A stretch of 63,678 nt of DNA, filler included, from Kipferlia bialata (lineage: Eukaryota): assembly GCA_003568945.1 (NCBI GenBank). It is 3 parts of 3 records of this genome, joined end to end, with 100 filler letters (N's around TTAATTAATTAA, not from the genome) between each part and the next. Parts side by side here need not be neighbours in the genome. Positions count along the whole stretch, not along the records: positions 1 to 24,520 come from BDIP01000224.1; 2 more parts are not named here. One strand, written 5' to 3'. How positions within the stretch are numbered: the first letter of the stretch is position 1; the number at the start of each line of letters is the position of its first letter. This document shows, piece after piece, positions 1 to 63,678 of this stretch. The notes under the pieces were generated by a model. The model was not told where the DNA came from and made no database searches. It saw only the letters and a program-made list of their open reading frames with translations. Both the position numbers and the translations under genes were made by a program.

Positions 1-56
<56 letters not shown>

Positions 57-475
57 GGCATCATGCAGCCAGGGCAGGGCACAGGCCATGCACAGGTATA
101 GAGTGTATGTATATATTCATTGTGTATATATATAGTATGTATATATACATTGTATATATATATAGTATATGTGATTATGAATATGTATATGACCCCAGGC
201 TCAGGCAGAACCGAGAGGAGTCTCAGTCCTATGTATCCGTTCATATCTAATTTCCTTTTATATACTAACTCATAGGCTGAGGCAGAACCGAGAGGAGTGG
301 CAGTATTAGTGTTAGTAACTCTATATACACTAACCCCTCAGACTGAGGCAGAACCGAGAGGAGTTGAGGCTGACTGTGGCTGCAACTATACATATATATT
401 TATATATATATATATGTCTCTCTCTCTATATATATATGTATGTATTATATATATATATAATAGTATTGACCCCAG

Positions 476-1733
476 GCTGAGGCAGAACCGAGAGGAGTTG
501 AGGCTGACTGTGGCTGCACTGAAGCTGAGGGACAACCACGTCAAGGACCTGGGACACCATCTAGGTATACTATTACAGTATATATATATATATGTATATA
601 GATATGTATATATATGTGAGAAGGAGATTGAGGGACAACCACGTCAAGGACCTGGGGCATCACTTAGGTACATTATATACGTGCTTACAGTGTACACACA
701 TAATGTGAGGGAGGTAGATTGATGGACAACCACCTCAAGTACCTTGGGTATTATCTAGTCATTTCACTGTATGGGTATGGGTGTTGTGATAATATGGTAT
801 TTGTGTACCTTGTCCCACCCCAGGTGACATTGAGAGGCAGCTCAGGCAGTTCACAGTGCTCTACGACAAGGTATATACAGATGGGAGTATTAGATCTTTT
901 ACTCTTTGCTGTGTTTAGACTCGACATTCCTTCTCTCACTCTCTCACTCTCTCTCTCTCTCTTCTTCACTTACCCGTCAGGTCAAGAGCCAGCGCAACAA
1001 GTTCAACTCGTTGACACAGCAGGCAAAGCAGGTGTGGATACATCCTGTGACGTATTTATGGACATATACATATATATCAATGTTATCATTATGTATATGT
1101 CATATACATTAGACACAGCAGGCAAAGCAGGTATGAATACAAGTTCTATCATTGTATATATTTATTTGTATGTATGCTATGTTGATATGCGTCATATATA
1201 TTAGACACAGCAGGCCAAGCAGGTGGGAATACAACTCATATCGTTAGTTGTTTTTGATATATAGATATATGCTGAATTGAATCTCACCCTAGGCCATCCT
1301 AGAGACAGCTGAGAAGCTTGGCATCCTTGAGAACGAGGTGGCCTTACTGTCAGACGAGGCACTCAAGAAGGGGCACACCCTTAGCTCATTGACACAGGAG
1401 CGAGAGGTGTGTATGTACTGTTACAGTATTATGAATGCGTGTATTTTATCGTATGTGTATAATGAATACAATGTCTCTATATGTATCTCACCCCCCAAGA
1501 CATTGTGACTGAGCAATCAAGTTCTATGAATTACATACCATATACTATATATATACTATCGGTAGTATCTCACCCCAGGGCACTGTGACTGAGCAACCAA
1601 GTACTATGAATACACCACAATATTACATACTATTAAATACTATTGCGTGTAATACTGTTATAGTATCTCACCCCAGGGCATTGTGACTGAGTGCGATGCT
1701 CTGAGGCAGGATGTCGGGAAGAACACCCGGTAC

Positions 1734-1772
<39 letters not shown>

Positions 1773-4700
1773 CATAGACATACATGCAGTACACACGGTA
1801 CGTATGTATTATATTATATATTATATATTATATATATACTAATATATATATAAGTAATGAGAGATATGTATGTACAGCTGAGACAGGATGTCGGGAAGAA
1901 CACACGGTACGTATATATATATAAGTAATGAGAGATATGTATGTACAGCTGAGGCAGGATGTCGGGAAGAACACTCGGTACGGATACCCATAGACATACA
2001 TACAGCATGTATATATATACATTGATATATATGTATATACATCGATATATATGTATGTGCAGGATGTTGGGAAGAACACCCGGTACGTGTACCCATAGAC
2101 ATACATGCAGCATGTATATATATACATCGATAGATATATATACATCGATAGATATGTATGTGCAGGATGTCGGGAAGAACACTCGGTATGGACGCTAATA
2201 TACCTGTATCCCGCACTCTCAGTGTGCTGGAATAGAATGTCTCTCAGTACTTTTACATACATGTGAGAGTGAGTTACGGTTCTCTCTTGTAATCCTCACC
2301 CCCAGTGTGCTTGGTGAGAGTCACGAGCAGCTCAGGGCATGCATATCAGAGCTCGACAGACTCACAGGTATGTGGATATAGTATGTATATATTATAATGG
2401 TATATTATAGCATATATATGAATATATGGGAGGTGGATCTCAGGGCATGCATATCAGAGCTCGACAGGCTGACAGGTGTGTGGATATATATATAGAGGCT
2501 ATGCTCTGTCAGTCCTAGTTGCCCTTTCGTATCTCTCTCTCTCTCTCCCTCTACACCCTTATCCCAGGTGTCATTTCCTCCCTTGAGGAGGAGATCTCGT
2601 CGCTGAGGTCCCAGTACACAGGCAGCATCGAGGAGAGAAACTTCACAGGTGGGTAGAATTCCAGAATGCTGGCTTGAATAGTACATACTGTCGTATAGTT
2701 ACTGACATTAGGTCAGTGATTTGTAAATGAGTATATATATATTATTGTATATTTATATATAAATAAGTTTATTTATATTATTGTATATTTATTGGTTACT
2801 GACCCCAGGAGTGCAGTTGATCGATAGAAATGACGAGCTGGCAGTCTTGTATGAGCGTTTCAACGTTAGAGAGAAGGTGCTAAGAGAGAGTGACAGGCTA
2901 CTGGCGGACAGAGACCAGGTACGTCTACATGGTATTGGTATGGATTTATATACTGTATGTGTGTGATAGTTATAAGTCGCTATACTTGGTTGAACCTCAG
3001 GGAGCTCTCTCCCTCTCTCTCCCGTCCTCCCTCTATCCCCCCCCCCCTCTCTCACTCCTAGGACCTCCGTGTCCTGTCCATCCAGACCAAGGACCTGGAG
3101 AGGGCCATTGATGTGACTAGGTATATATAGAGTGTGTGTCAGATCACTAATGGATATATAGATGTGTATACTACTGTATATATAGATAGATGGAGAGTGC
3201 AGACCAGGGACCTGGAGAGGGCCATCGATGTTACTAGGTACAGCGGATATGTAATGAGAATGGTAGAGCAATCATTATAGGGGTCAATTTGTCAGTGTTC
3301 TTAACCCGTAGGAGGCCAGCCTCAAGGCAGACATAATTGTACTCTTCCATTTATAGTGTATACACTCTAATAGAGTGTATATATATACTAACAACCCAGG
3401 GAACAGGCTGCCGAGGCCTCCCATATATGAATATGTATACGTGTACCCTTTCGCTTATAAAGTGTATATACCATTAGTATGTATTCCTTACCCCTCAGGA
3501 GACAGGCTGCCGAGGCCTCGACCCTCAAGGCAGAGCACCAGGGACTGCTGGACGAGCTGGTGCAGGCCAAGGTATATATATATATAATATTACCCCTCTT
3601 TGAATAGAATATTCGGTAGTAGTCTCTGCATATTTCGTCAGTCTCTTGCATGCGAAGGTATAGGTTGAATACCCAAGAATACATACATACAACCCCCTCA
3701 TCCCCAGGAGGAGACCGAGAGGCTTGCCCACCGTGCCAGAGACACGGGCACAGAGAACAGGATGCTGCAGCTACCAGGTATGGGTATATATGCTATGTAG
3801 TTATGTCAGCATATCTATGCAGTATCTCTGTGTCCTATGACTCACCCCCCAGGCGAGCAGCCCGATCTGACCAAACTGGTGGAGAAGGCACAGGTATTTA
3901 ACATAAATATATGCATATTCAGTAGTAGTGGTATATATGTGTGTATGGGTATATAATCACTCACCCCCAGGACCTAGAGCAGAGGATCACAGACAAGAAG
4001 GAGGCATTCCTCGAGAGACAGGTATCTAACTGTGTATATATAGTTANNNNNNNNNNNNNNNNNNNNNNNNNNNNNNNNNNNNNNNNNNNNNNNNNNNNNN
4101 NNNNNNNNNNNNNNNNNNNNNNNNNNNNNNNNNNNNNNNNNNNNNNNATACACATGTATGGGTATCACGGACAAGAAGGAGGCATTCCTCGAGAGACAGG
4201 TACGATATGGGTATATATAGAGATGTATAGTTATATATATGGGAATATTGATAGATACTATATTATATATGTATTCGTATGTGTGTGTATCACGGACAAG
4301 AAGGAGGCATTCCTGGAGAGACAGGTATGTATATATGATCATATATACAGATGTATAGTTATATATATGGGAATATTGATAGATACTATTTTATATATGT
4401 ATATACACGTGTATGGGTATCACGGACAAGAAGGAGGCATTCCTAGAGAGACAGGTACTATTATATATACATATATACTTATACTAGCATATATATAGAT
4501 ATATATATATATGTATATGAGTGTATTATATATGTATATATACATATACCTGAATCACGGACAAGAAGGAGGCAATCCTGGAGAGACGGGTACGATACTA
4601 TATGGGTGTGTTTTACACATGAATATAGAATCATAGATACATATGTTTGTATCATATAGAAAGACAGGTAATGTTATTGTATCTTGTTGTTATGTATATG

Positions 4701-6280
4701 ATATATATATGTCCTCCATATATATTCCTGTCGCTGACCCCTCAGGTTGTGCTATTAATGAATCTTTAGATATATGTATCTACTCTGTCATATAACCACC
4801 CAGGTTGTGCTTGACGAGCTGGAGGCAGTGCTAGTAGTATATGATATATATGTATGATAAATATATAATGTTTATCAAATACCTGTTTTCTCTTTCCATT
4901 TCACCTCAGGTTGTGCTATTATTATTGAATCTTTAGTTATATGTGTCTACTTTATCATTTGACCTTCAGGTTGTGCTTGATGAGCTTGGCAAGCTGGAGG
5001 CTGATATAATATTGGATTTCTTATACCTATCCGTGCTCTATATATGGTATATATAGTATATGTAGATATATAGTATATCCTCTAACCACCCAGGTTGTGC
5101 TGGATGAGCTGGAGGCAGTGCTAGTAGTATATGATATATATGTATGATATATATATAATATATATCAAATACCTGTTTGCTCTATCCATTTAACCTTCAG
5201 GTTGTGCTGGATGAGCTCGGCAAGCTGGAGGCAGAGATCAGGAGCACCATCAAGGAGAGGAGACAGGATATGGAGCCAGTCAGGTACGGGACATATATAT
5301 ATGTATAGTATGTATACACATAAATGCAAAATGTATGTATGATGTACCATCAAGGAGAAGACAGGATATGGAGCCAGTGAGGTATGGTTCATAGTATATA
5401 TATGTTATGTGTATACATAGAGGTAAAATGTATGTATGATGTACCATCAAGGAGAGGAGACAGGATATGGAGCCAGTGAGGTATAATACACCCTCTCTCT
5501 TAATACAGTTCTCTCTCACTGCTACACTGCATTTCTATCTCTCCCCCTACACCCTTAATGTCAGGATGGCTGTTTCCAGACTCCAGGCCGCCCTGCACAA
5601 GAAGACCAAGCAGCTGCAGGTATTCTAAACACGCAAATAATATATATATATGCCCTATTTCCAATAGTAAGATGAATTGTCCTTTAGAAGACCAACTAAC
5701 ATATACAATACGAATATGCACTATTTACACATATACATTGAGTATTGTATACTATTTGTCGGACTGACTTCAGGCCCGTGTCTCTGAGACCTCCATGTTC
5801 CATGAGATGTATATATCATACATATATATATATATATATATATAGATGTGTGCCATATGTATACAATCTTTTACCACCAGGCCCTTGTCTCTGAGACCTC
5901 CATGTTCCAGATGATGACACTGGCACTGCACAGAGAGGGGGTATGTTCATATAGATAGACATTTGTATATATGAGTATATAGAGTTGTATATATATATAT
6001 ATTAATATGGATAGTTCCAGATGATGACACTGGCACTGCACAGAGAGGGGGTACGTGCATACACATACACACAGTTATATATCTATACTTACCTAGGACA
6101 CCCTGCGTGTCGTCCTCTATACTATCTATCTCTCTCTCTCCCTCTCTCTATATATATACCTATGTATACCCTTACCCCTAGGACACCCTGCGTGCCGAGG
6201 TGACTGAGCAGAGGGAGAGGTTTGAGGATGGCCTACCACCCACAGACGAGGCAGAGCAGGAGTGGCTCAGGATGGAGCAG
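476..6280 (+). CDS. CCDC146: CCDC146/MBO2-like ciliary coiled-coil protein, partial multi-exon gene
   Basis: Manually spliced GT-AG exons 476-564, 824-870, 981-1031, 1293-1406, 1677-1729, 2306-2367, 2568-2648, 2809-2918, 3062-3120, 3499-3571, 3708-3777, 3853-3893, 3971-4021, 5201-5283, 5565-5619, 5881-5940, 6182-6280 keep frame. Motifs LYDKVKSQRNKF, RNFTGVQLIDRNDELAVLYER, RMLQLPGEQP, ALVSETSM and GLPPTDEAEQEWLR resemble CCDC146/MBO2 from recall; paralog CFAP58 lacks the GLPP..E.EW tail. 5' end is outside the window; 3' end is cut at the polyC/G junction. Confidence 0.8.
4165..5120 (+). repeat. Intronic array of exon-edge echoes (5 donor-side, 5 acceptor-side)
   Basis: Copies of the end of exon 3971-4021 with GT at 4200, 4325, 4455, 4590, 4667. 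Copies of AG plus the start of exon 5201 at 4745, 4803, 4909, 4969, 5093. Confidence 0.9.
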
Positions 6281-6566
6281 GTACATACATATAGAGTGTA
6301 TATAGTAGACATGTGGATAGTATACATAGGTGTATAGTATAAATAGTATATAGAGTGTTTATATGTGGCTCAGGATGGAGCAGGTATATATAGAGAGAGT
6401 ACATACATATATAGTATATATAGAGTCTATCCGTACATAGTATATAGTATTCATGTGTATGTACATATTTATATATATCCTCTAACCCCAGACCCGCCTC
6501 GATGCCATCAGACAGCAGGCATCTATTGTTTGTATAAATACATGTTTACATTTATACATATACCAT

Positions 6567-6634
6567 CCCCCCCCCCCCCCCCCCCCCCCCCACCCCCCCC
6601 CCCCCCCCCCGGGGGGGGGGGGGGGGGGGGGGGG
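6567..6634. other. polyC-polyG junction, probable chimeric mis-join
   Basis: About 44 nt of near-pure C followed by 24 G. The + strand gene on the left and the - strand gene on the right both end here without a terminal exon. Confidence 0.65.
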
Positions 6635-6774
6635 AGTGTGAGAGAGAGTAAAAGAGAGAAAACTGAAGTGTCCACACATGATATGCACCCACCTCTGGCA
6701 ACCTAGGGGGAGGGGGAGTGTAAGAGAGAGTGTGTGTTATAAACAGAACTGAGTGGTCCCACGAATATACCCAC

Positions 6775-7200
6775 CTCTGGCAGCCCCTCGTAGTGGAGGG
6801 CACTCTCCAGACACTCAATGTCCCTGGGGGGTGAGGGGATGGAGGGAAGGAATGTAGCACGGTTGATGGTGAACAGAATGTGGAGTGACAACTAGAGTCC
6901 CTCACAAATGTAGAGAGCTCTCTATGAGTGAGGCACACCACCTTGTTGCTCTGACATCTCCGTATGTCCTGAAGTGCTTTCTGTCGAAGTCGAAGGTGTG
7001 CAGGGAGATGTCCTGTCTGGCGTCAGGGGGGGAACTCTTACATATATGTATTGCCACGGTAAGTGACACAAGTACAATATTAACTAATACCCCCACCTGC
7101 CCATTGCTGCCAGCTCGTGTCCCACCCTGCCCACGATGAATGACTTGTTGGACAGACCCTCACAGACTGAGGGGTCAGAGAGAGAGAGAGAGAGACAGAC

Positions 7201-7231
<31 letters not shown>

Positions 7232-10200
7232 CTGGGAGAGTGTCGATATGAACTATCCACACCTAGGACCTTGCTGCCGATGGGTGTGCCGACCAGGACC
7301 TTGGAGAAGTAGGACTGCACAACCTGGGGGTGGGGTATCAGGAATGAGGCCAGAGCTACTATAACATAGTACATCAAATTCATACATATATGGTAGCCGC
7401 ATATTATACCTGGTTTCTGGCCATCTCACTGAAGAAGAAGATGAGACCCAGGAAGGCCAGGATGCCTCTGGGGTGGGGGAGAAGGCAACATTGATAGGGA
7501 CATACTTAATAGATGAAAGAGAGAGAGAGATATCTGAGGGAGAGTGCGATTGAGAGAGTGTACTCACCCACAGACCAGGACCGATGACCAGAAGGTCTCC
7601 TCGGCATCTGCCATCTCAACTGGCCTGGGGGTAGAACTAGATTGGTGTCGGCAAGAGACAATACACACAGAATAGGGAGAGAGAGAGAGAGAGGGGGGGG
7701 GGGGGGGGGGAAAATGATAAAAAAATTTATCAGTATCAGTACCAATAATATTATATATAGTAATGGGGTAGATACATCCTATCCAGACATACTTATACCT
7801 AGGTAGTGCCTGGTATGCCCTCTCGTTGGCCTCTCTCTGGGTGGGTGCCCTGCCTAGGTCAGAGCACAGGCCGTGCAGAGACATCGAGGAACGGACCTGG
7901 GGGTGAGGGGGTATTCACTTACATACAGTACTATCCCAATATACACTATATAGTAGCATGAGTTGTCGTACCCACTTCTGACCGGACAGCTTCTGCTGGT
8001 CTGGCCCGTATGCATCCACAATGACACCCCTGCTAGGCCATGCCACAGAGTAGAAGGCAGCATCGACCAGGTCCTGGGTCAGCCCACCCTGGTCCCGTCT
8101 GCCTCTGCCCTGGGTGTCGGGTGCCCTTGCTCTGAACATGTACGCAGCCAAGGGGCCATAGATGGGGCCCTCGAGGTGGTTGTTGCTGGGGTCAGTAATG
8201 TATTGCCCCACCATAAGAGATAATATGTACTATATATATATATATAATACACTTAAAAGAATGGTAACCCCACCTCGTGGCTCTCTGCAGCTGGGAGTAC
8301 TGCTGTTCCAGCCGACTACCCTTGTCGGGGTGGTTGCGCAGGAACAGGGGGATGTTGAACCCACTCCTTTCTACACGGTGGCGCTCCTAGGGGTTGGGGA
8401 ACTACACGGATGTGGATTACGATAGAAATAGCTACCACACATAAAACAGAGTGTAAAGTATAATATGAATACTCATACTCACCTGGCTGTACTGCTTGTT
8501 GGCATTGGCCAGCTGGTTCTTCAAGTGGGATATCTCTGCCCTGTCTGGGCCAGGCCCTAGTGCCTTCCTCTGTTCACCTGCCTCAGCAAGGTCACGCTTG
8601 GCCCTCGACAGCTGGGGGTGAGATAGGGAGTATACACATGTATACATGTATACATATATACATGTAAGTGGGGAGAGAGAGAGAGCGAGAGAGTACGGAG
8701 CCCCTGCTAACCTTGTCCTCGAGAGTGATGATGTCTCTCTTGGCTGCCTTCTGCTCCTGCACCCTCTTCTCCCTCCTCCTCCTCCGTGCCTCTCTGGCCT
8801 CCTCGGCATCTGCCTCCATCCTCTCAATCATCCGCCTATCCTTGACTATGGTCATGGCCCCATCCCTGATGGTCCTGACCGTGTCTGCGACATCTCCCAT
8901 GGTCGAGTCAACCATCGTCTCAGACTGCACGTGGCGGTCTGGGGTCATGAAGACAAGGCTGCTGGACTCATGGGGATATATGTACGGAGACATTAGTATA
9001 TGTATACATCCACCAACTGTACCTCTCATCTCCCTGAGCTCCCCCTGGATAGTCTGGTACTCATGCTTGGCATCGGCCAGAAGGTCATGGGCCTGGGGTG
9101 AGGAGAGAATAGTATATCAGTATCGGTATATATATCGTATATATAGGTACATCGGCCAGAAGCTCATGAGCCTGGGGTGAGGGTTGTATTCAAAAGGAAG
9201 AAGGAGCATCACAACCTAGAGATAGAAAGACTAGACTGTAAGTATCCCACCTCCTGTCTGCTTGCCCTGACTGCCTCAGCCTTGGCCTCTGTATAAATAT
9301 CTATCAATATCTATATACCTATCTATATCTTACATATATCTATATACATATCTACCCCACCTCCTATCTGCTTGCCCTGACTGCATCTGTCATAACAATA
9401 TCAGTACCAGTATCTCATATGTGTCCTATAAGAGATAAGATACTAGACTGTACCTCCTGTCTGTTTGCCCTGACTGCCTCAGCCTTGGCCTCTGCATCTG
9501 CCTCACTCTTAGACGCACTGATCACATTTAGCCACGAGGTGGCCTGGGGGTGAGGGGGTGAGGGGGGAAAGGGGGGGGGGGGATGGGAGAGAGGTACCAT
9601 AACTACCATCACACTCCATACCCTTGAGAGTCTCTGCATCTTCTCGATGTTGTTGTCTCTGGAGGCCAGTCTCTCCTTGATGGCCTGCATCCTAGGGGGT
9701 TAGGCAGGGTACTATATTGTGATGTAGCTTGAATACAGTGTATATAGTGTGTGTGTCTACATATATCCCACTCACATGACCAGCTTCTTGTGCTGTGCCT
9801 CTGCCTCTGCCTTGTGGCTGCAGACCTCTGCCCTCATCTGGTTCACCCTCTCTTGCTCCTTCTGCATGTCTTTGAGTCTGGCCTTCAGCTGGGGGTCTGC
9901 AGAGTCCAGCAGGTGGCTCAGACGGTCGGGGTCCTGGGGGGTTAGATGACGCTGTACAATGTAATGGATATACACTAATTCATGCCTTCATCGTGGCCAG
10001 CTGCTGTGCCCCGTCCTGTTCCATGATGGCAAAGGGGTTGGTGATCTGGATGCGGAGCTGCTCCCTACACGTGAGAATAGGTGGGGGGGGGGGTACGTAT
10101 CATAAACAGCAATTAGTGAATGGGGTCACACCTAAACTGTCTGAAAAGTGGCTCCTGCTTGATGGGAATCCATCGGCAGCCTCTGTATGTACCGGTTGCG

Positions 10201-11289
10201 GGGTCGTACTCCTGTGGGTGAGGAAGGGCAGCATAATACATAACACATGCGCAAACTAATACACACCTGAGTCCATGACCCATCGTGCCCTATCAGCTGG
10301 TCCTCCACCCCAGACGTTTGCCTCATCTTGCCCCTGCTACTCAGCACATGGTACTGGGTCTTGAGAGAGGCAGCGCTGGGGGTGAGGCGGGTACTGGGGA
10401 ATTCGGAAACATTAGTATACAATACCCAATGATATATTGATCAGGGAGAGAGTGTGGCGAGGCCACAGAGCAGACAGGGTAGTGCATAATAGAGTCATTG
10501 ACAGTGTGTGATTAATGACAGAATGTGAGAGTCATGCTGAAACCCAGTATACTGATAAGTACATACGTACGTTTGTGGCCCCTTGGTAGTCTTCCTAGTG
10601 ATGACCCTTCTGAAGGTGGAGACAATGGGACCCACGACCCCCTCCGGCTGCCTCTTCACAACCACGTCCACCTCAATCCAGGCTGGGGGGTGAGTGAAGG
10701 GATAGAGTCAATGGGCACCACTATATACCCACCACCCCTACCTTCCTTCTTGATCCCCCTGATGATGGAGGCCATGCCCTTCTTCTCCCGCCTGTCCCCA
10801 AAGGCCACCAGGATGGACGTCATCAGCGTGGACTTGCCTGTCCCGTTGGGGCCTGGGGTAAGGCAAGAGAGAGAGAGTGGTATGTGGTGTTTCCATATAC
10901 AGGTGAAGAGAGCACCTTACACAACCCCATGCATCAGAGAGTGTGCAATAATAACATAGATGCTACATACCTGTGAAGTAGTTCACATATGGGTGGCAGT
11001 TGATCTCCAGGTCAGCCAGGCCCATGACGTTGTGCACCTGGGTATCAGTAAGGGATAGACATCAGACGGCATTCAGTGCTCTAATACGCACCCATGCAGC
11101 CACCATACATCAGTCCCCACCCCTCCATGTCTACCTGCGCCCCCCTACCTTGATCCTCATGATGTGGCCTGGGTGGTACACATGGCCGTACCGCTGCCTC
11201 AGGTAGTCCGCGTCATTGGTCAGGGGGTCGGGGAACACACCGCCCTCCTGCCCCTGCTCCTCTCTGGTAAACCTGTCGGTGTCAGACAT
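6775..11289 (-). CDS. SMC5/SMC6-like ATPase, N-terminal head, coiled coil and hinge (3' half missing)
   Basis: Spliced: MSDTDRF...PGHIMRIK|VHNVMGLADLEINCHPYVNYFT|GPNGTGKSTLMTSILVAFG (Walker A). Q-loop region LRIQITNPFAIMEQD, long coiled-coil exons, and hinge-like GPIYGPLAAYM. Walker B and signature motif are not present before the junction at about 6610. Confidence 0.75.
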
Positions 11290-11534
11290 GCCCCTATGGC
11301 CAGCACTGGCGTCCCCCTGCTCGCACCAGATGCAGATAAAGACAGACTCTTCTATTGAGTGCTGATGTGGGTGTTTTTGCGATAAATATCTACACCCTCA
11401 TCATGTTACCAAATAGCCAACTTCATAGGCGTGCTGCACAGGCCTGGACAGTCTAGGGTTACCACTACTGTCGTGAATTGGTTTGTTAGCCTGTGTTCAC
11501 TGAGCTGGGAGTTTTTCGGCTCTCTCAGTGAACA
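11290..11534. promoter_or_regulatory. Short divergent intergenic region, putative bidirectional promoter
   Basis: About 245 nt between head-to-head ATGs at 11289 (-) and 11535 (+). Positional inference only. Confidence 0.35.
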
Positions 11535-14500
11535 ATGGGCTACGAGGATCCGTCCCGACCTCTCTTTGTGCCCCCGGTCAGCACCGCTCTGAGGGTACCG
11601 TCCAGGAGCTGCACTGTGAAGGACTCCCTGTGGGGGGAGAGCAGTGGGTCCCCCCGGTTTGTGCCCCTGACCCCTATCAGTGAGAGGAGGGGGTCACTCA
11701 ATCGGGCGTCCACCCAGACTGACCCTCATGTGTCTCATCAGAAGGGGGTGCCAAGGCGGCCCAGCTTCCACATGCCCTCCCCACACCCCCAGCTGCACCA
11801 CAGAGACACCAGCCGGGGTGTGTCCCTGCCCCCCACTGCCAACAGACGCAGCCCCAGGGACGCTCTCATGACACACTCACCTAGACAGTCCAGCCACAGC
11901 CCCCTCAGCTCCCCGCTGTCCTCACCCAGACCCACACACAGCTCCTTTGCCAGGAGGCAGGGACAGACCCCAGGGTCCCAGCAGGCTCTGTCCATGCCCT
12001 CCAGTCGGGCCTGTATCCAGCGTCTGCCTAGGCGCATGACCAAGGATGAGCCGAAGCGGGGCTCCGTCTCCCTTGCCCACTCCCCCAGACAGTCTGTGGT
12101 GCCCCTCCCCCTCCCCCTGATGTCCAGCATAGTGCGCCAGAGCAGGTAGGGCAGACTACTATATAACTGATATGCAATGGGTATGACACTGGTATTGGCA
12201 CTTGCTATCGTATATGTGTATATTCACACTGACTGTACTGAATCTGACCCCCAGTGTTGTCAAGCGTGCCAAGGACAGGGCCAGGGGCCAGATCACAGGC
12301 AGTGGGGGCACAGACCCCCTTGATAGTCATGGTAGGAGGCATGGACACCACAGGAACCCAAGTGTGGGGGAGAGTGATGGCGGGGTCCAAGGGCAGTACT
12401 GCTATGACTCTGATGGGTCAGAGACAGAGGAGAGTGACTCAGATACGTCCGAGGGGGCATTTGGCACCATCAACCAGGTATCAGAGAGATATAGGAGCGG
12501 GTGTATATGGGAATGATGTGTGCAGTGTGTCTCTGACCCTCCAGAAGTACAGACAGAGTGTGGTTGCCCCTCACAAGTACTACACCACCCAGAAGCAGCT
12601 GAGTGTGAGTCAGGTCGACGGTATGACTCTCTTGGACGGGGCTCTCAAGGTATGATGCATCTCTGTCTAATACCGTACTGTTTGAGTCTCTAACATCCCC
12701 TGTCACTCACCCCTAGGCCAAGGCTGCCCTCGGTAGGGGTACCTATGAAGCAGAGATAGGAGACACAATTGAGACACATGCCGTGATCAGTCTGCAGGTT
12801 TGGCAGAACTCATACTCTTTCTCTCTACCTCCTTCTTCATGTGTGTGTCCCTCTCTCTTCTCTCCACTCATATGGCTGTGGTCTCTCCAACTCCCCCCCC
12901 CCGCCGCTACTCCCTGAGTTTTGACTCTCCCTATCTCCATATTCTCTATCCCTCTCTAACCCCCTAACCCCAGGGTGTTGTTGACTCTGCGACCATGGCC
13001 ATGCCCTCCTCCTCAGTGAGACTGTACATCCTGCTAGACACCTCCAGCAGCATGAAGGGATACAGGCTGGAGAGGGCGGTGGAGGCAGTGTCCCTCCTGA
13101 TAGACGACCTCAACCCCGGGGACTCCATCTCCATCATCACCTTCAGCGATGGGGCTGTGTGTGTGTGTGACAGCATAGTGAAGAGGGTGGCCAAGCAGGG
13201 GACAGGGGGGGCTAGGCCCAGAGACACCATGGCCACAGTCCGCAAGGCACTGCGGGGCATAGAGGCAGAGGGGTCGACTAACATGGCAGCTGGACTTGGA
13301 TTGGTGCTCAGACTGGCCCTGAAGAAGTACAGGGAGCAGGTATATGAATATGTATACTCTGATATTTCCAGGCTGACTGAGTCACCTGTCTCACCCCCAG
13401 GACAAGAACCATGTCCTGCTCCTGACCGATGGCCACCCTGACTCCATCAAGGGTCTGGTGGGTATGCTGAGAGAGGCCACGGATGGGGGGAAGGTGTCTC
13501 TCTCAGCTGTTGGTCTGGGGGCAGACTTCAACGAGGACCTCCTACTCAGTCTGGCAGGTATGTGTATGAATGTCTCTCTCTCTCTCCCCCTATGTTGTGG
13601 TCTTCTCACCCCCCAGATGCTGGCCGTGGTTCCTTCTACTTTGCCGAGTCTGCCGAGGACCTGAGGGACCAGCTCAAGGAGGAGATCGGGAAGCTACAGG
13701 TGAGAGTTGGATCTGACAATGTGAATATGATAGAGAGTCCGAATTAGTCTATTTCCCTGTTCTCTCTCACTCCCTCACCCCCAGGTCATAGTAGCCCACA
13801 ATGTCAGGGTGGGTGTCCGGTCCCGACCTGGGGTTGTGATTGACGACGTGTTTGGCTATCCCTTCAAGAGAGGGGGCCAGAACGGGTGGGGTGGATCATC
13901 CCCCCAGAGACCGCAGGGGTCTGCCCCAGCAGTGAGGCCTAGACACACCCTGCCGGACCCGATGCAGGACAGGGATCTGTTGACCCAGGTCGATGTGCAG
14001 ATTGGGGACGTCAGTGCCAATGACACCCCGAGGGATGTGCTGATTGGTGTCTCTTGGACTGTGACTGAGAACAGACCCGGCAGAGGGGGTGGGACAGGGC
14101 CAAACGGTGACACCAAGAGCCTTCTCGACATCAGGCTGGAGTACCACTGTCCCTTGACTGGGCACCATGTCAGCAGCCAGACACTGACTGCACTCATCCA
14201 GCCCAATAGGAACCAGTCCAAGGCATTCATACCAAGCAGCATCAGCAGTGCGGGGGCCCAGCAGGTACTAGTCAGCTACTCTGTATTTGGTGTATCCCCC
14301 CCTCTCTCTCTACCTTATCTTACGTCAGCCCGTGACCCAACGTACCAACGGTGTTGTCCGTGCTGCCCCAGCTGTAGATATGGTGGTATCCAAGGTGGCA
14401 CGGGCAGCGGTGTCTAAGGTAGGTTCATTGTATATATAGTATGTAATGTTGAATTGTATAGATGTATGTTTGGAGGTGTCCAAGGTGGCAAGGGGGGCAG

Positions 14501-14869
14501 TGTCTATGGTATGAGTTGTATATATGTCTGGTTTTGTGTGTATCATCTTGGCACATGTCATATCAGGTATTTAGAGTATTATCATTGTCACCCCCTCACC
14601 CCCAGGCCCTTGGCGAGTGTGCCATGGCCTTTACCAAGAGTGGCGACACCCTGGGTCTACAGTCACTGCAGAGACAGCTGGAAGTGCTGGGGGAGCAGGT
14701 ACGATACATGGATATGTCTATATGTCTACTTGTGGTATAGCAATACCCTTCTTAACCCTTAGGCCAATGCGGGTCAGGACGTGGCTGATCTGCTAGAGAT
14801 TGTGACCACTGCCATAGAGCAGAGCAAGATGGTGTTTGCTATCAACAAGGTGGGTGCCTCATTCACTAC

Positions 14870-14911
<42 letters not shown>

Positions 14912-14996
14912 CTAGTCCTCCCCCGAGTTCAAGAAGCAGCACTCAGTTCTGATGAAGAGACTCAAGCACAAGGCCCGCATCCTGGCCATGACGTGA
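11535..14996 (+). CDS. von Willebrand factor A domain protein with Ser/Pro-rich N-terminus
   Basis: MIDAS LYILLDTSSSMKG, SIITFSD, GSTNMAAGL, LLLTDGHP, AVGLGADFNEDLLLSLA|DAGRGSFYF. About 13 exons; stop TGA at 14994-14996. Confidence 0.8.
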
Positions 14997-15330
14997 CATC
15001 CCCGGGTGCAGTTTCCCTGTCACGTCTTGCATACAGTGTATGCATGAGTGTGGGGTCGGTGGTTGTGGATGTTGTTTCTATTATGAGGGCTGTCGGCAGT
15101 AGTTTGTATTGGTGTGTATGTAGATCTATGTGTAGTATGTATCATAGTGTTCCCGTCGTTGTTTATGACTCATTGGATTGTGGTGTGTGTGGAGTGATGG
15201 AATAGACCCAGCACACCGAGTGGTTACTATGCTATGAGGTACGCTAGATGCTCTATTATTGTTCTGGTGTTACCATTACACTAGGGACATCCCTACTTAC
15301 TAATGTGATACTAATGTCCCATGACACGCC

Positions 15331-16599
15331 CTAAGGCGACTTCTTGTGGTCAGGCCTCAGTGGCGACCTCTCTCCCTCTGTACCTGATGGACATCCCGAC
15401 ATCGAGTCTGACATCTCCTGTCCCTCCACATCTGTGTCCCGGTGTGTGTCTGGCTCTGCATGTTTGGACGAGTTGGCCTGGGACAGAGTGAACACCCCCC
15501 CTACTATGATGGCCAGACCCAGGGACTGGACCACAACGGTGGCAGTGGATACATCGGCCCACTCACTGAAGACCATGATGCCGCCTGGCAGTGAGGGGGG
15601 GTGGTATACATAGGTGTTGACACATCAGCTGACTACCAATAGATATCCATATATCCATATATATATATACATACACATTAGGTATCCCACCTATGATGGG
15701 CACCACCATCTGGGACACTGAGTAGATAGGGGCCACAACAATGGCCTCGGCATGTAGGAACCCTAGGGTCAGAGAGAGAGATGTATGACACGACATATAT
15801 ATATAGATAGAGTATGTAGAGGACCTTGGATCACTAACAAGGTATCAAAATTGCCAACTATACCTATGTTCTCGAGTGCAATGGCCCCCACCCCCCCAAG
15901 GGAGAACAGGAGGAAGCATGATATCTCCATGACCCAGTAGTTGTCCTCCCTGTCCTGACTTGATAGGAACAGCTGGGACAGACCCTTGGAGAAGGGGGTC
16001 TGGAAGAGGAGGGAGGTGCCTCCCACTATACCTGCACCCAGACCAAAGATGGGGCCAGCATATCTACGGGGTAAAGGTGATGATAGGAGAGACTGCGGTG
16101 ATGATTGCACAATGACAAAGTATGACTCCCTACCTGTAGTTGTGTGTGACACTCCACCAGCACGCTGCCCCAGTGCCTATCCAACCGACACCAAAGTAGA
16201 TGAGACCTGGATATGAGTATATTGACATGCATGTAAAGTTATAAGTATCAGTACCACGATATATATGATACTGACACCCACACCAAAGTAGATGAGACCT
16301 GGATATGAGCATATGAAACCAGTGTATGTACCATATATATATATATATATCTGACCTGACACCGATCCAAATGCATCCCAGTACCACGTGACAGAGTCCG
16401 ATCCACTCGGTATGTCGCTGTACTCTAGAGACATCACCACAACACCTAAGGTGAGGTCGACACAGGGTTGAAGAGATATCTACGCGATATGGGCCTCACC
16501 TAGAATGATGACTGCACTGGCCAGGTACTCTGGCTTCGAGACATCCTCATGGAGATAGAGCTTGCAGAACACAACAAGCACCACAAGACCCACGCCCAT
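15331..16599 (-). CDS. NIPA/DMT-superfamily (Mg2+ transporter-like) membrane protein, 3' part
   Basis: Multi-TM exons: MGVGLVVLVVFCKLYLHEDVSKPEYLASAVIILG; GFLHAEAIVVAPIYSVSQMVVPIIG|GIMVFSEW; GLAIIVGGVFTLSQ. 5' end is cut at polyG 16622-16649. Confidence 0.65.
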
Positions 16600-16621
16600 C
16601 TGAGAGTCAGAAGAGGGAGAT

Positions 16622-16649
16622 GGGGGGGGGGGGGGGGGGGGGGGGGGGG
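16622..16649. other. polyG junction, probable mis-join
   Basis: Two 5'-truncated genes (NIPA-like on -, RFC4 on +) diverge from this run with no room for their missing 5' halves. Confidence 0.65.
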
Positions 16650-16673
16650 AGGGGACAGGAAGAGACCCCCTAG

Positions 16674-17255
16674 ACAGGCCTGGCCTGTGTGTGACCTGTT
16701 GACCCAGATGAGTAAGGCCATCACAGACAGACCAGACGTCTCTGACCAGGCAAAGGTATGTACAGGGGCAGGTCATTATGCATTATTGAGTATTGAGTGG
16801 CACATTAACTATATGCTAACTCATGTGTCACCCAGGCCCTCATTGCCGTGAGGTGTATTAATGTCATGTTTCTTATGATTCTTAGACACTAGTATATGTC
16901 TATCGTCAGTATGTTATGTTCTCACCCATGTCTCACCCAGGCTCACATTGCCCTGAGGCTCTGTGCCAGTGACAGGTGTCTGTTGGACGGTGGGTGGATG
17001 TTATATGTGTATATACACTGTTAGTACCTTATACATATGTGTCCTTCATACACCCCTGAGCTCTATTACCGTACCCCACCTCCCGCCTGCTTATGCCTCA
17101 ATGCCCCTACCCCTTATCGTTGGAAGTGATACACCCTGGCACAGCTATCTATTCCCGTAGTTTACTGTATTACCGATACCCTGACCCCAGGCGCCTCTGA
17201 GCACCTGGCTCTGCTGGACGCATTCCACTTCATGAGCAGCAAGATGCGGCAGTGA
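16674..17255 (+). CDS. RFC4: Replication factor C small subunit (RFC4/yeast Rfc2-type), C-terminal exons only
   Basis: Exons 16674-16755, 16941-16989, 17191-17255 give QAWPVCDLLTQMSKAITDRPDVSDQAKAHIALRLCASDRCLLDGASEHLALLDAFHFMSSKMRQ*. This resembles the RFC4 C-terminus (SDKQK...DKCLADGADEHLQL) from recall. Confidence 0.7.
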
Positions 17256-17480
17256 ACACGGGGGGAGTGGGCAGTGGGAGTACAGGGAGAGAAGTCTTGA
17301 TTTCTTGTGGGTGTCGGTGCATTTGTAGCGGCCGATTTAAGTGGTGTATTGTGTTCTGTTTATGTTTTCGTGTTGTCAGTGATTGCTGTATCACTCCTCT
17401 CAGGGTCTCAGTAAAGTAACATGTGTCATTGGAAGTCGTGTGTGGACTAGTTATCATTCAAAGATTCAGAGATTCAAAGA

Positions 17481-17532
17481 TATATGTGCCATGGTTGGCT
17501 GCCTTATATATGTGCCATGGTTGGCTGCCTTA
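17481..17532. repeat. Perfect 26-bp tandem duplication (TATATGTGCCATGGTTGGCTGCCTTA x2)
   Basis: Read directly: 17481-17506 equals 17507-17532; intergenic. Confidence 0.9.
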
Positions 17533-17556
17533 TATTATTATCATCCTTGGTAGACC

Positions 17557-18222
17557 TTAGCTGCTGCGTCCCACCCCAGTCCCAGTGTACACATAATGCA
17601 GCATAGCACTCTTCCAGAAGCAACACTCAAAGAAATACAATGATTTACCTCTTGACCCTAGGAGAGTAGTCCAGCGCCGCAGACAGAATTCCACACTCCA
17701 CCACGCGATTGAACCAGATTTCATTGGAATCTAAACCAGCAGCCCGCCTCTGCTCCAGCTCATTCATGGTGTGCTGACGATCAGTTAAAGAAGAAGACAG
17801 AGTACTTGGGGATGTTCAAGGAAGGAAACAGCAGAGAACTATGCACTAGCCAACTCAACATACTCAACATCCTAAAAACATCACACCGTACCATATCTTC
17901 AACACTGAACACATGTGCCCTGTCGTTCTCGTGGTCGAGCTGAAAGAGCTCCAATTGCCTGGGAATCAGAAGGACAACAGAGTATTGAATTCAATAGAAT
18001 ACTATCTAATAGCGTTCACATACAAGTGCCCTACCTAAAATAGGCCTCCAAGTCTTCCTCAGATGGCATTTCGCAGCAGTCATCGTCAGAATACATAAAC
18101 CTGGAGTAAGAACTCAAACTGCACCTAGAACACTAATAAAGACTCGTTCTCCCGTTCTAAACACAATCTACGTACTCATGGAGCCTCCCTATGATAGCAG
18201 GATCCAGTCCCATCAATAGCAC
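17557..18222 (-). CDS. Possible small multi-exon hypothetical gene
   Basis: AG/GT-bounded segments read FMYSDDDCCEMPSEEDLEAYFR|QLELFQLDHENDRAHVFSVEDM|...NELEQRRAAGLDSNEIWFNRVVECGILSAALDYSPRVKR. Ends are uncertain. Confidence 0.3.
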
Positions 18223-18481
18223 CTAGTCCCTACAGAGAAGCAGTACATGCAGACCATCCACTGCTATTTCTTGGACAATTAGTAAATTAGACTCTAGAGA
18301 TCTTAGATCTACTAAGATCGATTCGGAGTCAAATCATAGGCCAGACCTTGACTCCAAATCGCTGCGAGACAACTCTCTCTATTTGTTACACAGGTCACTT
18401 CCCCATAGAACAAGGAGAGGGACACTGCTTGAGTGACCTGGGCTAGTGTGGGTACCCTAAGGGGATAGGATCCAGACAGAT

Positions 18482-19125
18482 ATGGACCTGGGCATGGACA
18501 GTGAGAGTGAGCAGAACAGTGAGGTTGAGGACAGAGACCCCAGGGCATCCTACTGGGACAGCCTCACCCTCGATGACGTCATAGGTATGGGTGGGTCCAT
18601 ATATATGTGTATGCGTCATTGAAAGGGGAGGCTGTGCATGCTTTGGACCCTGTCAAATGTCACTGGTACCGGTACCGTTTCACCTACCCTCTGTTCCACT
18701 GTCTATTTGATACTATATATACATATATATACATATATATACACATCGATATGGGTGTAAGTAGCGTGTATAGCCGGAATCTTTACCTCGTGATGACATC
18801 AGTAACCCCCCCCCCCCCCCTGTCTGTCTCTCGTCTCTCCTACATGATACTGTGATTAGCTCTCCCCCCTTGTCTGCCTTCAATACCCTCTCTCTCTCTC
18901 TCTCCCCCCCCAGGCACTGTGGACCTTGCCATGGACAAGACCAGTGCCGTGGTCAAGGACACTCTGCACAAGCTGGATGGGATTCAGGTGGGTGTGGATG
19001 CATATTCATGTCGGATGTGTGTATAGAAGATAGAGACAGAGACAGACACCCCTCTCCCACCCCTCAGGCAGAGATATCCCGTCTCTCCACCCCAGATGCC
19101 CAGGAGACAGCCAGGGTGCAGACAG
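18482..19125 (+). CDS. Hypothetical protein, 5' exons
   Basis: MDLGMDSESEQNSEVEDRDPRASYWDSLTLDDVI|GTVDLAMDKTSAVVKDTLHKLDGIQ|AEISRLSTPDAQETARVQT. Runs into a low-quality G/T/C homopolymer stretch at 19203-19275. Confidence 0.5.
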
Positions 19126-19293
19126 GTACACGCATGTGCATATAGATGTGTGTGTATACATTTGTGCATGGTCCCGCGCCACTGTCCAAGGCAGTGAGGG
19201 ACGGGGGGGGGGGGGGGGGGGGTTTTTTTTAAAATTTTTTTCCCCTTTTTTTCTCAAAATCCCCCCCCCCCCCCCTTCCACTCTAATGTCTAG

Positions 19294-20634
19294 GAGGACA
19301 GGGCTAAGTTTGCTGCCATGAAGAAGCTGGAGAGGGAGATCAAGGTATGCACCCCCCTCCCCCCTCCATCTCACTATGTATGTGTATATTATGCATCGCT
19401 TTCTTTATCCTTTACTCTAGCCCCCAGGAGCTCGCCAAGTATGTATTAGTGATCCTTAGTATATATGTACATAGTTGACCCCTAGGAGAGGGCAGCCGCT
19501 GCCAAGCCTGCGTCCAATGATATATTCATACGTATATGTATATATTCTTCATTATATATTTATATATACATATGCTGACCCCCAGGAGCGTGCCGCCGCT
19601 GCCAAGGCTGCGTCCAATGAGATTGCCAGGCAGAAGAGGGAGAGGAAGTACCAGGTATCAGTATCTATATCTGTATCTATATGACACTGATACTGATACT
19701 GATACTGATACCAGGCCCAGTTCCTACAGGTCGGGACACAGGTTGTCAGGAACAAGAACAAGGTATGGGAGTATATATGTAGTATATATGTATGTATATA
19801 TATAGTGTGTGTGAGAGAGAGATGGAGAGAGAGAGAGAGACTACAGGTTGGGACCAAGGCGGTCAGAACAAATAGTGTGAGAGTATATGTCCTTTGTCAT
19901 GCCCCCCCCCCATCCTTTCCTCCCCCCCAGCTGCCCCCCCCCCCCCTCCCTAACTGCTCCTCTCTATTATTATATCCCTCTCACCCCTCTCTCTCCTCCC
20001 TCTCACCCCCCAGCTGAAGAAGCTCTCCAGGAAGCAGAGGATCGAGATGAGGGAGAACGCCAGACTGCAGCAGGAGGCAGTGGTACGTATACATGTGTAT
20101 ATATACAAAGTTGATGTGTATCAATATATATGTATCCTCGTAATATGAGTCATATTTATGATTGTATGACCTCTGTAAGACTGCAGCGGGAGGCTGAGGT
20201 ACATAGACAGTTTATATGTATATCTTTTCCTCTACATCTTGTTTATATCCCTAATACACATGCCTCACCCCCCAGATTGCCCGGGATGCCCGGCGCAGTG
20301 AGAGGAAGGGCAAGCAGGAGAAGAAGAGGGCCCTGATTGCAGGTGCATACACTATATATACAGTACATTATAGGTATATATATATATATATGTATGTATA
20401 TATATGTGTGTGAATGTATATATGTTGTATGTTAGAGGAAGGGCAAGCAGGAGAAGAAGAGGGCCCTGATTGCAGGTACATTATATACATATATTCAATT
20501 ATTAGTATATATTTGTACACAGTGTGTAAGAGGAAGGCCAGGAGAAGAACGGTCCTGATTGTTCTTGTATACGTATTCGTTAGGAAGGCCCCTTACCCCC
20601 AGCTGCCAACGCCAAGAAGGAGAGCACACTCTAA
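19294..20634 (+). CDS. CCDC86/Cgr1-like basic coiled-coil nucleolar protein, 3' part
   Basis: EDRAKFAAMKKLEREIK|ERAAAAKAASNEIARQKRERKYQ|AQFLQVGTQVVRNKNK|LKKLSRKQRIEMRE... resembles the CCDC86 motif VQVIRNPAKLKR.KKKQLR from recall. Stop TAA at 20632-20634. Confidence 0.5.
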
Positions 20635-21040
20635 GCCGTCTGAACCCTTTCAACGTATGGGAGTCCAGCTGTCTTGTCGTATACTTGATGCCAGTTATCC
20701 GTCTGTCTTTTCTGTATTTCTTTGTTAGCCCCATAAATATGTTTCGTCAGACTTGGTTCTAGGCTAGTATGGGTACGATTAGGTATTGGAGACGTCAGTT
20801 ACTTCATATATACTATTCACCTACTCTTGAAACTTCCAACCACATACTAATACACTACAGTTTATCCTCTGATATGCCCCTCTAATTGGGGGTACCCACC
20901 AACCTAAACATCAGTTGGGGGGTCTCAAACACGAGTCTCTCTCTCTCTCTCTGACTCTCTCCTTCCTATACAATCACACTCCCACACATCGTGAATATCG
21001 AAACCTCTCTCTCTCTCTGTGTGTCTACACAACCAATCTC

Positions 21041-21258
21041 CTAGACCTGATCCTCTGCGTCTAGCAGTATGTCCATGTTGAAGTGGACTCCCAGGTCACG
21101 CTTGGATCCCTAGAGATAAGGGGGAGGGGGGGGAGAGAGAGAGAGAGAGAGAGAGAGAGATACACAAATTTTACACGCACTCTCTCAATATACAGATACA
21201 CATCACATGTACTTGAGGTGATGAATACCATGCCTCCTGGTCACCATCTTGATCTTGA

Positions 21259-21290
<32 letters not shown>

Positions 21291-23858
21291 AATATATATA
21301 CTCATAGTACCTGAGGTGATGAGTACCCTGCCTCCTGGTCACTGTCCTAATCACTCTCTCTCTCTCTATATATATTTATATATATTAATATACATACTCA
21401 TAGTACCTGAGGTGATGAGTACCCTGCCTCCTGGTCACTGTCCCCATCGCTATCTCTCTCTCTGCATATATATATATTAATACACATACTCATATTACCT
21501 GAGGGCTAGAGTACCCTGCCTCCTGGTCACTGTCCCCATCACACACACTCTCTCTCTCTATATATATACACACACACACATATATATGTATATACATGTA
21601 TATACCTGTGGCGATGAGTACGCTGCCTCCTGGTCACTGTCCCCATCACTCTCATGCTCATCATCAGTGTCGGGGGGACCACCTAGATGTTAGGGTATAC
21701 ACAAATGTATCTACGCACACATGCAGACTTACATATTCCACTCAAGTGTTATGGTTGAAGAAACATATATATAAGGAAACAATAACAGGTCTATGTCACA
21801 CTGGTTACATACTAAATGTACTCCTAACCTGCCACCACCGTGAGTGCCTGCAGCACCCTGTCTCTCTCTGCCCTGTCGGCAAAGGCTAGGAGGTACCTGG
21901 GATAAGACAAACCCGAATTGAATAAAAAGTAAAGTACATATGTATCAATACAAATCTAACCCCAAAGACCCAAACACATACTATCTCTGTACATAACTCC
22001 AAATAACGCAAATCATACCTCTTAGCGTTGAACACCCTGAGTGTTCCAAACTCTATGCCATAGGGCTGGGACCCATCGATGTCGGTGGCCTGGGGGTGAG
22101 GGGCAGAATACTATGATTGTGATTGACAGCTGTATGTTTACTATCATGCATCGATATACAATATTGAGTATAAGTATATATATTAGACAGAGAGATAGAG
22201 AATTTATATATCCGAACCTTTGGGTCATCGATCTCTGATACCAGGACCATGTAGAGCTCTGAGGCACTGCCGCCCTGGGGGTTAGTGGTAATACACGAAT
22301 AGTATATATATACAAATAGACAATATATCTACAAATATAGTACTATAACAGTATAACTGTAGAGCTCAGAGGCACTGCCGCCCTGAGGGGTCAGTGGCAA
22401 CACGAAAGCCATAAGATAGTGTGTATCAGGATCACTGACTCAGATACCACAAGTAAGTCCATATATACATATGTGTGCACTGCACCATACCTTGTATGCC
22501 GTCTCACTCTTGAACCACCTGAGACAGTCAGACGACAGCACAAAGAACCTGGGGGTGAGGGGAGGGGGGGAGAGAGATATATGATGAGAGACAGAGAGAG
22601 AGAGAGAGAGAGGGAGAGAGTGAGGACATATATCCACACACCTGCTCTGGAAGTGCTTCACCATCTTCCCCCCCATCTTGCCCGCACTGAAGGAGGTGAT
22701 GACAGACACGCCGTCGGTGCTCTGTCTACAGGGTGAGGGGGAAACATACATACACACTACCATGTAATATATATACGTATACTCATAATGAAAGAGGAGA
22801 GACATATTCTAATAGTAAGGTGGATACATATGCATGTTAGGCCCCCCAATGTCACCCACCTCAGCTCATTCTTGGGCACTGCCTTGGGGATGAAGGCAGG
22901 GACCTGGGGGTAGGGTATAATGGATGGATACACTTATATATATACATATATATATGAGAGGGTTGGGGATGAAGGCAGGGACCTGGGGTGGGAAATGGAA
23001 GATGTAGAGAGTAATATATATTGTAAGAGAGAAACCTAGGATACACATACACCACCCCATACCTCTGTGCGCGATGGGGAAGGTGTGAGGTTGGTTGAGT
23101 GGGGGAAACGGACGGAGGACTCTTGTACAACGCCCTGGGGGTGAGATATGGAATCATAATGTATATATGAATATACATATAGTCTACAGCTAGTATCAGT
23201 GCCTTAGCCAGTGACTCGTCCATCCTGGCCAGCACCGAGGACAGGGACACGTATATACACTTCACATAATGGTATATATATACATACTTTTGCTAGGCTC
23301 TCGTCCAGCCTGGCCAGCACAGTTATTGAGGACAGGGACAAGTATATATACAAGAGGACACAATGTATAATACACTTATATACCTTAGCCAGTGACTCGT
23401 CTAGTCTGGCCAGCACTGTGACAGACGACAGGGACATATACATAGAGTATACTATAGTATCAATATCTATATATTCTATACCTTAGCGAGACTCTCGTCT
23501 AGTCTGGCCAGCACTGTGACAGATGATAGGGACAGGTGCTTCTTGAAGGCAGGGCCTGGGTAAGGAGAAAGAGTGGGAGAGGGAGAGGGAGAGACAGAAC
23601 GCTGTGTCACATTGTGTACATACCCTGTGTATGTCCATCTCATACTGGTTAGACCACTCATATATACACACATATACACACACACACATATATATGTGTG
23701 TGTATGTCCATTCACACACTGTATCCTGCCATACCCTGTATGTGAATATCCATCTCATACTGGTTGGTCACCAGCTGACACTTGACACTGGGCTTCAGCT
23801 GGGAGGGACGCTTGACTACAATGGGGACCCTGGGGGTGAGAGTCTCTCTCTCTCAACA

Positions 23859-23892
<34 letters not shown>

Positions 23893-24030
23893 TACATATA
23901 CATAACGTACCTCACCACCGATCTGGACCCTGCCCTGACCTTGACATCCACACTACCCCTGCCCACACACCGCTTGAAGGTCCTGGGGGTGAGAAGAGGA
24001 GAATAATACTCATCTAGAAACTATGTACAT

Positions 24031-24063
<33 letters not shown>

Positions 24064-24510
24064 GGAGTAGATCCGCACTGCCCCTGCCCACACACCACTT
24101 GAAGGTCCTGGGGGGTGAGGTATGATGTTGCAAAGAGATAGGTAGTAACATATTCATAAATATGTAGAGTAGTCCACACCTACTCATCTTGTCTGCATGC
24201 ACTGTGGTTGATTATTCTCTCTCTCTCTCCATACACACATATATATACACCCTATACATTCATACATATCCCACCCACCTACTCATCTTGTCTGCATGCA
24301 CTGTGGCTGATCTCTCTCTCTCTCTCTCTATCTCTCCATATATAAATACATCCTACCCACCTACTCATCTTGTCTGCATGCACTGTGGTTGATCTCTACT
24401 CCCCCTCTCTCTCTCTCTCTCCATAAACACACACACACATATATATACCCTATATACTCATACACATCCCACCCACCTGCTCATCTTGTCTGCATGCACT
24501 GTGGTTGATC
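21041..24510 (-). CDS. PH-domain protein, 3' part
   Basis: AGKMGGKMVKHFQSR|FFVLSSDCLRWFKSETAYK and RYLLAFAD fit the PH beta1-beta3 and beta7 pattern. Last exon GSKRDLGVHFNMDILLDAEDQV*. 5' end is cut by the scaffold end. Confidence 0.65.
23203..23436 (-). repeat. Three intronic recoded echoes of the end of exon 23482-23555
   Basis: 23384-23436, 23288-23341 and 23203-23250 all translate to variants of LSLSSVTVLARLDESLAK followed by a GT or GC donor. Confidence 0.9.
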
Positions 24511-24520
24511 TCTCTCTCTC

Positions 24521-24620
24521 NNNNNNNNNNNNNNNNNNNNNNNNNNNNNNNNNNNNNNNNNNNNTTAATTAATTAANNNNNNNNNNNNNNNNNNNNNNNN
24601 NNNNNNNNNNNNNNNNNNNN
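24521..24620. other. Artificial scaffold spacer (N-TTAATTAATTAA-N)
   Basis: TTAATTAATTAA at 24566-24577 inside Ns, giving stops in all six frames. Confidence 0.95.
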
Positions 24621-24785
24621 AGTACGTGTTTGGATGTGTACTATCCAGTGGGTCTGGGGCATACAGTGGGTCCCCCCCCCCCCCCCACCACTCCCTTCCT
24701 TCTTCCCCCCTTTACCTGTACCTCTTTACACCTCTAGTACCACCCCTACATATATATACACCGTGTTGCCATGCTCTCACATCAG

Positions 24786-26774
24786 TGCTCCAGCTCATCA
24801 CCTCACTGCTGCAGAGAGTGGAGTCCCCCCCAGGGGTCACTGCCATTCTCAAGGGGATCATAAGGGTCCAGCTCATTCAAAAACGCCTGGAGAATGGGCT
24901 GAGGTCTGGATATATCCACTTCAAGGACAATGAGCTAGCAGAGAAGGCACTGCTGGCACTCAGGTATACAACTAACCCACTGTATCCTGAAGTAGACACT
25001 CGAATGCTATTACACTTAAAATATGTGTCGAGTAGCCACCTATCCAAACCCAGGTATCAAGAGATTGATGGAAACCCACCTGCCTTCCCCGATCTCCACC
25101 TCATGCATCGTGTTGCAACCCAGGGCGACCGGGCCAAGGTTCTTACCAACCAGGTATCGATTGCCCAACGCACAACTACACTTAAGCAGATGTCCGAGCA
25201 TATATCTGAAACTGTCAGCAAGGAGTGGCTGTTCTTAATCATACTTCCATTGCGACCAGTTACTGGCCTCTGCATATAGTAATGTAGCATGTACATACCC
25301 ACACCCAGGCCGATGTGTACGTGTCCAACCTAGACAAGGCTGTCACCCGTCGCATGCTGTGCCAGGCACTGGAGCCCCTAGCAACAGTCGTGTCTGTCAG
25401 GTACATTGTGTGCTATATACAAGGTGTTCAGTGTATATATGGTATATGGTATTGTTTTACTCATATGAGTTGCAGTGTCTGCAAGTATTCCAATAGCTTC
25501 CCCCATCATTCGTCGTACCAACCGCTCTGTCTCCATTGATGTAAGGCTATTGCGCAATGCATCTGGTGTATCGCGCGGCATAGCCTATGTACAGTTCGAG
25601 GACAATGCTTCAGCACAAACTGTAATCTCACGTGGCAACTTCATGTGCCTTGAGGGCAAGCAGATGAAGCTGGAGGCATTTGTGCCACTTGAGGAGAGAA
25701 AGAAGGTATTCATCTATTTCCATTCTTGTACATATACCAATTTCTTTAGTTGTTGAGAACCATTTCTACCCTCAGGGCACTAGATTTGACAATGTGTTCA
25801 TACGGAACCTTCCACCTGGTACTACTTCTGAGGGTAAGACGCCGTTTAGATACTCTCTTCACTCGGTACACGTTGCATTCATATGTTGCAATGTGTATTT
25901 CCGTATTACCGGCAGTATTCAATTTGCAGACTGTCTTCCGGTGTGACTTTGTAGTTATGTATCAGTCATAGCATCCTTTAGGTGAGAGTCCTCCTATATT
26001 CACTCCAGACGTAACAGAGCTCTGCGAGAAGCACGTCGGTAAGGTCACAAGTGCATACACCAAGGAAGACACCCGCAAGGTATACAGAGAGGAAATGAAA
26101 TATTAACCACCTACTATGTTATGTTAGTCGCTCTAACTCTAATCAGTCTGAGGCCGGAGAGGACGCCACCAGGAGAATGTTTGGTGCTGCCAGGTTTCAG
26201 GATCCCGATGACGCTGAGAGAGCTCTTTCCATTCTGCCCAAGGTACATACGCAGTTGTATGTGACTCGATACTCGATGTATGTGTGTGGTTGTCGCTTCT
26301 ATCCAACGTCAGGTGTCACTTGGTGATGGAGAGGTCCTGTTCTGTTGCGAGCACAAGCGTACTCAGCAGAGAAAGAGAGAGAAGCGACAGATAAAGGCCA
26401 AACGTGAGGAGACCTACTATGGCGGGAAGCGTAACATTCGTGTGGAAGGTTTGGCTGCTGGGACCACCAAGGGACACCTACAGACGGCCTTCAGTGGTTA
26501 CGGCGCCATCATCTCTGTCTGTGTGTACCCCAAGAGGTCAGGCAAGTCGGTCGATGGGTTTGTGCTCTTTGAGACACCTGAGAGTGCCGCACAGGCCACT
26601 GAGGTGGGTGGCCTCACACTCAACTATGTAGAAGTATCAAGAATCTCTCAGAAATTGAGTTACTGAGAGCAGTTGTATTGACACCAGGATCTTGACAACA
26701 CCGTGGTCCCTGTACTGAACCCAGACGCAGCTGTGACAGTGAGGATTGTAGATAGGAAGATGAGAAAGAAGTAG
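24786..26774 (+). CDS. Four-RRM RNA-binding protein, divergent poly(A)-binding-protein-like
   Basis: RNP motifs SGYIHFK; DVYVSNLD...SRGIAYVQFE; FDNVFIRNLP...MFGAARFQ; NIRVEGLA...DGFVLFETPESA. The RRM2-4 layout resembles PABP; no PABC/MLLE tail before TAG at 26772-26774. 5' end is missing. Confidence 0.65.
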
Positions 26775-26967
26775 AAGCATAGTCACAGGAAATTAGGGGG
26801 AAGTCTGGATTTGGATTTGGACAGATTAGTGTTTCAGAAATATACTGATACCTTTGGTTTAGATAGAGATCAATGGTACAATAGTTACTATAGCTTCATG
26901 GCGTGTGCACTGCCAGACGTAGTCTATTGTACTACACACCACTCACAACCTCAGTGACTATCAGACT

Positions 26968-29770
26968 CTAGAGGTTGACATGGTGGTGCCTAGCAAGAGG
27001 GTCAAGATACCCAGGAATGAGCAACCCTAAATCTTGCTTATCAGACCCAAGAACGACTCTCAGAGAGGTGGTGGATTGGTTCTCGAATGAGTTCTTACAG
27101 AAGTCCATTAATAGACATCGCACCCTTGGGGACCAAATCACAACTGGAAGGTCTAAGTAGTGGTCGATAGTGAGCTCCTTGGCGTCGTATGACCATCTCG
27201 TCACCGGGAGAGTGGAATCACGTGTATGGAGTACGAACACACCATAACATGACACGTCTCCAAGCCCCTCCTCAGTAGGATGTCTGAATGCTACAGGCAC
27301 TACATCATCTCCTGACTCCTCCCCCTCCCTTCTGAACATGTTGCGTCCTAGTGACATCAGCCCCACACAGGCCACGTCACACACTGTAGGGTCTGCTATT
27401 GCAACGCCATCTGGCCCTAGGCTCCACCCAAGGGTGCCCCCTTCCGTGTTATATGCTAGGCGAGGCAGGTAGGCATGGTTGTACTCCTCGGAGATCTGGT
27501 CTGTGACAATCTAGTGGTTAGGAGTTCCAAGAGGTTAGGGATACAGTGTCCCGCTAGAGAAGCATCCCACTGTCATTCACAAATCTGGGATAGCACTTCC
27601 CTTGATGTCTTCCTCTGAAAACAACATGTGGCGAAACATATTCCTAGTGTGAGAAATAGCATTTCACTAGCGTTCACTCGACAATTGACTCATTTCCGAT
27701 GAAATATCATGGCCATTGACTCAATGAGAATACCTGTCTGGTGGCACAACTAAGCAAAGTCGGTATTGCCTGAGTGACGATAACATACCTTACTCCTGTG
27801 AGAAACGGTACACAGAACAGGTCCCCTTCCCAGTAGTGCTCAAGTGGCACTCTCTCTAAGGCGTCAGACTCCCATACAGGGACTTCTCTTCCTCCTACCA
27901 AGACTGCAGTGGTGTGCGTGGCCTGGATAAGGGAGTGCCCCACCAGGTCCTGCCCCAGCCATGGACTGATACTCACAGTGTCACCGGCAAGAGACACAGA
28001 AGTGTTCATGTACCTTGATGAGAAGAAGAGATTGACCTAGGACACTATACATCTGAACAAGTGGACATGGATAGAACTCTTACCTTTGTGTGTCCATGCA
28101 GGTTCCAAATAGGGAGAGACGTGTTGGAAGACAAAGTGAAACCCTGTGCGCTAATGGATCATCTCCTAATGCTGGAAGACCGACTAGTATTGCACTTTCA
28201 ACACTATGATCTCCCGGCTGGCCACACAACTCCACATTTAGGCCCCATGCTGCCTTCTGCAGCACTAGTTCCCTCGAACTCATACCAGTATACTGCTGGG
28301 TCAGGTGAAGGGCAGCTGGGTATCGGTCGAGAGCATCATCAGGCCATGTCTGTCTGGGACCCGTGTAGTGGATGGGATGCACACAGGGAAGAGTTGTCGG
28401 TCTGACAAAGAGGTTGAAGACTACAGTCTTGGCTGCACTCACCGACATGTTGGAAGTATGTGCAGTATGGGGCCACTGTTGACATATACTCTCTACAGCC
28501 CGGTGGACAGAGTCAGGAGGCACTGCTTGAAACTCTGTGTACTCTTGGTACTGTCTCAGCCATGGACCTCTTGCCAGGAAGGGTGAGGGTATGCCCTCGG
28601 ATGCTGTGGCCTGGTCGAACTGGGGGAGAAGAGTCAGGATGCCCTGCCGCTGTCTCTCAGAGTAGGAGACCATATTATCCATGTAGTTCCTGTCCTTAGA
28701 GTACATGTTCAGCAGCCTCAGTGGGGCATGTAGGATGCTGATGTCTTCCTGGAGTGTGTACAGTACTCCTAGTCGCAGTTGTGCAAGTCTGCTGCACTGC
28801 CGGTTTGACATCCTTGTCGAACCACAGTCCAGGAGCCAGTGGCAGTATCCTGTGTGAGCAGCAGTATTATAATGACTGTCACATTGTGCCTAAAAGAATA
28901 CACTTCTATCAATCGACCGCTGCTACTACCGAGTATCTCATACCTGACCGACTTTTAGGTGATGGCACCGCCTGCAAGAAGGCTGCTAGGAGCATCTGGG
29001 TCCTGTTGACGTCTCTGACAGAGGTGGCTCTCCCATATACAAAGGATTGCAAGGCCGAGTTCAATTGTGACTGGCAGCGGTCAAGGGCTCCCAAGATATT
29101 TGTATGTCCCTCTATAAGTCGTGCACTGAGACACTCAAGGTCTTTGAGGGAAGAGACACCCTTGCAGCTCTCCCTGAACAGCAGGAGTAGGGGGAGGTAT
29201 CTGATCCCAAAAGGGTCCAGTGTCCGCGACACTTGTGGAGGATGCCAGTACTCTCCAGCTGCGGTTGTAGCGGCAACCAGGCTACCAAATCCAGCGAATG
29301 CCTTGGCCACAGGGTCAGCTGTCTCTATGTCTGAGAGGTCGATAGGGCTGAGGTAGATGGGTATGGGCATCGTCTCGGTGTCTCCTGTGGATGATACCCC
29401 CCTCACCCGCTGGTCCAGCATGTACAGCATGGACCCTAGAGCCCGGGTTGTGTGGCCCATACCACCAGAGCCTGCAGTGAGTGTAATATATGTCAGAGTT
29501 GTGAGGGTATAAGCCAATATTCCCTTCCCTTCAACACGCAGGGATGAACTGTTAGACCTAGAGAACCAGAGAGACCTAATAGTTTCCCTGGTGGAACATA
29601 TAGTATACAGTGCACATGGGTTACTTACAGACCTTTGTGGAAGTAGCAGTTACCGACTCTAGCGGGAGGGCGGCGTATGGTGTCACAAAACAGCCGAAGC
29701 TGAGAAGAAGGATCCTCCAGAAGGGTGGAAGCAATGTGTATCAGCTCCTGGTATGAGAAGAGACAAGGAC
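26968..29770 (-). CDS. Large hypothetical protein with long exons
   Basis: Consecutive - strand open segments (28909-29517, 28080-28811, 27707-28009, 26968-27510) separated by short AG/GT-bounded gaps. No recognised domain. Confidence 0.45.
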
Positions 29771-30703
29771 GTTGGGGAGGGGGGGGGGGGACTGGGACAA
29801 TAGTGTGAAGGGAGGAGTGTGTAGTGTTCGTATAGGTGTCCATGTCAATCCACCTCCGGTACTGTGTAGGGAAGTGTATCCCCCTCGATGTCGTCTGGGA
29901 TGCACCGAAGGGCAGACTGCACACCACTCCTCAGTGTGTCTCTCATCCTCAGCAACGCATTAATCAAACTCTGGTCAAACTGATATGTAGCCATGTTTAG
30001 CCTTGATAAGGTGTGAGTCTGTCTCTGTTATCTGAAGGGAGAGATGGCAGCTGAACCTAATGATACCCTCAGAATTGGTTTCTTGATCGGATGGTAATTG
30101 ATGGGTCCATATGTATGATACCATGAGTCCTACCGAAAGCTACGGTTAACCTAACAGATGGGAGTGGTACACATCAGTGGACACAGCAAGATATCCCCAC
30201 GGCTACTTTACTCTCACCAGAAGTGCACTGATACTGAAGCATCAGCTATATAGTACGGTACCTATTTATGGTACAAATACTGGGTATATCAGCCTACTCA
30301 CCTACTGAGTCGCCAGATGCTTGTGGCTTCTCTTCTCCTATACTGAAGAGCGACGATTGATAGCTCGACAGAGTCTCTGAGAGAGTACAGCGAAAAACAC
30401 ACTGAAGGAATCTCTTTTCAGTGTCGATTTCAATGTCGATTTCAGAACCGTTTAAATACGTTCATGGATTCGAATCCAAGGTATTCGAATTGCCCAATCT
30501 CACAGAGCCAGCTCCGATAGGGAAGCATAAGATACCAAGGAAGGAAGTCGTTTATTGTTTGGTGTAGATCATACTAGTAGGAACAGTAAGAGAGACGAAA
30601 AGACAGCTGAGCTACTAGTTTGGACTGATCCTTAAAATGATGATCAAGTGTGTGGCCGAAGGATGATCGGCATGGGAGATGGACGACACTCCTCTCTTCG
30701 ATT

Positions 30704-31156
30704 ATGGGGGACCAGATCCGCAGGGCCACAGTCGATGACCTCCCTGCCTTGCAGGCCCTGGCCCGGCGTGTGATAGACGGGTGTTACCGGGGCTTCCTAG
30801 GGGACGAGGGGGTGGACTGGTACATTGGGAGTGGGGAGTCTGACAGGGAGGTTGCCAAGCACATCGACAGCACCGACGTCCTGGTGCGTGAGGGGACTGT
30901 TCTGGGACTGGTAGTGTGTCTGGATGACCTAGTCCACTTGCTGATGGTGGATGTGCATGCCCAGAGGTCAGGGGCCGGCACCCTCCTGCTCACCCATGCC
31001 ACCGACAAGATGTTCCAGGCAGGCAAGGGTGTCATACACGTGGAGACGTTCAAAGGCAATGATAGGGCAATTGCGTTCTATACAAAGAACAACTGGACAC
31101 AGGTTCAGAGGACAGGAGGGGAGGAAGAGAGGGTGTTCTTCGAAAAGAGGAGATAG
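30704..31156 (+). CDS. GNAT-family N-acetyltransferase, intronless
   Basis: IRRATVDDLPAL N-terminal motif, acetyl-CoA motif A LMVDVHAQRSGAGTLLL, motif B NDRAIAFYTKNNW; 150 aa from ATG 30704. Confidence 0.9.
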   Translation: MGDQIRRATVDDLPALQALARRVIDGCYRGFLGDEGVDWYIGSGESDREVAKHIDSTDVLVREGTVLGLVVCLDDLVHLLMVDVHAQRSGAGTLLLTHATDKMFQAGKGVIHVETFKGNDRAIAFYTKNNWTQVQRTGGEEERVFFEKRR

Positions 31157-32133
31157 ACGTGCTTCACTCTATATTCCTCATTATTCTGGTAGATAAGACC
31201 CACTACCCAGTAGAAGAGAAGATATGCGGTACTAGTGCTACCCTCTTGGCGTCTGACGGGACTGCGTTGGAGGGAGACTATGTCGGTCAGAGTGAGTGGT
31301 ATAATGCTGGTGTATTGTACTATTTGTAGAGAGAGAGAGAGGTGGGGGGGGCACCCAGTGGTAGATTGTTTTAACTGTTTCTGCAAGGCCTCTCTGTGTG
31401 TCTTTAAGGCCAGAGACCTGGAGAGGTACTCTATATTATTAGGCACAACTCAGGGATAAATTTAGCATATGGTGGTCCATGTTTCTCTCCTTCTCCCCCC
31501 CCCCCCTACTCCTGCCCCCCCCCACATCCGAGGTATAGAGATTCTCTCTACTTATCCTCTACCTATTCTCTCCACTATCTTACTATCCCCTTGACACATA
31601 TATACCTTCGTTCCTTTCCTCTCTGTATGTCATCCTTACAGGCAGTGCTGGCAAGTTGGCAGAGGCACTCGACATATAGCAGGTGTGCAGATGGGTGGGA
31701 GTCTTCCCTCCAAATCTAGCCCAAGTCTCATTTCTCTCTCTTCACTATTGTTGTGCCCTACATATATATATAAGCCCTTGACTCCCAGGACTGACCATGT
31801 GACCAGTCAGTGTCCGGAAGAGAAGGAGGTGAGCGAAGCACCCTCAAGATAGAGGCATTACTGAATAGAGTCTATTCAATAGACCCTTTGTTCTGTGAAG
31901 CGTGTAGGCGTTGGTGTGTCCAAAAATTGCATTCAGTGTGACCCATTCTTTAGTGTTCTTGCATATTAGATGCAAGTTGGGAACGGTGTGTAGATTTTTG
32001 GTCTCATTTAGTGTCAAGCAGACGCAACTGGTCTCTTTCCAGCATTTGTGAGTGTGTGTAAACCAGATGCTGTCATGTGTAATCAAGTCTCCCCTACACG
32101 CTTTTCAAATTTCTATATACTATCTCATAGCAG

Positions 32134-35020
32134 GTTCTCCCAATGGCGGACAGCCTCTGGTGATGCCAGTACCACAGTACACTCCCAGCCAGGTATAGTG
32201 GTACATGTACTACATGGAGAATGAGGCTTCAGACAATTGTGTAAATTTGTCGCTCCAAAAACTGGTCCAGTCAATTCGTTCTCTTCACGACCCTCTCTTG
32301 TAGATCTATCTACCCATATCCCTCACTGTGCAGGATGGCCCTGTTGGTGGAGACATGACCGATGAGCAGAAGAAGGAGAGGGTGGGTGGACGCATACTAA
32401 TGTATTTCTAGCATGTCTATGTGACTCCATCACTGTGGAGAGCCCTGTTTTCCTATCCTCTATCCTAACCGCCAGATCCTCCTGATGCAGCAGTTGCAGT
32501 GGCAGCACATGGAGATGGAGACTCTGGCCGCTAGGCAGGTACGTATCATATTTCTCTTCATTACCCCTCCTCTCTCTACACAGTCATTAGTGATTCACTA
32601 ATACCCCCACCCCCCTGCTCTCTCATCACAGCAGCCCCCCCAGGCACAGCCCCAGATGCAGCCGCAGATGCAGCCCCAGATGCAGCCTCAGATGCAGCCC
32701 CAGATGCAGCCCCAGATGAGGCCCCAGCAGACCACCACTGTAGTGAGCCAGGTACATTGATAGACACGTTGTATATACTCTCTCTCTCTCTCGCACCCAG
32801 TTTGGTATTTCTCCCATTGTCTCACACCTGTCTGTCCCTCTCACCCTCAGAATGGCACCAGGGTGGTCCCCAAGAGCCTGTGCACAGCGTATGCCTTTTG
32901 GGTACGAGCCTATCCCAATCCTCTTGTCCCTGTTGTCTTAGTCACCACAATCGGCGGCCTCCCCCCCCCCCCACCTCCGCCTGTCAGTCACCCACTCACC
33001 CCCCAGTTCATAGGCTGCCACCACTACTACCTAGGCAACTGCTGCGTGGGCTGGCTCTACAACATGACATTTGGCGGCTGTACGTGAGTCTCTCTCTCTC
33101 TCTCTCTCTCTCTGTCCCACCCCCAGGCGGTCTCTGGGCCATGATTGACCTCTGTCTCATGTCCAGCCATGTCAATGCCGCAAACTTGAGGAGGGGGTGC
33201 TACACACCAGGTGTGGATCTATCCAAATATCATAATATGTATAATGTACAACATACAATGTATACTATACACACTGGATACTAAATGTATCTATGTATGT
33301 ATCATTAGGTTGCTGCACACCAGGTGTGATATCTACACATCCATTGTATACCAGTCCTGTACATACTGCCACCCACCCCAGGCCACACCACTGTCAACAT
33401 CAGTCAGGGGGGCATGGTGGGTGCTAGCCCACTCATCCAGGTACACCCACCTAAAGTCATATATACGTCTATATCTATATCTATATGTATGTAGCGGACA
33501 CCTCACCCTCTCTCATATTCTCTTCATGTATTGGGATTCGACGTCTGATGTATTGCTTACATACCCCTCACCTTAGCCTAACCAGATGAACCCAGCCACA
33601 CCGGCAGTAGCAGCGAAGCCAGGCCCAGGTATATTACTGTATGTCTATCTATATATGGATATAGAGAACATGCCTGGAGTGCACCCTAACTCTTCATCCA
33701 GCTTCCCCCCCTGTATATCCGTACTTATATGTCCTGTCTGACCCCAGCCTCCAAGACCCCTGCTGTTGCTCTGTCCCTCATAGGTCTTGTCCTCTGCGGT
33801 CTTAACATACTGGTGCACACTCTGGAGACAGAACACGAATACGGTGAGATTATACTTTCACACAGAAGATACAACATGAATGCTAGTGCTCTAGACTTGC
33901 ATCTGGGTCCTCTCTGACCCTCAGTGGGGAACCATGTTGTGACGATGCCCTGGTTCTTCCACATAGCCTTGAACCTGGCGGAGCTTGTCGAGGAGATGTT
34001 CGATCCAGATTTCCTCATTAGGTGTGGGCTTTTCTCTTCACATATGTGCGAATGGTGTTGTATGTAGATTGGCTCTATCAGGTTTGTGTGCCCCATGTTC
34101 TGATATTGTAGATACACGCCCATCCTCTAGCATATCTTTAGCATGTTGGCATTTAGCCCTAGAACTCCCAGTTATGTCTCACCCTCAGCATCTACTACAT
34201 ATACTGTATATGTAACATATACATGTACTATATATACATGTACTATGTACCGTCTTACCCCCAGCATCTACTGGCTCATCCTCACTGTCCTCTTTGCCGT
34301 GCCCCCCACTGTCCTGAGCCTGATAGGAATGAGAAAGGTAGGCAGAACCTACCACGTTTGTGTCATGCATTCTCACAAATCGGTATCCTATTGCGTGGTG
34401 TCCCGGTAGTTCCCGGTATCTGTGTATACTCTCCTTACATATACTGCACATACTCTGTATCTACAGCGGTCGTGTATTGTCCTAGAACTGACTATAGGCC
34501 CCCTACATTACCTCTGATCCTGCCAAGCACCACTGCCGTAAGAGCCTAGCCACTCTGTGCTCTGTGATGAATTTTGCGGGTGCTGGCGCCCAGGTATAGG
34601 TGTCGGTGTGGGGCATATGGTGGCATACTATCTCTGCACTCTATCTACATGCCTGACCCCAGCTTGCTTTCGCCATCTATGAGCAGTTCAAGTACGCTGA
34701 CTACCGTGGCGGGCTAATATCCGTATATGACTACATGGTACGTAAGCAGTCAGAGTCAAGTGTGAAGCATCCTGTGATATATCAGGAACTCTAGTAACAT
34801 GTGTAAGATTGATATATATATGATTGTCTTTCTGTGAATACAATGCTTAGGAATTGGGAACGCTGTTGAGATCTTGTGCCTAGACTAGGTATCCTAGTGC
34901 ATGTTCCCACTGCTCTAACCCTAGGATGCCCTCCAGGGAGTGCTGTTCATCTCCACCTATGGCCGGTATGCATGTGCCGGGGCAGCACTGTGTCTGGCAC
35001 TGGCGGCTGGAACAGCATAG
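32134..35020 (+). CDS. TM2-domain protein with Gln/Pro repeats and further TM helices
   Basis: KSLCTAYAFW|FIGCHHYYLGNCCVGWLYNMTFGG|CGLWAMIDLCLMSSHVNAAN fits the TM2 consensus (AY.LW...G.HHFYLG...G.LY..T.G..G.G..ID). Downstream exons are hydrophobic; TAG at 35018-35020. Start is uncertain. Confidence 0.65.
32647..32720 (+). repeat. Coding 12-bp tandem repeat (CAGCCCCAGATG) encoding (QPQM)x6
   Basis: Read directly within an exon of the TM2 gene. Confidence 0.85.
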
Positions 35021-35511
35021 GGTGTAGATTCTACACTGTAGACACACAGAGAGAGAGACAGGTGTGTCTGTGTGATGAAGTAATAGAGTGTGTTTGATTA
35101 TTTAATTTCAAACATTTCTGTCCAGTCTTCTCATGTTGTTCATGTTTGGCTCTCTATTCCACTCGAATCACTAGTCTAAAGAGTACTAGTGACTATGTGG
35201 GTACTCTAGCAGCGCAGGGACTGAGTCCTCCCAAGTAGTGCGATGCATCAGAGAAGGTGTGGAGACTGTGAAAGCCAGCAATGAGAGTGTCTGCACAATA
35301 GAGCTGGCAACGCGTAGACTGCTTGAATCTGCACTTGGACAGATACGTCACTATCTCTCACACAAGGAGAGAGGGGTTACCCACAGTAGGTACATGCACA
35401 TGACCCTACTGGGCGGCAGTGCCAACTGTGTATGGGACTACTACCCTAGTGGGATTTTCCCACCCTCTACAGTATAGCAAGAGGGGCCGCTGCTGGACAT
35501 GGTGCTATGCC

Positions 35512-35982
35512 CTAGAACTCGTCTCCCGATGTCTCCTCATCCTCCCCATCCCCCTGTGTCTTCCTGGCCTCTCTCTCCTCTGCTGCCTTGACTGCACTGT
35601 CTGCCTTGGCCATGTGGTACATCGTGCTGGGGGGTAGATACACATGTATAGTATATTATATATATATATTGTATATACATCTGGTACACGGTGCTGACGG
35701 TTAGACGGGAGGGGAGAGAGAAAGTGTAGTAAATGTCAATCATGACAGTCAGTGGGAGACTGGGTGTATTTTCACTGTACGCATTGGTGGACCCACCTCT
35801 CCCCTCTCTCTGTCAGCCTGTATATCTTGCCGGCCTTGTCCTCCTAGGGTATTAGAGATAGCAAGTGATATATATGAATACATTTCCTATCAGAATTATT
35901 GGTGTGAATGAATACACACCTTAACCATCCCCTTCTTCTTGAGGGCCTTGAGCAGTGCCTTGGCAGTCCCAGTCACAAGGGC
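35512..35982 (-). CDS. 3' exons of a protein with a winged-helix-like motif
   Basis: ALVTGTAKALLKALKKKGMVK|EDKAGKIYRLTERGE|STMYHMAKADSAVKAAEE...GDEF*. L.KKG.V...Y.LTE.G is a typical wHTH wing. The rest lies in or beyond the N gap. Confidence 0.5.
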
Positions 35983-36988
35983 CTGGGAATAAGGGGGGAG
36001 AGAGGGGGGGGGGGGGGGGGGAGAGGGGGGGAGAGAGGGGANNNNNNNNNNNNNNNNNNNNNNNNNNNNNNNNNNNNNNNNNNNNNNNNNNNNNNNNNNN
36101 NNNNNNNNNNNNNNNNNNNNNNNNNNNNNNNNNNNNNNNNNNNNNNNNNNNNNNNNNNNNNNNNNNNNNNNNNNNNNNNNNNNNNNNNNNNNNNNNNNNN
36201 NNNNNNNNNNNNNNNNNNNNNNNNNNNNNNNNNNNNNNNNNNNNNNNNNNNNNNNNNNNNNNNNNNNNNNNNNNNNNNNNNNNNNNNNNNNNNNNNNNNN
36301 NNNNNNNNNNNNNNNNNNNNNNNNNNNNNNNNNNNNNNNNNNNNNNNNNNNNNNNNNNNNNNNNNNNNNNNNNNNNNNNNNNNNNNNNNNNNNNNNNNNN
36401 NNNNNNNNNNNNNNNNNNNNNNNNNNNNNNNNNNNNNNNNNNNNNNNNNNNNNNNNNNNNNNNNNNNNNNNNNNNNNNNNNNNNNNNNNNNNNNNNNNNN
36501 NNNNNNNNNNNNNNNNNNNNNNNNNNNNNNNNNNNNNNNNNNNNNNNNNNNNNNNNNNNNNNNNNNNNNNNNNNNNNNNNNNNNNNNNNNNNNNNNNNNN
36601 NNNNNNNNNNNNNNNNNNNNNNNNNNNNNNNNNNNNNNNNNNNNNNNNNNNNNNNNNNNNNNNNNNNNNNNNNNNNNNNNNNNNNNNNNNNNNNNNNNNN
36701 NNNNNNNNNNNNNNNNNNNNNNNNNNNNNNNNNNNNNNNNNNNNNNNNNNNNNNNNNNNNNNNNNNNNNNNNNNNNNNNNNNNNNNNNNNNNNNNNNNNN
36801 NNNNNNNNNNNNNGTTTCCTGTTTAAAACACCCCCCCCCCCCCCCCCCCCCCTATCCATCCTCCCACTCTATATACTAGAGTTGATACCTCTATGGTATG
36901 GTACTACCTTCCTATCAGAGCTTTTGGCCTTCGAGGGGCATTGATGTGTCCGCTATGACAGATCCCCCCCCCCATGTCTTACCTATAG

Positions 36989-37399
36989 GATAAGAGACCG
37001 AGGCATTGATGTGTCCCCCATGATGGGTGTGGTGTCAGTGCAGGAGACATCGGCAGGGGTGGTGGTACGTGTATATATATTTATATATATGGAGTGAAGG
37101 TGAGAGCGAGAGAGATTCAGCGGGTGGTTAGTGTATGCGATGTCTGGCTGTCGCCCCCTCTTCCCCCCTCTCCCGCACTTTCCCCCTCACCCCAGTCTCT
37201 CTTTAGAGGTGGTGCTGTCCGTACAGCCCAGGCACAGACAGAGACCCTGTGCGACATTGGGGCAAAGTACGAATATGTACTCAATATGGAGACTATATAG
37301 AGTAATCAATATAACTATATATGCATGTGGGGACCCTCTGCAATAGTCTCTCTCTCTGATATTAGCCAGACTGCCATCGCTGTCCCCTCCCACCAGTAG

Positions 37400-37439
<40 letters not shown>

Positions 37440-39983
37440 CTTTACCCTTAGGCAGACTGCCTTCACAGTCCCCTCCCACCAGTGCAGCCTGGTCACCACC
37501 CTAGGCCCCCTAGTCACAGAGTTAGGTGTGTAAATATACTAATATACGGAGTATATCTCGCTATATTCCTGGATATGGTTTATGATACTGTCTTTTAGTC
37601 ACTGGGTACTCATAACAGGCGTTGAGGCCGCTGCCTACCTCACTGAGGATGGGCTGAACTAAATACTCATATTTATATACATTTACCATATGCCTCCCTC
37701 TCTCTACATATTCAATTGTGCATAGTCTGACACCAGGTGTTGAGGCCGCTGCCTACCTCACTGAGGGTGGGCTGTGCTACATACTCATGGGGACATGTGC
37801 ACTCAGGGCGCCAGGTACTGTATATATACTATATATAGTCAATATATATGTTGTACTATATTGTATATATACTGTGTACTTGTACTATCGAGTCAATACA
37901 TTATATGGTCTGTGCTACATACTCATGGGGACATGTGCACTCAGGGTGCCAGGTACTGATGATGCTATGGATATTTACATATATACATAATGATGTATCT
38001 AGTCCTCATCTTCTGACCCTAGGGCGAGTCTCTTAGTAGTGGGACTGTATGTGTGCCATAGTTTCTGTATAAAAATATGTAGGACAATTGCACACTTTTT
38101 ACATACCACCACTATATATGTGTGATAGTTGTATAGATGTACACTCTCACCCTAGGGAAGTCCCTAGTGGTTGATGTGATGTGGGGTGAGTGCAGGATGG
38201 CAGAGGGAGAGGGGGAGGGAGAGAGCGTTGTCTACACCCTGCACACCCTGGCCAAGGGGGGTGTCATGTACACACACTGCATACAGGTGTGTATGTGTAG
38301 TATATAGTATATAATATATGCATAGAGACACACTTCATACATGTAATGAATTGTATATATATGTATATATTTATATACATATATATATACATGTACCCTG
38401 CACACCTTGGCCAAGGGTGGTGTCATGCACACACACTGTATACAGGTAATAATTACTATATATACATATACACACACTCTATATAACTAATATGATATAT
38501 ATATTAAAATGTATATCTACACCCTGGCCAATGGGTGTGTACTCGTGTGTATATATACGAGTGTGTACTAGTCCTTACCTCCAGTTTTTTTTCTCCCTAG
38601 GCCAGATGCCACCTCTGACTACACATGTACATATATCTATATCTATATATACTGTATCTCTGTATTTGCATTCATCCTCTTACCCCAGGCTCTACCAAGG
38701 GAAGACGACACCTCTGACTACACCTGGGCATTCACCTCAAGTGTCCCCTCCACACACACCCCTGGGTCAGTAGCAGTATGAGTGTATACACCATATACTC
38801 TACACTCTTTTCTATATACTCTTCCATATACTAGATATACTGATACCCCCAGGTCCCTATCCCTTGTCAAGTATATATATACAATATACCCTACTATACA
38901 TATTTATATATGTGTATACTGATACCCCCAGGTCCCTCTCCCTTGTCAAGTGTGTCAGGACAGGGCGCGTCTTCCCATACATACACACCCACAGCACCGA
39001 GAGCGACCCCCTTGCCCCACCCCCTCTGCACACACGCCCTGTACTTGGAGGCCCCTCTCCCATAGTCTCTCTCCCTGACCCCTCTCCCTCTCCCACTGAT
39101 GCCAACCCCCTCTCCGTAGGGTACACTGTAGCCAGTGGCGGGTGTGCAGTGCTGCTGTCATTTGGCACTACCCCTGTCAGGCAGGTGGAGCTTAGACTGG
39201 AGGGTGGCAGAAGGGTTGTGTCCAGTGCCAGCTGGGTCAGTGGGAGTGCACCTCCACTGTCATTGGGTGATAGAGACAGTGTACTGAGGGGGACACTCTC
39301 CCTGCCCTTCCCCTGCCCAAGATACCCAGTCATATCGTCAATGAGGATCATGGATAGGTATATATACTCTATTAGGATAGGTATATATATATATTAAACC
39401 CATCCCCACACATTCTATCTATATACAATAACCTGTGCCAGTCATATCGTCAATGAGGCTCCTGGATAGGTACATGTACTCTCTCTCTCTCTCTACATAT
39501 ACACCTTTGCGTCTGTATGTTCTTGTACTCACTATCCTCAATGAGGCTGTGCATATGGGTAGGTACGTGTATTAACCCCATCCCCCCAACTAAAGATTAG
39601 TCTAATAACATATCCCAATGATATCCTCATTAACGCTCTTGGAGGTACTGTCTCTCCATATATACATATACATCAGACTCGTGGAGAGGTACTCCTCTAC
39701 ACCCTCACCCTCATTCTCTAGTTTCATTGGTTCTACTCTTTCTATCCCGCCTCCCGCTCTCTCATATCCAGGACTTGGTTGGTGATAGCCCTCCACTCTG
39801 GCGCTGTGTGTGTTGTGGGCCTGCAATCCCTCCTCTCACCTGATACACCCATACCATACCTCCACATGTCACTAGGTGTGTGTCAACCCACCTCCCCACT
39901 CCCATTCTATTCATATTCTTCTTCTATTCCATTTTACCTTCGGCGCAGGGGGCATCCTAGCTGTCATGCTACATACGCTGGGA

Positions 39984-40020
<37 letters not shown>

Positions 40021-41252
40021 GTATATTTATATATTCGTCCTCTTATCCTTCAGGTACAGGTGGCTCCCTAGCCGCTATGCAGAGTCCCCTCATATCTGCT
40101 GTGCCCTGCCAGTCTGCTGTGCCAGCCATAGTGTGTGTGCAGGTAGTATATACTTATATATATATATATATATACTTGTTTATATATATGTGTGTGTGTG
40201 TGTGTGATGTACTATTGTATATATATACTATTGTGCCCTGCCAGTCTACTGTCCCAGCCATAGTGTGTGTGCAGGTAGTCTCTCTGTCTCTCTCTCCTAC
40301 TCTGGCCTATTAATAGCTTCCAGTGTCCAAACATATCAGTTATGTCACTAGTCTATAGAATTAGCACATTCTTTTGAGTGCATACTCTTTCCTCTATTCT
40401 AATGCCACAGGTCCTAGCCAACAAGGCCAACACCTACCGCCGGTGCCCTGCCGTTGTGTCCCAGCCCATACCCGTCCCAGTCAGTCAGATACTCTCTGCA
40501 GACACACCCTCCCATGTCACTGTACATGCACTGTCTACACCATGCCCTGGTAGTACCTATCTGGCACCGGCACACTCGGTGTCAGTGGCAAAGCCCATAC
40601 TGGAGGCTGCTTTAGGTGTGTATGTGCTGTGTCTCCTCTTTCCTGTCTATACTCCCTTGTAAATAGTCTCTATTGGTAACCCCTCACCCCAGCTGTGGCA
40701 GAGGGTGTAGCAGCCAGTGCCAGGGAGTGTCTCTCTGCCATAGCTACCACCCCTGAGGGAGAGAGAGAGGCAGTGGTAGCCAGGGCTGTCACCTACATAC
40801 CCTTCTTCTGCAGACTGCACTACCTCTCTCTCTCTCTCCCAGCCGAGGAGAGAGAGGCTGAGGGGTCTGTCTATGCCACATACAAGGCACTCACCGCCTC
40901 TCTGTACAAGTGTCTGATGGATTGCCTCTCCACCCACCCCAACCCCTCTGTCTCTGGCCCCTTAACAGCACCCCCCGCTGCTCTCACCCCCACACCCTGG
41001 GGCGCACCCTCCATGTGCTGTGTATCGCACACCCCCTTCTGCGGTGTAGGTAGTCTCTGCAGAACATGCCAGGCAGAGGTGGCACCTGGGGTGGCACGGG
41101 CTGTACTCAGCTGTGCGTCACTTAAGGGTGTAGTAGAGGGAGAGGGAGTGGAGGCTGCAGTCTCTCTCTCTCTCTGCAGGATGGGTGTGCTCCTGTGCCC
41201 GGTCTGTGGGTGTATGTGTCCACCAGCAGATGCATTGTACCTGCTGGAATAG
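36989..41252 (+). CDS. Hypothetical multi-exon protein with C-terminal Cys cluster (possible zf-TFIIIC/GTF3C4-like finger)
   Basis: About 12 GT-AG exons. Last exon has CCVSHTPF..CRTC...CPVCGCMC and TAG at 41250-41252. Family assignment is tentative. Confidence 0.5.
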
Positions 41253-41692
41253 ATAGACTGTCAGTAGGGTATATATACGGTCCCGCAGATGCACTGTACC
41301 TGTTGGAATTGATGGATAGCAATTTGTCCTTATTGATAGGAGTGTACACAGGCGTATTTGTATGGTCTGGAGCCAGATCACATCGTATCTGTTGGTGTAT
41401 AGGGTAATGCTAAGTGGTACTATATCTCGATAATACCAGTAGTGTTTTGAGTGTATCCCGGTTGGGTGGAAGTCAGACACCATATATCTACACTAATACT
41501 CCTCTCTAAAGAAACACACTCTCCATAACAGACTAAATAGGATTTATGACCAATTGAAAGGGTGCCAAATGGAATAGTTACATGATAGGTGTAAATATGT
41601 GAAGTGGAATCGGTTTGTTAAGTTATATTCATATTGGTGAAAGAGAGTGCAGGAGGCGTCTGACGTCTAGCGTCTAGCGTCTGGCGTATCAC

Positions 41693-42072
41693 TCAACGTT
41701 CTTCTTGCTCTTCTGTCCCTTGTCAGACACACTGGGGGCCTTGTCGCTGGTGAAGACTGGACGTGAGTGATATATACCACAATACCTAGATCTAGGTATG
41801 ATATATGATATGATCTATATATCTATCCAAACGGAGCCCACTACACTTTCCACGTCTGAATTTGCATATATATGTACATACGATTTATAAATAGCAGAAG
41901 AGCGATACAAAACACACAATAGTATTATGCACCCACATTCATATATATACATATGTACACACATACATGGTACCTGTCAGCTCCAGTGCCTGGCACTGCC
42001 TGATGAAGATACTACTAATACATCAATACATAGAGACAAGTAATGTCTATATACACATAGTATTAATAATCA

Positions 42073-42103
<31 letters not shown>

Positions 42104-42424
42104 CACTGTAAAGTATCTGTGTATACCTGTCAGCTCCAGTGCCTGGCACTGCCTGATGAAGGCGCCGATGTTGCTAGGGTTAGGCAGAGGGAGAGAAAGA
42201 TAGGAAGAGAGAGAGAGAGACTGTCTGATAAAGGCATCGATGTTGGTATGGTAAGAGAGAGAGGGGGGGATGGGGATAGGCAGACGCACAAACATATATA
42301 TCTAAAGTGTAGAATGTATAACAATGTATATTATAACATATCCACGTACCCCACGTTGAACCCTGCGAAGTTACCCTCGGCTGTCCAGAGGATGACCTTG
42401 CCAATACCCTCATTGCCTAAAGGG

Positions 42425-42464
<40 letters not shown>

Positions 42465-43540
42465 TAACAATGCCCTCATTGCCAAGGGTATATTAGTATT
42501 ATAGTATATATATATATCCAATAGTATATATATAGAGAGAGTATATATAGCGAGACACCGTGGAATTACCCTCATTGCGTAAGGGCCCTAAATATATGTA
42601 TGTATTTATACATATGTATATGTATACATACTAATATGTATATATAGAGAGAGAGAGGGGGGGGGAGTGAGAGAGACATTCTATACCTGCAGCTGAGCGA
42701 CGACCTGCTGCCCACCAGACAGTGAAGTCAACGGACATGCCCCAGGTCTAATGGGTCAGAGGGAGGGAGAGAGAGAGAGGGAGAGCGGTAGACAGACAGA
42801 GAGAGAGAGAGGTCTGTGAAGGGACATGCCCCAAGTCTAGTGGGTCAGGCAGAGAGAGAGAGAGAGAGAGAGGTCTATATAGTCAACGGACATGCCCCAA
42901 GTCTAATGGGAAAGAGAGAGACAGACAGAGAGAGGGTGTGAGAGAGAGAGAGTAAGCAAACCATATGGTGTCAGCAGTACGTGTATGCTAGCACAAGGTT
43001 ACCAGGGGTGGAAGAGGGAGAGAGACATACAATATGAGACATGCATTGGATAGGAGAAATAAGGGGGGGGGGGAGAGCGACGGAGAGAGAACTAGGAGCA
43101 TGCCTTGGACAGGAGGAATGGGAGTGCAGTGGCGTCCTGGACCCTGCGGATCTAGGGTTAGAGGGGGGAAGACAGAGAGAGAACGACTGGGGGAGGGGAG
43201 AGAGAGAGGGAGAGAGAGACTGGTAGGCATGGCAGATGCGTTCAAGGCCAACATACCTCATTGAAGTTGAGAGTCTTCTTGCCAATTGGGAAGTAGTAGT
43301 GGTTGATCACAATCTTGTTGCGGTGCAGGGTCACGTACTTGTCCTAGAGTCAGTAGCTGTATAGATACACCCCAGCGCACCAGAAACACTAGACACATAG
43401 TATACGATAGACTCGGTTCACACACACTTCTTGAAACGAACCCCGCAAATCAGGACATCCCCATTGTACATAACACTACTACAGTTACAGTATACCTTGT
43501 ACACCACGTCTGGGTTCTCTGGTAGCTCTGAGTATGCCAT
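41693..43540 (-). CDS. Small conserved hypothetical protein (PH-like fold suspected)
   Basis: MAYSELPENPDVVYK|DKYVTLHRNKIVINHYYFPIGKKTLNFNE|IRRVQDATALPFLLSK|TWGMSVDFTVWWAAGRRSAA|GNEGIGKVILWTAEGNFAGFNV|...NIGAFIRQCQALELT|VFTSDKAPSVSDKGQKSKKNVE*. Confidence 0.65.
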
Positions 43541-43901
43541 AGTAGTGCCTCGAGTGCTTTGATAAACAGATCAGTGTGGAATGGTCATGACTGATTTTTT
43601 GCTTTGAAGAACCCTTTTCTATCAAGATGTGTTCCAAATCTGAGCCAGTTTTCTCTTCATTCCAGACACAGCCCTACGATGGGATATAGTCTGGTTCCGG
43701 GTCCCAAATGGGGCCTACCGGCTCTGTTAGCGTTGCTTCTTCTATTAGGGCTGGTGTCTGAGGTGGGTTGAGTGTGGGGGTCGAATTAGCCTCGGTCAAT
43801 CTCATTGGTCAATTACCCGTTACCATTGAATACGACACACACATGTACCACACCAACACCTATCTTAGTAATTGCATGGTGGTATCAGTACAATTGGAGA
43901 T

Positions 43902-46900
43902 ATGAGGACTGTGTGCACGAGTATATCTATGTATGTGTGTTTGTGAATGAAGGAGCCGGGATATGATCTCATAGTATACCACGTATGGGGTTATATAGTC
44001 GTATATATATAGTTCATTCCATTATAATTACCCAGTGGGTCTCTTCCTCGCCATACCTCAAGTGTTTACACTGTGTTTCCTTCTAGATATGATTGATCTG
44101 ACGCAGGTTACTTGTCAGTCCGAGTCTCACCTCTTGAACCCTTTTGTCACTACTTTTTGTACCTGAACCCTTATTCTGTTTTTGTATCATTGCTCTTTTC
44201 ATTTTTCTCTCACTCTCAGGCACTTGCCACCAGCGTCCCCTTCGGAGAGTCCACCTACTACTCTGCCTATAGCGGGGCTGGTACAGGGTACGCTGCGTCC
44301 ATTGCCACCACAAGCAACGGCTTTGATGTACTTGCTGTGGGGGGTCCCTCTGACGACACCAACGATGAGGATGCCGGGGCTGTGTACTACTATCTCAAGG
44401 TACCTATGTATGCATACATATAGTTATATTGTATACTGCATGTATTCTCTCTCACCCTCAAGGACGCCCAGGGTGCCTGGTATGACGAGCCCTCTGCAAT
44501 GTCAGCCTGTCCCAGGTATGTGATATAGCCTAGAGTGTATAGTATATAGGATATAGGTACCAGTGATGATATTGCTACACTAGTACACCCATCTGACCCT
44601 CAGGTATGCTGACGGACAGCGCTTCTTCGGTGTGTCTGTCGCTGCTGATGGGGAGTGGATAGCCGTGGGGTCCCAGGGTACCTCTGTCGCCAACCGCTAT
44701 GGAGCTGTGGACATATACTATCATGAGGTTAGTATGGACACACTACTATATAGAGTGGATGGGGGGGAGCTGTCACACTGTTGTACTCTGAGTATCCATC
44801 ACTGACCCCCAGGCTAACTCCGGCTCTGACTTCTACATCTGGAAGCAGACCCTGACCGCCGAGAACGACGTCACCGACGCCACGGAGTCCAACTTTGGAG
44901 TGCATGTCGAGATGGACTCTGGACGCATCGCTGTGTCCAGCTACCTAGAGACCACCGACGGCACTGTACAGTTCGGCTCAGTTTACGTCTACTCCTACTC
45001 TGGTGATCCTACACAAGTGGGGGGGTGGGACCTGGAGGATACACTCTGGGATGATGTAACCTTGTTTAACAGGGCTGCCTTCTTTGACAAGTTCCACTTT
45101 GGATACTCCATATGCCTCAGTGCGGACACGCTGTATGTCACGACTGGCTACACTGGGGTATGTTGAGAACATACTCAAATATATACTGCATCTCTGCATA
45201 TGTCCACATACTCACCAATAATACTATGTATCAATGTTTACTTACAGAGTCTGCTATATTGTAGGAATATGTCCATCTACTCACCCCAGGGATGGGCTGA
45301 CAACCTCACAGTCTATGACCGTGAGTCCAATGGGACATGGACTAGATACGCAGGGTATCAGATAGTAGCCAAGGTGGGTGTCACATTATACCTATGCATG
45401 GATATGTTGATTTGTAACTCTGCCCTATTGTGTTAATGTGTATCAAGTTGTGGCCAAGGTGGGTGTCACATTACATATATGCATGGATATGTTGATTAAA
45501 TAGTTGGAGAGTGTCAGTATATCATATGCGTAGGTATATATATAGTACCTCTGCCCTATTATGCTGCTTATCAGGTCGTGGCCAAGGTGGGTGTCATACT
45601 TCATATGTATATATAGTGTATATATAGTCATTATGCAGTTCAAGAGTAACAGTAAGGTATATGTGTGGGTGTGGGTATATACTTCTATACAGTGAACTAT
45701 CTTTGTGCCTCTCACCCCAGACTGTGGCCACCTCCAGCTTCTCTCGATTCAACCTCGTGGTCCGTGGCTCTGGAGACACTGTATCCCTATACTCAGAGGA
45801 TGATACCGACAATGTGTACACACTAGACATATCATCGACCTCGGATCTGGACCACCTTGACACTCTCTCTCTGGCCGACACCACCGAGGGTGGCATTGCC
45901 AGCCTGGCCTACTCCTCCGACACAATAGTGATCGGCACCGCCAACAACTACGCGATGATCTACTCCGTCTCCACCGCTGGCGAGCTCTCTCCAACCTCCA
46001 CCATCAGCGGAGGTAACGGGTTTGGCGGCTGTGTGGCTACCATCGACGGGGACAGGGCTGTGGTAGGAGGTGCGCCTGTGACAGGGGCTAGCGGGGTGTA
46101 CATGCTCAATGCCGGCGAGAGTGATTCCTCTCTCTCTGCCGTGCCTGCAGGTGTCCTCACCTCTGCCGGCGAGTCCTCCCCCACCCCTGTCACTGTGGGT
46201 GTGGTTGATGTTGGGGACAGCCCAGTGGCAGGTGCACTAGTGGATATCTCCTTCGATGGTGCCCTCTACACCTTCTCCGAGAGTGGCGGATCCTACGCCA
46301 ACACGGTTCCCCTCTCCGCTAGGGGCGGAGACTCCCTCGATCTGGTGCTATACCTGTGCCCAGAGGCCGTGACTGGTTCCTATCCCATCACACACACTCT
46401 CTGTCCTGTCCTAGAGACACAGACTGTATTTGTCACATACACTGCCACTTCAGCAGTGACTGTACCCGCTATGGTGTCTGACACTGTGGTGGACGTCACT
46501 GTATATGACCAGAACGGCATCAAGATCACTGACCCGGCTGCTACTGTCACACTCACTCCCTCTGGTGGTAGCGCAGCTGCCTGTACCCTAGACACCTACT
46601 ATGGTACATACGGGTGCCGGACGGGCTCAAACACAGAGGGATACATCACCGCCTCTCTCTCTGTGACACCTGCCTCTGCTGGTACAGTCACTGTCCCCAC
46701 CTCTCTCTCTGTCTACTCAGAAGGCACTCCCTTCTCTAGGGCAGTTGATCTGGATGTAGGAGGGACAATGCCCTACTTCAATACCGCAGTGGGCGCCACT
46801 GGAGAGGGTGATGGTTACTACGAGTTTGTCTCTATTGATGGCGACTGGATGGTGGTAGGGCAGCCCGATGAGAATATCGGTGGAGTGGAGAAGGCGGGTC

Positions 46901-49121
46901 GAGTGTTGGTGTACAGGAGAGATGGATACACCTGGGCGTACCACCAGACACTCACCATACCTACGGTACGTGCATATAGGGGGACCATGCAACACATATA
47001 TATGTATATATATACACATACTGGTTAATTGTATATATCCAACTCACACTAAGTTGTGGCTACCATGTAGTGCATACATATGTATATACACACTGGTTGA
47101 CTCACTCTAGGCAGTTGTGGCTGAGTCACAGGTCTTTGGCCAGAGTGTGTCTGTATCAGGTGACTGGATAGCGGTAGCAGCCCCTGGGGCCAGCATTACA
47201 GATCCTGACGACTCTGTGGTATGATAGGAGTGTATATATGCATATGTATATGTATATGTATGAAGACTAATACATTTATATCTAAATGGTAATGTGGGCC
47301 AGTGTGACAGACCCAGCAGACTCAGAGGTAAGTTTAGAGTATACATATACCAAGATGGATTAGTATAGTACTCTGCTATGCTTGTATATTCACTGGTGTT
47401 GAATACACCGAGTCTACAGTGTTTGAGTTATATACTACTATCGATGTCTCACACTCAGGACTACAAGGGCTGGATCTACCTCTACAAGCTGGACGAGTCA
47501 AGTGATACCTGGGTCCTCACAGACACTGTACACAGCTATGCTACTTACGCCTCGGCATGGTTTGGAGACAAGAACATGGTTCTGGTGGGTGACACCCTCG
47601 TCTGTGGGGCCTCGTCCTATCTCAAGGTTGGCGGAAAGGTCCGAGGGGCTGTCGTTACCTACACGATGTCAGGTGACGTATGGACGCTTTCTCAGACGCT
47701 GACTACTGAGATCGACATCGACACTTGGTACTCGGATGGGCTGGGTGGCTTTATTGGCTTTGATGGTACGTGATTAGGTGTTCCATAGTCTACACTCTCA
47801 TTTACTTCACTATATACTATTCTTCTTTCCTTTCCTAGCAGTTCCGTCTCTCACATTTCAGGCACCACGATTGTGTCTCTGACCGCCTGTGGTTTCTTCT
47901 CTTGTCCGTACTACAACGATGCGACTAAGCCCTACATACAGATATGGGAGAGAAACGAGAGTGGTACCTTTGTCCTCCAGGACCCCATCGTGAGTTCCGG
48001 GTATGTTGAGTCTCGGACTCCTAGAGTGAGTGGCGACTGGATGGCTGTGGGACAGTTCAAGGCAGAGGGCTATGTGGGGGTTGTCAAGATGTGGCATAAG
48101 GAGGGTGGTGAGTGGGTGGCCCAGCCAGACGTCACAGGAGTAGATACCAAGTACTTCGGCAAGGCCCTTGAGATTGATGGGGACTATATGGTGGTAGGTG
48201 CACCCAACCACGGAGGCGACGACCTGTATGGACGTGTGTCTGTCTACCATCTCTTCCGCGGTGCCTCTGAGTGGGTTGAGACACAGGCTGTGGTTGGCAC
48301 TCAGTACCAGCAGCAGATTGGATACAGTGTGGCTCTCGACGCCTCTACAGGCATGCTAGTATCAGGTGGGTGCTGATATCCAGAATCCTCGGTATACCTA
48401 CTAATGTATCTGCTTCTCTATTGTTAGTGTGCAATAGTATACACTCACAATCAGGTAACCAGAACGAGTATCAGGCCGATTACGTCGGAGGCTTCCCTTC
48501 TGGTGCCAGCCCCCACGTACTTACCATGAGCACAGGCCCTGTGGCTGATATCACACCGGTGCCAGTGGTGGAGCTCGACACCACAGGTATTCTACACGGT
48601 GAACGCATCCACCTACACTCTCCATCTTATCCCCAGAGGTTCTTGTCAAGTTTGAGGGCATCGACGGTACCTTATTCGACGACTCTAGCTCTGTCTCGTT
48701 CTTCTACAGCGATGATGAGACTGAGACCCCCACCGCTATGGCCTACTCTGCCGGGGACGAGGGCTTTACATTGACTGCCATCCCTGCTGATACCTTCAGC
48801 CTTGGGGACAGTCTCATGATACAGGCCTATGTACCCACCCCACTCCCAGCCGACACCGAGCACTTCACCTTCGATACATCTACTGGTGAGGCCACCGTAG
48901 AGACTGAGCCCGTGCCCTGCGGTGTGTCTGCCGCCCCTCTCTACAAGGACGCGATGGATCTCTGCCTCTCCCTGCTAGACGAGGAGGACGTGGCCCAGAG
49001 TGGGTTGCTGCTTGAGACCTCTGTCAAGTGGAAGCTGAAGGGTGCTGACGACTCCACCTACCACATTGCCACGTGGAGTGCCGCGGAGGGTGCCTATACT
49101 GCTGAGTCCCCAGTCACAGAC
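43902..49121 (+). CDS. Large secreted/surface FG-GAP (integrin-alpha-type beta-propeller) repeat protein, 3' truncated
   Basis: Hydrophobic N-terminus. Repeats include FFGVSVAADGEWIAVGS, NFGVHVEMDSGRIAVSS..GSVYVY, VSIDGDWMVVGQP..AGRVLVY, FGQSVSVSGDWIAVAAP, FGKALEIDGDYMVVGAP..GRVSVY. A Thr/Val-rich beta-sandwich-like spacer lies between two repeat blocks. Confidence 0.85.
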
Positions 49122-49221
49122 NNNNNNNNNNNNNNNNNNNNNNNNNNNNNNNNNNNNNNNNNNNNTTAATTAATTAANNNNNNNNNNNNNNNNNNNNNNN
49201 NNNNNNNNNNNNNNNNNNNNN
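49122..49221. other. Artificial scaffold spacer (N-TTAATTAATTAA-N)
   Basis: TTAATTAATTAA at 49166-49177 inside Ns. Confidence 0.95.
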
Positions 49222-49270
49222 TTTTTGGGGTGATATCCCCGCTCCCCCCCCCCCCCCTGTCCCACCCCAG

Positions 49271-52266
49271 GCCAAGGAGACCATCAAGGAGCGTGACGAT
49301 GCCATCCTAGCCCTCAAGGACAGCGTGTCCACCCTGGGGTCCACAGTGAGTGCCAGGGAGCAGAGCCTCAGGGACGTGTCTGCCAAGTACGAGAGACACG
49401 TGGCAGAGGCAGACAAGAGAGACGCAGAGAGGGTGTCCGTCATAGAGAGGGTCACACACGAGAGAGACAGAGCCGCTCAGGGTGAGTAGCTATGTATATT
49501 GTTATATTGGTTTGGTCATCGGTACTTGTAGTTATCTAAGATCTGACCTTACACCCCCAGGTGCTGACCGTCTGAAGCAGCAGCTGCACCAGAGTGAGGG
49601 AGAGAGAGAGAAGATGAGGCAGGGCATTGTGCAGGACGCCAAGCGGAGGGACGGCACAGAGAGGCAGCTCAGCAACAACATCGACTCGCTCCAGAAGGCA
49701 AAGCAGAAGTGAGTGACAGATGGTGTAAAATGTAATGTGTATGTGTCAATATCTGCCCCTCATCACCTACCCCTTACCCCTTATCCCTTACCACTTACCC
49801 CTTAGGCTGGAGGGCAAGGTGAACCAGCTGGAGCCTGAGCTGTCCAAGATGAAGAAGCTGGTGGGTGTCACTGAGTCTCTGTATGGTGTCAACCCCCCCG
49901 CCCCCCTTCCTCACCTCAGGAGAAGCAGGTGATGGCGAGACTGAACCAGGCCGAGGAGGCTGTGAGAGAGCTGAAGGAGATCAGACAGCACCTGACTGGG
50001 GAGCGCAACCAGCTGAGCAAGGACCTAGAGGAGACACGGGGTGCCCTCGGTAGTCTGAAGAAGCAGTACCACCTGCTGTCTCAGGAGCACGAGGCTCTGA
50101 CTGCCAAGCACAACACTGCCGCCCAGGCACTGGCCAGGCTCGAGAAGGGGCACGCGTCACTCGGGAAGGACTACGCTGAGGCCAGGTGGGGATGTAGTAT
50201 GTATATGTTTGGTTTTATGGACATACCATGTATCATCCACCAACCCACCCCCCCCCCCTCACCCCCAGCCAGAGGCTGTCCAAGACGGAGCAGGCTCTGG
50301 CCTCTAGCACAGAGACAGGGACCAGGCTGCAGACAGAGCTGGACGCCTCGGTGGCACAGTGTGAGACACTGACCGCTGACCTCGCCACCACCCGTACCTC
50401 CCTCACCAACACACAGACACAGCTCGAGGTGGATATATGGTGGTCTCCCACACTACTCTATCTATCTCTGTCTCTCTGATTCCTTTTGGTTCGTTGTCTT
50501 ACTCCAGGACCTCGGTGGTGTCTCTGAGGAGCTGAGCAGCACTCTCACTCAGCTATATGCAGAGGAGGTGGGTGGATATGTCTACTAAAGAATCGTTCAG
50601 GGACTCTATTACATGTCAAGTCTATATACTTCCTACCCACCCCTAGGACACCTCAGCCAAGCACCGGGCCGAGGCTGAGGCCCTGACTGTGTCCCTGGCT
50701 GATATGCAGAGTCAGAGGGATGATGCCCTGCAGCTGTTGGAGGCAGAGAAGGTAGGGACACCCAGAAGGCAATGTGTTCACGTAGTAACATAGATTTCCC
50801 TCACCCCAGACCCGTACCAGCGGCCTTGTCTCTGACAACAAGCAGCTGGTGCTCAAGAACAAGAAGACACTCACCGAGGCCAACGCCAGCATCCAGAAGC
50901 AGAAGGTAGGGGCTCAGTGGATAGCGGTTTACGACTTACTTGCCCCCCCCCCCCCCATCTCTCTCTCACCCTCTAGGCTGTCATGACCCAGAGAGCCGAG
51001 GTCATCGCCTCTCTCAAGCAGAAGCACACCGACACCGTGGCCTCCTTTGCGGCCAAGATGGCAGACATCGAGGGACGGCTCACAGAGACAGCCACCGCCT
51101 ACCAGGAGGCATGCGCCAGGATAGAGGTCGGGGAGGAGAGGCTCAGAGCCACAATATGCAGAGGTGGGTGCTGGGTGTTTGTGGTACTGTGTATAGTTAA
51201 GTGTGTATCTCATATGCCCCCCCCCCCCTCACCGCCAGGGTCGATGAGGGAGGAGGACATCGCCGAGACGCTGAGGAGTGGCGAGAGGGTGCAGGCAGAG
51301 CTCAAGGAGCTGCTGACCCACGTGGCCAGGACAAAGGCCAAGAAGAACAGGCAGATCGCAGAGATGGAGCGCAAGATTGCCACGTCCATGTCCCATCTGG
51401 CACAGGTGGGGTGGGGTGGTATAGAGACATTGTATATCGTTACAGTTGCATTGATCTTTGGGTATCTCACCCTCAGGAGAAGGCGCAGCGTCTGAGGTAC
51501 GAGTCCAGGCACAACGACCTCCTCAAGACCATGCGTGTCCTAAGGGCCAACATCGAGGAGAGGGGCGAGGGCGTTGTGGAGATTGTGGATCTGTACAGGG
51601 CATGTGCAGGGTGTCTGGCTGTGGCAGGGGGGAGACTCAGTCTGTCCTGCGGCAGTAGGTGGGGGGTCTCACTGTGTCTGTGTCTCTCCATATGAAGCGT
51701 TGATCACTTGTGTATCCACTGTGTGTATCCTGCCCCTCACCCCCCAGGTACCTGCAGGCCCTTGATGCCGACTCCCGTCTGTCCTCCCTTGAGATCATCT
51801 CCATGCCCCCTGACGAGCTCAAGGAGAGAGAGAGGGGCATCCACCAGATAGAGAGACTGGCCAGAGGCGCATCAGTCAAGTCGGGTGAGGGTCACACATA
51901 CAGTATACACAGCACAGTATCCCCTTACCCCAGGCCAGTCGACCCCTGTCTACACCGCCTATGAGAACGAGTCCAGTGACGACGAGATTGTGTACCGGTC
52001 CATCGTGGTGGACCAGGATGAGAACGCCCCCCTGCTCGGTGAGTATACGTGTGTATGGATATGGTGTCTACTCTACTGTCTACTATGTATGGCCCATCAC
52101 CTAATTCCTAGGCAGCTCTGGAGAGAGGAAGGCCCGTGAGCGTCTAGCCCGTAGGGAGCAGCTGCAGCGGTACAAGCGCCGCTCCCAGGTGTTCATGATA
52201 CTGTTCATCGTGTGCCTGATAGTGGCATTGGTGGAGATGCCTGTCATTAACAACTTCCTGCTGTAG
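49271..52266 (+). CDS. Long coiled-coil protein with C-terminal transmembrane anchor (golgin-like topology), 5' truncated
   Basis: About 14 short-intron exons of E/K/R/L/A-rich heptads ending RYKRRSQVFMILFIVCLIVALVEMPVINNFLL* (TAG 52264-52266). Confidence 0.75.
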
Positions 52267-52546
52267 TGTTAGAGAGAGTGTGTGAGAGAGAGAGATAGGC
52301 TGCCTTGTGTAACGCTGCCACTGATACTGGCCAGTGTGGGAGTGCGGTCTCGGTTGAATTTGTTGGGTTTTGTTAGATCTTGACCATCTTGTCGTGAGTT
52401 CGTTTGAATAGTGTTGCACCAATAGACTCTATTGAATAGAGTGATTAGTTTTCTCCGTGACCCTTTTGCTAAGTGACAAAGAGAAGATACTGCCTCACTC
52501 TCTTCTCTACCCGCTCTTTGCCTAGCCTGCATATATTCATGCATCA

Positions 52547-53750
52547 ATGGCTGGAGGAGTGTCACAGTGTCTATGTGTCTCTACTATGGGATGCAGACTA
52601 TGTAGCATGTGCCAATATCGATCATAGGCATGATTACATTCTCTATATATCTATACTGTCTCTCTCTCTCACTTCCCTTTAACAGCAGAGTATCGCTCAC
52701 TGTAATCCATGTTCCCAAGCCGAAACCCCACAACATGTGTGTGATATACACCCTATCGGATGGGGGTGTTGTAGAGGAGACTGAGGTTGAGTGTCCCCTA
52801 GATGGAGTGACCGGGTACTCCCTCTGTACTGTGGGAGGGTGTGTATATCTGTTTGGGGGGGTGAGGAAGGGTGACACCCGCAAAAAGACCTCTCCCAAAC
52901 TACATGTCTATCACATGGACACTCAAGAGTGGACGGTGGTGTCTAAGGGTAGTAAAGACAGAGGGGGGCCTGGGACAAGGGCCAAGGAGAGAAGTGTATG
53001 GCCCCCCTCCGTCCACTTCCACTCTGCTGTGATGACAGGATGGTGGTGGTGGGTGGACTGAGGCAGACAGGGCCTGTGGGTTCACCCCCTACATGCACCC
53101 CCTCTGCCAATGCGTATGACCCTAACACCTCTCTGTGGGTGCAGTTGGAGGATGCCCCAGTGGCACTGCATAGTATGAACATAGTGGGGGAGGGGGGGAT
53201 GGTGCACATACTGGGGGGCAGAACCAGTGGTGACACAGGGGATTCAGTGTCGCACACCCATATGTCATTCACGGCTCGGCCTGGGGGTGACAGGTGGGGG
53301 GATGGGTGCTGGAGACATGAGGGGGAGTGTCCCTATGGGTCTGCTCTGCTGTTCATGGGGGTGCAGGGGTATGCTCTATTCTCACAGGGTACCAGTGTAT
53401 ACACCTTTGACCTTGTGTCCCAAGAGGCCCTCTCTCTATGGCAGGGCATCCCCTCAGCCATAGGCACCCCATCCGGGGGGGTGGCTGACTTCACAGATGA
53501 GAAGGTCACCTCAAGTTGTCATCACAGTGTTATTATTAATACGATGATTTCTTCGTTACCAGCCATACCTATTTCACCTATTATATCCTCTATGTATCCT
53601 ACCTAACCCCCTCTGACCCAGTACATGCTGTGGTCTGCCACTGGCTTCTGGGTTGTCTCCGTCAACCCTGCCCTCCTCACACCCTGTGCCAGGTATGAGG
53701 CATCGGCTCCAGCAGCCACACCCAGACTGTGGACGGGTAGGCATCTTTAG
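52547..53750 (+). CDS. Kelch-repeat protein with apparent frameshift near 53030
   Basis: GYSLCTVGGCVYLFGG, YHMDTQEW, WPPSVHFHSA / CDDRMVVVGG, AYDPNTSLWVQL, MVHILGG. The two halves are in different frames with no intron between them. Confidence 0.65.
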
Positions 53751-53885
53751 CTGCGACTGCACCACACAGATTAACGTCATTCTCAGTTTTAACGCGAGAT
53801 AGAGGCATGTGTCTTCAAAAAAACATTTTGAAGGGTGCAGTCTCGTTCACAGGACCAAATCCAAATGTCACCTCTCTACACCGAA

Positions 53886-54762
53886 ATGAAACTAGCCCTT
53901 GTTACTGTTACCCTGCTGTGTGTCTGGGTGGGGGTGTCTGCCTACCCTGTGCTTGCCCCTGGCCTAGACCCCCTGGATGCCCTTGGCAACAGCGACGACT
54001 GCCACTGGAATGACAGCAAGACCAAGTGTGTTGGTCAGTGCCAGACATACTGCATCGAGGTGGGGGGGGACTGGTATAGTGAGAGGGGACACTGCGCATT
54101 TGTCCTCTGTTAATGTTTTGTATACTCCTACTCCTTTGTCTAACCCTGTGTATTCCACTGTGGATTGACCTCTGGATTGGCACTCCATCCACTCACCCCA
54201 GACCAGCCCCGGCTTCTGCGGCTGCTCCCATGGGTGCCAGTATGACTATGGACAGTGAGTGGCCCTATAAATACCGCTGTTCTGTCTCTCTCTCAATTCA
54301 GCCTATGACATGTCAAGCTATATATATACATTCATTGTGTGTCTCTCCCCTCACTCTCAGTGAGCACTGTATCGGAACCTGCAGCAGCAACGAGCAGAGG
54401 TGCCATCTGAACCCGGTGGCCAACAACAACCACACATGCGAGTGCAATGGTACGTGATAACTCTCGCTCCATGTCTCTCTCTCCCTCCGTTGCCTGTCTC
54501 TCAATGACTAGTGTGTCTATGTTATCGTATCCTCTCCTCTTTGCCTCTCCCACCCACAGACTGTGGCCTTGTCTCTGCCAATGACCTTGTCTGCAGTGGT
54601 GTGTGCCCCAATGGACTGCAGTGCATCCAGGTATTGATTTATTGATTAAGGGGAATCACTGTCTACCGGTCTTCCAGAGAACTAGACAGCGTCTCACCCC
54701 ACTCTCACATCCAGCCAAGGGAGGACGGTTACTGCCAGTGTTCTAACGAGGCCTGCACGTAA
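53886..54762 (+). CDS. Secreted cysteine-rich protein, 144 aa, three 6-Cys modules
   Basis: Exons 53886-54059, 54202-54254, 54361-54449, 54560-54630, 54715-54762 splice in frame (435 nt). Signal peptide MKLALVTVTLLCVWVGVSA. Confidence 0.8.
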
Positions 54763-55885
54763 GTACCCCATAATCTCTCTTTAATAAGACCCTCATGTGA
54801 CATGTAGTGGGTTGTGAGTGTTGAATGTTGTGCTATACCATCCGTGATCCCTTGCCTTCCCACCTCAGCTACGACTTCCGCTCTGACTCCTGTTACGGCT
54901 CCTGCTGGGGTAGCCACTGCAGGGTGACAGGGCCCGGTGTCTGCTCCTGCATAGCATAGAGTCTATGCCAAAGACCAGAGATGCGGGACCGTGTGAGAAA
55001 CAGAGTTAGGAGTATATAGTTGGCCCAAATGTGCATTCTATACTGTGAATGTGAAGTTGTAATGGTAATAGTGTAATAATAGAGAGTGTGTTTGTAGGTC
55101 CCTAGTTTGAACATAGCGATCTCCCAACTTTGGCAGTTCACTGGATAACTTCTACATTTTTCTGACCCGGGACACTTCTACCTGATACATTTGCGGTTTT
55201 GAGTGTTCAACCCTGAGTCTACCTGAAGATACACTTGTCCTCCACGGATGGAGCGGTAGCTCGGACCTCAATACTATGTACCAGAGAGTCATATGGAGGG
55301 TTAGTGCCTCTTGAAGGGCAGTATGAGTGCTGCGTACTCAGTACTATGTGGTAAGCGAGGTCCTAACTGAGGTGTTCTTGCAGTGAACTTCCGTGTAGGT
55401 CGCCAGCTTCGTCATGCCCTAAGGAGAGGTGGCCATCACTCTCTCACTCACATACACTGCCCGTCACAACGACATCAGCATTGCTGTGTTGAGTACAGTC
55501 AGGGATATCCTATTAGAGTATCTTCTGTGTATGCCAGGCTAGTAAGGATACCCAAGTTCGACTCCTATCCCGATACTATTCGGATACTGTACTGTTAATG
55601 TCCCATTCAAGGGTCCACTGTATCTTATATTATGTGACAAGCGTCATCTGCAGAGGCTTCTACACCCAATACGGTATGGGGACACCATGCTCGTTCCCAA
55701 CACCATGGCTTGGTTGTTACTGGTCTCACTGATATCACCCAATAGAGCACTAGTAGAAGTCCTAGGAATGGAAGACAACCGCGCATATCAAAACTAATAC
55801 CAACAGAATTGTACTAACGCTCTACTACTCTATGGAACAAACGATATGTAAACTAGAAAACTGATCCTGCTTTGGAGCGGGACCT

Positions 55886-56376
55886 CTACTGCCGCCTCTT
55901 AGCTGGTCTCTCTCCCTCTCTTACGGCCCCCCCCTTGCTCTTCTTCGGACCCTTGCCGGACTTCTTGGACTTCTTGCCCTTCTTGGCACCCTTAGTCTCT
56001 CCGTCTGCCTTCGTGTCATCCCCCTCCACTATATCAGCCAGGTACAGGCCTTCCTCTGTGTCCATAACCACCACCCCAGCCACCACGCATGCCCTGGTAG
56101 TCTCCACCACCTTGGGCAAGGGCCCGAAGGACACCCACTCCCCGGCACCCATGTCATACCCTAAGAGTGAGGCAGGGTAGGATGATACACATATAGATAG
56201 TCATGCCTGTAGAATGAATATATTGTATGGCCTCACTGTCACAATGCCCTCCCTACCTGCCAGCTGCGGTGCCACCTCTGGGGCCTCTGGCTCTGCATAT
56301 GGCCCGACAGCCATCATGTAGGGGCCCACCCTGAAGTTGCAGTTGAGCATGGCCTCGGCTGGCCTACCTAGGGGTC

Positions 56377-56413
<37 letters not shown>

Positions 56414-57783
56414 TGTGGTCAGCCCTGACCTGTGTGGAATAGCTTCTCGGGTGCAATGTTGAGGATGTGCCACTCGCCCCTGTACCGGCCTGGGGTGCTG
56501 TCCTCACCCTCAGGCCCCTCTCTCTCACTCTCACTGTCCCCCTCGGTCAGCGTGGCCTCGGCCCCAGACCCCTCCCCTGCCCATCAGACACAGGTGTTAT
56601 ACATAGCCACACAGTCAGTATATGGGTAGAGAGGTTATGTGATACCTCCCAGGAAGTGGAAGGTGTAGTGCTCATCGTCTGTCAGGACATGGGCCCTGTT
56701 GCCAAACACAACGGCGTCCTTCCTGGGGTAAAGAGGGGGGGATAGAGAATGTGGGAAGAGGGGGACACTTGATAGAATATGAACACTGGTAACAGAGAGA
56801 GGAATGGGTCAGTACTTATTTGACTTTCATTCAGCTATAATGACACCACATACTTTGATGTCAGAAGGGGTGCTCCCTCACCATCGCCATCCCCAACAAT
56901 GCTCCACTCCTTGGCCTGGGGGGGATGAGAAAGAGACGACGGGGGGGGGGGGGGGGGGGGGGGGAAAGACAGAAGGGNNNNNNNNNNNNNNNNNNNNNNN
57001 NNNNNNNNNNNNNNNNNNNNNNNNNNNNNNNNNNNNNNNNNNNNNNNNNNNNNNNNNNNNNNNNNNNNNNNNNNNNNNNNNNNNNNNNNNNNNNNNNNNN
57101 NNNNNNNNNNNNNNNNNNNNNNNNNNNNNNNNNNNNNNNNNNNNNNNNNNNNNNNNNNNNNNNNNNNNNNNNNNNNNNNNNNNNNNNNNNNNNNNNNNNN
57201 NNNNNNNNNNNNNNNNNNNNNNNNNNNNNNNNNNNNNNNNNNNNNNNNNNNNNNNNNNNNNNNNNNNNNNNNNNNNNNNNNNNNNNNNNNNNNNNNNNNN
57301 NNNNNNNNNNNNNNNNNNNNNNNNNNNNNNNNNNNNNNNNNNNNNNNNNNNNNNNNNNNNNNNNNNNNNNNNNNNNNNNNNNNNNNNNNNNNNNNNNNNN
57401 NNNNNNNNNNNNNNNNNNNNNNNNNNNNNNNNNNNNNNNNNNNNNNNNNNNNNNNNNNNNNNNNNNNNNNNNNNNNNNNNNNNNNNNNNNNNNNNNNNNN
57501 NNNNNNNNNNNNNNNNNNNNNNNNNNNNNNNNNNNNNNNNNNNNAGAGAGGGGGGGTGGGGGGGGGGGGGGGGGGGGGGGGGGGGAAGGATACTATACTA
57601 ACCTGACTTTGGCTGCAGCCACTGGTACTCATAGCCCCCTGTTGCATGGGTAGGGCAGATGTAGGTGTCAGGTTCCAGTCCAAAGCTGAGTGTCAGAGAT
57701 ATATCACGCGACTAGTCAGGGAGGCAGTGCCTCCCGGAGGCACTCGAGAGAGAGACCCACATACATCTGTGCACACACAGAAC
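55886..57783 (-). CDS. Divergent kelch-like protein with basic C-terminal tail (spans N gap)
   Basis: Exons: AKEWSIVG; DAVVFGNRAHVLTDDEHYTF; FRVGPYMMAVGP; GYDMGAGEWVSFGPLP...KKGKKSKKSGKG..PAKRRQ*. Confidence 0.5.
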
Positions 57784-59038
57784 CTGGAAATACAAATCCT
57801 GGTAACATAATATCATGCTGTCAGAAAACCATGATGTCGCGTTGTAGTGTCGAAATGGATTTAGAGTGTACTAATGTAGGGCCAAACCAGCTACCTTACA
57901 TCAGCGTTGGGGCACGAGAAGGTCGATGCACTAGCAGCGAACAAGCCTAATAGCACCAGGTATATGCATACCCAGTGACGCATCTGAGACAGAGAGGCTA
58001 CTGTGCACAAGAGACTCGAGTCAGTTGAGCATATGCGTAATTTTTGGGTTGCCCCCCTTTTAGTTTTCTTTACTACTCAGAACAAGACAGTCGCTCGTTC
58101 CACCGTCTATGGTACTTAACCAGGGAGGGCGGCTAGTCACAGCCGTTTATATCATTCATATATCAAGTTGCTTTGCGTAGGAATCCGTATTTGGACCCTT
58201 CTTTCCAGCAGAGACTGTCGCGCAGTGAGAAGCAAAGGTTTGACCCGTGAAGTCATATCCTCGGAGGCAGCGCAACTAGGCAGGATATGTGGAGTGCGTG
58301 GTTTCTAGCCACTGAGCAATGAAAGGTCTAGCTCCACGCTACAATATGTGAGAGTCCGATTTCGGCTAGTAGAGATAGCCTAGCACTGTCACTGTCAAGG
58401 AGCTTTCCGATTGAGGAGATGAGGTCTCTTCATCATGAAGTGGAGTAACACATACATCGTCCATGATAAGGAAGCCGAGCCAATAGGCCATTTTGCCTAC
58501 AAGCAACACCCCATTCACACCTCAATATATGAATACATCTCAAGTATTATTCTTGGCTTGATAGCCGCCCATGACATCGATTCTCAGTCTCGTGTACGGT
58601 CGCCGGTGAGTGACTGGCGACCTGCTGTCCCATCATGTAAGAACATGATTCATGCTCTATGCAAGAGACTCTACGACGCCAACAGCTCTTCGATAAGATT
58701 GTAATATACAACAAAAATGCATATATATACCATTTGAACACATGGACTGCCAGTTCCCTGAGCTATCGGTGGTATATCGAGTATAAGTCAGTCTACTATT
58801 ACAGGCAACGTCTACTAACACCTTGTGACTGAACGAAAAACAGAAATGCAAAATGAAGAGGTCTCTTATAGAGACCCTGTCCTACTGACGTAACGTGAAC
58901 AGTATTTCGGCTCTATTCCTATCAGAGATATACTGCAATGAGTATGATCAGATAGACTACTCTATTAGTTCCCATTGGTCAGCCAATACCATGCAAATTC
59001 AAGTGCTCCACAGAATGTAACACTATGTCAGTGGGGTC

Positions 59039-59935
59039 TCACTCCTTCTGCCCCAAGATGGCGTTAGGTGGAATGATGCCCCATCTCATGTCTGGGTGTG
59101 GGTACACCAGGCCAGGGTCTAGATAGTGCAGCTGATAGTGCTCACCTGGCCTGCCCGACCAGACTGCTAAGGAGGGGAAGAAGACACCGTCCTCACACTC
59201 GAAAGTTGTACTGTCATACTGTGTGATCTCGCCAGATATGGTGTCTAATCCGTACCAGTCCCATTTGCCAGAGAAAGTAGTCGATAGAGTGACTATCAGG
59301 AGGAAGTGGCCAACGGCCATAGTCTGGCATCTGTATACATGCCTTGGTAGTCTAGCCTCCTCAACCCACCCAGTTCTCTCGGAAAACGAGACTATCCTAC
59401 TGTCTCGAGTGAAAACATATGCACGGGAACCCAGACAACATGAAGGCGTACTAATATCGCTATCCACTGGGATCCTAAGTAACTTCCACTCCTCGTACCG
59501 TCTGTCCGGATCAAAGGTCCACATCTGCACACTATTCCCTGATGCACCTCTGAACCAAACTCGCATGAAACAGCGGTCCTCAAGTGCAAACACGTCCCGA
59601 CGTATCAACTGATCCAAATCAAAGGGATGTAGCGTGTGTACTCGAGAGACTTCCATAGAGTCCAGCTCTAGCTTCAGAAGGACACGGTTACAATCGCACG
59701 CGTACAACACGCCCCCTACTGTAAATGTAGAACGTGGTGCCTTGCAGAATAGGGCTGTGTGGTGCTCTATGACGTCAGATGCCCTCAGAGTCAGGGTGTG
59801 CATGTCTCCCGATACCACATCTAGGTAGGCCAGCGAGTTGGCACCAACCGTTGTGCCTTCGACTCGAGTAATTTCACACTCTGGTACAACTTGAGAGGTT
59901 GTGACATGTGCGCAGAACAGAGGGTTGTGTGGCAT
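59039..59935 (-). CDS. Intronless degenerate kelch-type propeller protein
   Basis: 298-aa ORF with TVGGVLYAC, MWTFDPD..EW, CCLGSRAYVF, MAVGHFLLI, GLDTISGE, and C-terminal LDPGLVYPHPDMRWG. Confidence 0.7.
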   Translation of the reverse strand: MPHNPLFCAHVTTSQVVPECEITRVEGTTVGANSLAYLDVVSGDMHTLTLRASDVIEHHTALFCKAPRSTFTVGGVLYACDCNRVLLKLELDSMEVSRVHTLHPFDLDQLIRRDVFALEDRCFMRVWFRGASGNSVQMWTFDPDRRYEEWKLLRIPVDSDISTPSCCLGSRAYVFTRDSRIVSFSERTGWVEEARLPRHVYRCQTMAVGHFLLIVTLSTTFSGKWDWYGLDTISGEITQYDSTTFECEDGVFFPSLAVWSGRPGEHYQLHYLDPGLVYPHPDMRWGIIPPNAILGQKE

Positions 59936-60550
59936 GTAACGTCCAATATAGCGACTTAACTTGTTTCTGAGAAGGAACAGTGGTGTGTCTTGTATCTACT
60001 GCCACACACAATACGATATCACTCACGTGACGCCATCTTTCACCGAGTACGGTGACCCTCAGTCGTTTCAAAGCTTGGATCCACTGCTGTAAAGTACAAT
60101 TGGGATAGGTTGGCATGGCTCTAGAGTGCTACACTGTAGATTCATCTGAATGTGACATAGGACTGAGTATACTGTTTTTATATTTGTTATGTCTCGCTGA
60201 CTGTCAAACAACTCTGGCAACTGATAGTGTACAACAACAGACAGGCCAGCAAGAGAATTCCCAACTCCTCGACTAACGCGGAACGACATACAGCAACACT
60301 GTCGCCCCACCAACACAAAAGACACCACAACATAGCAACCGCCCTCTTCCCGACCCAAGTCCATAAGGGGAGGGGCTAATAAGTAGATACCGCCCTCTGA
60401 CGGTAACGGGTCCGCCAACTATCGTTGAAGGACACCCCAAAAGCACACAAAGCTTGGTAATAATGATACAAAATCGTCACAACGCAGTGCAGAAACGAGG
60501 GGTAGATACACCCCATCGCTATGCGCCACGGGACTCTGTGTGAATATAGT

Positions 60551-63460
60551 CTACAGCCACCTGTCCTGCTGTGACAGGACAGAGCAGCACCGGGGAGGGG
60601 GGGTGCCGCCTGGGGTGAGGGGATTGAGTATGAGAGAGAGTACATATATACTAGTATGTGTGTGAATACCTAGGCCTGTCCCCCCCACGAGGTCCTCTGT
60701 GAACTGGGACTCATCGAACACAGTGTCGCCATGACCAGAGTACACCTGGAAGGTCTGGGGTCAGAGGGGGTACTAATATACACATATTCATATGCAGTGT
60801 AAGACCCAGGTGTATTCACACACATAAACATAAGCATACATTGTACAGTAGCGTGTGTACCTCCTCGGGTGCCTTGGCCCCTGTGTCCCCCAGGAAGTCA
60901 GAGGGGTGGGGGTGGTCGGCTGAGGGTCAGAACAGAGAGTAGAGAACTTGTTTGGACATATCAAGTGTGGCACATAACTCTAAAAATGTAAATATGTATA
61001 GTGACTATCGTGTACCTGTCTCGAGGTCCTGTAGGGCAGCTAGGCCATCCTCCACTGGATGTAAGAAAGGTGATAGTGAGGGGGGACAGTGATATAAGAC
61101 ACAGAGTGAGAGTCACTCAGAGAGAGACATGGCTTCACTCACCCACGTCACCGTCAGGGAAGATGTCGGCGGCTCTCTGGCCAAGGGCAAGTCTAGGAGT
61201 AAGCAATAGGGTAGGGGGGGGGGGAGGGGGATAGAAACAGAGCATCCCAGTAGAGTGGTGACATAGTACATAATGACGCGTCTGTCGTTGCCCACCTTGA
61301 GTCTGGTCTGTCGACGAGTATACTGGACACTGCCCTGACATCGAGGCCGTCCAGCCCCACCCCTCTCCCCCTCCCTGCCCCCTTTCTCTCTCTCTGCCCC
61401 ATGGTCAGCATAGATACCCCGGCTATGGACAGACCGCAGATGGAGGCACGGCGGGCCCTGTCTCGGTTGGGGCCAGTGCCGATGGTGTTCTGGGGTCAGG
61501 CATAGGTAGATGGATATACAAATACAGGTGTACATATAGAGGTGAGACACATACAAGTGAATGCTGTGCTACACACATAAAACAGGTGTAGTTCTAATAG
61601 TCACTCAGATATACCACGCACCCTTCTGTTTAGTGCCGGTGTGGGGTGTGCCGTGACTGTCCTGGACACGGCAGGGCACTTGCCAACCTGCGTCACACTG
61701 CCTAGGGGGTCAGACGGAGAGGGAGAGAGAGAGGTGTGTGAGAGAGAGAGAGTAGTAGGATTCACACTCCCAGAAGAATGAGGAGACGGAGAGGACTGTT
61801 CAGTTACGAGTATGCTTGTATGTACATTTGTCTATGTGTCTTCCCTACCTGGGACAATGCCGTACATGGCCTTGGACTGGTTGGACATGGATGAGGATGG
61901 TCTGCGGGAGGGATCAGCATCAACGGCAGAGTGGTCTATCAGACGGCGGCTGGGGTGAGGGGGATGGCAGCATGAGAGAGAGAGAGAGGCAGGCCACGTA
62001 CCGGCGAGTGTTGAGTGAGCGTGTGAGCCTGACACCCGTGTCGTGTCTATCTCCATGTCTGTGTCCATGTCTGGACCCTACCCTGCTGGAGGGCCGGTCG
62101 TGGCTGCTCTCCTGGGGGTAAGGGATAGTCGTATGTATATAAATCAATATATACTGACACTGATACTATATGAAGTTGATCGTGGCTGCTGTCCTAGGTA
62201 TTAAGTACACATACGTGTATATATATACACTATATATATAGTGTACCTTAGTGATGTTGGCGCAGCACCGCAGCTCCCTCTCCACCTCCAGGTCCAGCTC
62301 TCGGTCCTTGTCCTGCTTGTCTCTCTCTCTCTCTCTCTCCCTGTCTCTCTCCCTCTCCTCCTCATCTACCACAATGCTGTCTCCAAACCCTGACCCGATA
62401 CTGCCAACCAGGCTGTCGCCGTCTCTCTCTCTCTCTCTCTCTGTCTCCATGACACTATCATCTGCATCGCCTAGGACTGACCCTAGCAGCACAGACTGGA
62501 ACCCACTCGAGTTCAGGGGGGCAACACCGCTAAAGGAGAACTGACTGGGGGTAGAGAGGGGAGAAGAGTATAATACGCAGTGTAGGGAATAAGGATGCCT
62601 ACCTGCAGTTGATGCTCTCTGTGATGCTCCCGTCCATGTCGCTCTCCCTGCCTCTCTCTCTCTCTCTCTGCTTGCCTCTTTCAAGGGAGGTCAGACGCTG
62701 GAGTGAGGGTGTGTGGGAAGTATATGAGAACACATACTATACACACACATACATCTACTAGCATACCTGGCATATAGTGGACGCCGGCCTGACCACGTGT
62801 GTCCTCTCCCTGTTGAATGACCCACTGTCAGCCATGCCGACTGCAGTGGAGGGAGAGTAGAAGGGTGAGGGAGGGGGCAGGGGGGACCCAGTACCGGGGG
62901 GGAGGGGGGACGCAGGGGCGGCATCTGGGGGTGAGGTTGTGACACGTACTCATACCATATACATACATATATATATATACATATGTCACCATGCCCCTCA
63001 CCCTCCAGCCCGTCCAGGCTCTGATGGCTGTGTGTGTTGGACCTGACTAGGAAGGGACTGGCCACAACAGTGCCCTCGCCCAGGCTCAGCTAGGATGAGA
63101 AACATGCACTATACACTACTCTGAAGAGTATAGCCACTTACTTGTAGTACACTAAAAGAGTGTAACACACAGTACCTGGCTTGTCCTCCCCCCCTCAATA
63201 CCAGAGGCATAGAGACCAGACTGGGCCTGGGGGTCTGCCTCATTGTCCCCCTCCCCTGCCCTCTCTCTCTTCCTGCCCAGTGCCATGGCCATCGAGATGT
63301 CACCCACACTCTGGGGGTCAGAGAGGGAGGGGAATACATACACACCCACCCATATATATACTCATTGACAGACACACAGAGAGAGAGAGTGTGTGAGAGT
63401 GTGAGGGTGTGGTACCTGTGAGCGTGGCAGTGACTGAGACATAGACCTCTGTGTGTCTGT
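60551..63460 (-). CDS. Hypothetical low-complexity (S/R/E/G-rich) multi-exon protein, 5' truncated
   Basis: Series of CCCCAG/GT-bounded exons, e.g. DKDRELDLEVERELRCCANITK|ESSHDRPSSR..., TFQVYSGHGDTVFDESQFTEDLVGGTGL|GGTPPPRCCSVLSQQDRWL*. Confidence 0.5.
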
Positions 63461-63626
63461 CCCTCTGTGGTATGAGGAGGTGGAGCCCATGGCAGAGGCA
63501 GCGGCCTTGCCTGACAGTTAGTCTCTTTCTCTCTCTCTCTCTCTATCTATGTATACATATATACACACACACACACATATATATATATACCCCACCTGAT
63601 ATGGCTGTGTTCCACATCCTACTCTG

Positions 63627-63678
<52 letters not shown>

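Follow-up and report, generated by a model that had tools for sequence, protein, structure and literature searches.

Exon-edge copies in the introns of Kipferlia bialata: silent bias, decay and a possible source in diverged alleles

The introns of a CFAP58/CCDC146-family gene of the free-living flagellate Kipferlia bialata (hereinafter gene A) contain short copies of the edges of the adjoining exons (hereinafter echoes), and many differences between copy and exon leave the encoded protein unchanged. The locus raises the question of how sequence stranded in introns came to differ from its exon largely at silent positions, and from what source it came. We addressed this question in a 63,678-nt stretch of DNA (assembly GCA_003568945.1; hereinafter the window), which consists of several contigs joined by N linkers, with gene A on the first contig; all counts refer to this window.

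Gene A and the echo catalogue

Gene A (476-6280, plus strand) has 17 modelled exons and runs past both ends of the model.

476-564, 824-870, 981-1031, 1293-1406, 1677-1729, 2306-2367 (plus): gene A exons 1-6
2568-2648, 2809-2918, 3062-3120, 3499-3571, 3708-3777, 3853-3893 (plus): gene A exons 7-12
3971-4021, 5201-5283, 5565-5619, 5881-5940, 6182-6280 (plus): gene A exons 13-17

The exons have GT-AG boundaries and, when joined, yield a single frame of 399 amino acids without stops, which matches residues 4-402 of the public K. bialata protein P0001 at 100%; this public protein begins inside a probable echo. A Pfam search of the gene A product returned CFAP58_CC, the matching Atlas clusters are named CFAP58-domain, and all 5 PDB matches at E<=0.001 are named CFAP58, with no chain named CCDC146 among the 9 matches at E<=10. 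Judged by its sequence, gene A is a member of the CFAP58/CCDC146 family, membership in CFAP58_CC being demonstrated. We take this Pfam family to include CCDC146/MBO2 as well, and the name CCDC146, used in the preliminary description, is presumably plausible by motifs.

The automatic gene predictor fused genes and called echoes micro-exons, and 13 hand-built models were used instead; a fourteenth (N), with no open frame, was removed ahead of counting. The gene A model alone is backed by an RNA-type contig and a public protein; those of gene G (see below) and the remaining genes rest on an open frame and GT-AG boundaries. Echoes were detected by nucleotide-only local alignment of exon edges with their own introns, at a score cut-off passed by 0.29% of the non-cognate exon-edge/intron pairs and by 38 of the 212 cognate pairs. 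The alignment yielded 67 matches at 42 of the 202 exon edges of the 13 modelled genes, including 30 matches in gene A; 5 of the 67 are unanchored and were left out, giving a strict set of 62 edge-anchored echoes in 39 arrays, located in 31 of the 99 introns. In gene A, 29 echoes occupy 12 of 18 introns (10 of the 16 between modelled exons and both flanking introns), which bears out, at a rate above the chance level set by the non-cognate pairs, the earlier claim that most of its introns carry echoes. An echo consists of 12-56 nt of exon edge and the splice site, with GT or AG retained in 54 of the 62, and the echo spacing, that is, the tandem unit, has a median of 99 nt. Copy numbers in the arrays are those of a single sample.

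63-95 (plus): probable donor-side echo of an upstream exon outside the window, recognized from sequence, without an acceptor ahead; outside all counts
199-221, 276-298, 342-384 (plus): three acceptor-side echoes of exon 476; AG present in each
629-667 (plus): donor-side echo of exon end 564, inside DNA contig 622-924; 4 silent and 0 replacement differences from exon 526-564 (GGA>GGG, CAC>CAT, CAT>CAC, CTA>TTA)
720-758 (plus): donor-side echo of exon end 564, inside DNA contig 622-924; 3 silent and 5 replacement differences, GT lost
1112-1130, 1204-1222 (plus): two donor-side echoes of exon end 1031, inside DNA contig 972-1725
1499-1513, 1579-1593 (plus): two acceptor-side echoes of exon 1677, inside DNA contig 972-1725; replacement change at 1579
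1878-1906, 1949-1977, 2059-2082, 2162-2185 (plus): four donor-side echoes of exon end 1729; all 5 differences silent (AGG>AGA, ACC>ACA/ACT, GTC>GTT)
2439-2475 (plus): donor-side echo of exon end 2367; AGA>AGG and CTC>CTG, both silent
3200-3237 (plus): donor-side echo of exon end 3120; ATT>ATC and GTG>GTT silent, K>R
3400-3420 (plus): acceptor-side echo of exon 3499; R>E
4164-4199, 4289-4324, 4419-4454, 4554-4589 (plus): four donor-side echoes of exon end 4021, each beginning at exon base 3986; ACA>ACG, CTC>CTG/CTA, the last adding F>I and Q>R
4804-4820, 4970-5007, 5094-5110 (plus): three scored acceptor-side echoes of exon 5201; CTG>CTT, GAT>GAC, CTC>CTT, GCA>GCT, E>D, 9-nt deletion in two
5346-5381 (2-nt deletion), 5443-5480 (plus): two donor-side echoes of exon end 5283
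5774-5802 (plus): acceptor-side echo of exon 5881; L>R
6014-6050 (plus): donor-side echo of exon end 5940; 37 nt identical
6097-6112 (plus): acceptor-side echo of exon 6182; A>V
6365-6383 (plus): donor-side echo of exon end 6280

Two shorter echoes of exon 5201, near 4746 and 4910, fall under the score cut-off. At 63-95, the loose end of the RNA-type contig matches with one silent difference (AGT vs AGC, compared by eye). Every difference between echo and exon listed in the preliminary description is present in the sequence, as are the nonsynonymous changes it placed near 720-758, 1579, 3400 and 5774; F>I and Q>R in the echo at 4554-4589 are additional to that list. An N gap lies immediately upstream of the array at 4164-4589, and N gaps and contig ends coincide with echo arrays.

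Presence in contigs and decay

The echoes are real genomic sequence. Over 60-1790, the interval covered by the contig comparison, two separately built contigs of a DNA run (622-924 and 972-1725), which may come from the window's own sample, show 0 differences from the window at a depth of ~393 and span six echoes at exon depth. The 42 nt common to exon 476 and its third echo (342-384) have a contig depth of 792 vs ~393. The missing contig cover at 60-460 corresponds to skipped repeats and carries no evidential weight. The RNA-type run is taken to be RNA by guess, although its contig sits on exons alone: a single contig on gene A exons 1-5, it contains 3 listed GT..AG joints that excise echo-bearing introns whole and represents the main form only, minor forms being invisible in it.

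At present, the echoes are apparently dead and do not work as exons. An acceptor-like site precedes 0 of the 37 donor-side echoes, and a donor-like GT follows 18 of the 25 acceptor-side echoes, which equals the background rate (0.67). The largest share of an exon covered by any echo is 76%. Among the 62 echoes, at least 3 contain stop-making changes, 4 contain gaps and 8 have lost the splice dinucleotide.

Silent bias, its position, and mosaic arrays

In gene A, which was chosen for its bias, 23 of the 38 distinct differences are silent compared to 10.0 expected under full neutrality, and the differences are distributed over codon positions 1, 2 and 3 as 7/8/23 (chi-square P=0.002), the uneven pattern that the preliminary description had predicted. 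The appropriate null places a neutral copy next to an exon in which silent change alone is tolerated, and the replacement/silent ratio that it predicts is ~0.5; about half of the above-neutral bias needs no special source because the exon alone is protected. Against this null, the excess persists in gene A (23/38 vs 15.2 silent, P=0.006) and in gene G (21/32 vs 12.0, P=0.0006), and for all genes together, where silent changes make up 71 of the 137 distinct differences vs 53.4 expected (P=0.0009). Pooling of the whole echoes from the remaining genes gives what local copying predicts (27/67 silent vs 26.3; ratio 0.49). The claimed silent bias thus exceeds exon constraint in two genes and stays at its level in the rest when whole echoes are pooled. 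The window-wide pN/pS is 0.29 (bootstrap over the 39 arrays, 0.20-0.44). Simulations of local copying, passed through the same detection, gave mean ratios of 0.44-0.53, and 0 of 750 runs reached 0.287 or less, a simulated P that is too small because echoes within an array were treated as independent; with an added silent distance of 0.1, the simulated ratio was 0.245. Several multi-base changes preserve the protein, namely Ser AGT>TCA, Arg CGT>AGG and one echo with 12 silent changes and V>I. Silent and replacement changes are not distinguished by GC>AT direction (34:21 vs 31:15), and the results of a small forward population simulation, with two runs for each setting and ratios of 0.23-0.86, scattered too widely to tell the models apart.

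The excess is concentrated at the edge. Counting one echo per array, sites within 10 nt of the splice site (a bin picked post hoc, after the data had been seen) differ at 20 of 66 4-fold and 11 of 236 0-fold positions, a ratio of 0.15 (0.07-0.28), vs 16 of 134 and 31 of 548, a ratio of 0.47, farther than 10 nt; after removal of genes A and G, the near-edge ratio is still 0.17 (0.07-0.32). Among the 37 echo donors, GT is kept in 34 and the GT positions differ at 4 of 74 (0.05), whereas positions +4 to +6 differ at 61 of 111 (55%), compared to 0.50-0.68 between unrelated true donors. A neutral local duplicate would be expected to lose GT at least half as fast as its neighbors, and, with one echo per array, the donor pattern departs from this local-copy ceiling at P=0.0002. 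The local-duplicate expectation fails overall and near the edge, and holds more than 10 nt in and, for whole echoes, outside genes A and G.

Echo splice sites score well above random decay of the cognate site. The exon part of the echoes is 0.92 identical to the exon, and the 36-nt intron flank is 0.67 identical vs 0.60 for unrelated introns; the flanks of 20 of 58 echoes exceed the 95th percentile of background identity. Even the 9 echoes that are identical to the exon (225 nt in total) have flanks of 0.44-0.75. Together, the near-edge ratio, the retention of GT and the low flank identity suggest that edge, splice site and intron start diverged while working.

Gene G provides the most informative arrays.

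21038-23982 (minus): gene G, second gene; own model, from open frame and GT-AG only
23203-23537 (minus): gene G exon end 23482 and three donor-side echoes; mosaic
21213-21653 (minus): gene G exon end 21606 and four donor-side echoes

In the array at 23203-23537, one echo carries the 12 silent changes and one V>I over 56 nt, two carry Ser AGT>TCA, and 8 of 10 informative site pairs are incompatible with a single tree. Incompatible pairs occur in 3 of the 6 arrays with at least 3 echoes, the two gene A arrays among them having 2/3 and 3/6 such pairs; the other three arrays have none. Several silent states at one codon had been taken to imply more than two source versions; by themselves, they are insufficient because successive changes on a single working lineage give the same pattern, but the mosaic at 23203-23537 does require recombination between two or more versions present at the same time. 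In 12 of the 14 arrays with several echoes, the far ends coincide within 3 nt, which suggests a single seed followed by unequal exchange. Array order shows only a weak age trend, with 13 replacements in 446 nt in the nearest echoes vs 19 in 390 nt in the farthest.

Possible sources, known systems and significance

On balance, we lean toward the explanation that the echoes are copies from diverged working alleles, made by unequal inter-homologue repair or exchange and subject thereafter to probable neutral decay; they would then be a fossil record of allele exchange. The allelic source, the repair route and the selection against two-site units are what we infer. Under this scheme, a break would occur in or near an exon, and one end would invade the homologue, where the alike sequence is the exon only; synthesis would cross the homologue's splice site into the homologue's intron, and the extended end would be joined to the other break end with no re-annealing, leaving one working boundary and a second one stranded in the intron. 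Each tandem unit of ~100 nt would then hold an exon edge (12-56 nt), its splice site and a piece of intron. The stranded copy could mispair with the working edges of other alleles, whereby arrays would grow, share a far end and become mosaic, and units bringing both splice sites would be purged by selection because they would insert coding sequence. The spliceosome would take the outermost donor and acceptor, and the array would leave with the intron.

The known repair gene set fits this route. In the available part of a survey of repair genes, Ku-type end joining is missing from metamonads, fornicates lack both Ku-type end joining and Rad51A, and Dmc1, Spo11 and PolQ are listed for K. bialata (PMC8516963), which is reported as diploid in the accessible text of another study (PMC5874029). 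In the DNA contigs at 60-1790, no second haplotype is seen, nor are the inferred donors; neither the DNA nor the RNA-type contigs, which drop variants, carry other letters in this interval, where the suggestion that echo variants might be allelic SNPs at the true exon is thus not borne out. For alleles, the required silent distance, ~0.1 and larger near the edge, is high.

Plain local tandem duplication, on a sister template or by slippage, would place a neutral copy beside a constrained exon, with fast microsatellite slippage scrambling the intron and with genes A and G in the upper tail. It explains much of the bias (the expected silent share is 0.39) and fits the remaining genes when whole echoes are counted, as well as all sites beyond 10 nt, but is at odds with the near-edge ratio of 0.15, low in all gene groups, with the keeping of GT while +4 to +6 are near saturation, with the Ser AGT>TCA switch and the 12:1 echo, and with the failure of all 750 simulations to reach the observed ratio; we consider it unlikely, although a serious candidate. 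Unlikely, too, are homeologous or paralogous donors from past hybridization or duplication, since lost or converted, that would have been captured by the same route. The deep divergence (0.36 at near-edge 4-fold sites, with intron flanks near random) and the one haplotype seen at present agree with such donors, but no second copy of gene A was found among 14 protein-search candidates (a weak search with one 40-aa query), and the silent distances, which span 0 to 12 of ~17 sites, do not form a single age class. Another strain or close relative was not found by protein search or by a metagenome scan with P0001, the latter yielding 80 loci at 29-36% identity, none of them close. If local duplication were combined with a mutation hot zone at the working junction, the active boundary would change faster and silent or consensus-compatible changes would survive selection, producing the gradient from exon interior to intron without a second haplotype; we know of no mutation hot zone of such size at splice junctions, and the array at 23203-23537 could then have arisen only through recombination or through several Ser AGY/TCA switches, which makes this combination quite unlikely. 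Homogenization of old local duplicates over their exon-derived part by gene conversion, in cis or from cDNA, would account for identical exon parts next to diverged flanks and for mosaic arrays. It also predicts a near-edge replacement/silent ratio of ~0.5 and a GT worn like its neighbors, and fails on both, so that we regard it as very unlikely as the sole cause, although gene conversion after capture may contribute.

It is highly improbable that the echoes are functional now, serving as alternative exons or splice sites and selected at the protein level: the splice signals stand well above random decay, but the donor-like GT behind acceptor-side echoes is at background, the donor-side echoes have no acceptor, stops, gaps and lost GT or AG are present, and the RNA-type contig, which captures the main form only, skips them. 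Insertion of a mobile, intron-like element at exon edges, if accompanied by a long target-site duplication, would yield identical exon copies, unrelated flanks and an intact GT; it leaves the silent excess unaccounted for, the flanks resemble the cognate intron above chance, and, among the 12 matches listed out of 88 in a cross-intron blastn of the 99 introns, which are 22-47 nt long, there is no long shared element. We give this possibility similarly little credence. Finally, an assembler could have stacked alleles in tandem, as the N gaps and contig ends at echo arrays might indicate, but such an artefact is extremely improbable considering the six echoes spanned with 0 differences at exon depth by separately built DNA contigs (of a run that may be the same sample) and the double depth of the identical 42-mer.

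The proposed capture from diverged alleles has partial parallels. Exon-boundary repeats with silent pseudo-donors are already known: as described in the accessible part of the report on human F7, intron 7 carries a 37-bp VNTR across the exon 7-intron 7 boundary, in which the tandem units consist of exon end and donor, and the first donor is used while the downstream pseudo-donors are silent (PMC1557585). The Kipferlia echoes likewise repeat the edge and splice site into the intron (62 of 67 matches anchored, 54 with GT or AG, median 99 nt), and pseudo-sites are skipped in the main transcript represented by one RNA-type contig at 60-1790; unlike the single F7 locus with its identical pseudo-sites, they involve 31 of 99 introns and both exon sides, have diverged intron parts and protein-preserving differences, and lack homogeneity over the whole unit (exon part 0.92, flank 0.67 vs 0.60). 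In the model for C. elegans brc-1, as given in the part of the paper available, tandem duplications arise by D-loop extension followed by polymerase-theta end joining (PMC7368036), so that, as proposed here, one break end is lengthened by copying a template before it is joined to its partner, leaving a head-to-tail copy; there, however, the template is the sister, the duplications are mostly 10-20 kb and the background is mutant, whereas in Kipferlia the units are ~100 nt, the genome is wild and a homologue template is inferred. Intron gain via segmental tandem duplication in ATP2A1, from the accessible portion of that report (PMC3265369), similarly involves a short duplication of gene sequence that lands within an intron, but there an exon-internal duplication creates the intron, whereas in Kipferlia existing boundaries are copied and existing introns are lengthened, by ~118 nt per echo. 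In Daphnia, according to the available text, direct repeats inside newly gained introns are attributed to staggered breaks (PMC4202315); introns become longer and more diverse through break repair, and intron alleles vary within the species, but these repeats are intron-internal, unlike the silently biased exon-edge copies of Kipferlia.

Exon-like copies in introns with low dN/dS are also a feature of tandemly duplicated mutually exclusive exons, which have both splice sites and are spliced in. The echoes differ in having one splice site, in covering at most 76% of the exon and in their decay: an acceptor precedes 0 of the 37 donor-side echoes, donors behind acceptor-side echoes are at background, and stops and gaps occur. 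In the literature searched, we found no description of exon-edge copies in Kipferlia or of silent bias in such copies, and the main text of the Kipferlia genome paper, to which the search was confined, has 0 matches for 'duplicat'. What is new is the density of the echoes (31 of 99 introns) and the signs of origin from diverged working versions.

Whatever their source, echoes underlie most long introns in the window: they are present in 23 of the 28 introns of at least 200 nt and in 8 of the 71 shorter ones. They provide numerous natural tests of how the spliceosome of a genome with short introns passes over good donors and acceptors nearby, and they mislead annotation, as the start of P0001 illustrates. 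Tentatively, and with less assurance than for allelic capture as such, we suggest that Kipferlia introns might be rewritten by inter-homologue repair that swaps entire splice boundaries of deeply diverged alleles and leaves the old ones stranded, that a single genome might archive thousands of boundary alleles, and that this could be the main intron-lengthening force. If so, the sequence would directly attest that diverged homologues recombine, a sign of cryptic sex or parasex, so far unobserved in this group.

The 5' and 3' ends of the CFAP58/CCDC146-family gene

The public Kipferlia bialata protein that corresponds to this gene (P0001) is likely to be 5'-truncated, because a 2840-nt contig from a run taken, by guess, as RNA extends at least 255 nt upstream, and the first three residues of the protein (MHR) come from window positions 63-95, a probable echo (an intron copy of an exon edge with its splice site) of an exon located further upstream. 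Acceptor-side echoes at 199-384 carry strong branch and AG signals and lie upstream of the acceptor in use; the echo at 342 has a higher splice score than the true acceptor.

Downstream, a poly-C/poly-G run (6565-6634) that separates the 3' parts of this gene and of the opposite-strand gene is probably a join artefact, and the segment 6492-6518 may be either an exon with a GC donor or an echo.

Echo distribution among genes and introns

Before the exon at 5201, the echoes at 4804-4828 and 5094-5118 both lack the same 9 nt, an in-frame deletion flanked by short AGCT repeats, and both are contained in a larger duplicated block of 290 nt. Across the window, echoes cluster by gene, with none scored in five of the 13 modelled genes, and the introns that bear them are AT-richer (GC content of 0.38 vs 0.44).

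Few echoes were seen in the gene at 7000-11290 (minus), which we take to be SMC-like and in which a Walker A motif was recognized by eye. Possible GC-AG introns (about 9988 and 43104, minus) are required for an open frame. An acetyltransferase-like ORF (30724-31157; labelled by eye) lacks introns although the genome is intron-rich, and could possibly have been acquired laterally.

Echo arrays and assembly breaks

Echo arrays meet contig ends or N gaps at three places:

24177-24520 (minus), echo array whose real exon lies off the contig
63560-63678, echo array
4047-4146, N gap just upstream of an echo array

Contig joins are marked by N linkers (24521-24620 and 49122-49221), in which a motif supplies stops in all frames; the window is not contiguous across these linkers. 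Given that echo arrays reach contig ends and N gaps, they may be the cause of much of the fragmentation of this assembly.

Follow-up and report, generated by a model that had tools for sequence, protein, structure and literature searches.

Tandem exon duplication can give rise to mutually exclusive exons, which have both splice sites and reach the mRNA. In intron gain by tandem duplication, a new intron arises that runs from the first GT to the second AG. The exon copies found in introns of the free-living flagellate Kipferlia bialata resemble mutually exclusive exons in being exon-like intronic paralogues with silent-biased divergence, but they have a single splice site and are skipped. Reports on intron gain by tandem duplication describe splicing that tolerates duplicated splice signals (PMC3265369, PMC2891723), as is the case here. 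In layout, the nearest relatives are splice-junction minisatellites such as the 37-bp VNTR in intron 7 of human F7, with further examples in 6-16, CBS, LMNB2 and PDGF (PMC1557585). In these, as in Kipferlia, the first unit crosses the exon-intron boundary, the units run head-to-tail into the intron, and the most upstream donor is used. The original prediction that no such system had been described was therefore wrong with regard to layout. As described in that source, minisatellites of the F7 type are single loci of 5–25 units, with identical splice sites in F7, whereas in Kipferlia 37 of 160 introns or gene flanks hold 1–4 copies each. The Kipferlia copies also differ in lying on both donor and acceptor sides, in having diverged spacers and in their silent-biased differences. 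The units of the array studied most closely here have an ungapped identity of 61–75%, unlike the near-identical monomers of F7-type minisatellites, and their spacers are 17–21% substituted, plus gaps.

Two other systems are comparable in mechanism. In one-sided invasion/SDSA, described for plant gene targeting (PMC9299229), a single break end copies a homologous template, as we propose for the founding junction of the arrays; a standing intronic archive of allele pieces is absent from the portions of that source consulted. In the hyperdiverse Schizophyllum commune, synonymous diversity reaches up to 0.20 (PMC4576712) and crossovers favor exons between parents that are 14% diverged (PMC4209137). 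By analogy, recombination may be similarly focused on conserved exon sequence in Kipferlia, although the S. commune crossovers are in register between sequenced parents, and the consulted sections of that report do not mention intronic duplicates. In the literature searched, with subscription papers outside its scope, we found neither this copy pattern in Kipferlia or genome-wide, nor a match to the combination of density, two-sided symmetry and allele-like divergence. The consulted parts of the K. bialata genome paper mention only the number of introns, with the string ‘duplicat’ absent, and those of PMC8226300 and PMC6679479 contain nothing on such copies.

We searched for copies across the window, i.e. 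the whole ~64-kb stretch of DNA that was analyzed, by comparing each exon end with the flanking introns using nucleotide-only scores over 160 introns or gene flanks in 19 gene models. The models were obtained with a hidden-Markov-style predictor, with short copies mistaken for exons removed manually and an RNA check in one gene, and one model retains an internal stop. A protein that is 100% identical to a long exon of the window carries the name Kipferlia bialata in its source. The final setting yielded 63 copies in 42 families, such that about a quarter of the examined introns carry copies of the adjoining exon end or start. Control searches with unrelated exon-intron pairs gave no matches in 1086, 1095 and 1076 trials. 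Copies in downstream introns consist of the exon end followed by GT, which is kept in 35 of 38 donor-side copies, while those in upstream introns consist of AG followed by the exon start, with the AG kept in 21 of 25 acceptor-side copies. Sides of wrong polarity numbered zero at a strict setting and seven at loose ones. The pattern noted originally is window-wide, and the acceptor-side mirror copies, half of the phenomenon, had been overlooked.

The exon part of the copies measures 15–56 nt. Unlike intron gain, no new intron is created; an existing intron is lengthened, with a median interval length of 255 nt where a copy is present and 89 nt where it is not. A copy is present in 28 of the 36 intervals longer than 180 nt. 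Among 59 near-tandem repeat matches in complex sequence, 49 overlap a listed copy and four an exon; the other six look junction- or exon-derived by eye, with the low-complexity filter concealing intron-only repeats. The copies are unevenly distributed, with 29 of them around the 17 modeled exons of a CFAP58-like coiled-coil gene (199..6383, plus strand), 11 in the gene of the focal array described below, and none in 10 of the 19 models. One exon of the former gene matches the Pfam family CFAP58_CC with an E-value of 7e-4, a match that falls short of the curated cut-off. Some copies have decayed: three contain stops, one has a 2-nt deletion, and one has five amino-acid changes and has lost its GT. 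Acceptor copies have also undergone a higher-order duplication at 4740–5240 (plus strand), where 4777–4917 and 5067–5208 are 89% identical over 142 nt. At 45355–45596 (plus strand), two older donor copies encode YQVVAK where the exon encodes YQIVAK, with differing codons; they score under the final threshold and lie outside the pooled count.

The focal array lies within 23063–23555 on the minus strand. Its working exon of 74 nt (23482..23555) is supported by the gene model and by record 9 of the RNA contigs (X2), in which 23481–23554 is joined to 23133. The last 18 codons of this exon (23482–23535), which we call unit U1, read LSLSSVTVLARLDESLAK. All three copies lie inside a GT..AG intron of 347 nt (23135..23481) that is removed whole, as seen in the RNA joint 23133–23481 (CT..AC on the plus strand), and the RNA depth is zero in the bins at 23199–23440 across them. 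The first spacer (23437..23481) holds the donor in use and a TA-rich intron start, and its second codon is a stop. It is followed by copy U2 (23384..23436), in which four codons are changed relative to U1, all synonymously and one by a Ser AGT>TCA switch, and which is again followed by GT. Spacer 2 (23342..23383), an idle GT donor and intron start, differs from spacer 1 by substitution at six of 36 aligned bases and also by gaps. Copy U3 (23288..23341), also followed by GT, has 12 codons changed (13 nt), of which 11 are synonymous and one is a conservative V>I change. Spacer 3 (23251..23287), by alignment another idle GT donor with an intron start, leads to copy U4 (23203..23250), which has GC instead of GT at the donor position, a 6-nt in-frame deletion and an L>M change; its 5′ part resembles U3 and its 3′ part resembles U2. 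The remaining intron (23135..23202) contains the sole acceptor (…CACCCCCAG), and the next exon follows at 23063..23134 (RNA contig piece 23061–23133).

The units are arranged head-to-tail at spacings of 98, 96 and 85 nt, the copies correspond to the last 16–18 codons of the upstream exon, and U1–U4 share one start point in the exon. No acceptor precedes the focal copies. The codon counts originally given for U2 and U3 proved exact when re-read codon by codon, and U4 had been left undescribed. When 13 random changes were dropped on U1, none of 300,000 trials gave one amino-acid change or fewer. Under a null in which the working copy changes only silently and the spare copy is neutral, P is 7e-4 for U3 and 0.01 for U2, values that represent a hand-picked best case.

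Contig evidence from RNA and DNA covers 20900–24500, with the CFAP58-like gene outside this range. Record 5 of the short-read DNA contigs (X1) spans 22628–23560 with no differences and a depth of 451, the other listed pieces having depths of 385–486; two repeat pieces of 48–50 nt have depths of 478 and 953. Because the longest exact repeat between focal copies is 30 nt, with no shared 31-mers, the path through the array is unambiguous at a word length of 31 (Logan). The predicted tandem layout is therefore real as far as short reads show, with one DNA contig crossing the array at a depth like that of its flanks. X1 is not independent evidence, since it may be the source sample of the window assembly. 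No other letters are listed in the DNA contigs over 20900–24500, contigs being a form in which variants and rare forms are dropped; this is as expected for a haploid or clonal strain, and a relative is predicted to be haploid (PMC8516963). That X2 is an RNA run is our guess, backed by eight CT..AC joints. Eight introns are confirmed by these joints, every one in the focal gene, and the RNA contig bypasses the copies in its copy-bearing introns. In the focal intron splicing takes the most upstream donor, and the copies are absent from the RNA contigs, in which rare forms are lost. The intron is thus spliced as one unit from the first donor to the sole acceptor, without the new intron that marks intron gain. 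These results support the earlier claim that the copies are untranslated at present; only seven of the 63 have a splice site whose use would leave the frame open.

Another exon end of the same gene has four donor-side copies at 21213..21552 (minus strand), where record 9 jumps from 21605 to 21108, and one of these holds a second Ser class switch (TCA/AGC). Acceptor-side copies of the focal gene, consisting of AG and exon start within the upstream intron, are found at 22358..22382, 22963–22982 and 24071–24107 on the minus strand and are bypassed by the RNA joints 22273–22490, 22901–23061 and 23981–24179. At 24180–24520 (minus strand), four donor-side copies without an acceptor lie next to an assembly gap, in which their working exon probably sits. 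An RNA joint falls on the last of these copies with just 24 letters on that side; if really used, this copy would violate the first-donor rule. A 151-nt contig of the RNA run at 24074–24204, with a depth of 7.4 compared with 74.1 for the spliced form, reads through an intron and its acceptor copy, and may represent unspliced RNA, DNA, or a spare acceptor in use. The focal gene may encode a PH domain, a label given by eye; scanning six of its exons one by one against Pfam gave no significant family.

We then compared copies with exons at 0-fold and 4-fold degenerate sites. The original prediction had set the neutral expectation for this comparison at ~1; the correct ratio is 0.5 or more, because the working copy also collects silent changes. 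Pooled over the window, copies differ from exons at 64 of 1226 0-fold and 69 of 299 4-fold sites, a ratio of 0.23 (family bootstrap 95% interval 0.15–0.35), with a pN/pS of 0.25 (0.16–0.42). Neutral duplicates simulated with the same detection and trimming (six settings of 150 runs, 900 in total) gave medians of 0.51–0.55 and a minimum of 0.26, so the pooled divergence exceeds plain neutral duplicates in its silent bias, as had been claimed. Without the focal family the pooled ratio is 0.25. A stricter setting gave 0.24 (0.15–0.42), and a looser one, with untrimmed ends and one gene misframed, gave 0.35 (0.23–0.55). Acceptor-side copies show a weaker signal, with a pN/pS of 0.43. Between copies that are both intronic, for which neutrality predicts ~1, the differences are 17/207 and 18/48, a ratio of 0.22, with 4 of the 17 0-fold differences being positions in the two Ser class switches. 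The ratio called for in the original prediction thus falls under 0.5 in this window, but most of the signal comes from two genes with ratios of 0.10 (the CFAP58-like gene) and 0.20, and the other seven copy-bearing genes pool to 0.42. This last value has P = 0.3 against 0.5, and a single copy per family gives 0.33–0.34 (P = 0.04–0.06), binomial values that assume independent sites where sites within a family are dependent. Base or CpG bias was rejected as a cause: 0-fold divergence is 0.047–0.055 for each base, and outside CpG-prone contexts the two values are 0.052 and 0.172.

Each unit comprises an exon end and an intron start, and is homologous as a whole. Similarity that ends abruptly at the splice site was rejected, since entire spacers align; over their full length they show 9–26% substitutions plus gaps, in alignments that low-complexity sequence inflates. 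This divergence is near the 4-fold figure of 0.23 and far over the 0-fold figure of 0.05. With 55 of the 63 copies compared over 30 nt of intron, the 11 whose exon part is perfect all show differences in the intron part. The four copies of the focal array carry AGA+AGT, AGA+TCA, AGG+AGC and AGG+TCA, which are all four Arg/Ser combinations and therefore imply recombination or repeated change. Six sites show three states, five at 4-fold and one at 2-fold positions, and the differences within the focal array are non-nested. The array is accordingly recombinant, as claimed, its copies being mosaics with a four-gamete pattern. In seven of the 12 families with multiple copies, the starts of all copies lie no more than 3 nt from one point; in four families this holds for some copies, and in one for none. 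The seven with a shared start suggest a single founding junction that unequal exchange then multiplied, which makes the single break per copy of the original prediction unlikely. Repair templated by mRNA was rejected, as what follows the exon part in the copies is intron sequence and not the next exon. Between genes, at 17490–17545, a perfect tandem repeat of ~27 nt is visible by eye, and duplications thus also arise away from splice sites.

We see about an even chance that the copies descend from alleles of one exon that had diverged strongly and were united by out-of-register recombination. A break in an exon would be repaired with a homologue, from which one end would copy the exon end with the start of the intron before being rejoined out of register by alternative end joining; an offset crossover would do likewise. 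Survivors would be the products in which the extra piece is hidden in an intron, giving the strict polarity of exon end plus GT downstream and AG plus exon start upstream. Copies of an existing array could then pair with another allele's working exon, the exon being the best match between diverged alleles, and arrays would expand from one junction, with decay outpaced by the uptake of sequence from working alleles. What separates a copy from the present exon would thus be mostly silent allelic polymorphism. For both sides to have borne protein selection, the hidden copy would have spent most of the divergence time as a working exon. By our own derivation, the ratio does not drop below 0.5 if a copy is converted by the working exon of the same cell, and allelic source sequence can take it lower. 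If the 0-fold value of 0.05 is taken as the neutral share, then ~0.13 of the 4-fold divergence is allelic, and silent diversity between isolates is predicted to be roughly 0.13–0.2 or more. The whole-unit homologues, silent-biased exon parts and recombinant mosaics found here are those expected of the proposed allele archive.

The known repair genes are consistent with this allelic origin. Ku70-Ku80 are missing from metamonads and Rad51A from Fornicata, and Supplementary Data 2 of the same source lists Spo11, four Dmc1 entries and PolQ for K. bialata, with Ku70 and PARP1-3 unlisted (PMC8516963). Dmc1 is able to recombine mismatched sequences (PMC11514202). A kit of Spo11, Dmc1 and PolQ without Ku70 is consistent with homologous invasion and subsequent alternative end joining, in line with the one-sided repair of the original prediction. 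We count against an allelic origin that sex is unobserved in metamonads (PMC8516963), that the DNA contigs list no other letters and that the signal below 0.5 comes from two genes.

The main rival is plain tandem duplication of a splice junction, as in F7. The spare copy would then be neutral and the working copy would take silent changes, with shared history within a few arrays, alignment trimming and picking behind the low ratio. It holds this place because seven of the nine copy-bearing genes, with their pooled ratio of 0.42, are compatible with it; human F7 has the same layout and likewise uses its first donor, and certain copies are clearly decayed by stops, a 2-nt deletion or loss of GT. 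We nevertheless consider it unlikely, as the same-pipeline simulations never fell below 0.26, the copy-versus-copy ratio is 0.22, and two Ser class switches together with a four-gamete mosaic are unexpected under neutral decay.

The low copy-versus-copy ratio, the mosaics and the retained GT and AG would also fit second-order selection, in which collapse of the tandem moves the spare copy into the exon and so purges harmful changes from it. Single-strand annealing has been inferred to be available in metamonads (PMC8516963). Such purging would, by our reckoning, require a product of Ne and collapse rate of ~1 or more, and 20% silent divergence would require arrays lasting ~0.1/mu generations. 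The two go together only with a population diversity of ~0.2 or more, so that this explanation merges with an allelic origin. Stop-bearing copies also persist, and in its own right we regard this selection as improbable.

A similarly small probability applies to error-prone duplication, where a mutagenic polymerase makes the exon-proximal unit, silent outcomes survive, and the copy is the unaltered old end, with no need for allelic diversity. PolQ is present and Ku70 absent, and the process would yield ratios below 0.5 and diverged spacers. Copy density per gene follows the TATA content of its copy-free introns (rho 0.57, P 0.014, 18 models), and TA-rich regions are possibly break-prone. Against this, many rounds would be needed for 12 of 18 codons to change silently or conservatively, or for a Ser codon to switch at three bases, and successive rounds predict nested differences where those of the focal array are non-nested.

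Ordinary purifying selection on copies that are translated now, through alternative or non-canonical splicing, is very improbable. The 6-16 and CBS repeats of human use downstream pseudo-donors at a low level (PMC1557585), and the 151-nt unspliced piece at 24074–24204 could be a trace of such use, given that contigs lose rare forms. In Kipferlia, however, none of the 38 donor copies has an acceptor-like motif within 15 nt upstream, only the seven open copies could be read through, spacer 1 stops at its second codon, and the RNA contig of the focal gene bypasses the copies; present-day translation is unlikely for these reasons. An assembly artefact, with haplotypes of a mixed or heterozygous culture fused in tandem, has the least to recommend it and is scarcely credible: the published draft of the species is a short-read SPAdes assembly, all the reads are short and X1 may be the source sample of the window, but a single contig runs over all junctions at full depth with zero differences, the copies have no 31-mer in common, and the polarity is strict.

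The wider proposal is that alleles are archived across the whole genome, in tens of thousands of introns, through homologous recombination of hyperdiverged haplotypes in an organism whose lineage lacks both Ku-dependent end joining and Rad51; to this we assign somewhat less than an even chance. If true, a single genome would preserve traces of former outcrossing and of the diversity of its population, in a group for which there is no observation of sex. The chief route of intron growth in Kipferlia would be junction duplication, and the archive process would shape intron length, with copies in 28 of the 36 longest intervals (>180 nt). The arrays are natural competition assays, in which a reduced spliceosome takes the first donor and the last acceptor. 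The copies also mislead gene finders, our first gene models having taken them for exons.

Several other features of the window were noted. Gap markers of 100 nt, N runs around a 12-nt palindromic linker, lie at 24521–24620 and 49122–49221, and gene order across them is uncertain. Exons of an SMC5/6-like N-terminal ATPase occur at 7800–11350 (minus strand), with Pfam matches to AAA_23 and SMC_N under the cut-off; the model runs into an internal stop near 9980, and either it lacks an exon or the gene is split. A gene that looks kelch-like by eye (52708–53504, plus strand) changes frame near 53040–53058 without an obvious intron, and a homologue search with a kelch-like exon returned nothing at E 0.001 among 67 candidates. 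An intron-less gene at 30704–31156 (plus strand) looks GNAT-like by eye. A metagenome scan with it gave one locus out of 113 pattern matches, 53% identical and on a 3.7-kb contig that lacks Kipferlia intron motifs, and lateral transfer of this gene from a prokaryote is possible.

Follow-up and report, generated by a model that had tools for sequence, protein, structure and literature searches.

Does a copy of coding sequence that lies beyond a stop codon record an event in the DNA, or is it an alternative end of the gene that is reached by splicing? This question is raised by the 3' end of a 12-exon gene of Kipferlia bialata, where the last codons of the gene recur a short distance after the stop. 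Copies of this kind, which repeat the end of an exon outside the coding sequence, are referred to below as echoes. The window, i.e. the whole stretch of DNA analysed, comprises 63,678 nt of intron-dense eukaryotic DNA in three separate pieces, with N runs around a 12-nt all-frame stop linker at the two junctions (24521-24620 and 49122-49221); other N gaps are found at 4047-4147, 36042-36813 and 56978-57544.

The stop codon and the sequence copied after it

Gene models for the window were obtained with a small self-trained predictor and then curated by hand. Those of the host gene (P0002) and of a PH-domain gene (P0003) match public proteins, and all others are our own predictions. The translation of curated exons 2-12 of the host gene matches residues 4-632 of P0002 exactly and ends in the stop, and a candidate for the first exon lies at 36893. 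A 2015-nt contig of run X2, a run that is RNA by a tool's guess only, skips the GT..AG intron before 40693 and is unbroken over 40691-41263 with no other letters. The translation and the contig together define TAG at 41250-41252 as the stop of the main transcript, and an earlier note on this DNA, which had read the gene as ending there with PADALYLLE, is borne out both by the match to P0002 and by the contig, which runs straight through. The X2 contigs were compared with 40300-41900 only. Rare forms are lost from such contigs, which do not reveal where a transcript ends, so that the end of this one at 41263 is uninformative on the 3' end of the transcript, and the blank that they leave at 41272-41487 carries no evidential weight.

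A search with the last exon recovered one protein cluster among 6443 candidates, which is from Kipferlia bialata and has two members. The second record, P0001, comes from another contig, is 13 N-terminal residues shorter than P0002, is identical to it over 619 aa and likewise ends in PADALYLLE; the two would represent either a recent duplicate or assembly redundancy. Given this identity over 619 aa, there is no sign of diverged alleles in the assembly. Pfam and PDB searches with the P0002 protein were both empty. Its language-model features resemble those of Med16 / TFIIIC-delta WD40 proteins with a C-terminal CxxC (Atlas 0.92), a predicted likeness that may be taken as a lead only.

Both 30-nt strings of the repeated pair, 41223-41252 and 41282-41311, are present as the earlier note had them, and are 26/30 identical at a lag of 59 nt. 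The three synonymous changes that it counted are real (CCA/CCC, TTG/CTG and CTG/TTG, i.e. one Pro third position and two Leu first positions), but the differences total four, the fourth being A versus T at 41251, by which TAG becomes TTG. At a lag of 59 nt, the echo does not continue the reading frame of the gene. In the 59-nt tandem register, identity is 8/15 over 41208-41222, 24/27 over 41223-41249, 6/9 over 41250-41258 and 3/8 over 41259-41266. The third of these values indicates that the resemblance extends slightly beyond the stop; the copied unit thus spans both sides of it (6/9 over the stop and the next six bases), a feature that is weak here, and weak similarity also reaches back to 41267. 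When the last 60 coding nt were compared without gaps with the following 300 nt, the best score was 23; 200 shuffled versions of these 300 nt scored 8.0 on average and 14 at most. The two copies share no long exact word, the longest match in the core being 9 nt. Neither terminal repeats nor an ORF, as in a transposon footprint, were found by eye in the 29-nt spacer. The convergent neighbour gene, the stop of which ends at 41689, has no echo after its stop; phase continuity at 43104-43103 (-) suggests a GC-AG intron in this gene.

Table 1. Coordinates of the host gene, the stop-codon echo and the echo arrays in the window.
Feature	Position	Strand	Evidence
12-exon gene, 632-aa protein, public record P0002 (K. 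bialata hypothetical protein)	36893..41252	+	translation match
Last intron of P0002 gene, 77 nt, GT..AG, spliced	40616..40692	+	joint in X2 contig
Terminal coding exon, stop TAG 41250-41252	40693..41252	+	sequence, X2 contig, P0002 match
Source copy: last nine codons, stop and 6 more bases	41223..41258	+	sequence, register identity
Spacer, 3' untranslated/flank, with short TA run	41253..41281	+	sequence; last X2 contig base 41263
Echo	41282..41317	+	24/27 over nine codons, TAG to TTG, 6/9 over next nine bases
Further echoes in introns of P0002 gene: 8 in main set, 2 in extra set	36937..40279	+	echo scan
Convergent neighbour gene, terminal exon and 3' region, stop ends at 41689	41531..41756	-	X2 contig 41531-41759
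Exon 23555-23482 of PH-domain gene (P0003) and three tail echoes at 23436, 23343 and 23235	23203..23555	-	echo scan
Exon and four tail echoes; Leu third position C, A, G	3971..4587	+	echo scan
Exon and four tail echoes; Thr third position C, A, T; every difference synonymous	1677..2185	+	echo scan

Echoes at the exon boundaries of the window

The main scan of the window, at a fixed threshold, identified 57 exon-echo pairs, of which four were dropped before the counts (three at an exon that abuts an N gap and has an uncertain frame, and one mis-registered). Echoes were found at 37 of 328 boundaries, compared with 0-1 in controls (four pairings with introns of other genes), and 30 of the 148 introns, or about one in five, carry one; the P0002 gene includes eight echo families. 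Downstream copies end at the exon end in 30/34 cases and keep GT in 30/34, and upstream copies start at the exon start in 18/19 and keep AG in 15/19. Retention of the splice dinucleotides implies that the template was unspliced sequence. The lags of the nearest copies cluster (median 107.5 nt, range 59-203). Among the stops and starts of the window, several of which come from predicted models, an echo is present at 1/17 and 0/8, respectively, which is close to expectation from the 11% rate over all boundaries. The stop echo properly belongs to this class, but it is one case, and taken alone it is an ordinary, single tolerated duplication. A link between echoes and TA-rich introns is borderline, with rho 0.49 (P=0.051, 16 genes) between echo density and the TATA content of echo-free introns.

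Echoes are clustered in 1-6500, 19400-24500 and 36900-43000 and nearly absent from 25000-35000 and 49222-63678, the third piece (49222-63678) having none at the main threshold. In-frame deletions occur in the echoes at 23203-23260 (-) (6 nt), 4800-4850 (9 nt), 5090-5140 (9 nt) and 3310-3335 (+) (3 nt), and those at 5355 and 20526-20570 look frameshifted. The clearest non-exonic tandem copy in the scan is a perfect 30-nt direct repeat with a lag of 26 at 17480-17535, outside the gene models. Two other predicted proteins of the window are of note. That at 6700-11289 (-), which we take to be SMC-like, has a P-loop, a long coiled coil and a hydrophobic segment near 7624-7410, and its model may fuse two genes; that at 44089-49120 (+) is large and secreted-looking, and its hits to FG-GAP and invasin domains are weak, falling short of the Pfam cut-offs.

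Whether splicing takes part in the stop echo had been answered in the negative by the earlier note, on the ground that no splice site is involved. This holds only in part, as an in-frame AG in the echo (41287-41288) pairs with GT 41212, though both are weak: the AG, at -0.1 bits, exceeds 2% of 145 real acceptors, and the GT, at 4.0 bits, exceeds 6% of real donors. The route between them is 77 nt long and in frame, and the echo frame is open for 41 codons. The source copy of the stop echo is unspliced in the X2 contig, which reads through the stop and, like all such contigs, would drop rare forms. In the wider set, an acceptor near the start of the copy that reaches the 1st percentile of real acceptors was found in 0/37 downstream-side copies. 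Upstream-side copies often keep a good acceptor, and occasional mis-splicing into them is possible on this basis. Stops make up 4/59 of the amino-acid-changing variant codons of echoes, and the single-base changes that alter an amino acid are not more conservative than expected by chance (P=0.10-0.41), so that the class fails to display purifying selection for protein. The missing acceptors, the stops and the non-conservative changes together make translation of echoes as a class unlikely, and they are unlikely to be exons. An origin at the DNA level rather than by alternative splicing, as had been proposed, is thus supported, mainly by the other echoes (0/37 acceptors, 4/59 stops, copied intron bases); the stop echo alone proves little in this respect (1/17 stops, 0/8 starts; P=0.07-0.18 for its synonymous bias). 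The further proposal that echoes form at boundaries finds no such support, the data being compatible alike with biased formation and with biased survival. Since a duplication that straddles a single boundary leaves the protein intact, survival would explain the placement equally well, and it is more likely that copies survive at boundaries than that they form there.

Synonymous changes and the source of the echoes

The 53 pairs have pS 0.237 and pN 0.058. Synonymous changes account for 77/149 unique differences, a count reached in 0/100,000 simulations and to be compared with 46.9 if the exon is frozen and its copy neutral, and for 47/81 in the true frame versus 11/81 and 13/81 in the wrong frames. 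When the null allowed synonymous changes to accumulate in the exon as well, P was 0.034, 0.009, 0.040 and 0.52 at four trimming strengths. The pooled synonymous excess over this evolving-exon null is modest, and an additional set of 14 shorter echoes did not reproduce it (amino acid the same in 14 cases and changed in 21). For the stop echo the same null gave P=0.073, or 0.176 with the stop codon counted, neither of which is significant. Selection on the echo is thus not needed for most of the synonymous bias, which fits selection on the working copy alone. An attempt to polarise changes by whether the exon agreed with a second echo gave 22 synonymous and 18 other changes; it was discarded, since repeated duplication from an exon that itself evolves yields an identical pattern.

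The flanks of the copied units were profiled with the nearest echo per family (17 donor-side and 15 acceptor-side families). On the donor and acceptor sides, respectively, identity is 0.94 and 0.93 at codon positions 1+2, 0.84 and 0.80 at third positions, and 0.92 and 0.87 at intron bases 1-3, but only 0.46 and 0.50 at bases 4-12, versus 0.35 and 0.45 in same-gene controls; it is near the control already at intron base 4. A sharp identity tract with diverged flanks, a mark of gene conversion that fast repeat slippage could also produce, is therefore present, and the profile would appear to be that of two functional homologues rather than of a neutral copy. Echoes were detected by exon identity, which makes the profile selection-biased, and TA repeats slip fast, so that conversion may not be required to explain how little of the flanks is shared.

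An array can contain as many as five different versions of the exon end, and the most informative array on the splice side is that of P0003. In its echo at 23343, 11/17 codons are changed with one amino-acid change (Val/Ile), as in 0/1137 matched simulations, and among 24 echoes tested against the evolving-exon null this is the only one that rejects it after correction. The same array has four incompatible site pairs and fails the four-gamete test; the recombination test is informative in this one of six arrays, the other five being without informative sites. Three-state sites within arrays are synonymous third positions in 5/5 cases. The low flank identity, the echo at 23343 and the five three-state sites do not fit selection on the working copy alone; they point to re-copying that was limited to the exon and drew on functional, possibly allelic, sequence. 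Searches for a paralogous donor, run with the last exon among proteins of 325-2000 aa and with P0003 among those of 155-494 aa, recovered nothing beyond the query's own cluster, which would argue weakly against a diverged paralogue as donor. A metagenome scan for a second isolate gave 239 pattern matches, none of them confirmed.

Two further pairs are recorded here as observations. In 45355-45400 versus 45440-45490 (+), the intron flank is nearly identical and six codons differ at four bases, a pattern opposite to that of the others, as if the exon part alone had been replaced. The pair 47187-47218 and 47296-47327 (+) contains a strongly diverged, homologue-like echo with 7/10 codons changed, 4 of them synonymously.

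The segment 41282-41317 is likely the second, untranslated half of a short tandem duplication across the stop codon, and the class to which it belongs is probably refreshed at times from the working exon (probability about 0.6). Duplications of ~60-200 nt would originate in the repair of breaks or forks, and TA-rich DNA may promote them. Those within an exon would be purged, whereas those over one boundary (donor, acceptor or stop) would keep the gene intact and leave a spare fragment outside the coding sequence. The working copy would then be limited to synonymous changes while the spare decays freely, and the synonymous bias would for the most part follow from this. Functional sequence, partly from diverged alleles, would subsequently be re-copied onto the spare by gene conversion or unequal exchange restricted to that portion of the exon which can be aligned, the TA-rich flanks meanwhile drifting apart. 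This re-copying is the weakest step, to which we give slightly better than even odds, and the same exchange may have acted on the stop echo itself.

According to passages of PMC8516963, metamonads are without NHEJ, and fornicates lost Rad51A and kept two Dmc1 paralogues; the abstract of PMC6719624 states that mismatched heteroduplex is stabilised by Dmc1. To link these repair-gene losses or Dmc1 to the echoes is speculation. A more far-reaching proposal is that introns and 3' flanks archive foreign alleles, exon ends being repeatedly copied from strongly diverged homologous chromosomes by mismatch-tolerant, Dmc1-based repair and undergoing concerted evolution with their untranslated spares. 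We regard this as possible but doubtful; if true, one genome of a free-living fornicate would bear the record of sex that has stayed hidden and of an extreme diversity of alleles.

Duplication might also have sufficed without any later exchange, with a spare that decays neutrally, an exon that gains synonymous changes, and TA/GT slippage that randomises the flanks. The pooled excess over the evolving-exon null, which is small and not replicated, the random-looking amino-acid changes, stops included, and the stop echo (P=0.07-0.18) are all as expected from such a history. It is nevertheless unlikely in view of the 0/1137 simulations for echo 23343, the synonymous three-state sites, the incompatible sites in one array and the fall of identity to near the control from intron base 4. 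Directed copying at coding/non-coding boundaries, whether by pre-mRNA-templated repair or from breaks at splice- or termination-coupled R-loops, comes closest to the earlier note and would account for the tight placement of echoes, the clustering of their nearest-copy lags and the scarcity of similar-sized complex repeats outside genes (window-wide scan, by eye). We consider it very unlikely, as selection alone predicts the placement, stops and starts have no special enrichment, and an unsystematic look noticed no echo that joins two exons.

A functional alternative last exon, spliced from GT 41212 to AG 41288 and adding a 32-residue tail, is highly improbable even though the route is open and in frame: its acceptor is weaker than 98% of real ones, and one X2 contig, of a kind that drops rare forms, goes straight through the stop. 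The same applies to intronic echoes as exon ends kept by protein selection, which the good acceptors of upstream-side echoes and a few almost purely synonymous echoes would favour, but which the downstream-side echoes without an acceptor, the stops and the non-conservative changes contradict. An assembly artefact in which two haplotypes or strains were placed in tandem could be suspected from the second record of the same protein on another contig, and from the fact that no DNA contig was seen to span the stop echo. Such an error is extremely unlikely, given that the 59-nt lag fits inside one short read, that the copies lack a long exact word, that arrays have up to five different versions, and that 0.96 of the words sampled from 36900-46000 are present in independent Logan contigs of run X1, possibly the source sample itself.

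The pattern to which the stop echo belongs bears on wider questions. It is denser than any we know of from a genome. It touches the question of why K. bialata has so many introns, 124,912 according to the genome paper, when its parasitic relatives have a handful (PMC5874029). It likewise touches fornicate break repair without NHEJ and Rad51A (as outlined in PMC8516963), and whether fornicates recombine. Exon-echo pairs offer a within-genome test of conversion and allelic diversity for which public data suffice. In practice, gene finders are misled by echoes, many of which were called as exons by the self-trained predictor.

Comparison with known systems

Gao and Lynch, in PNAS in 2009, reportedly described internal (intragenic) tandem duplication, in which short direct duplications cover exon and intron. 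The echoes resemble these in being direct-orientation copies beside the same gene beyond chance (score 23 versus 14; 37/328 versus 0-1). They differ in affecting about 1 in 5 introns, in forming arrays of up to five and in the stop-codon case, and also in that the copies lie outside the coding sequence, with conservation by codon position and of splice dinucleotides and with flanks that are near random.

Interlocus gene conversion drives concerted evolution of tandem duplicates and pseudogenes and gives tract-like identity, mosaics and a constrained-looking non-functional copy. The first and the last are seen here, and a possible mosaic in one of six arrays, but in units of 20-50 nt at exon ends, the usual cases being whole genes. 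Tandem exon duplication with mutually exclusive splicing, e.g. in Dscam, also yields neighbouring exon-like copies with mostly synonymous differences, whereas the echoes are partial, have only one splice site and in some cases contain stop codons. In the replacement of gene 3' ends by mobile ORFs in fungal mitochondria, e.g. Allomyces atp6, a tandem pair of the gene's last codons likewise differs mainly by synonymous changes; unlike there, neither a mobile ORF nor a self-splicing intron is present in the 29-nt spacer.

PMC3443670 describes both internal duplication within genes and a route of intron gain in which an exon segment that contains AGGT is duplicated in tandem in the genome. As there, a tandem copy leaves exon-like sequence in non-coding DNA and the protein unchanged; however, the duplication there creates an intron, and here it extends an existing intron or 3' flank. 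No AGGT is present in 41223-41258, and this segment is unspliced in the X2 contig. The main text of the K. bialata genome paper (PMC5874029) contains no word starting with 'duplicat', and the relevant portion of PMC6679479 concerns spliceosome proteins only. No published description of exon-end echoes was found in the titles and abstract starts searched, most subscription papers lying outside that search. By the features tested, the echoes are members of internal duplication and are neither AGGT intron gain nor alternative exons, and they share part of the character of interlocus conversion. They constitute an apparently undescribed, dense form of internal duplication, and they hint at exchange with alleles that have diverged.
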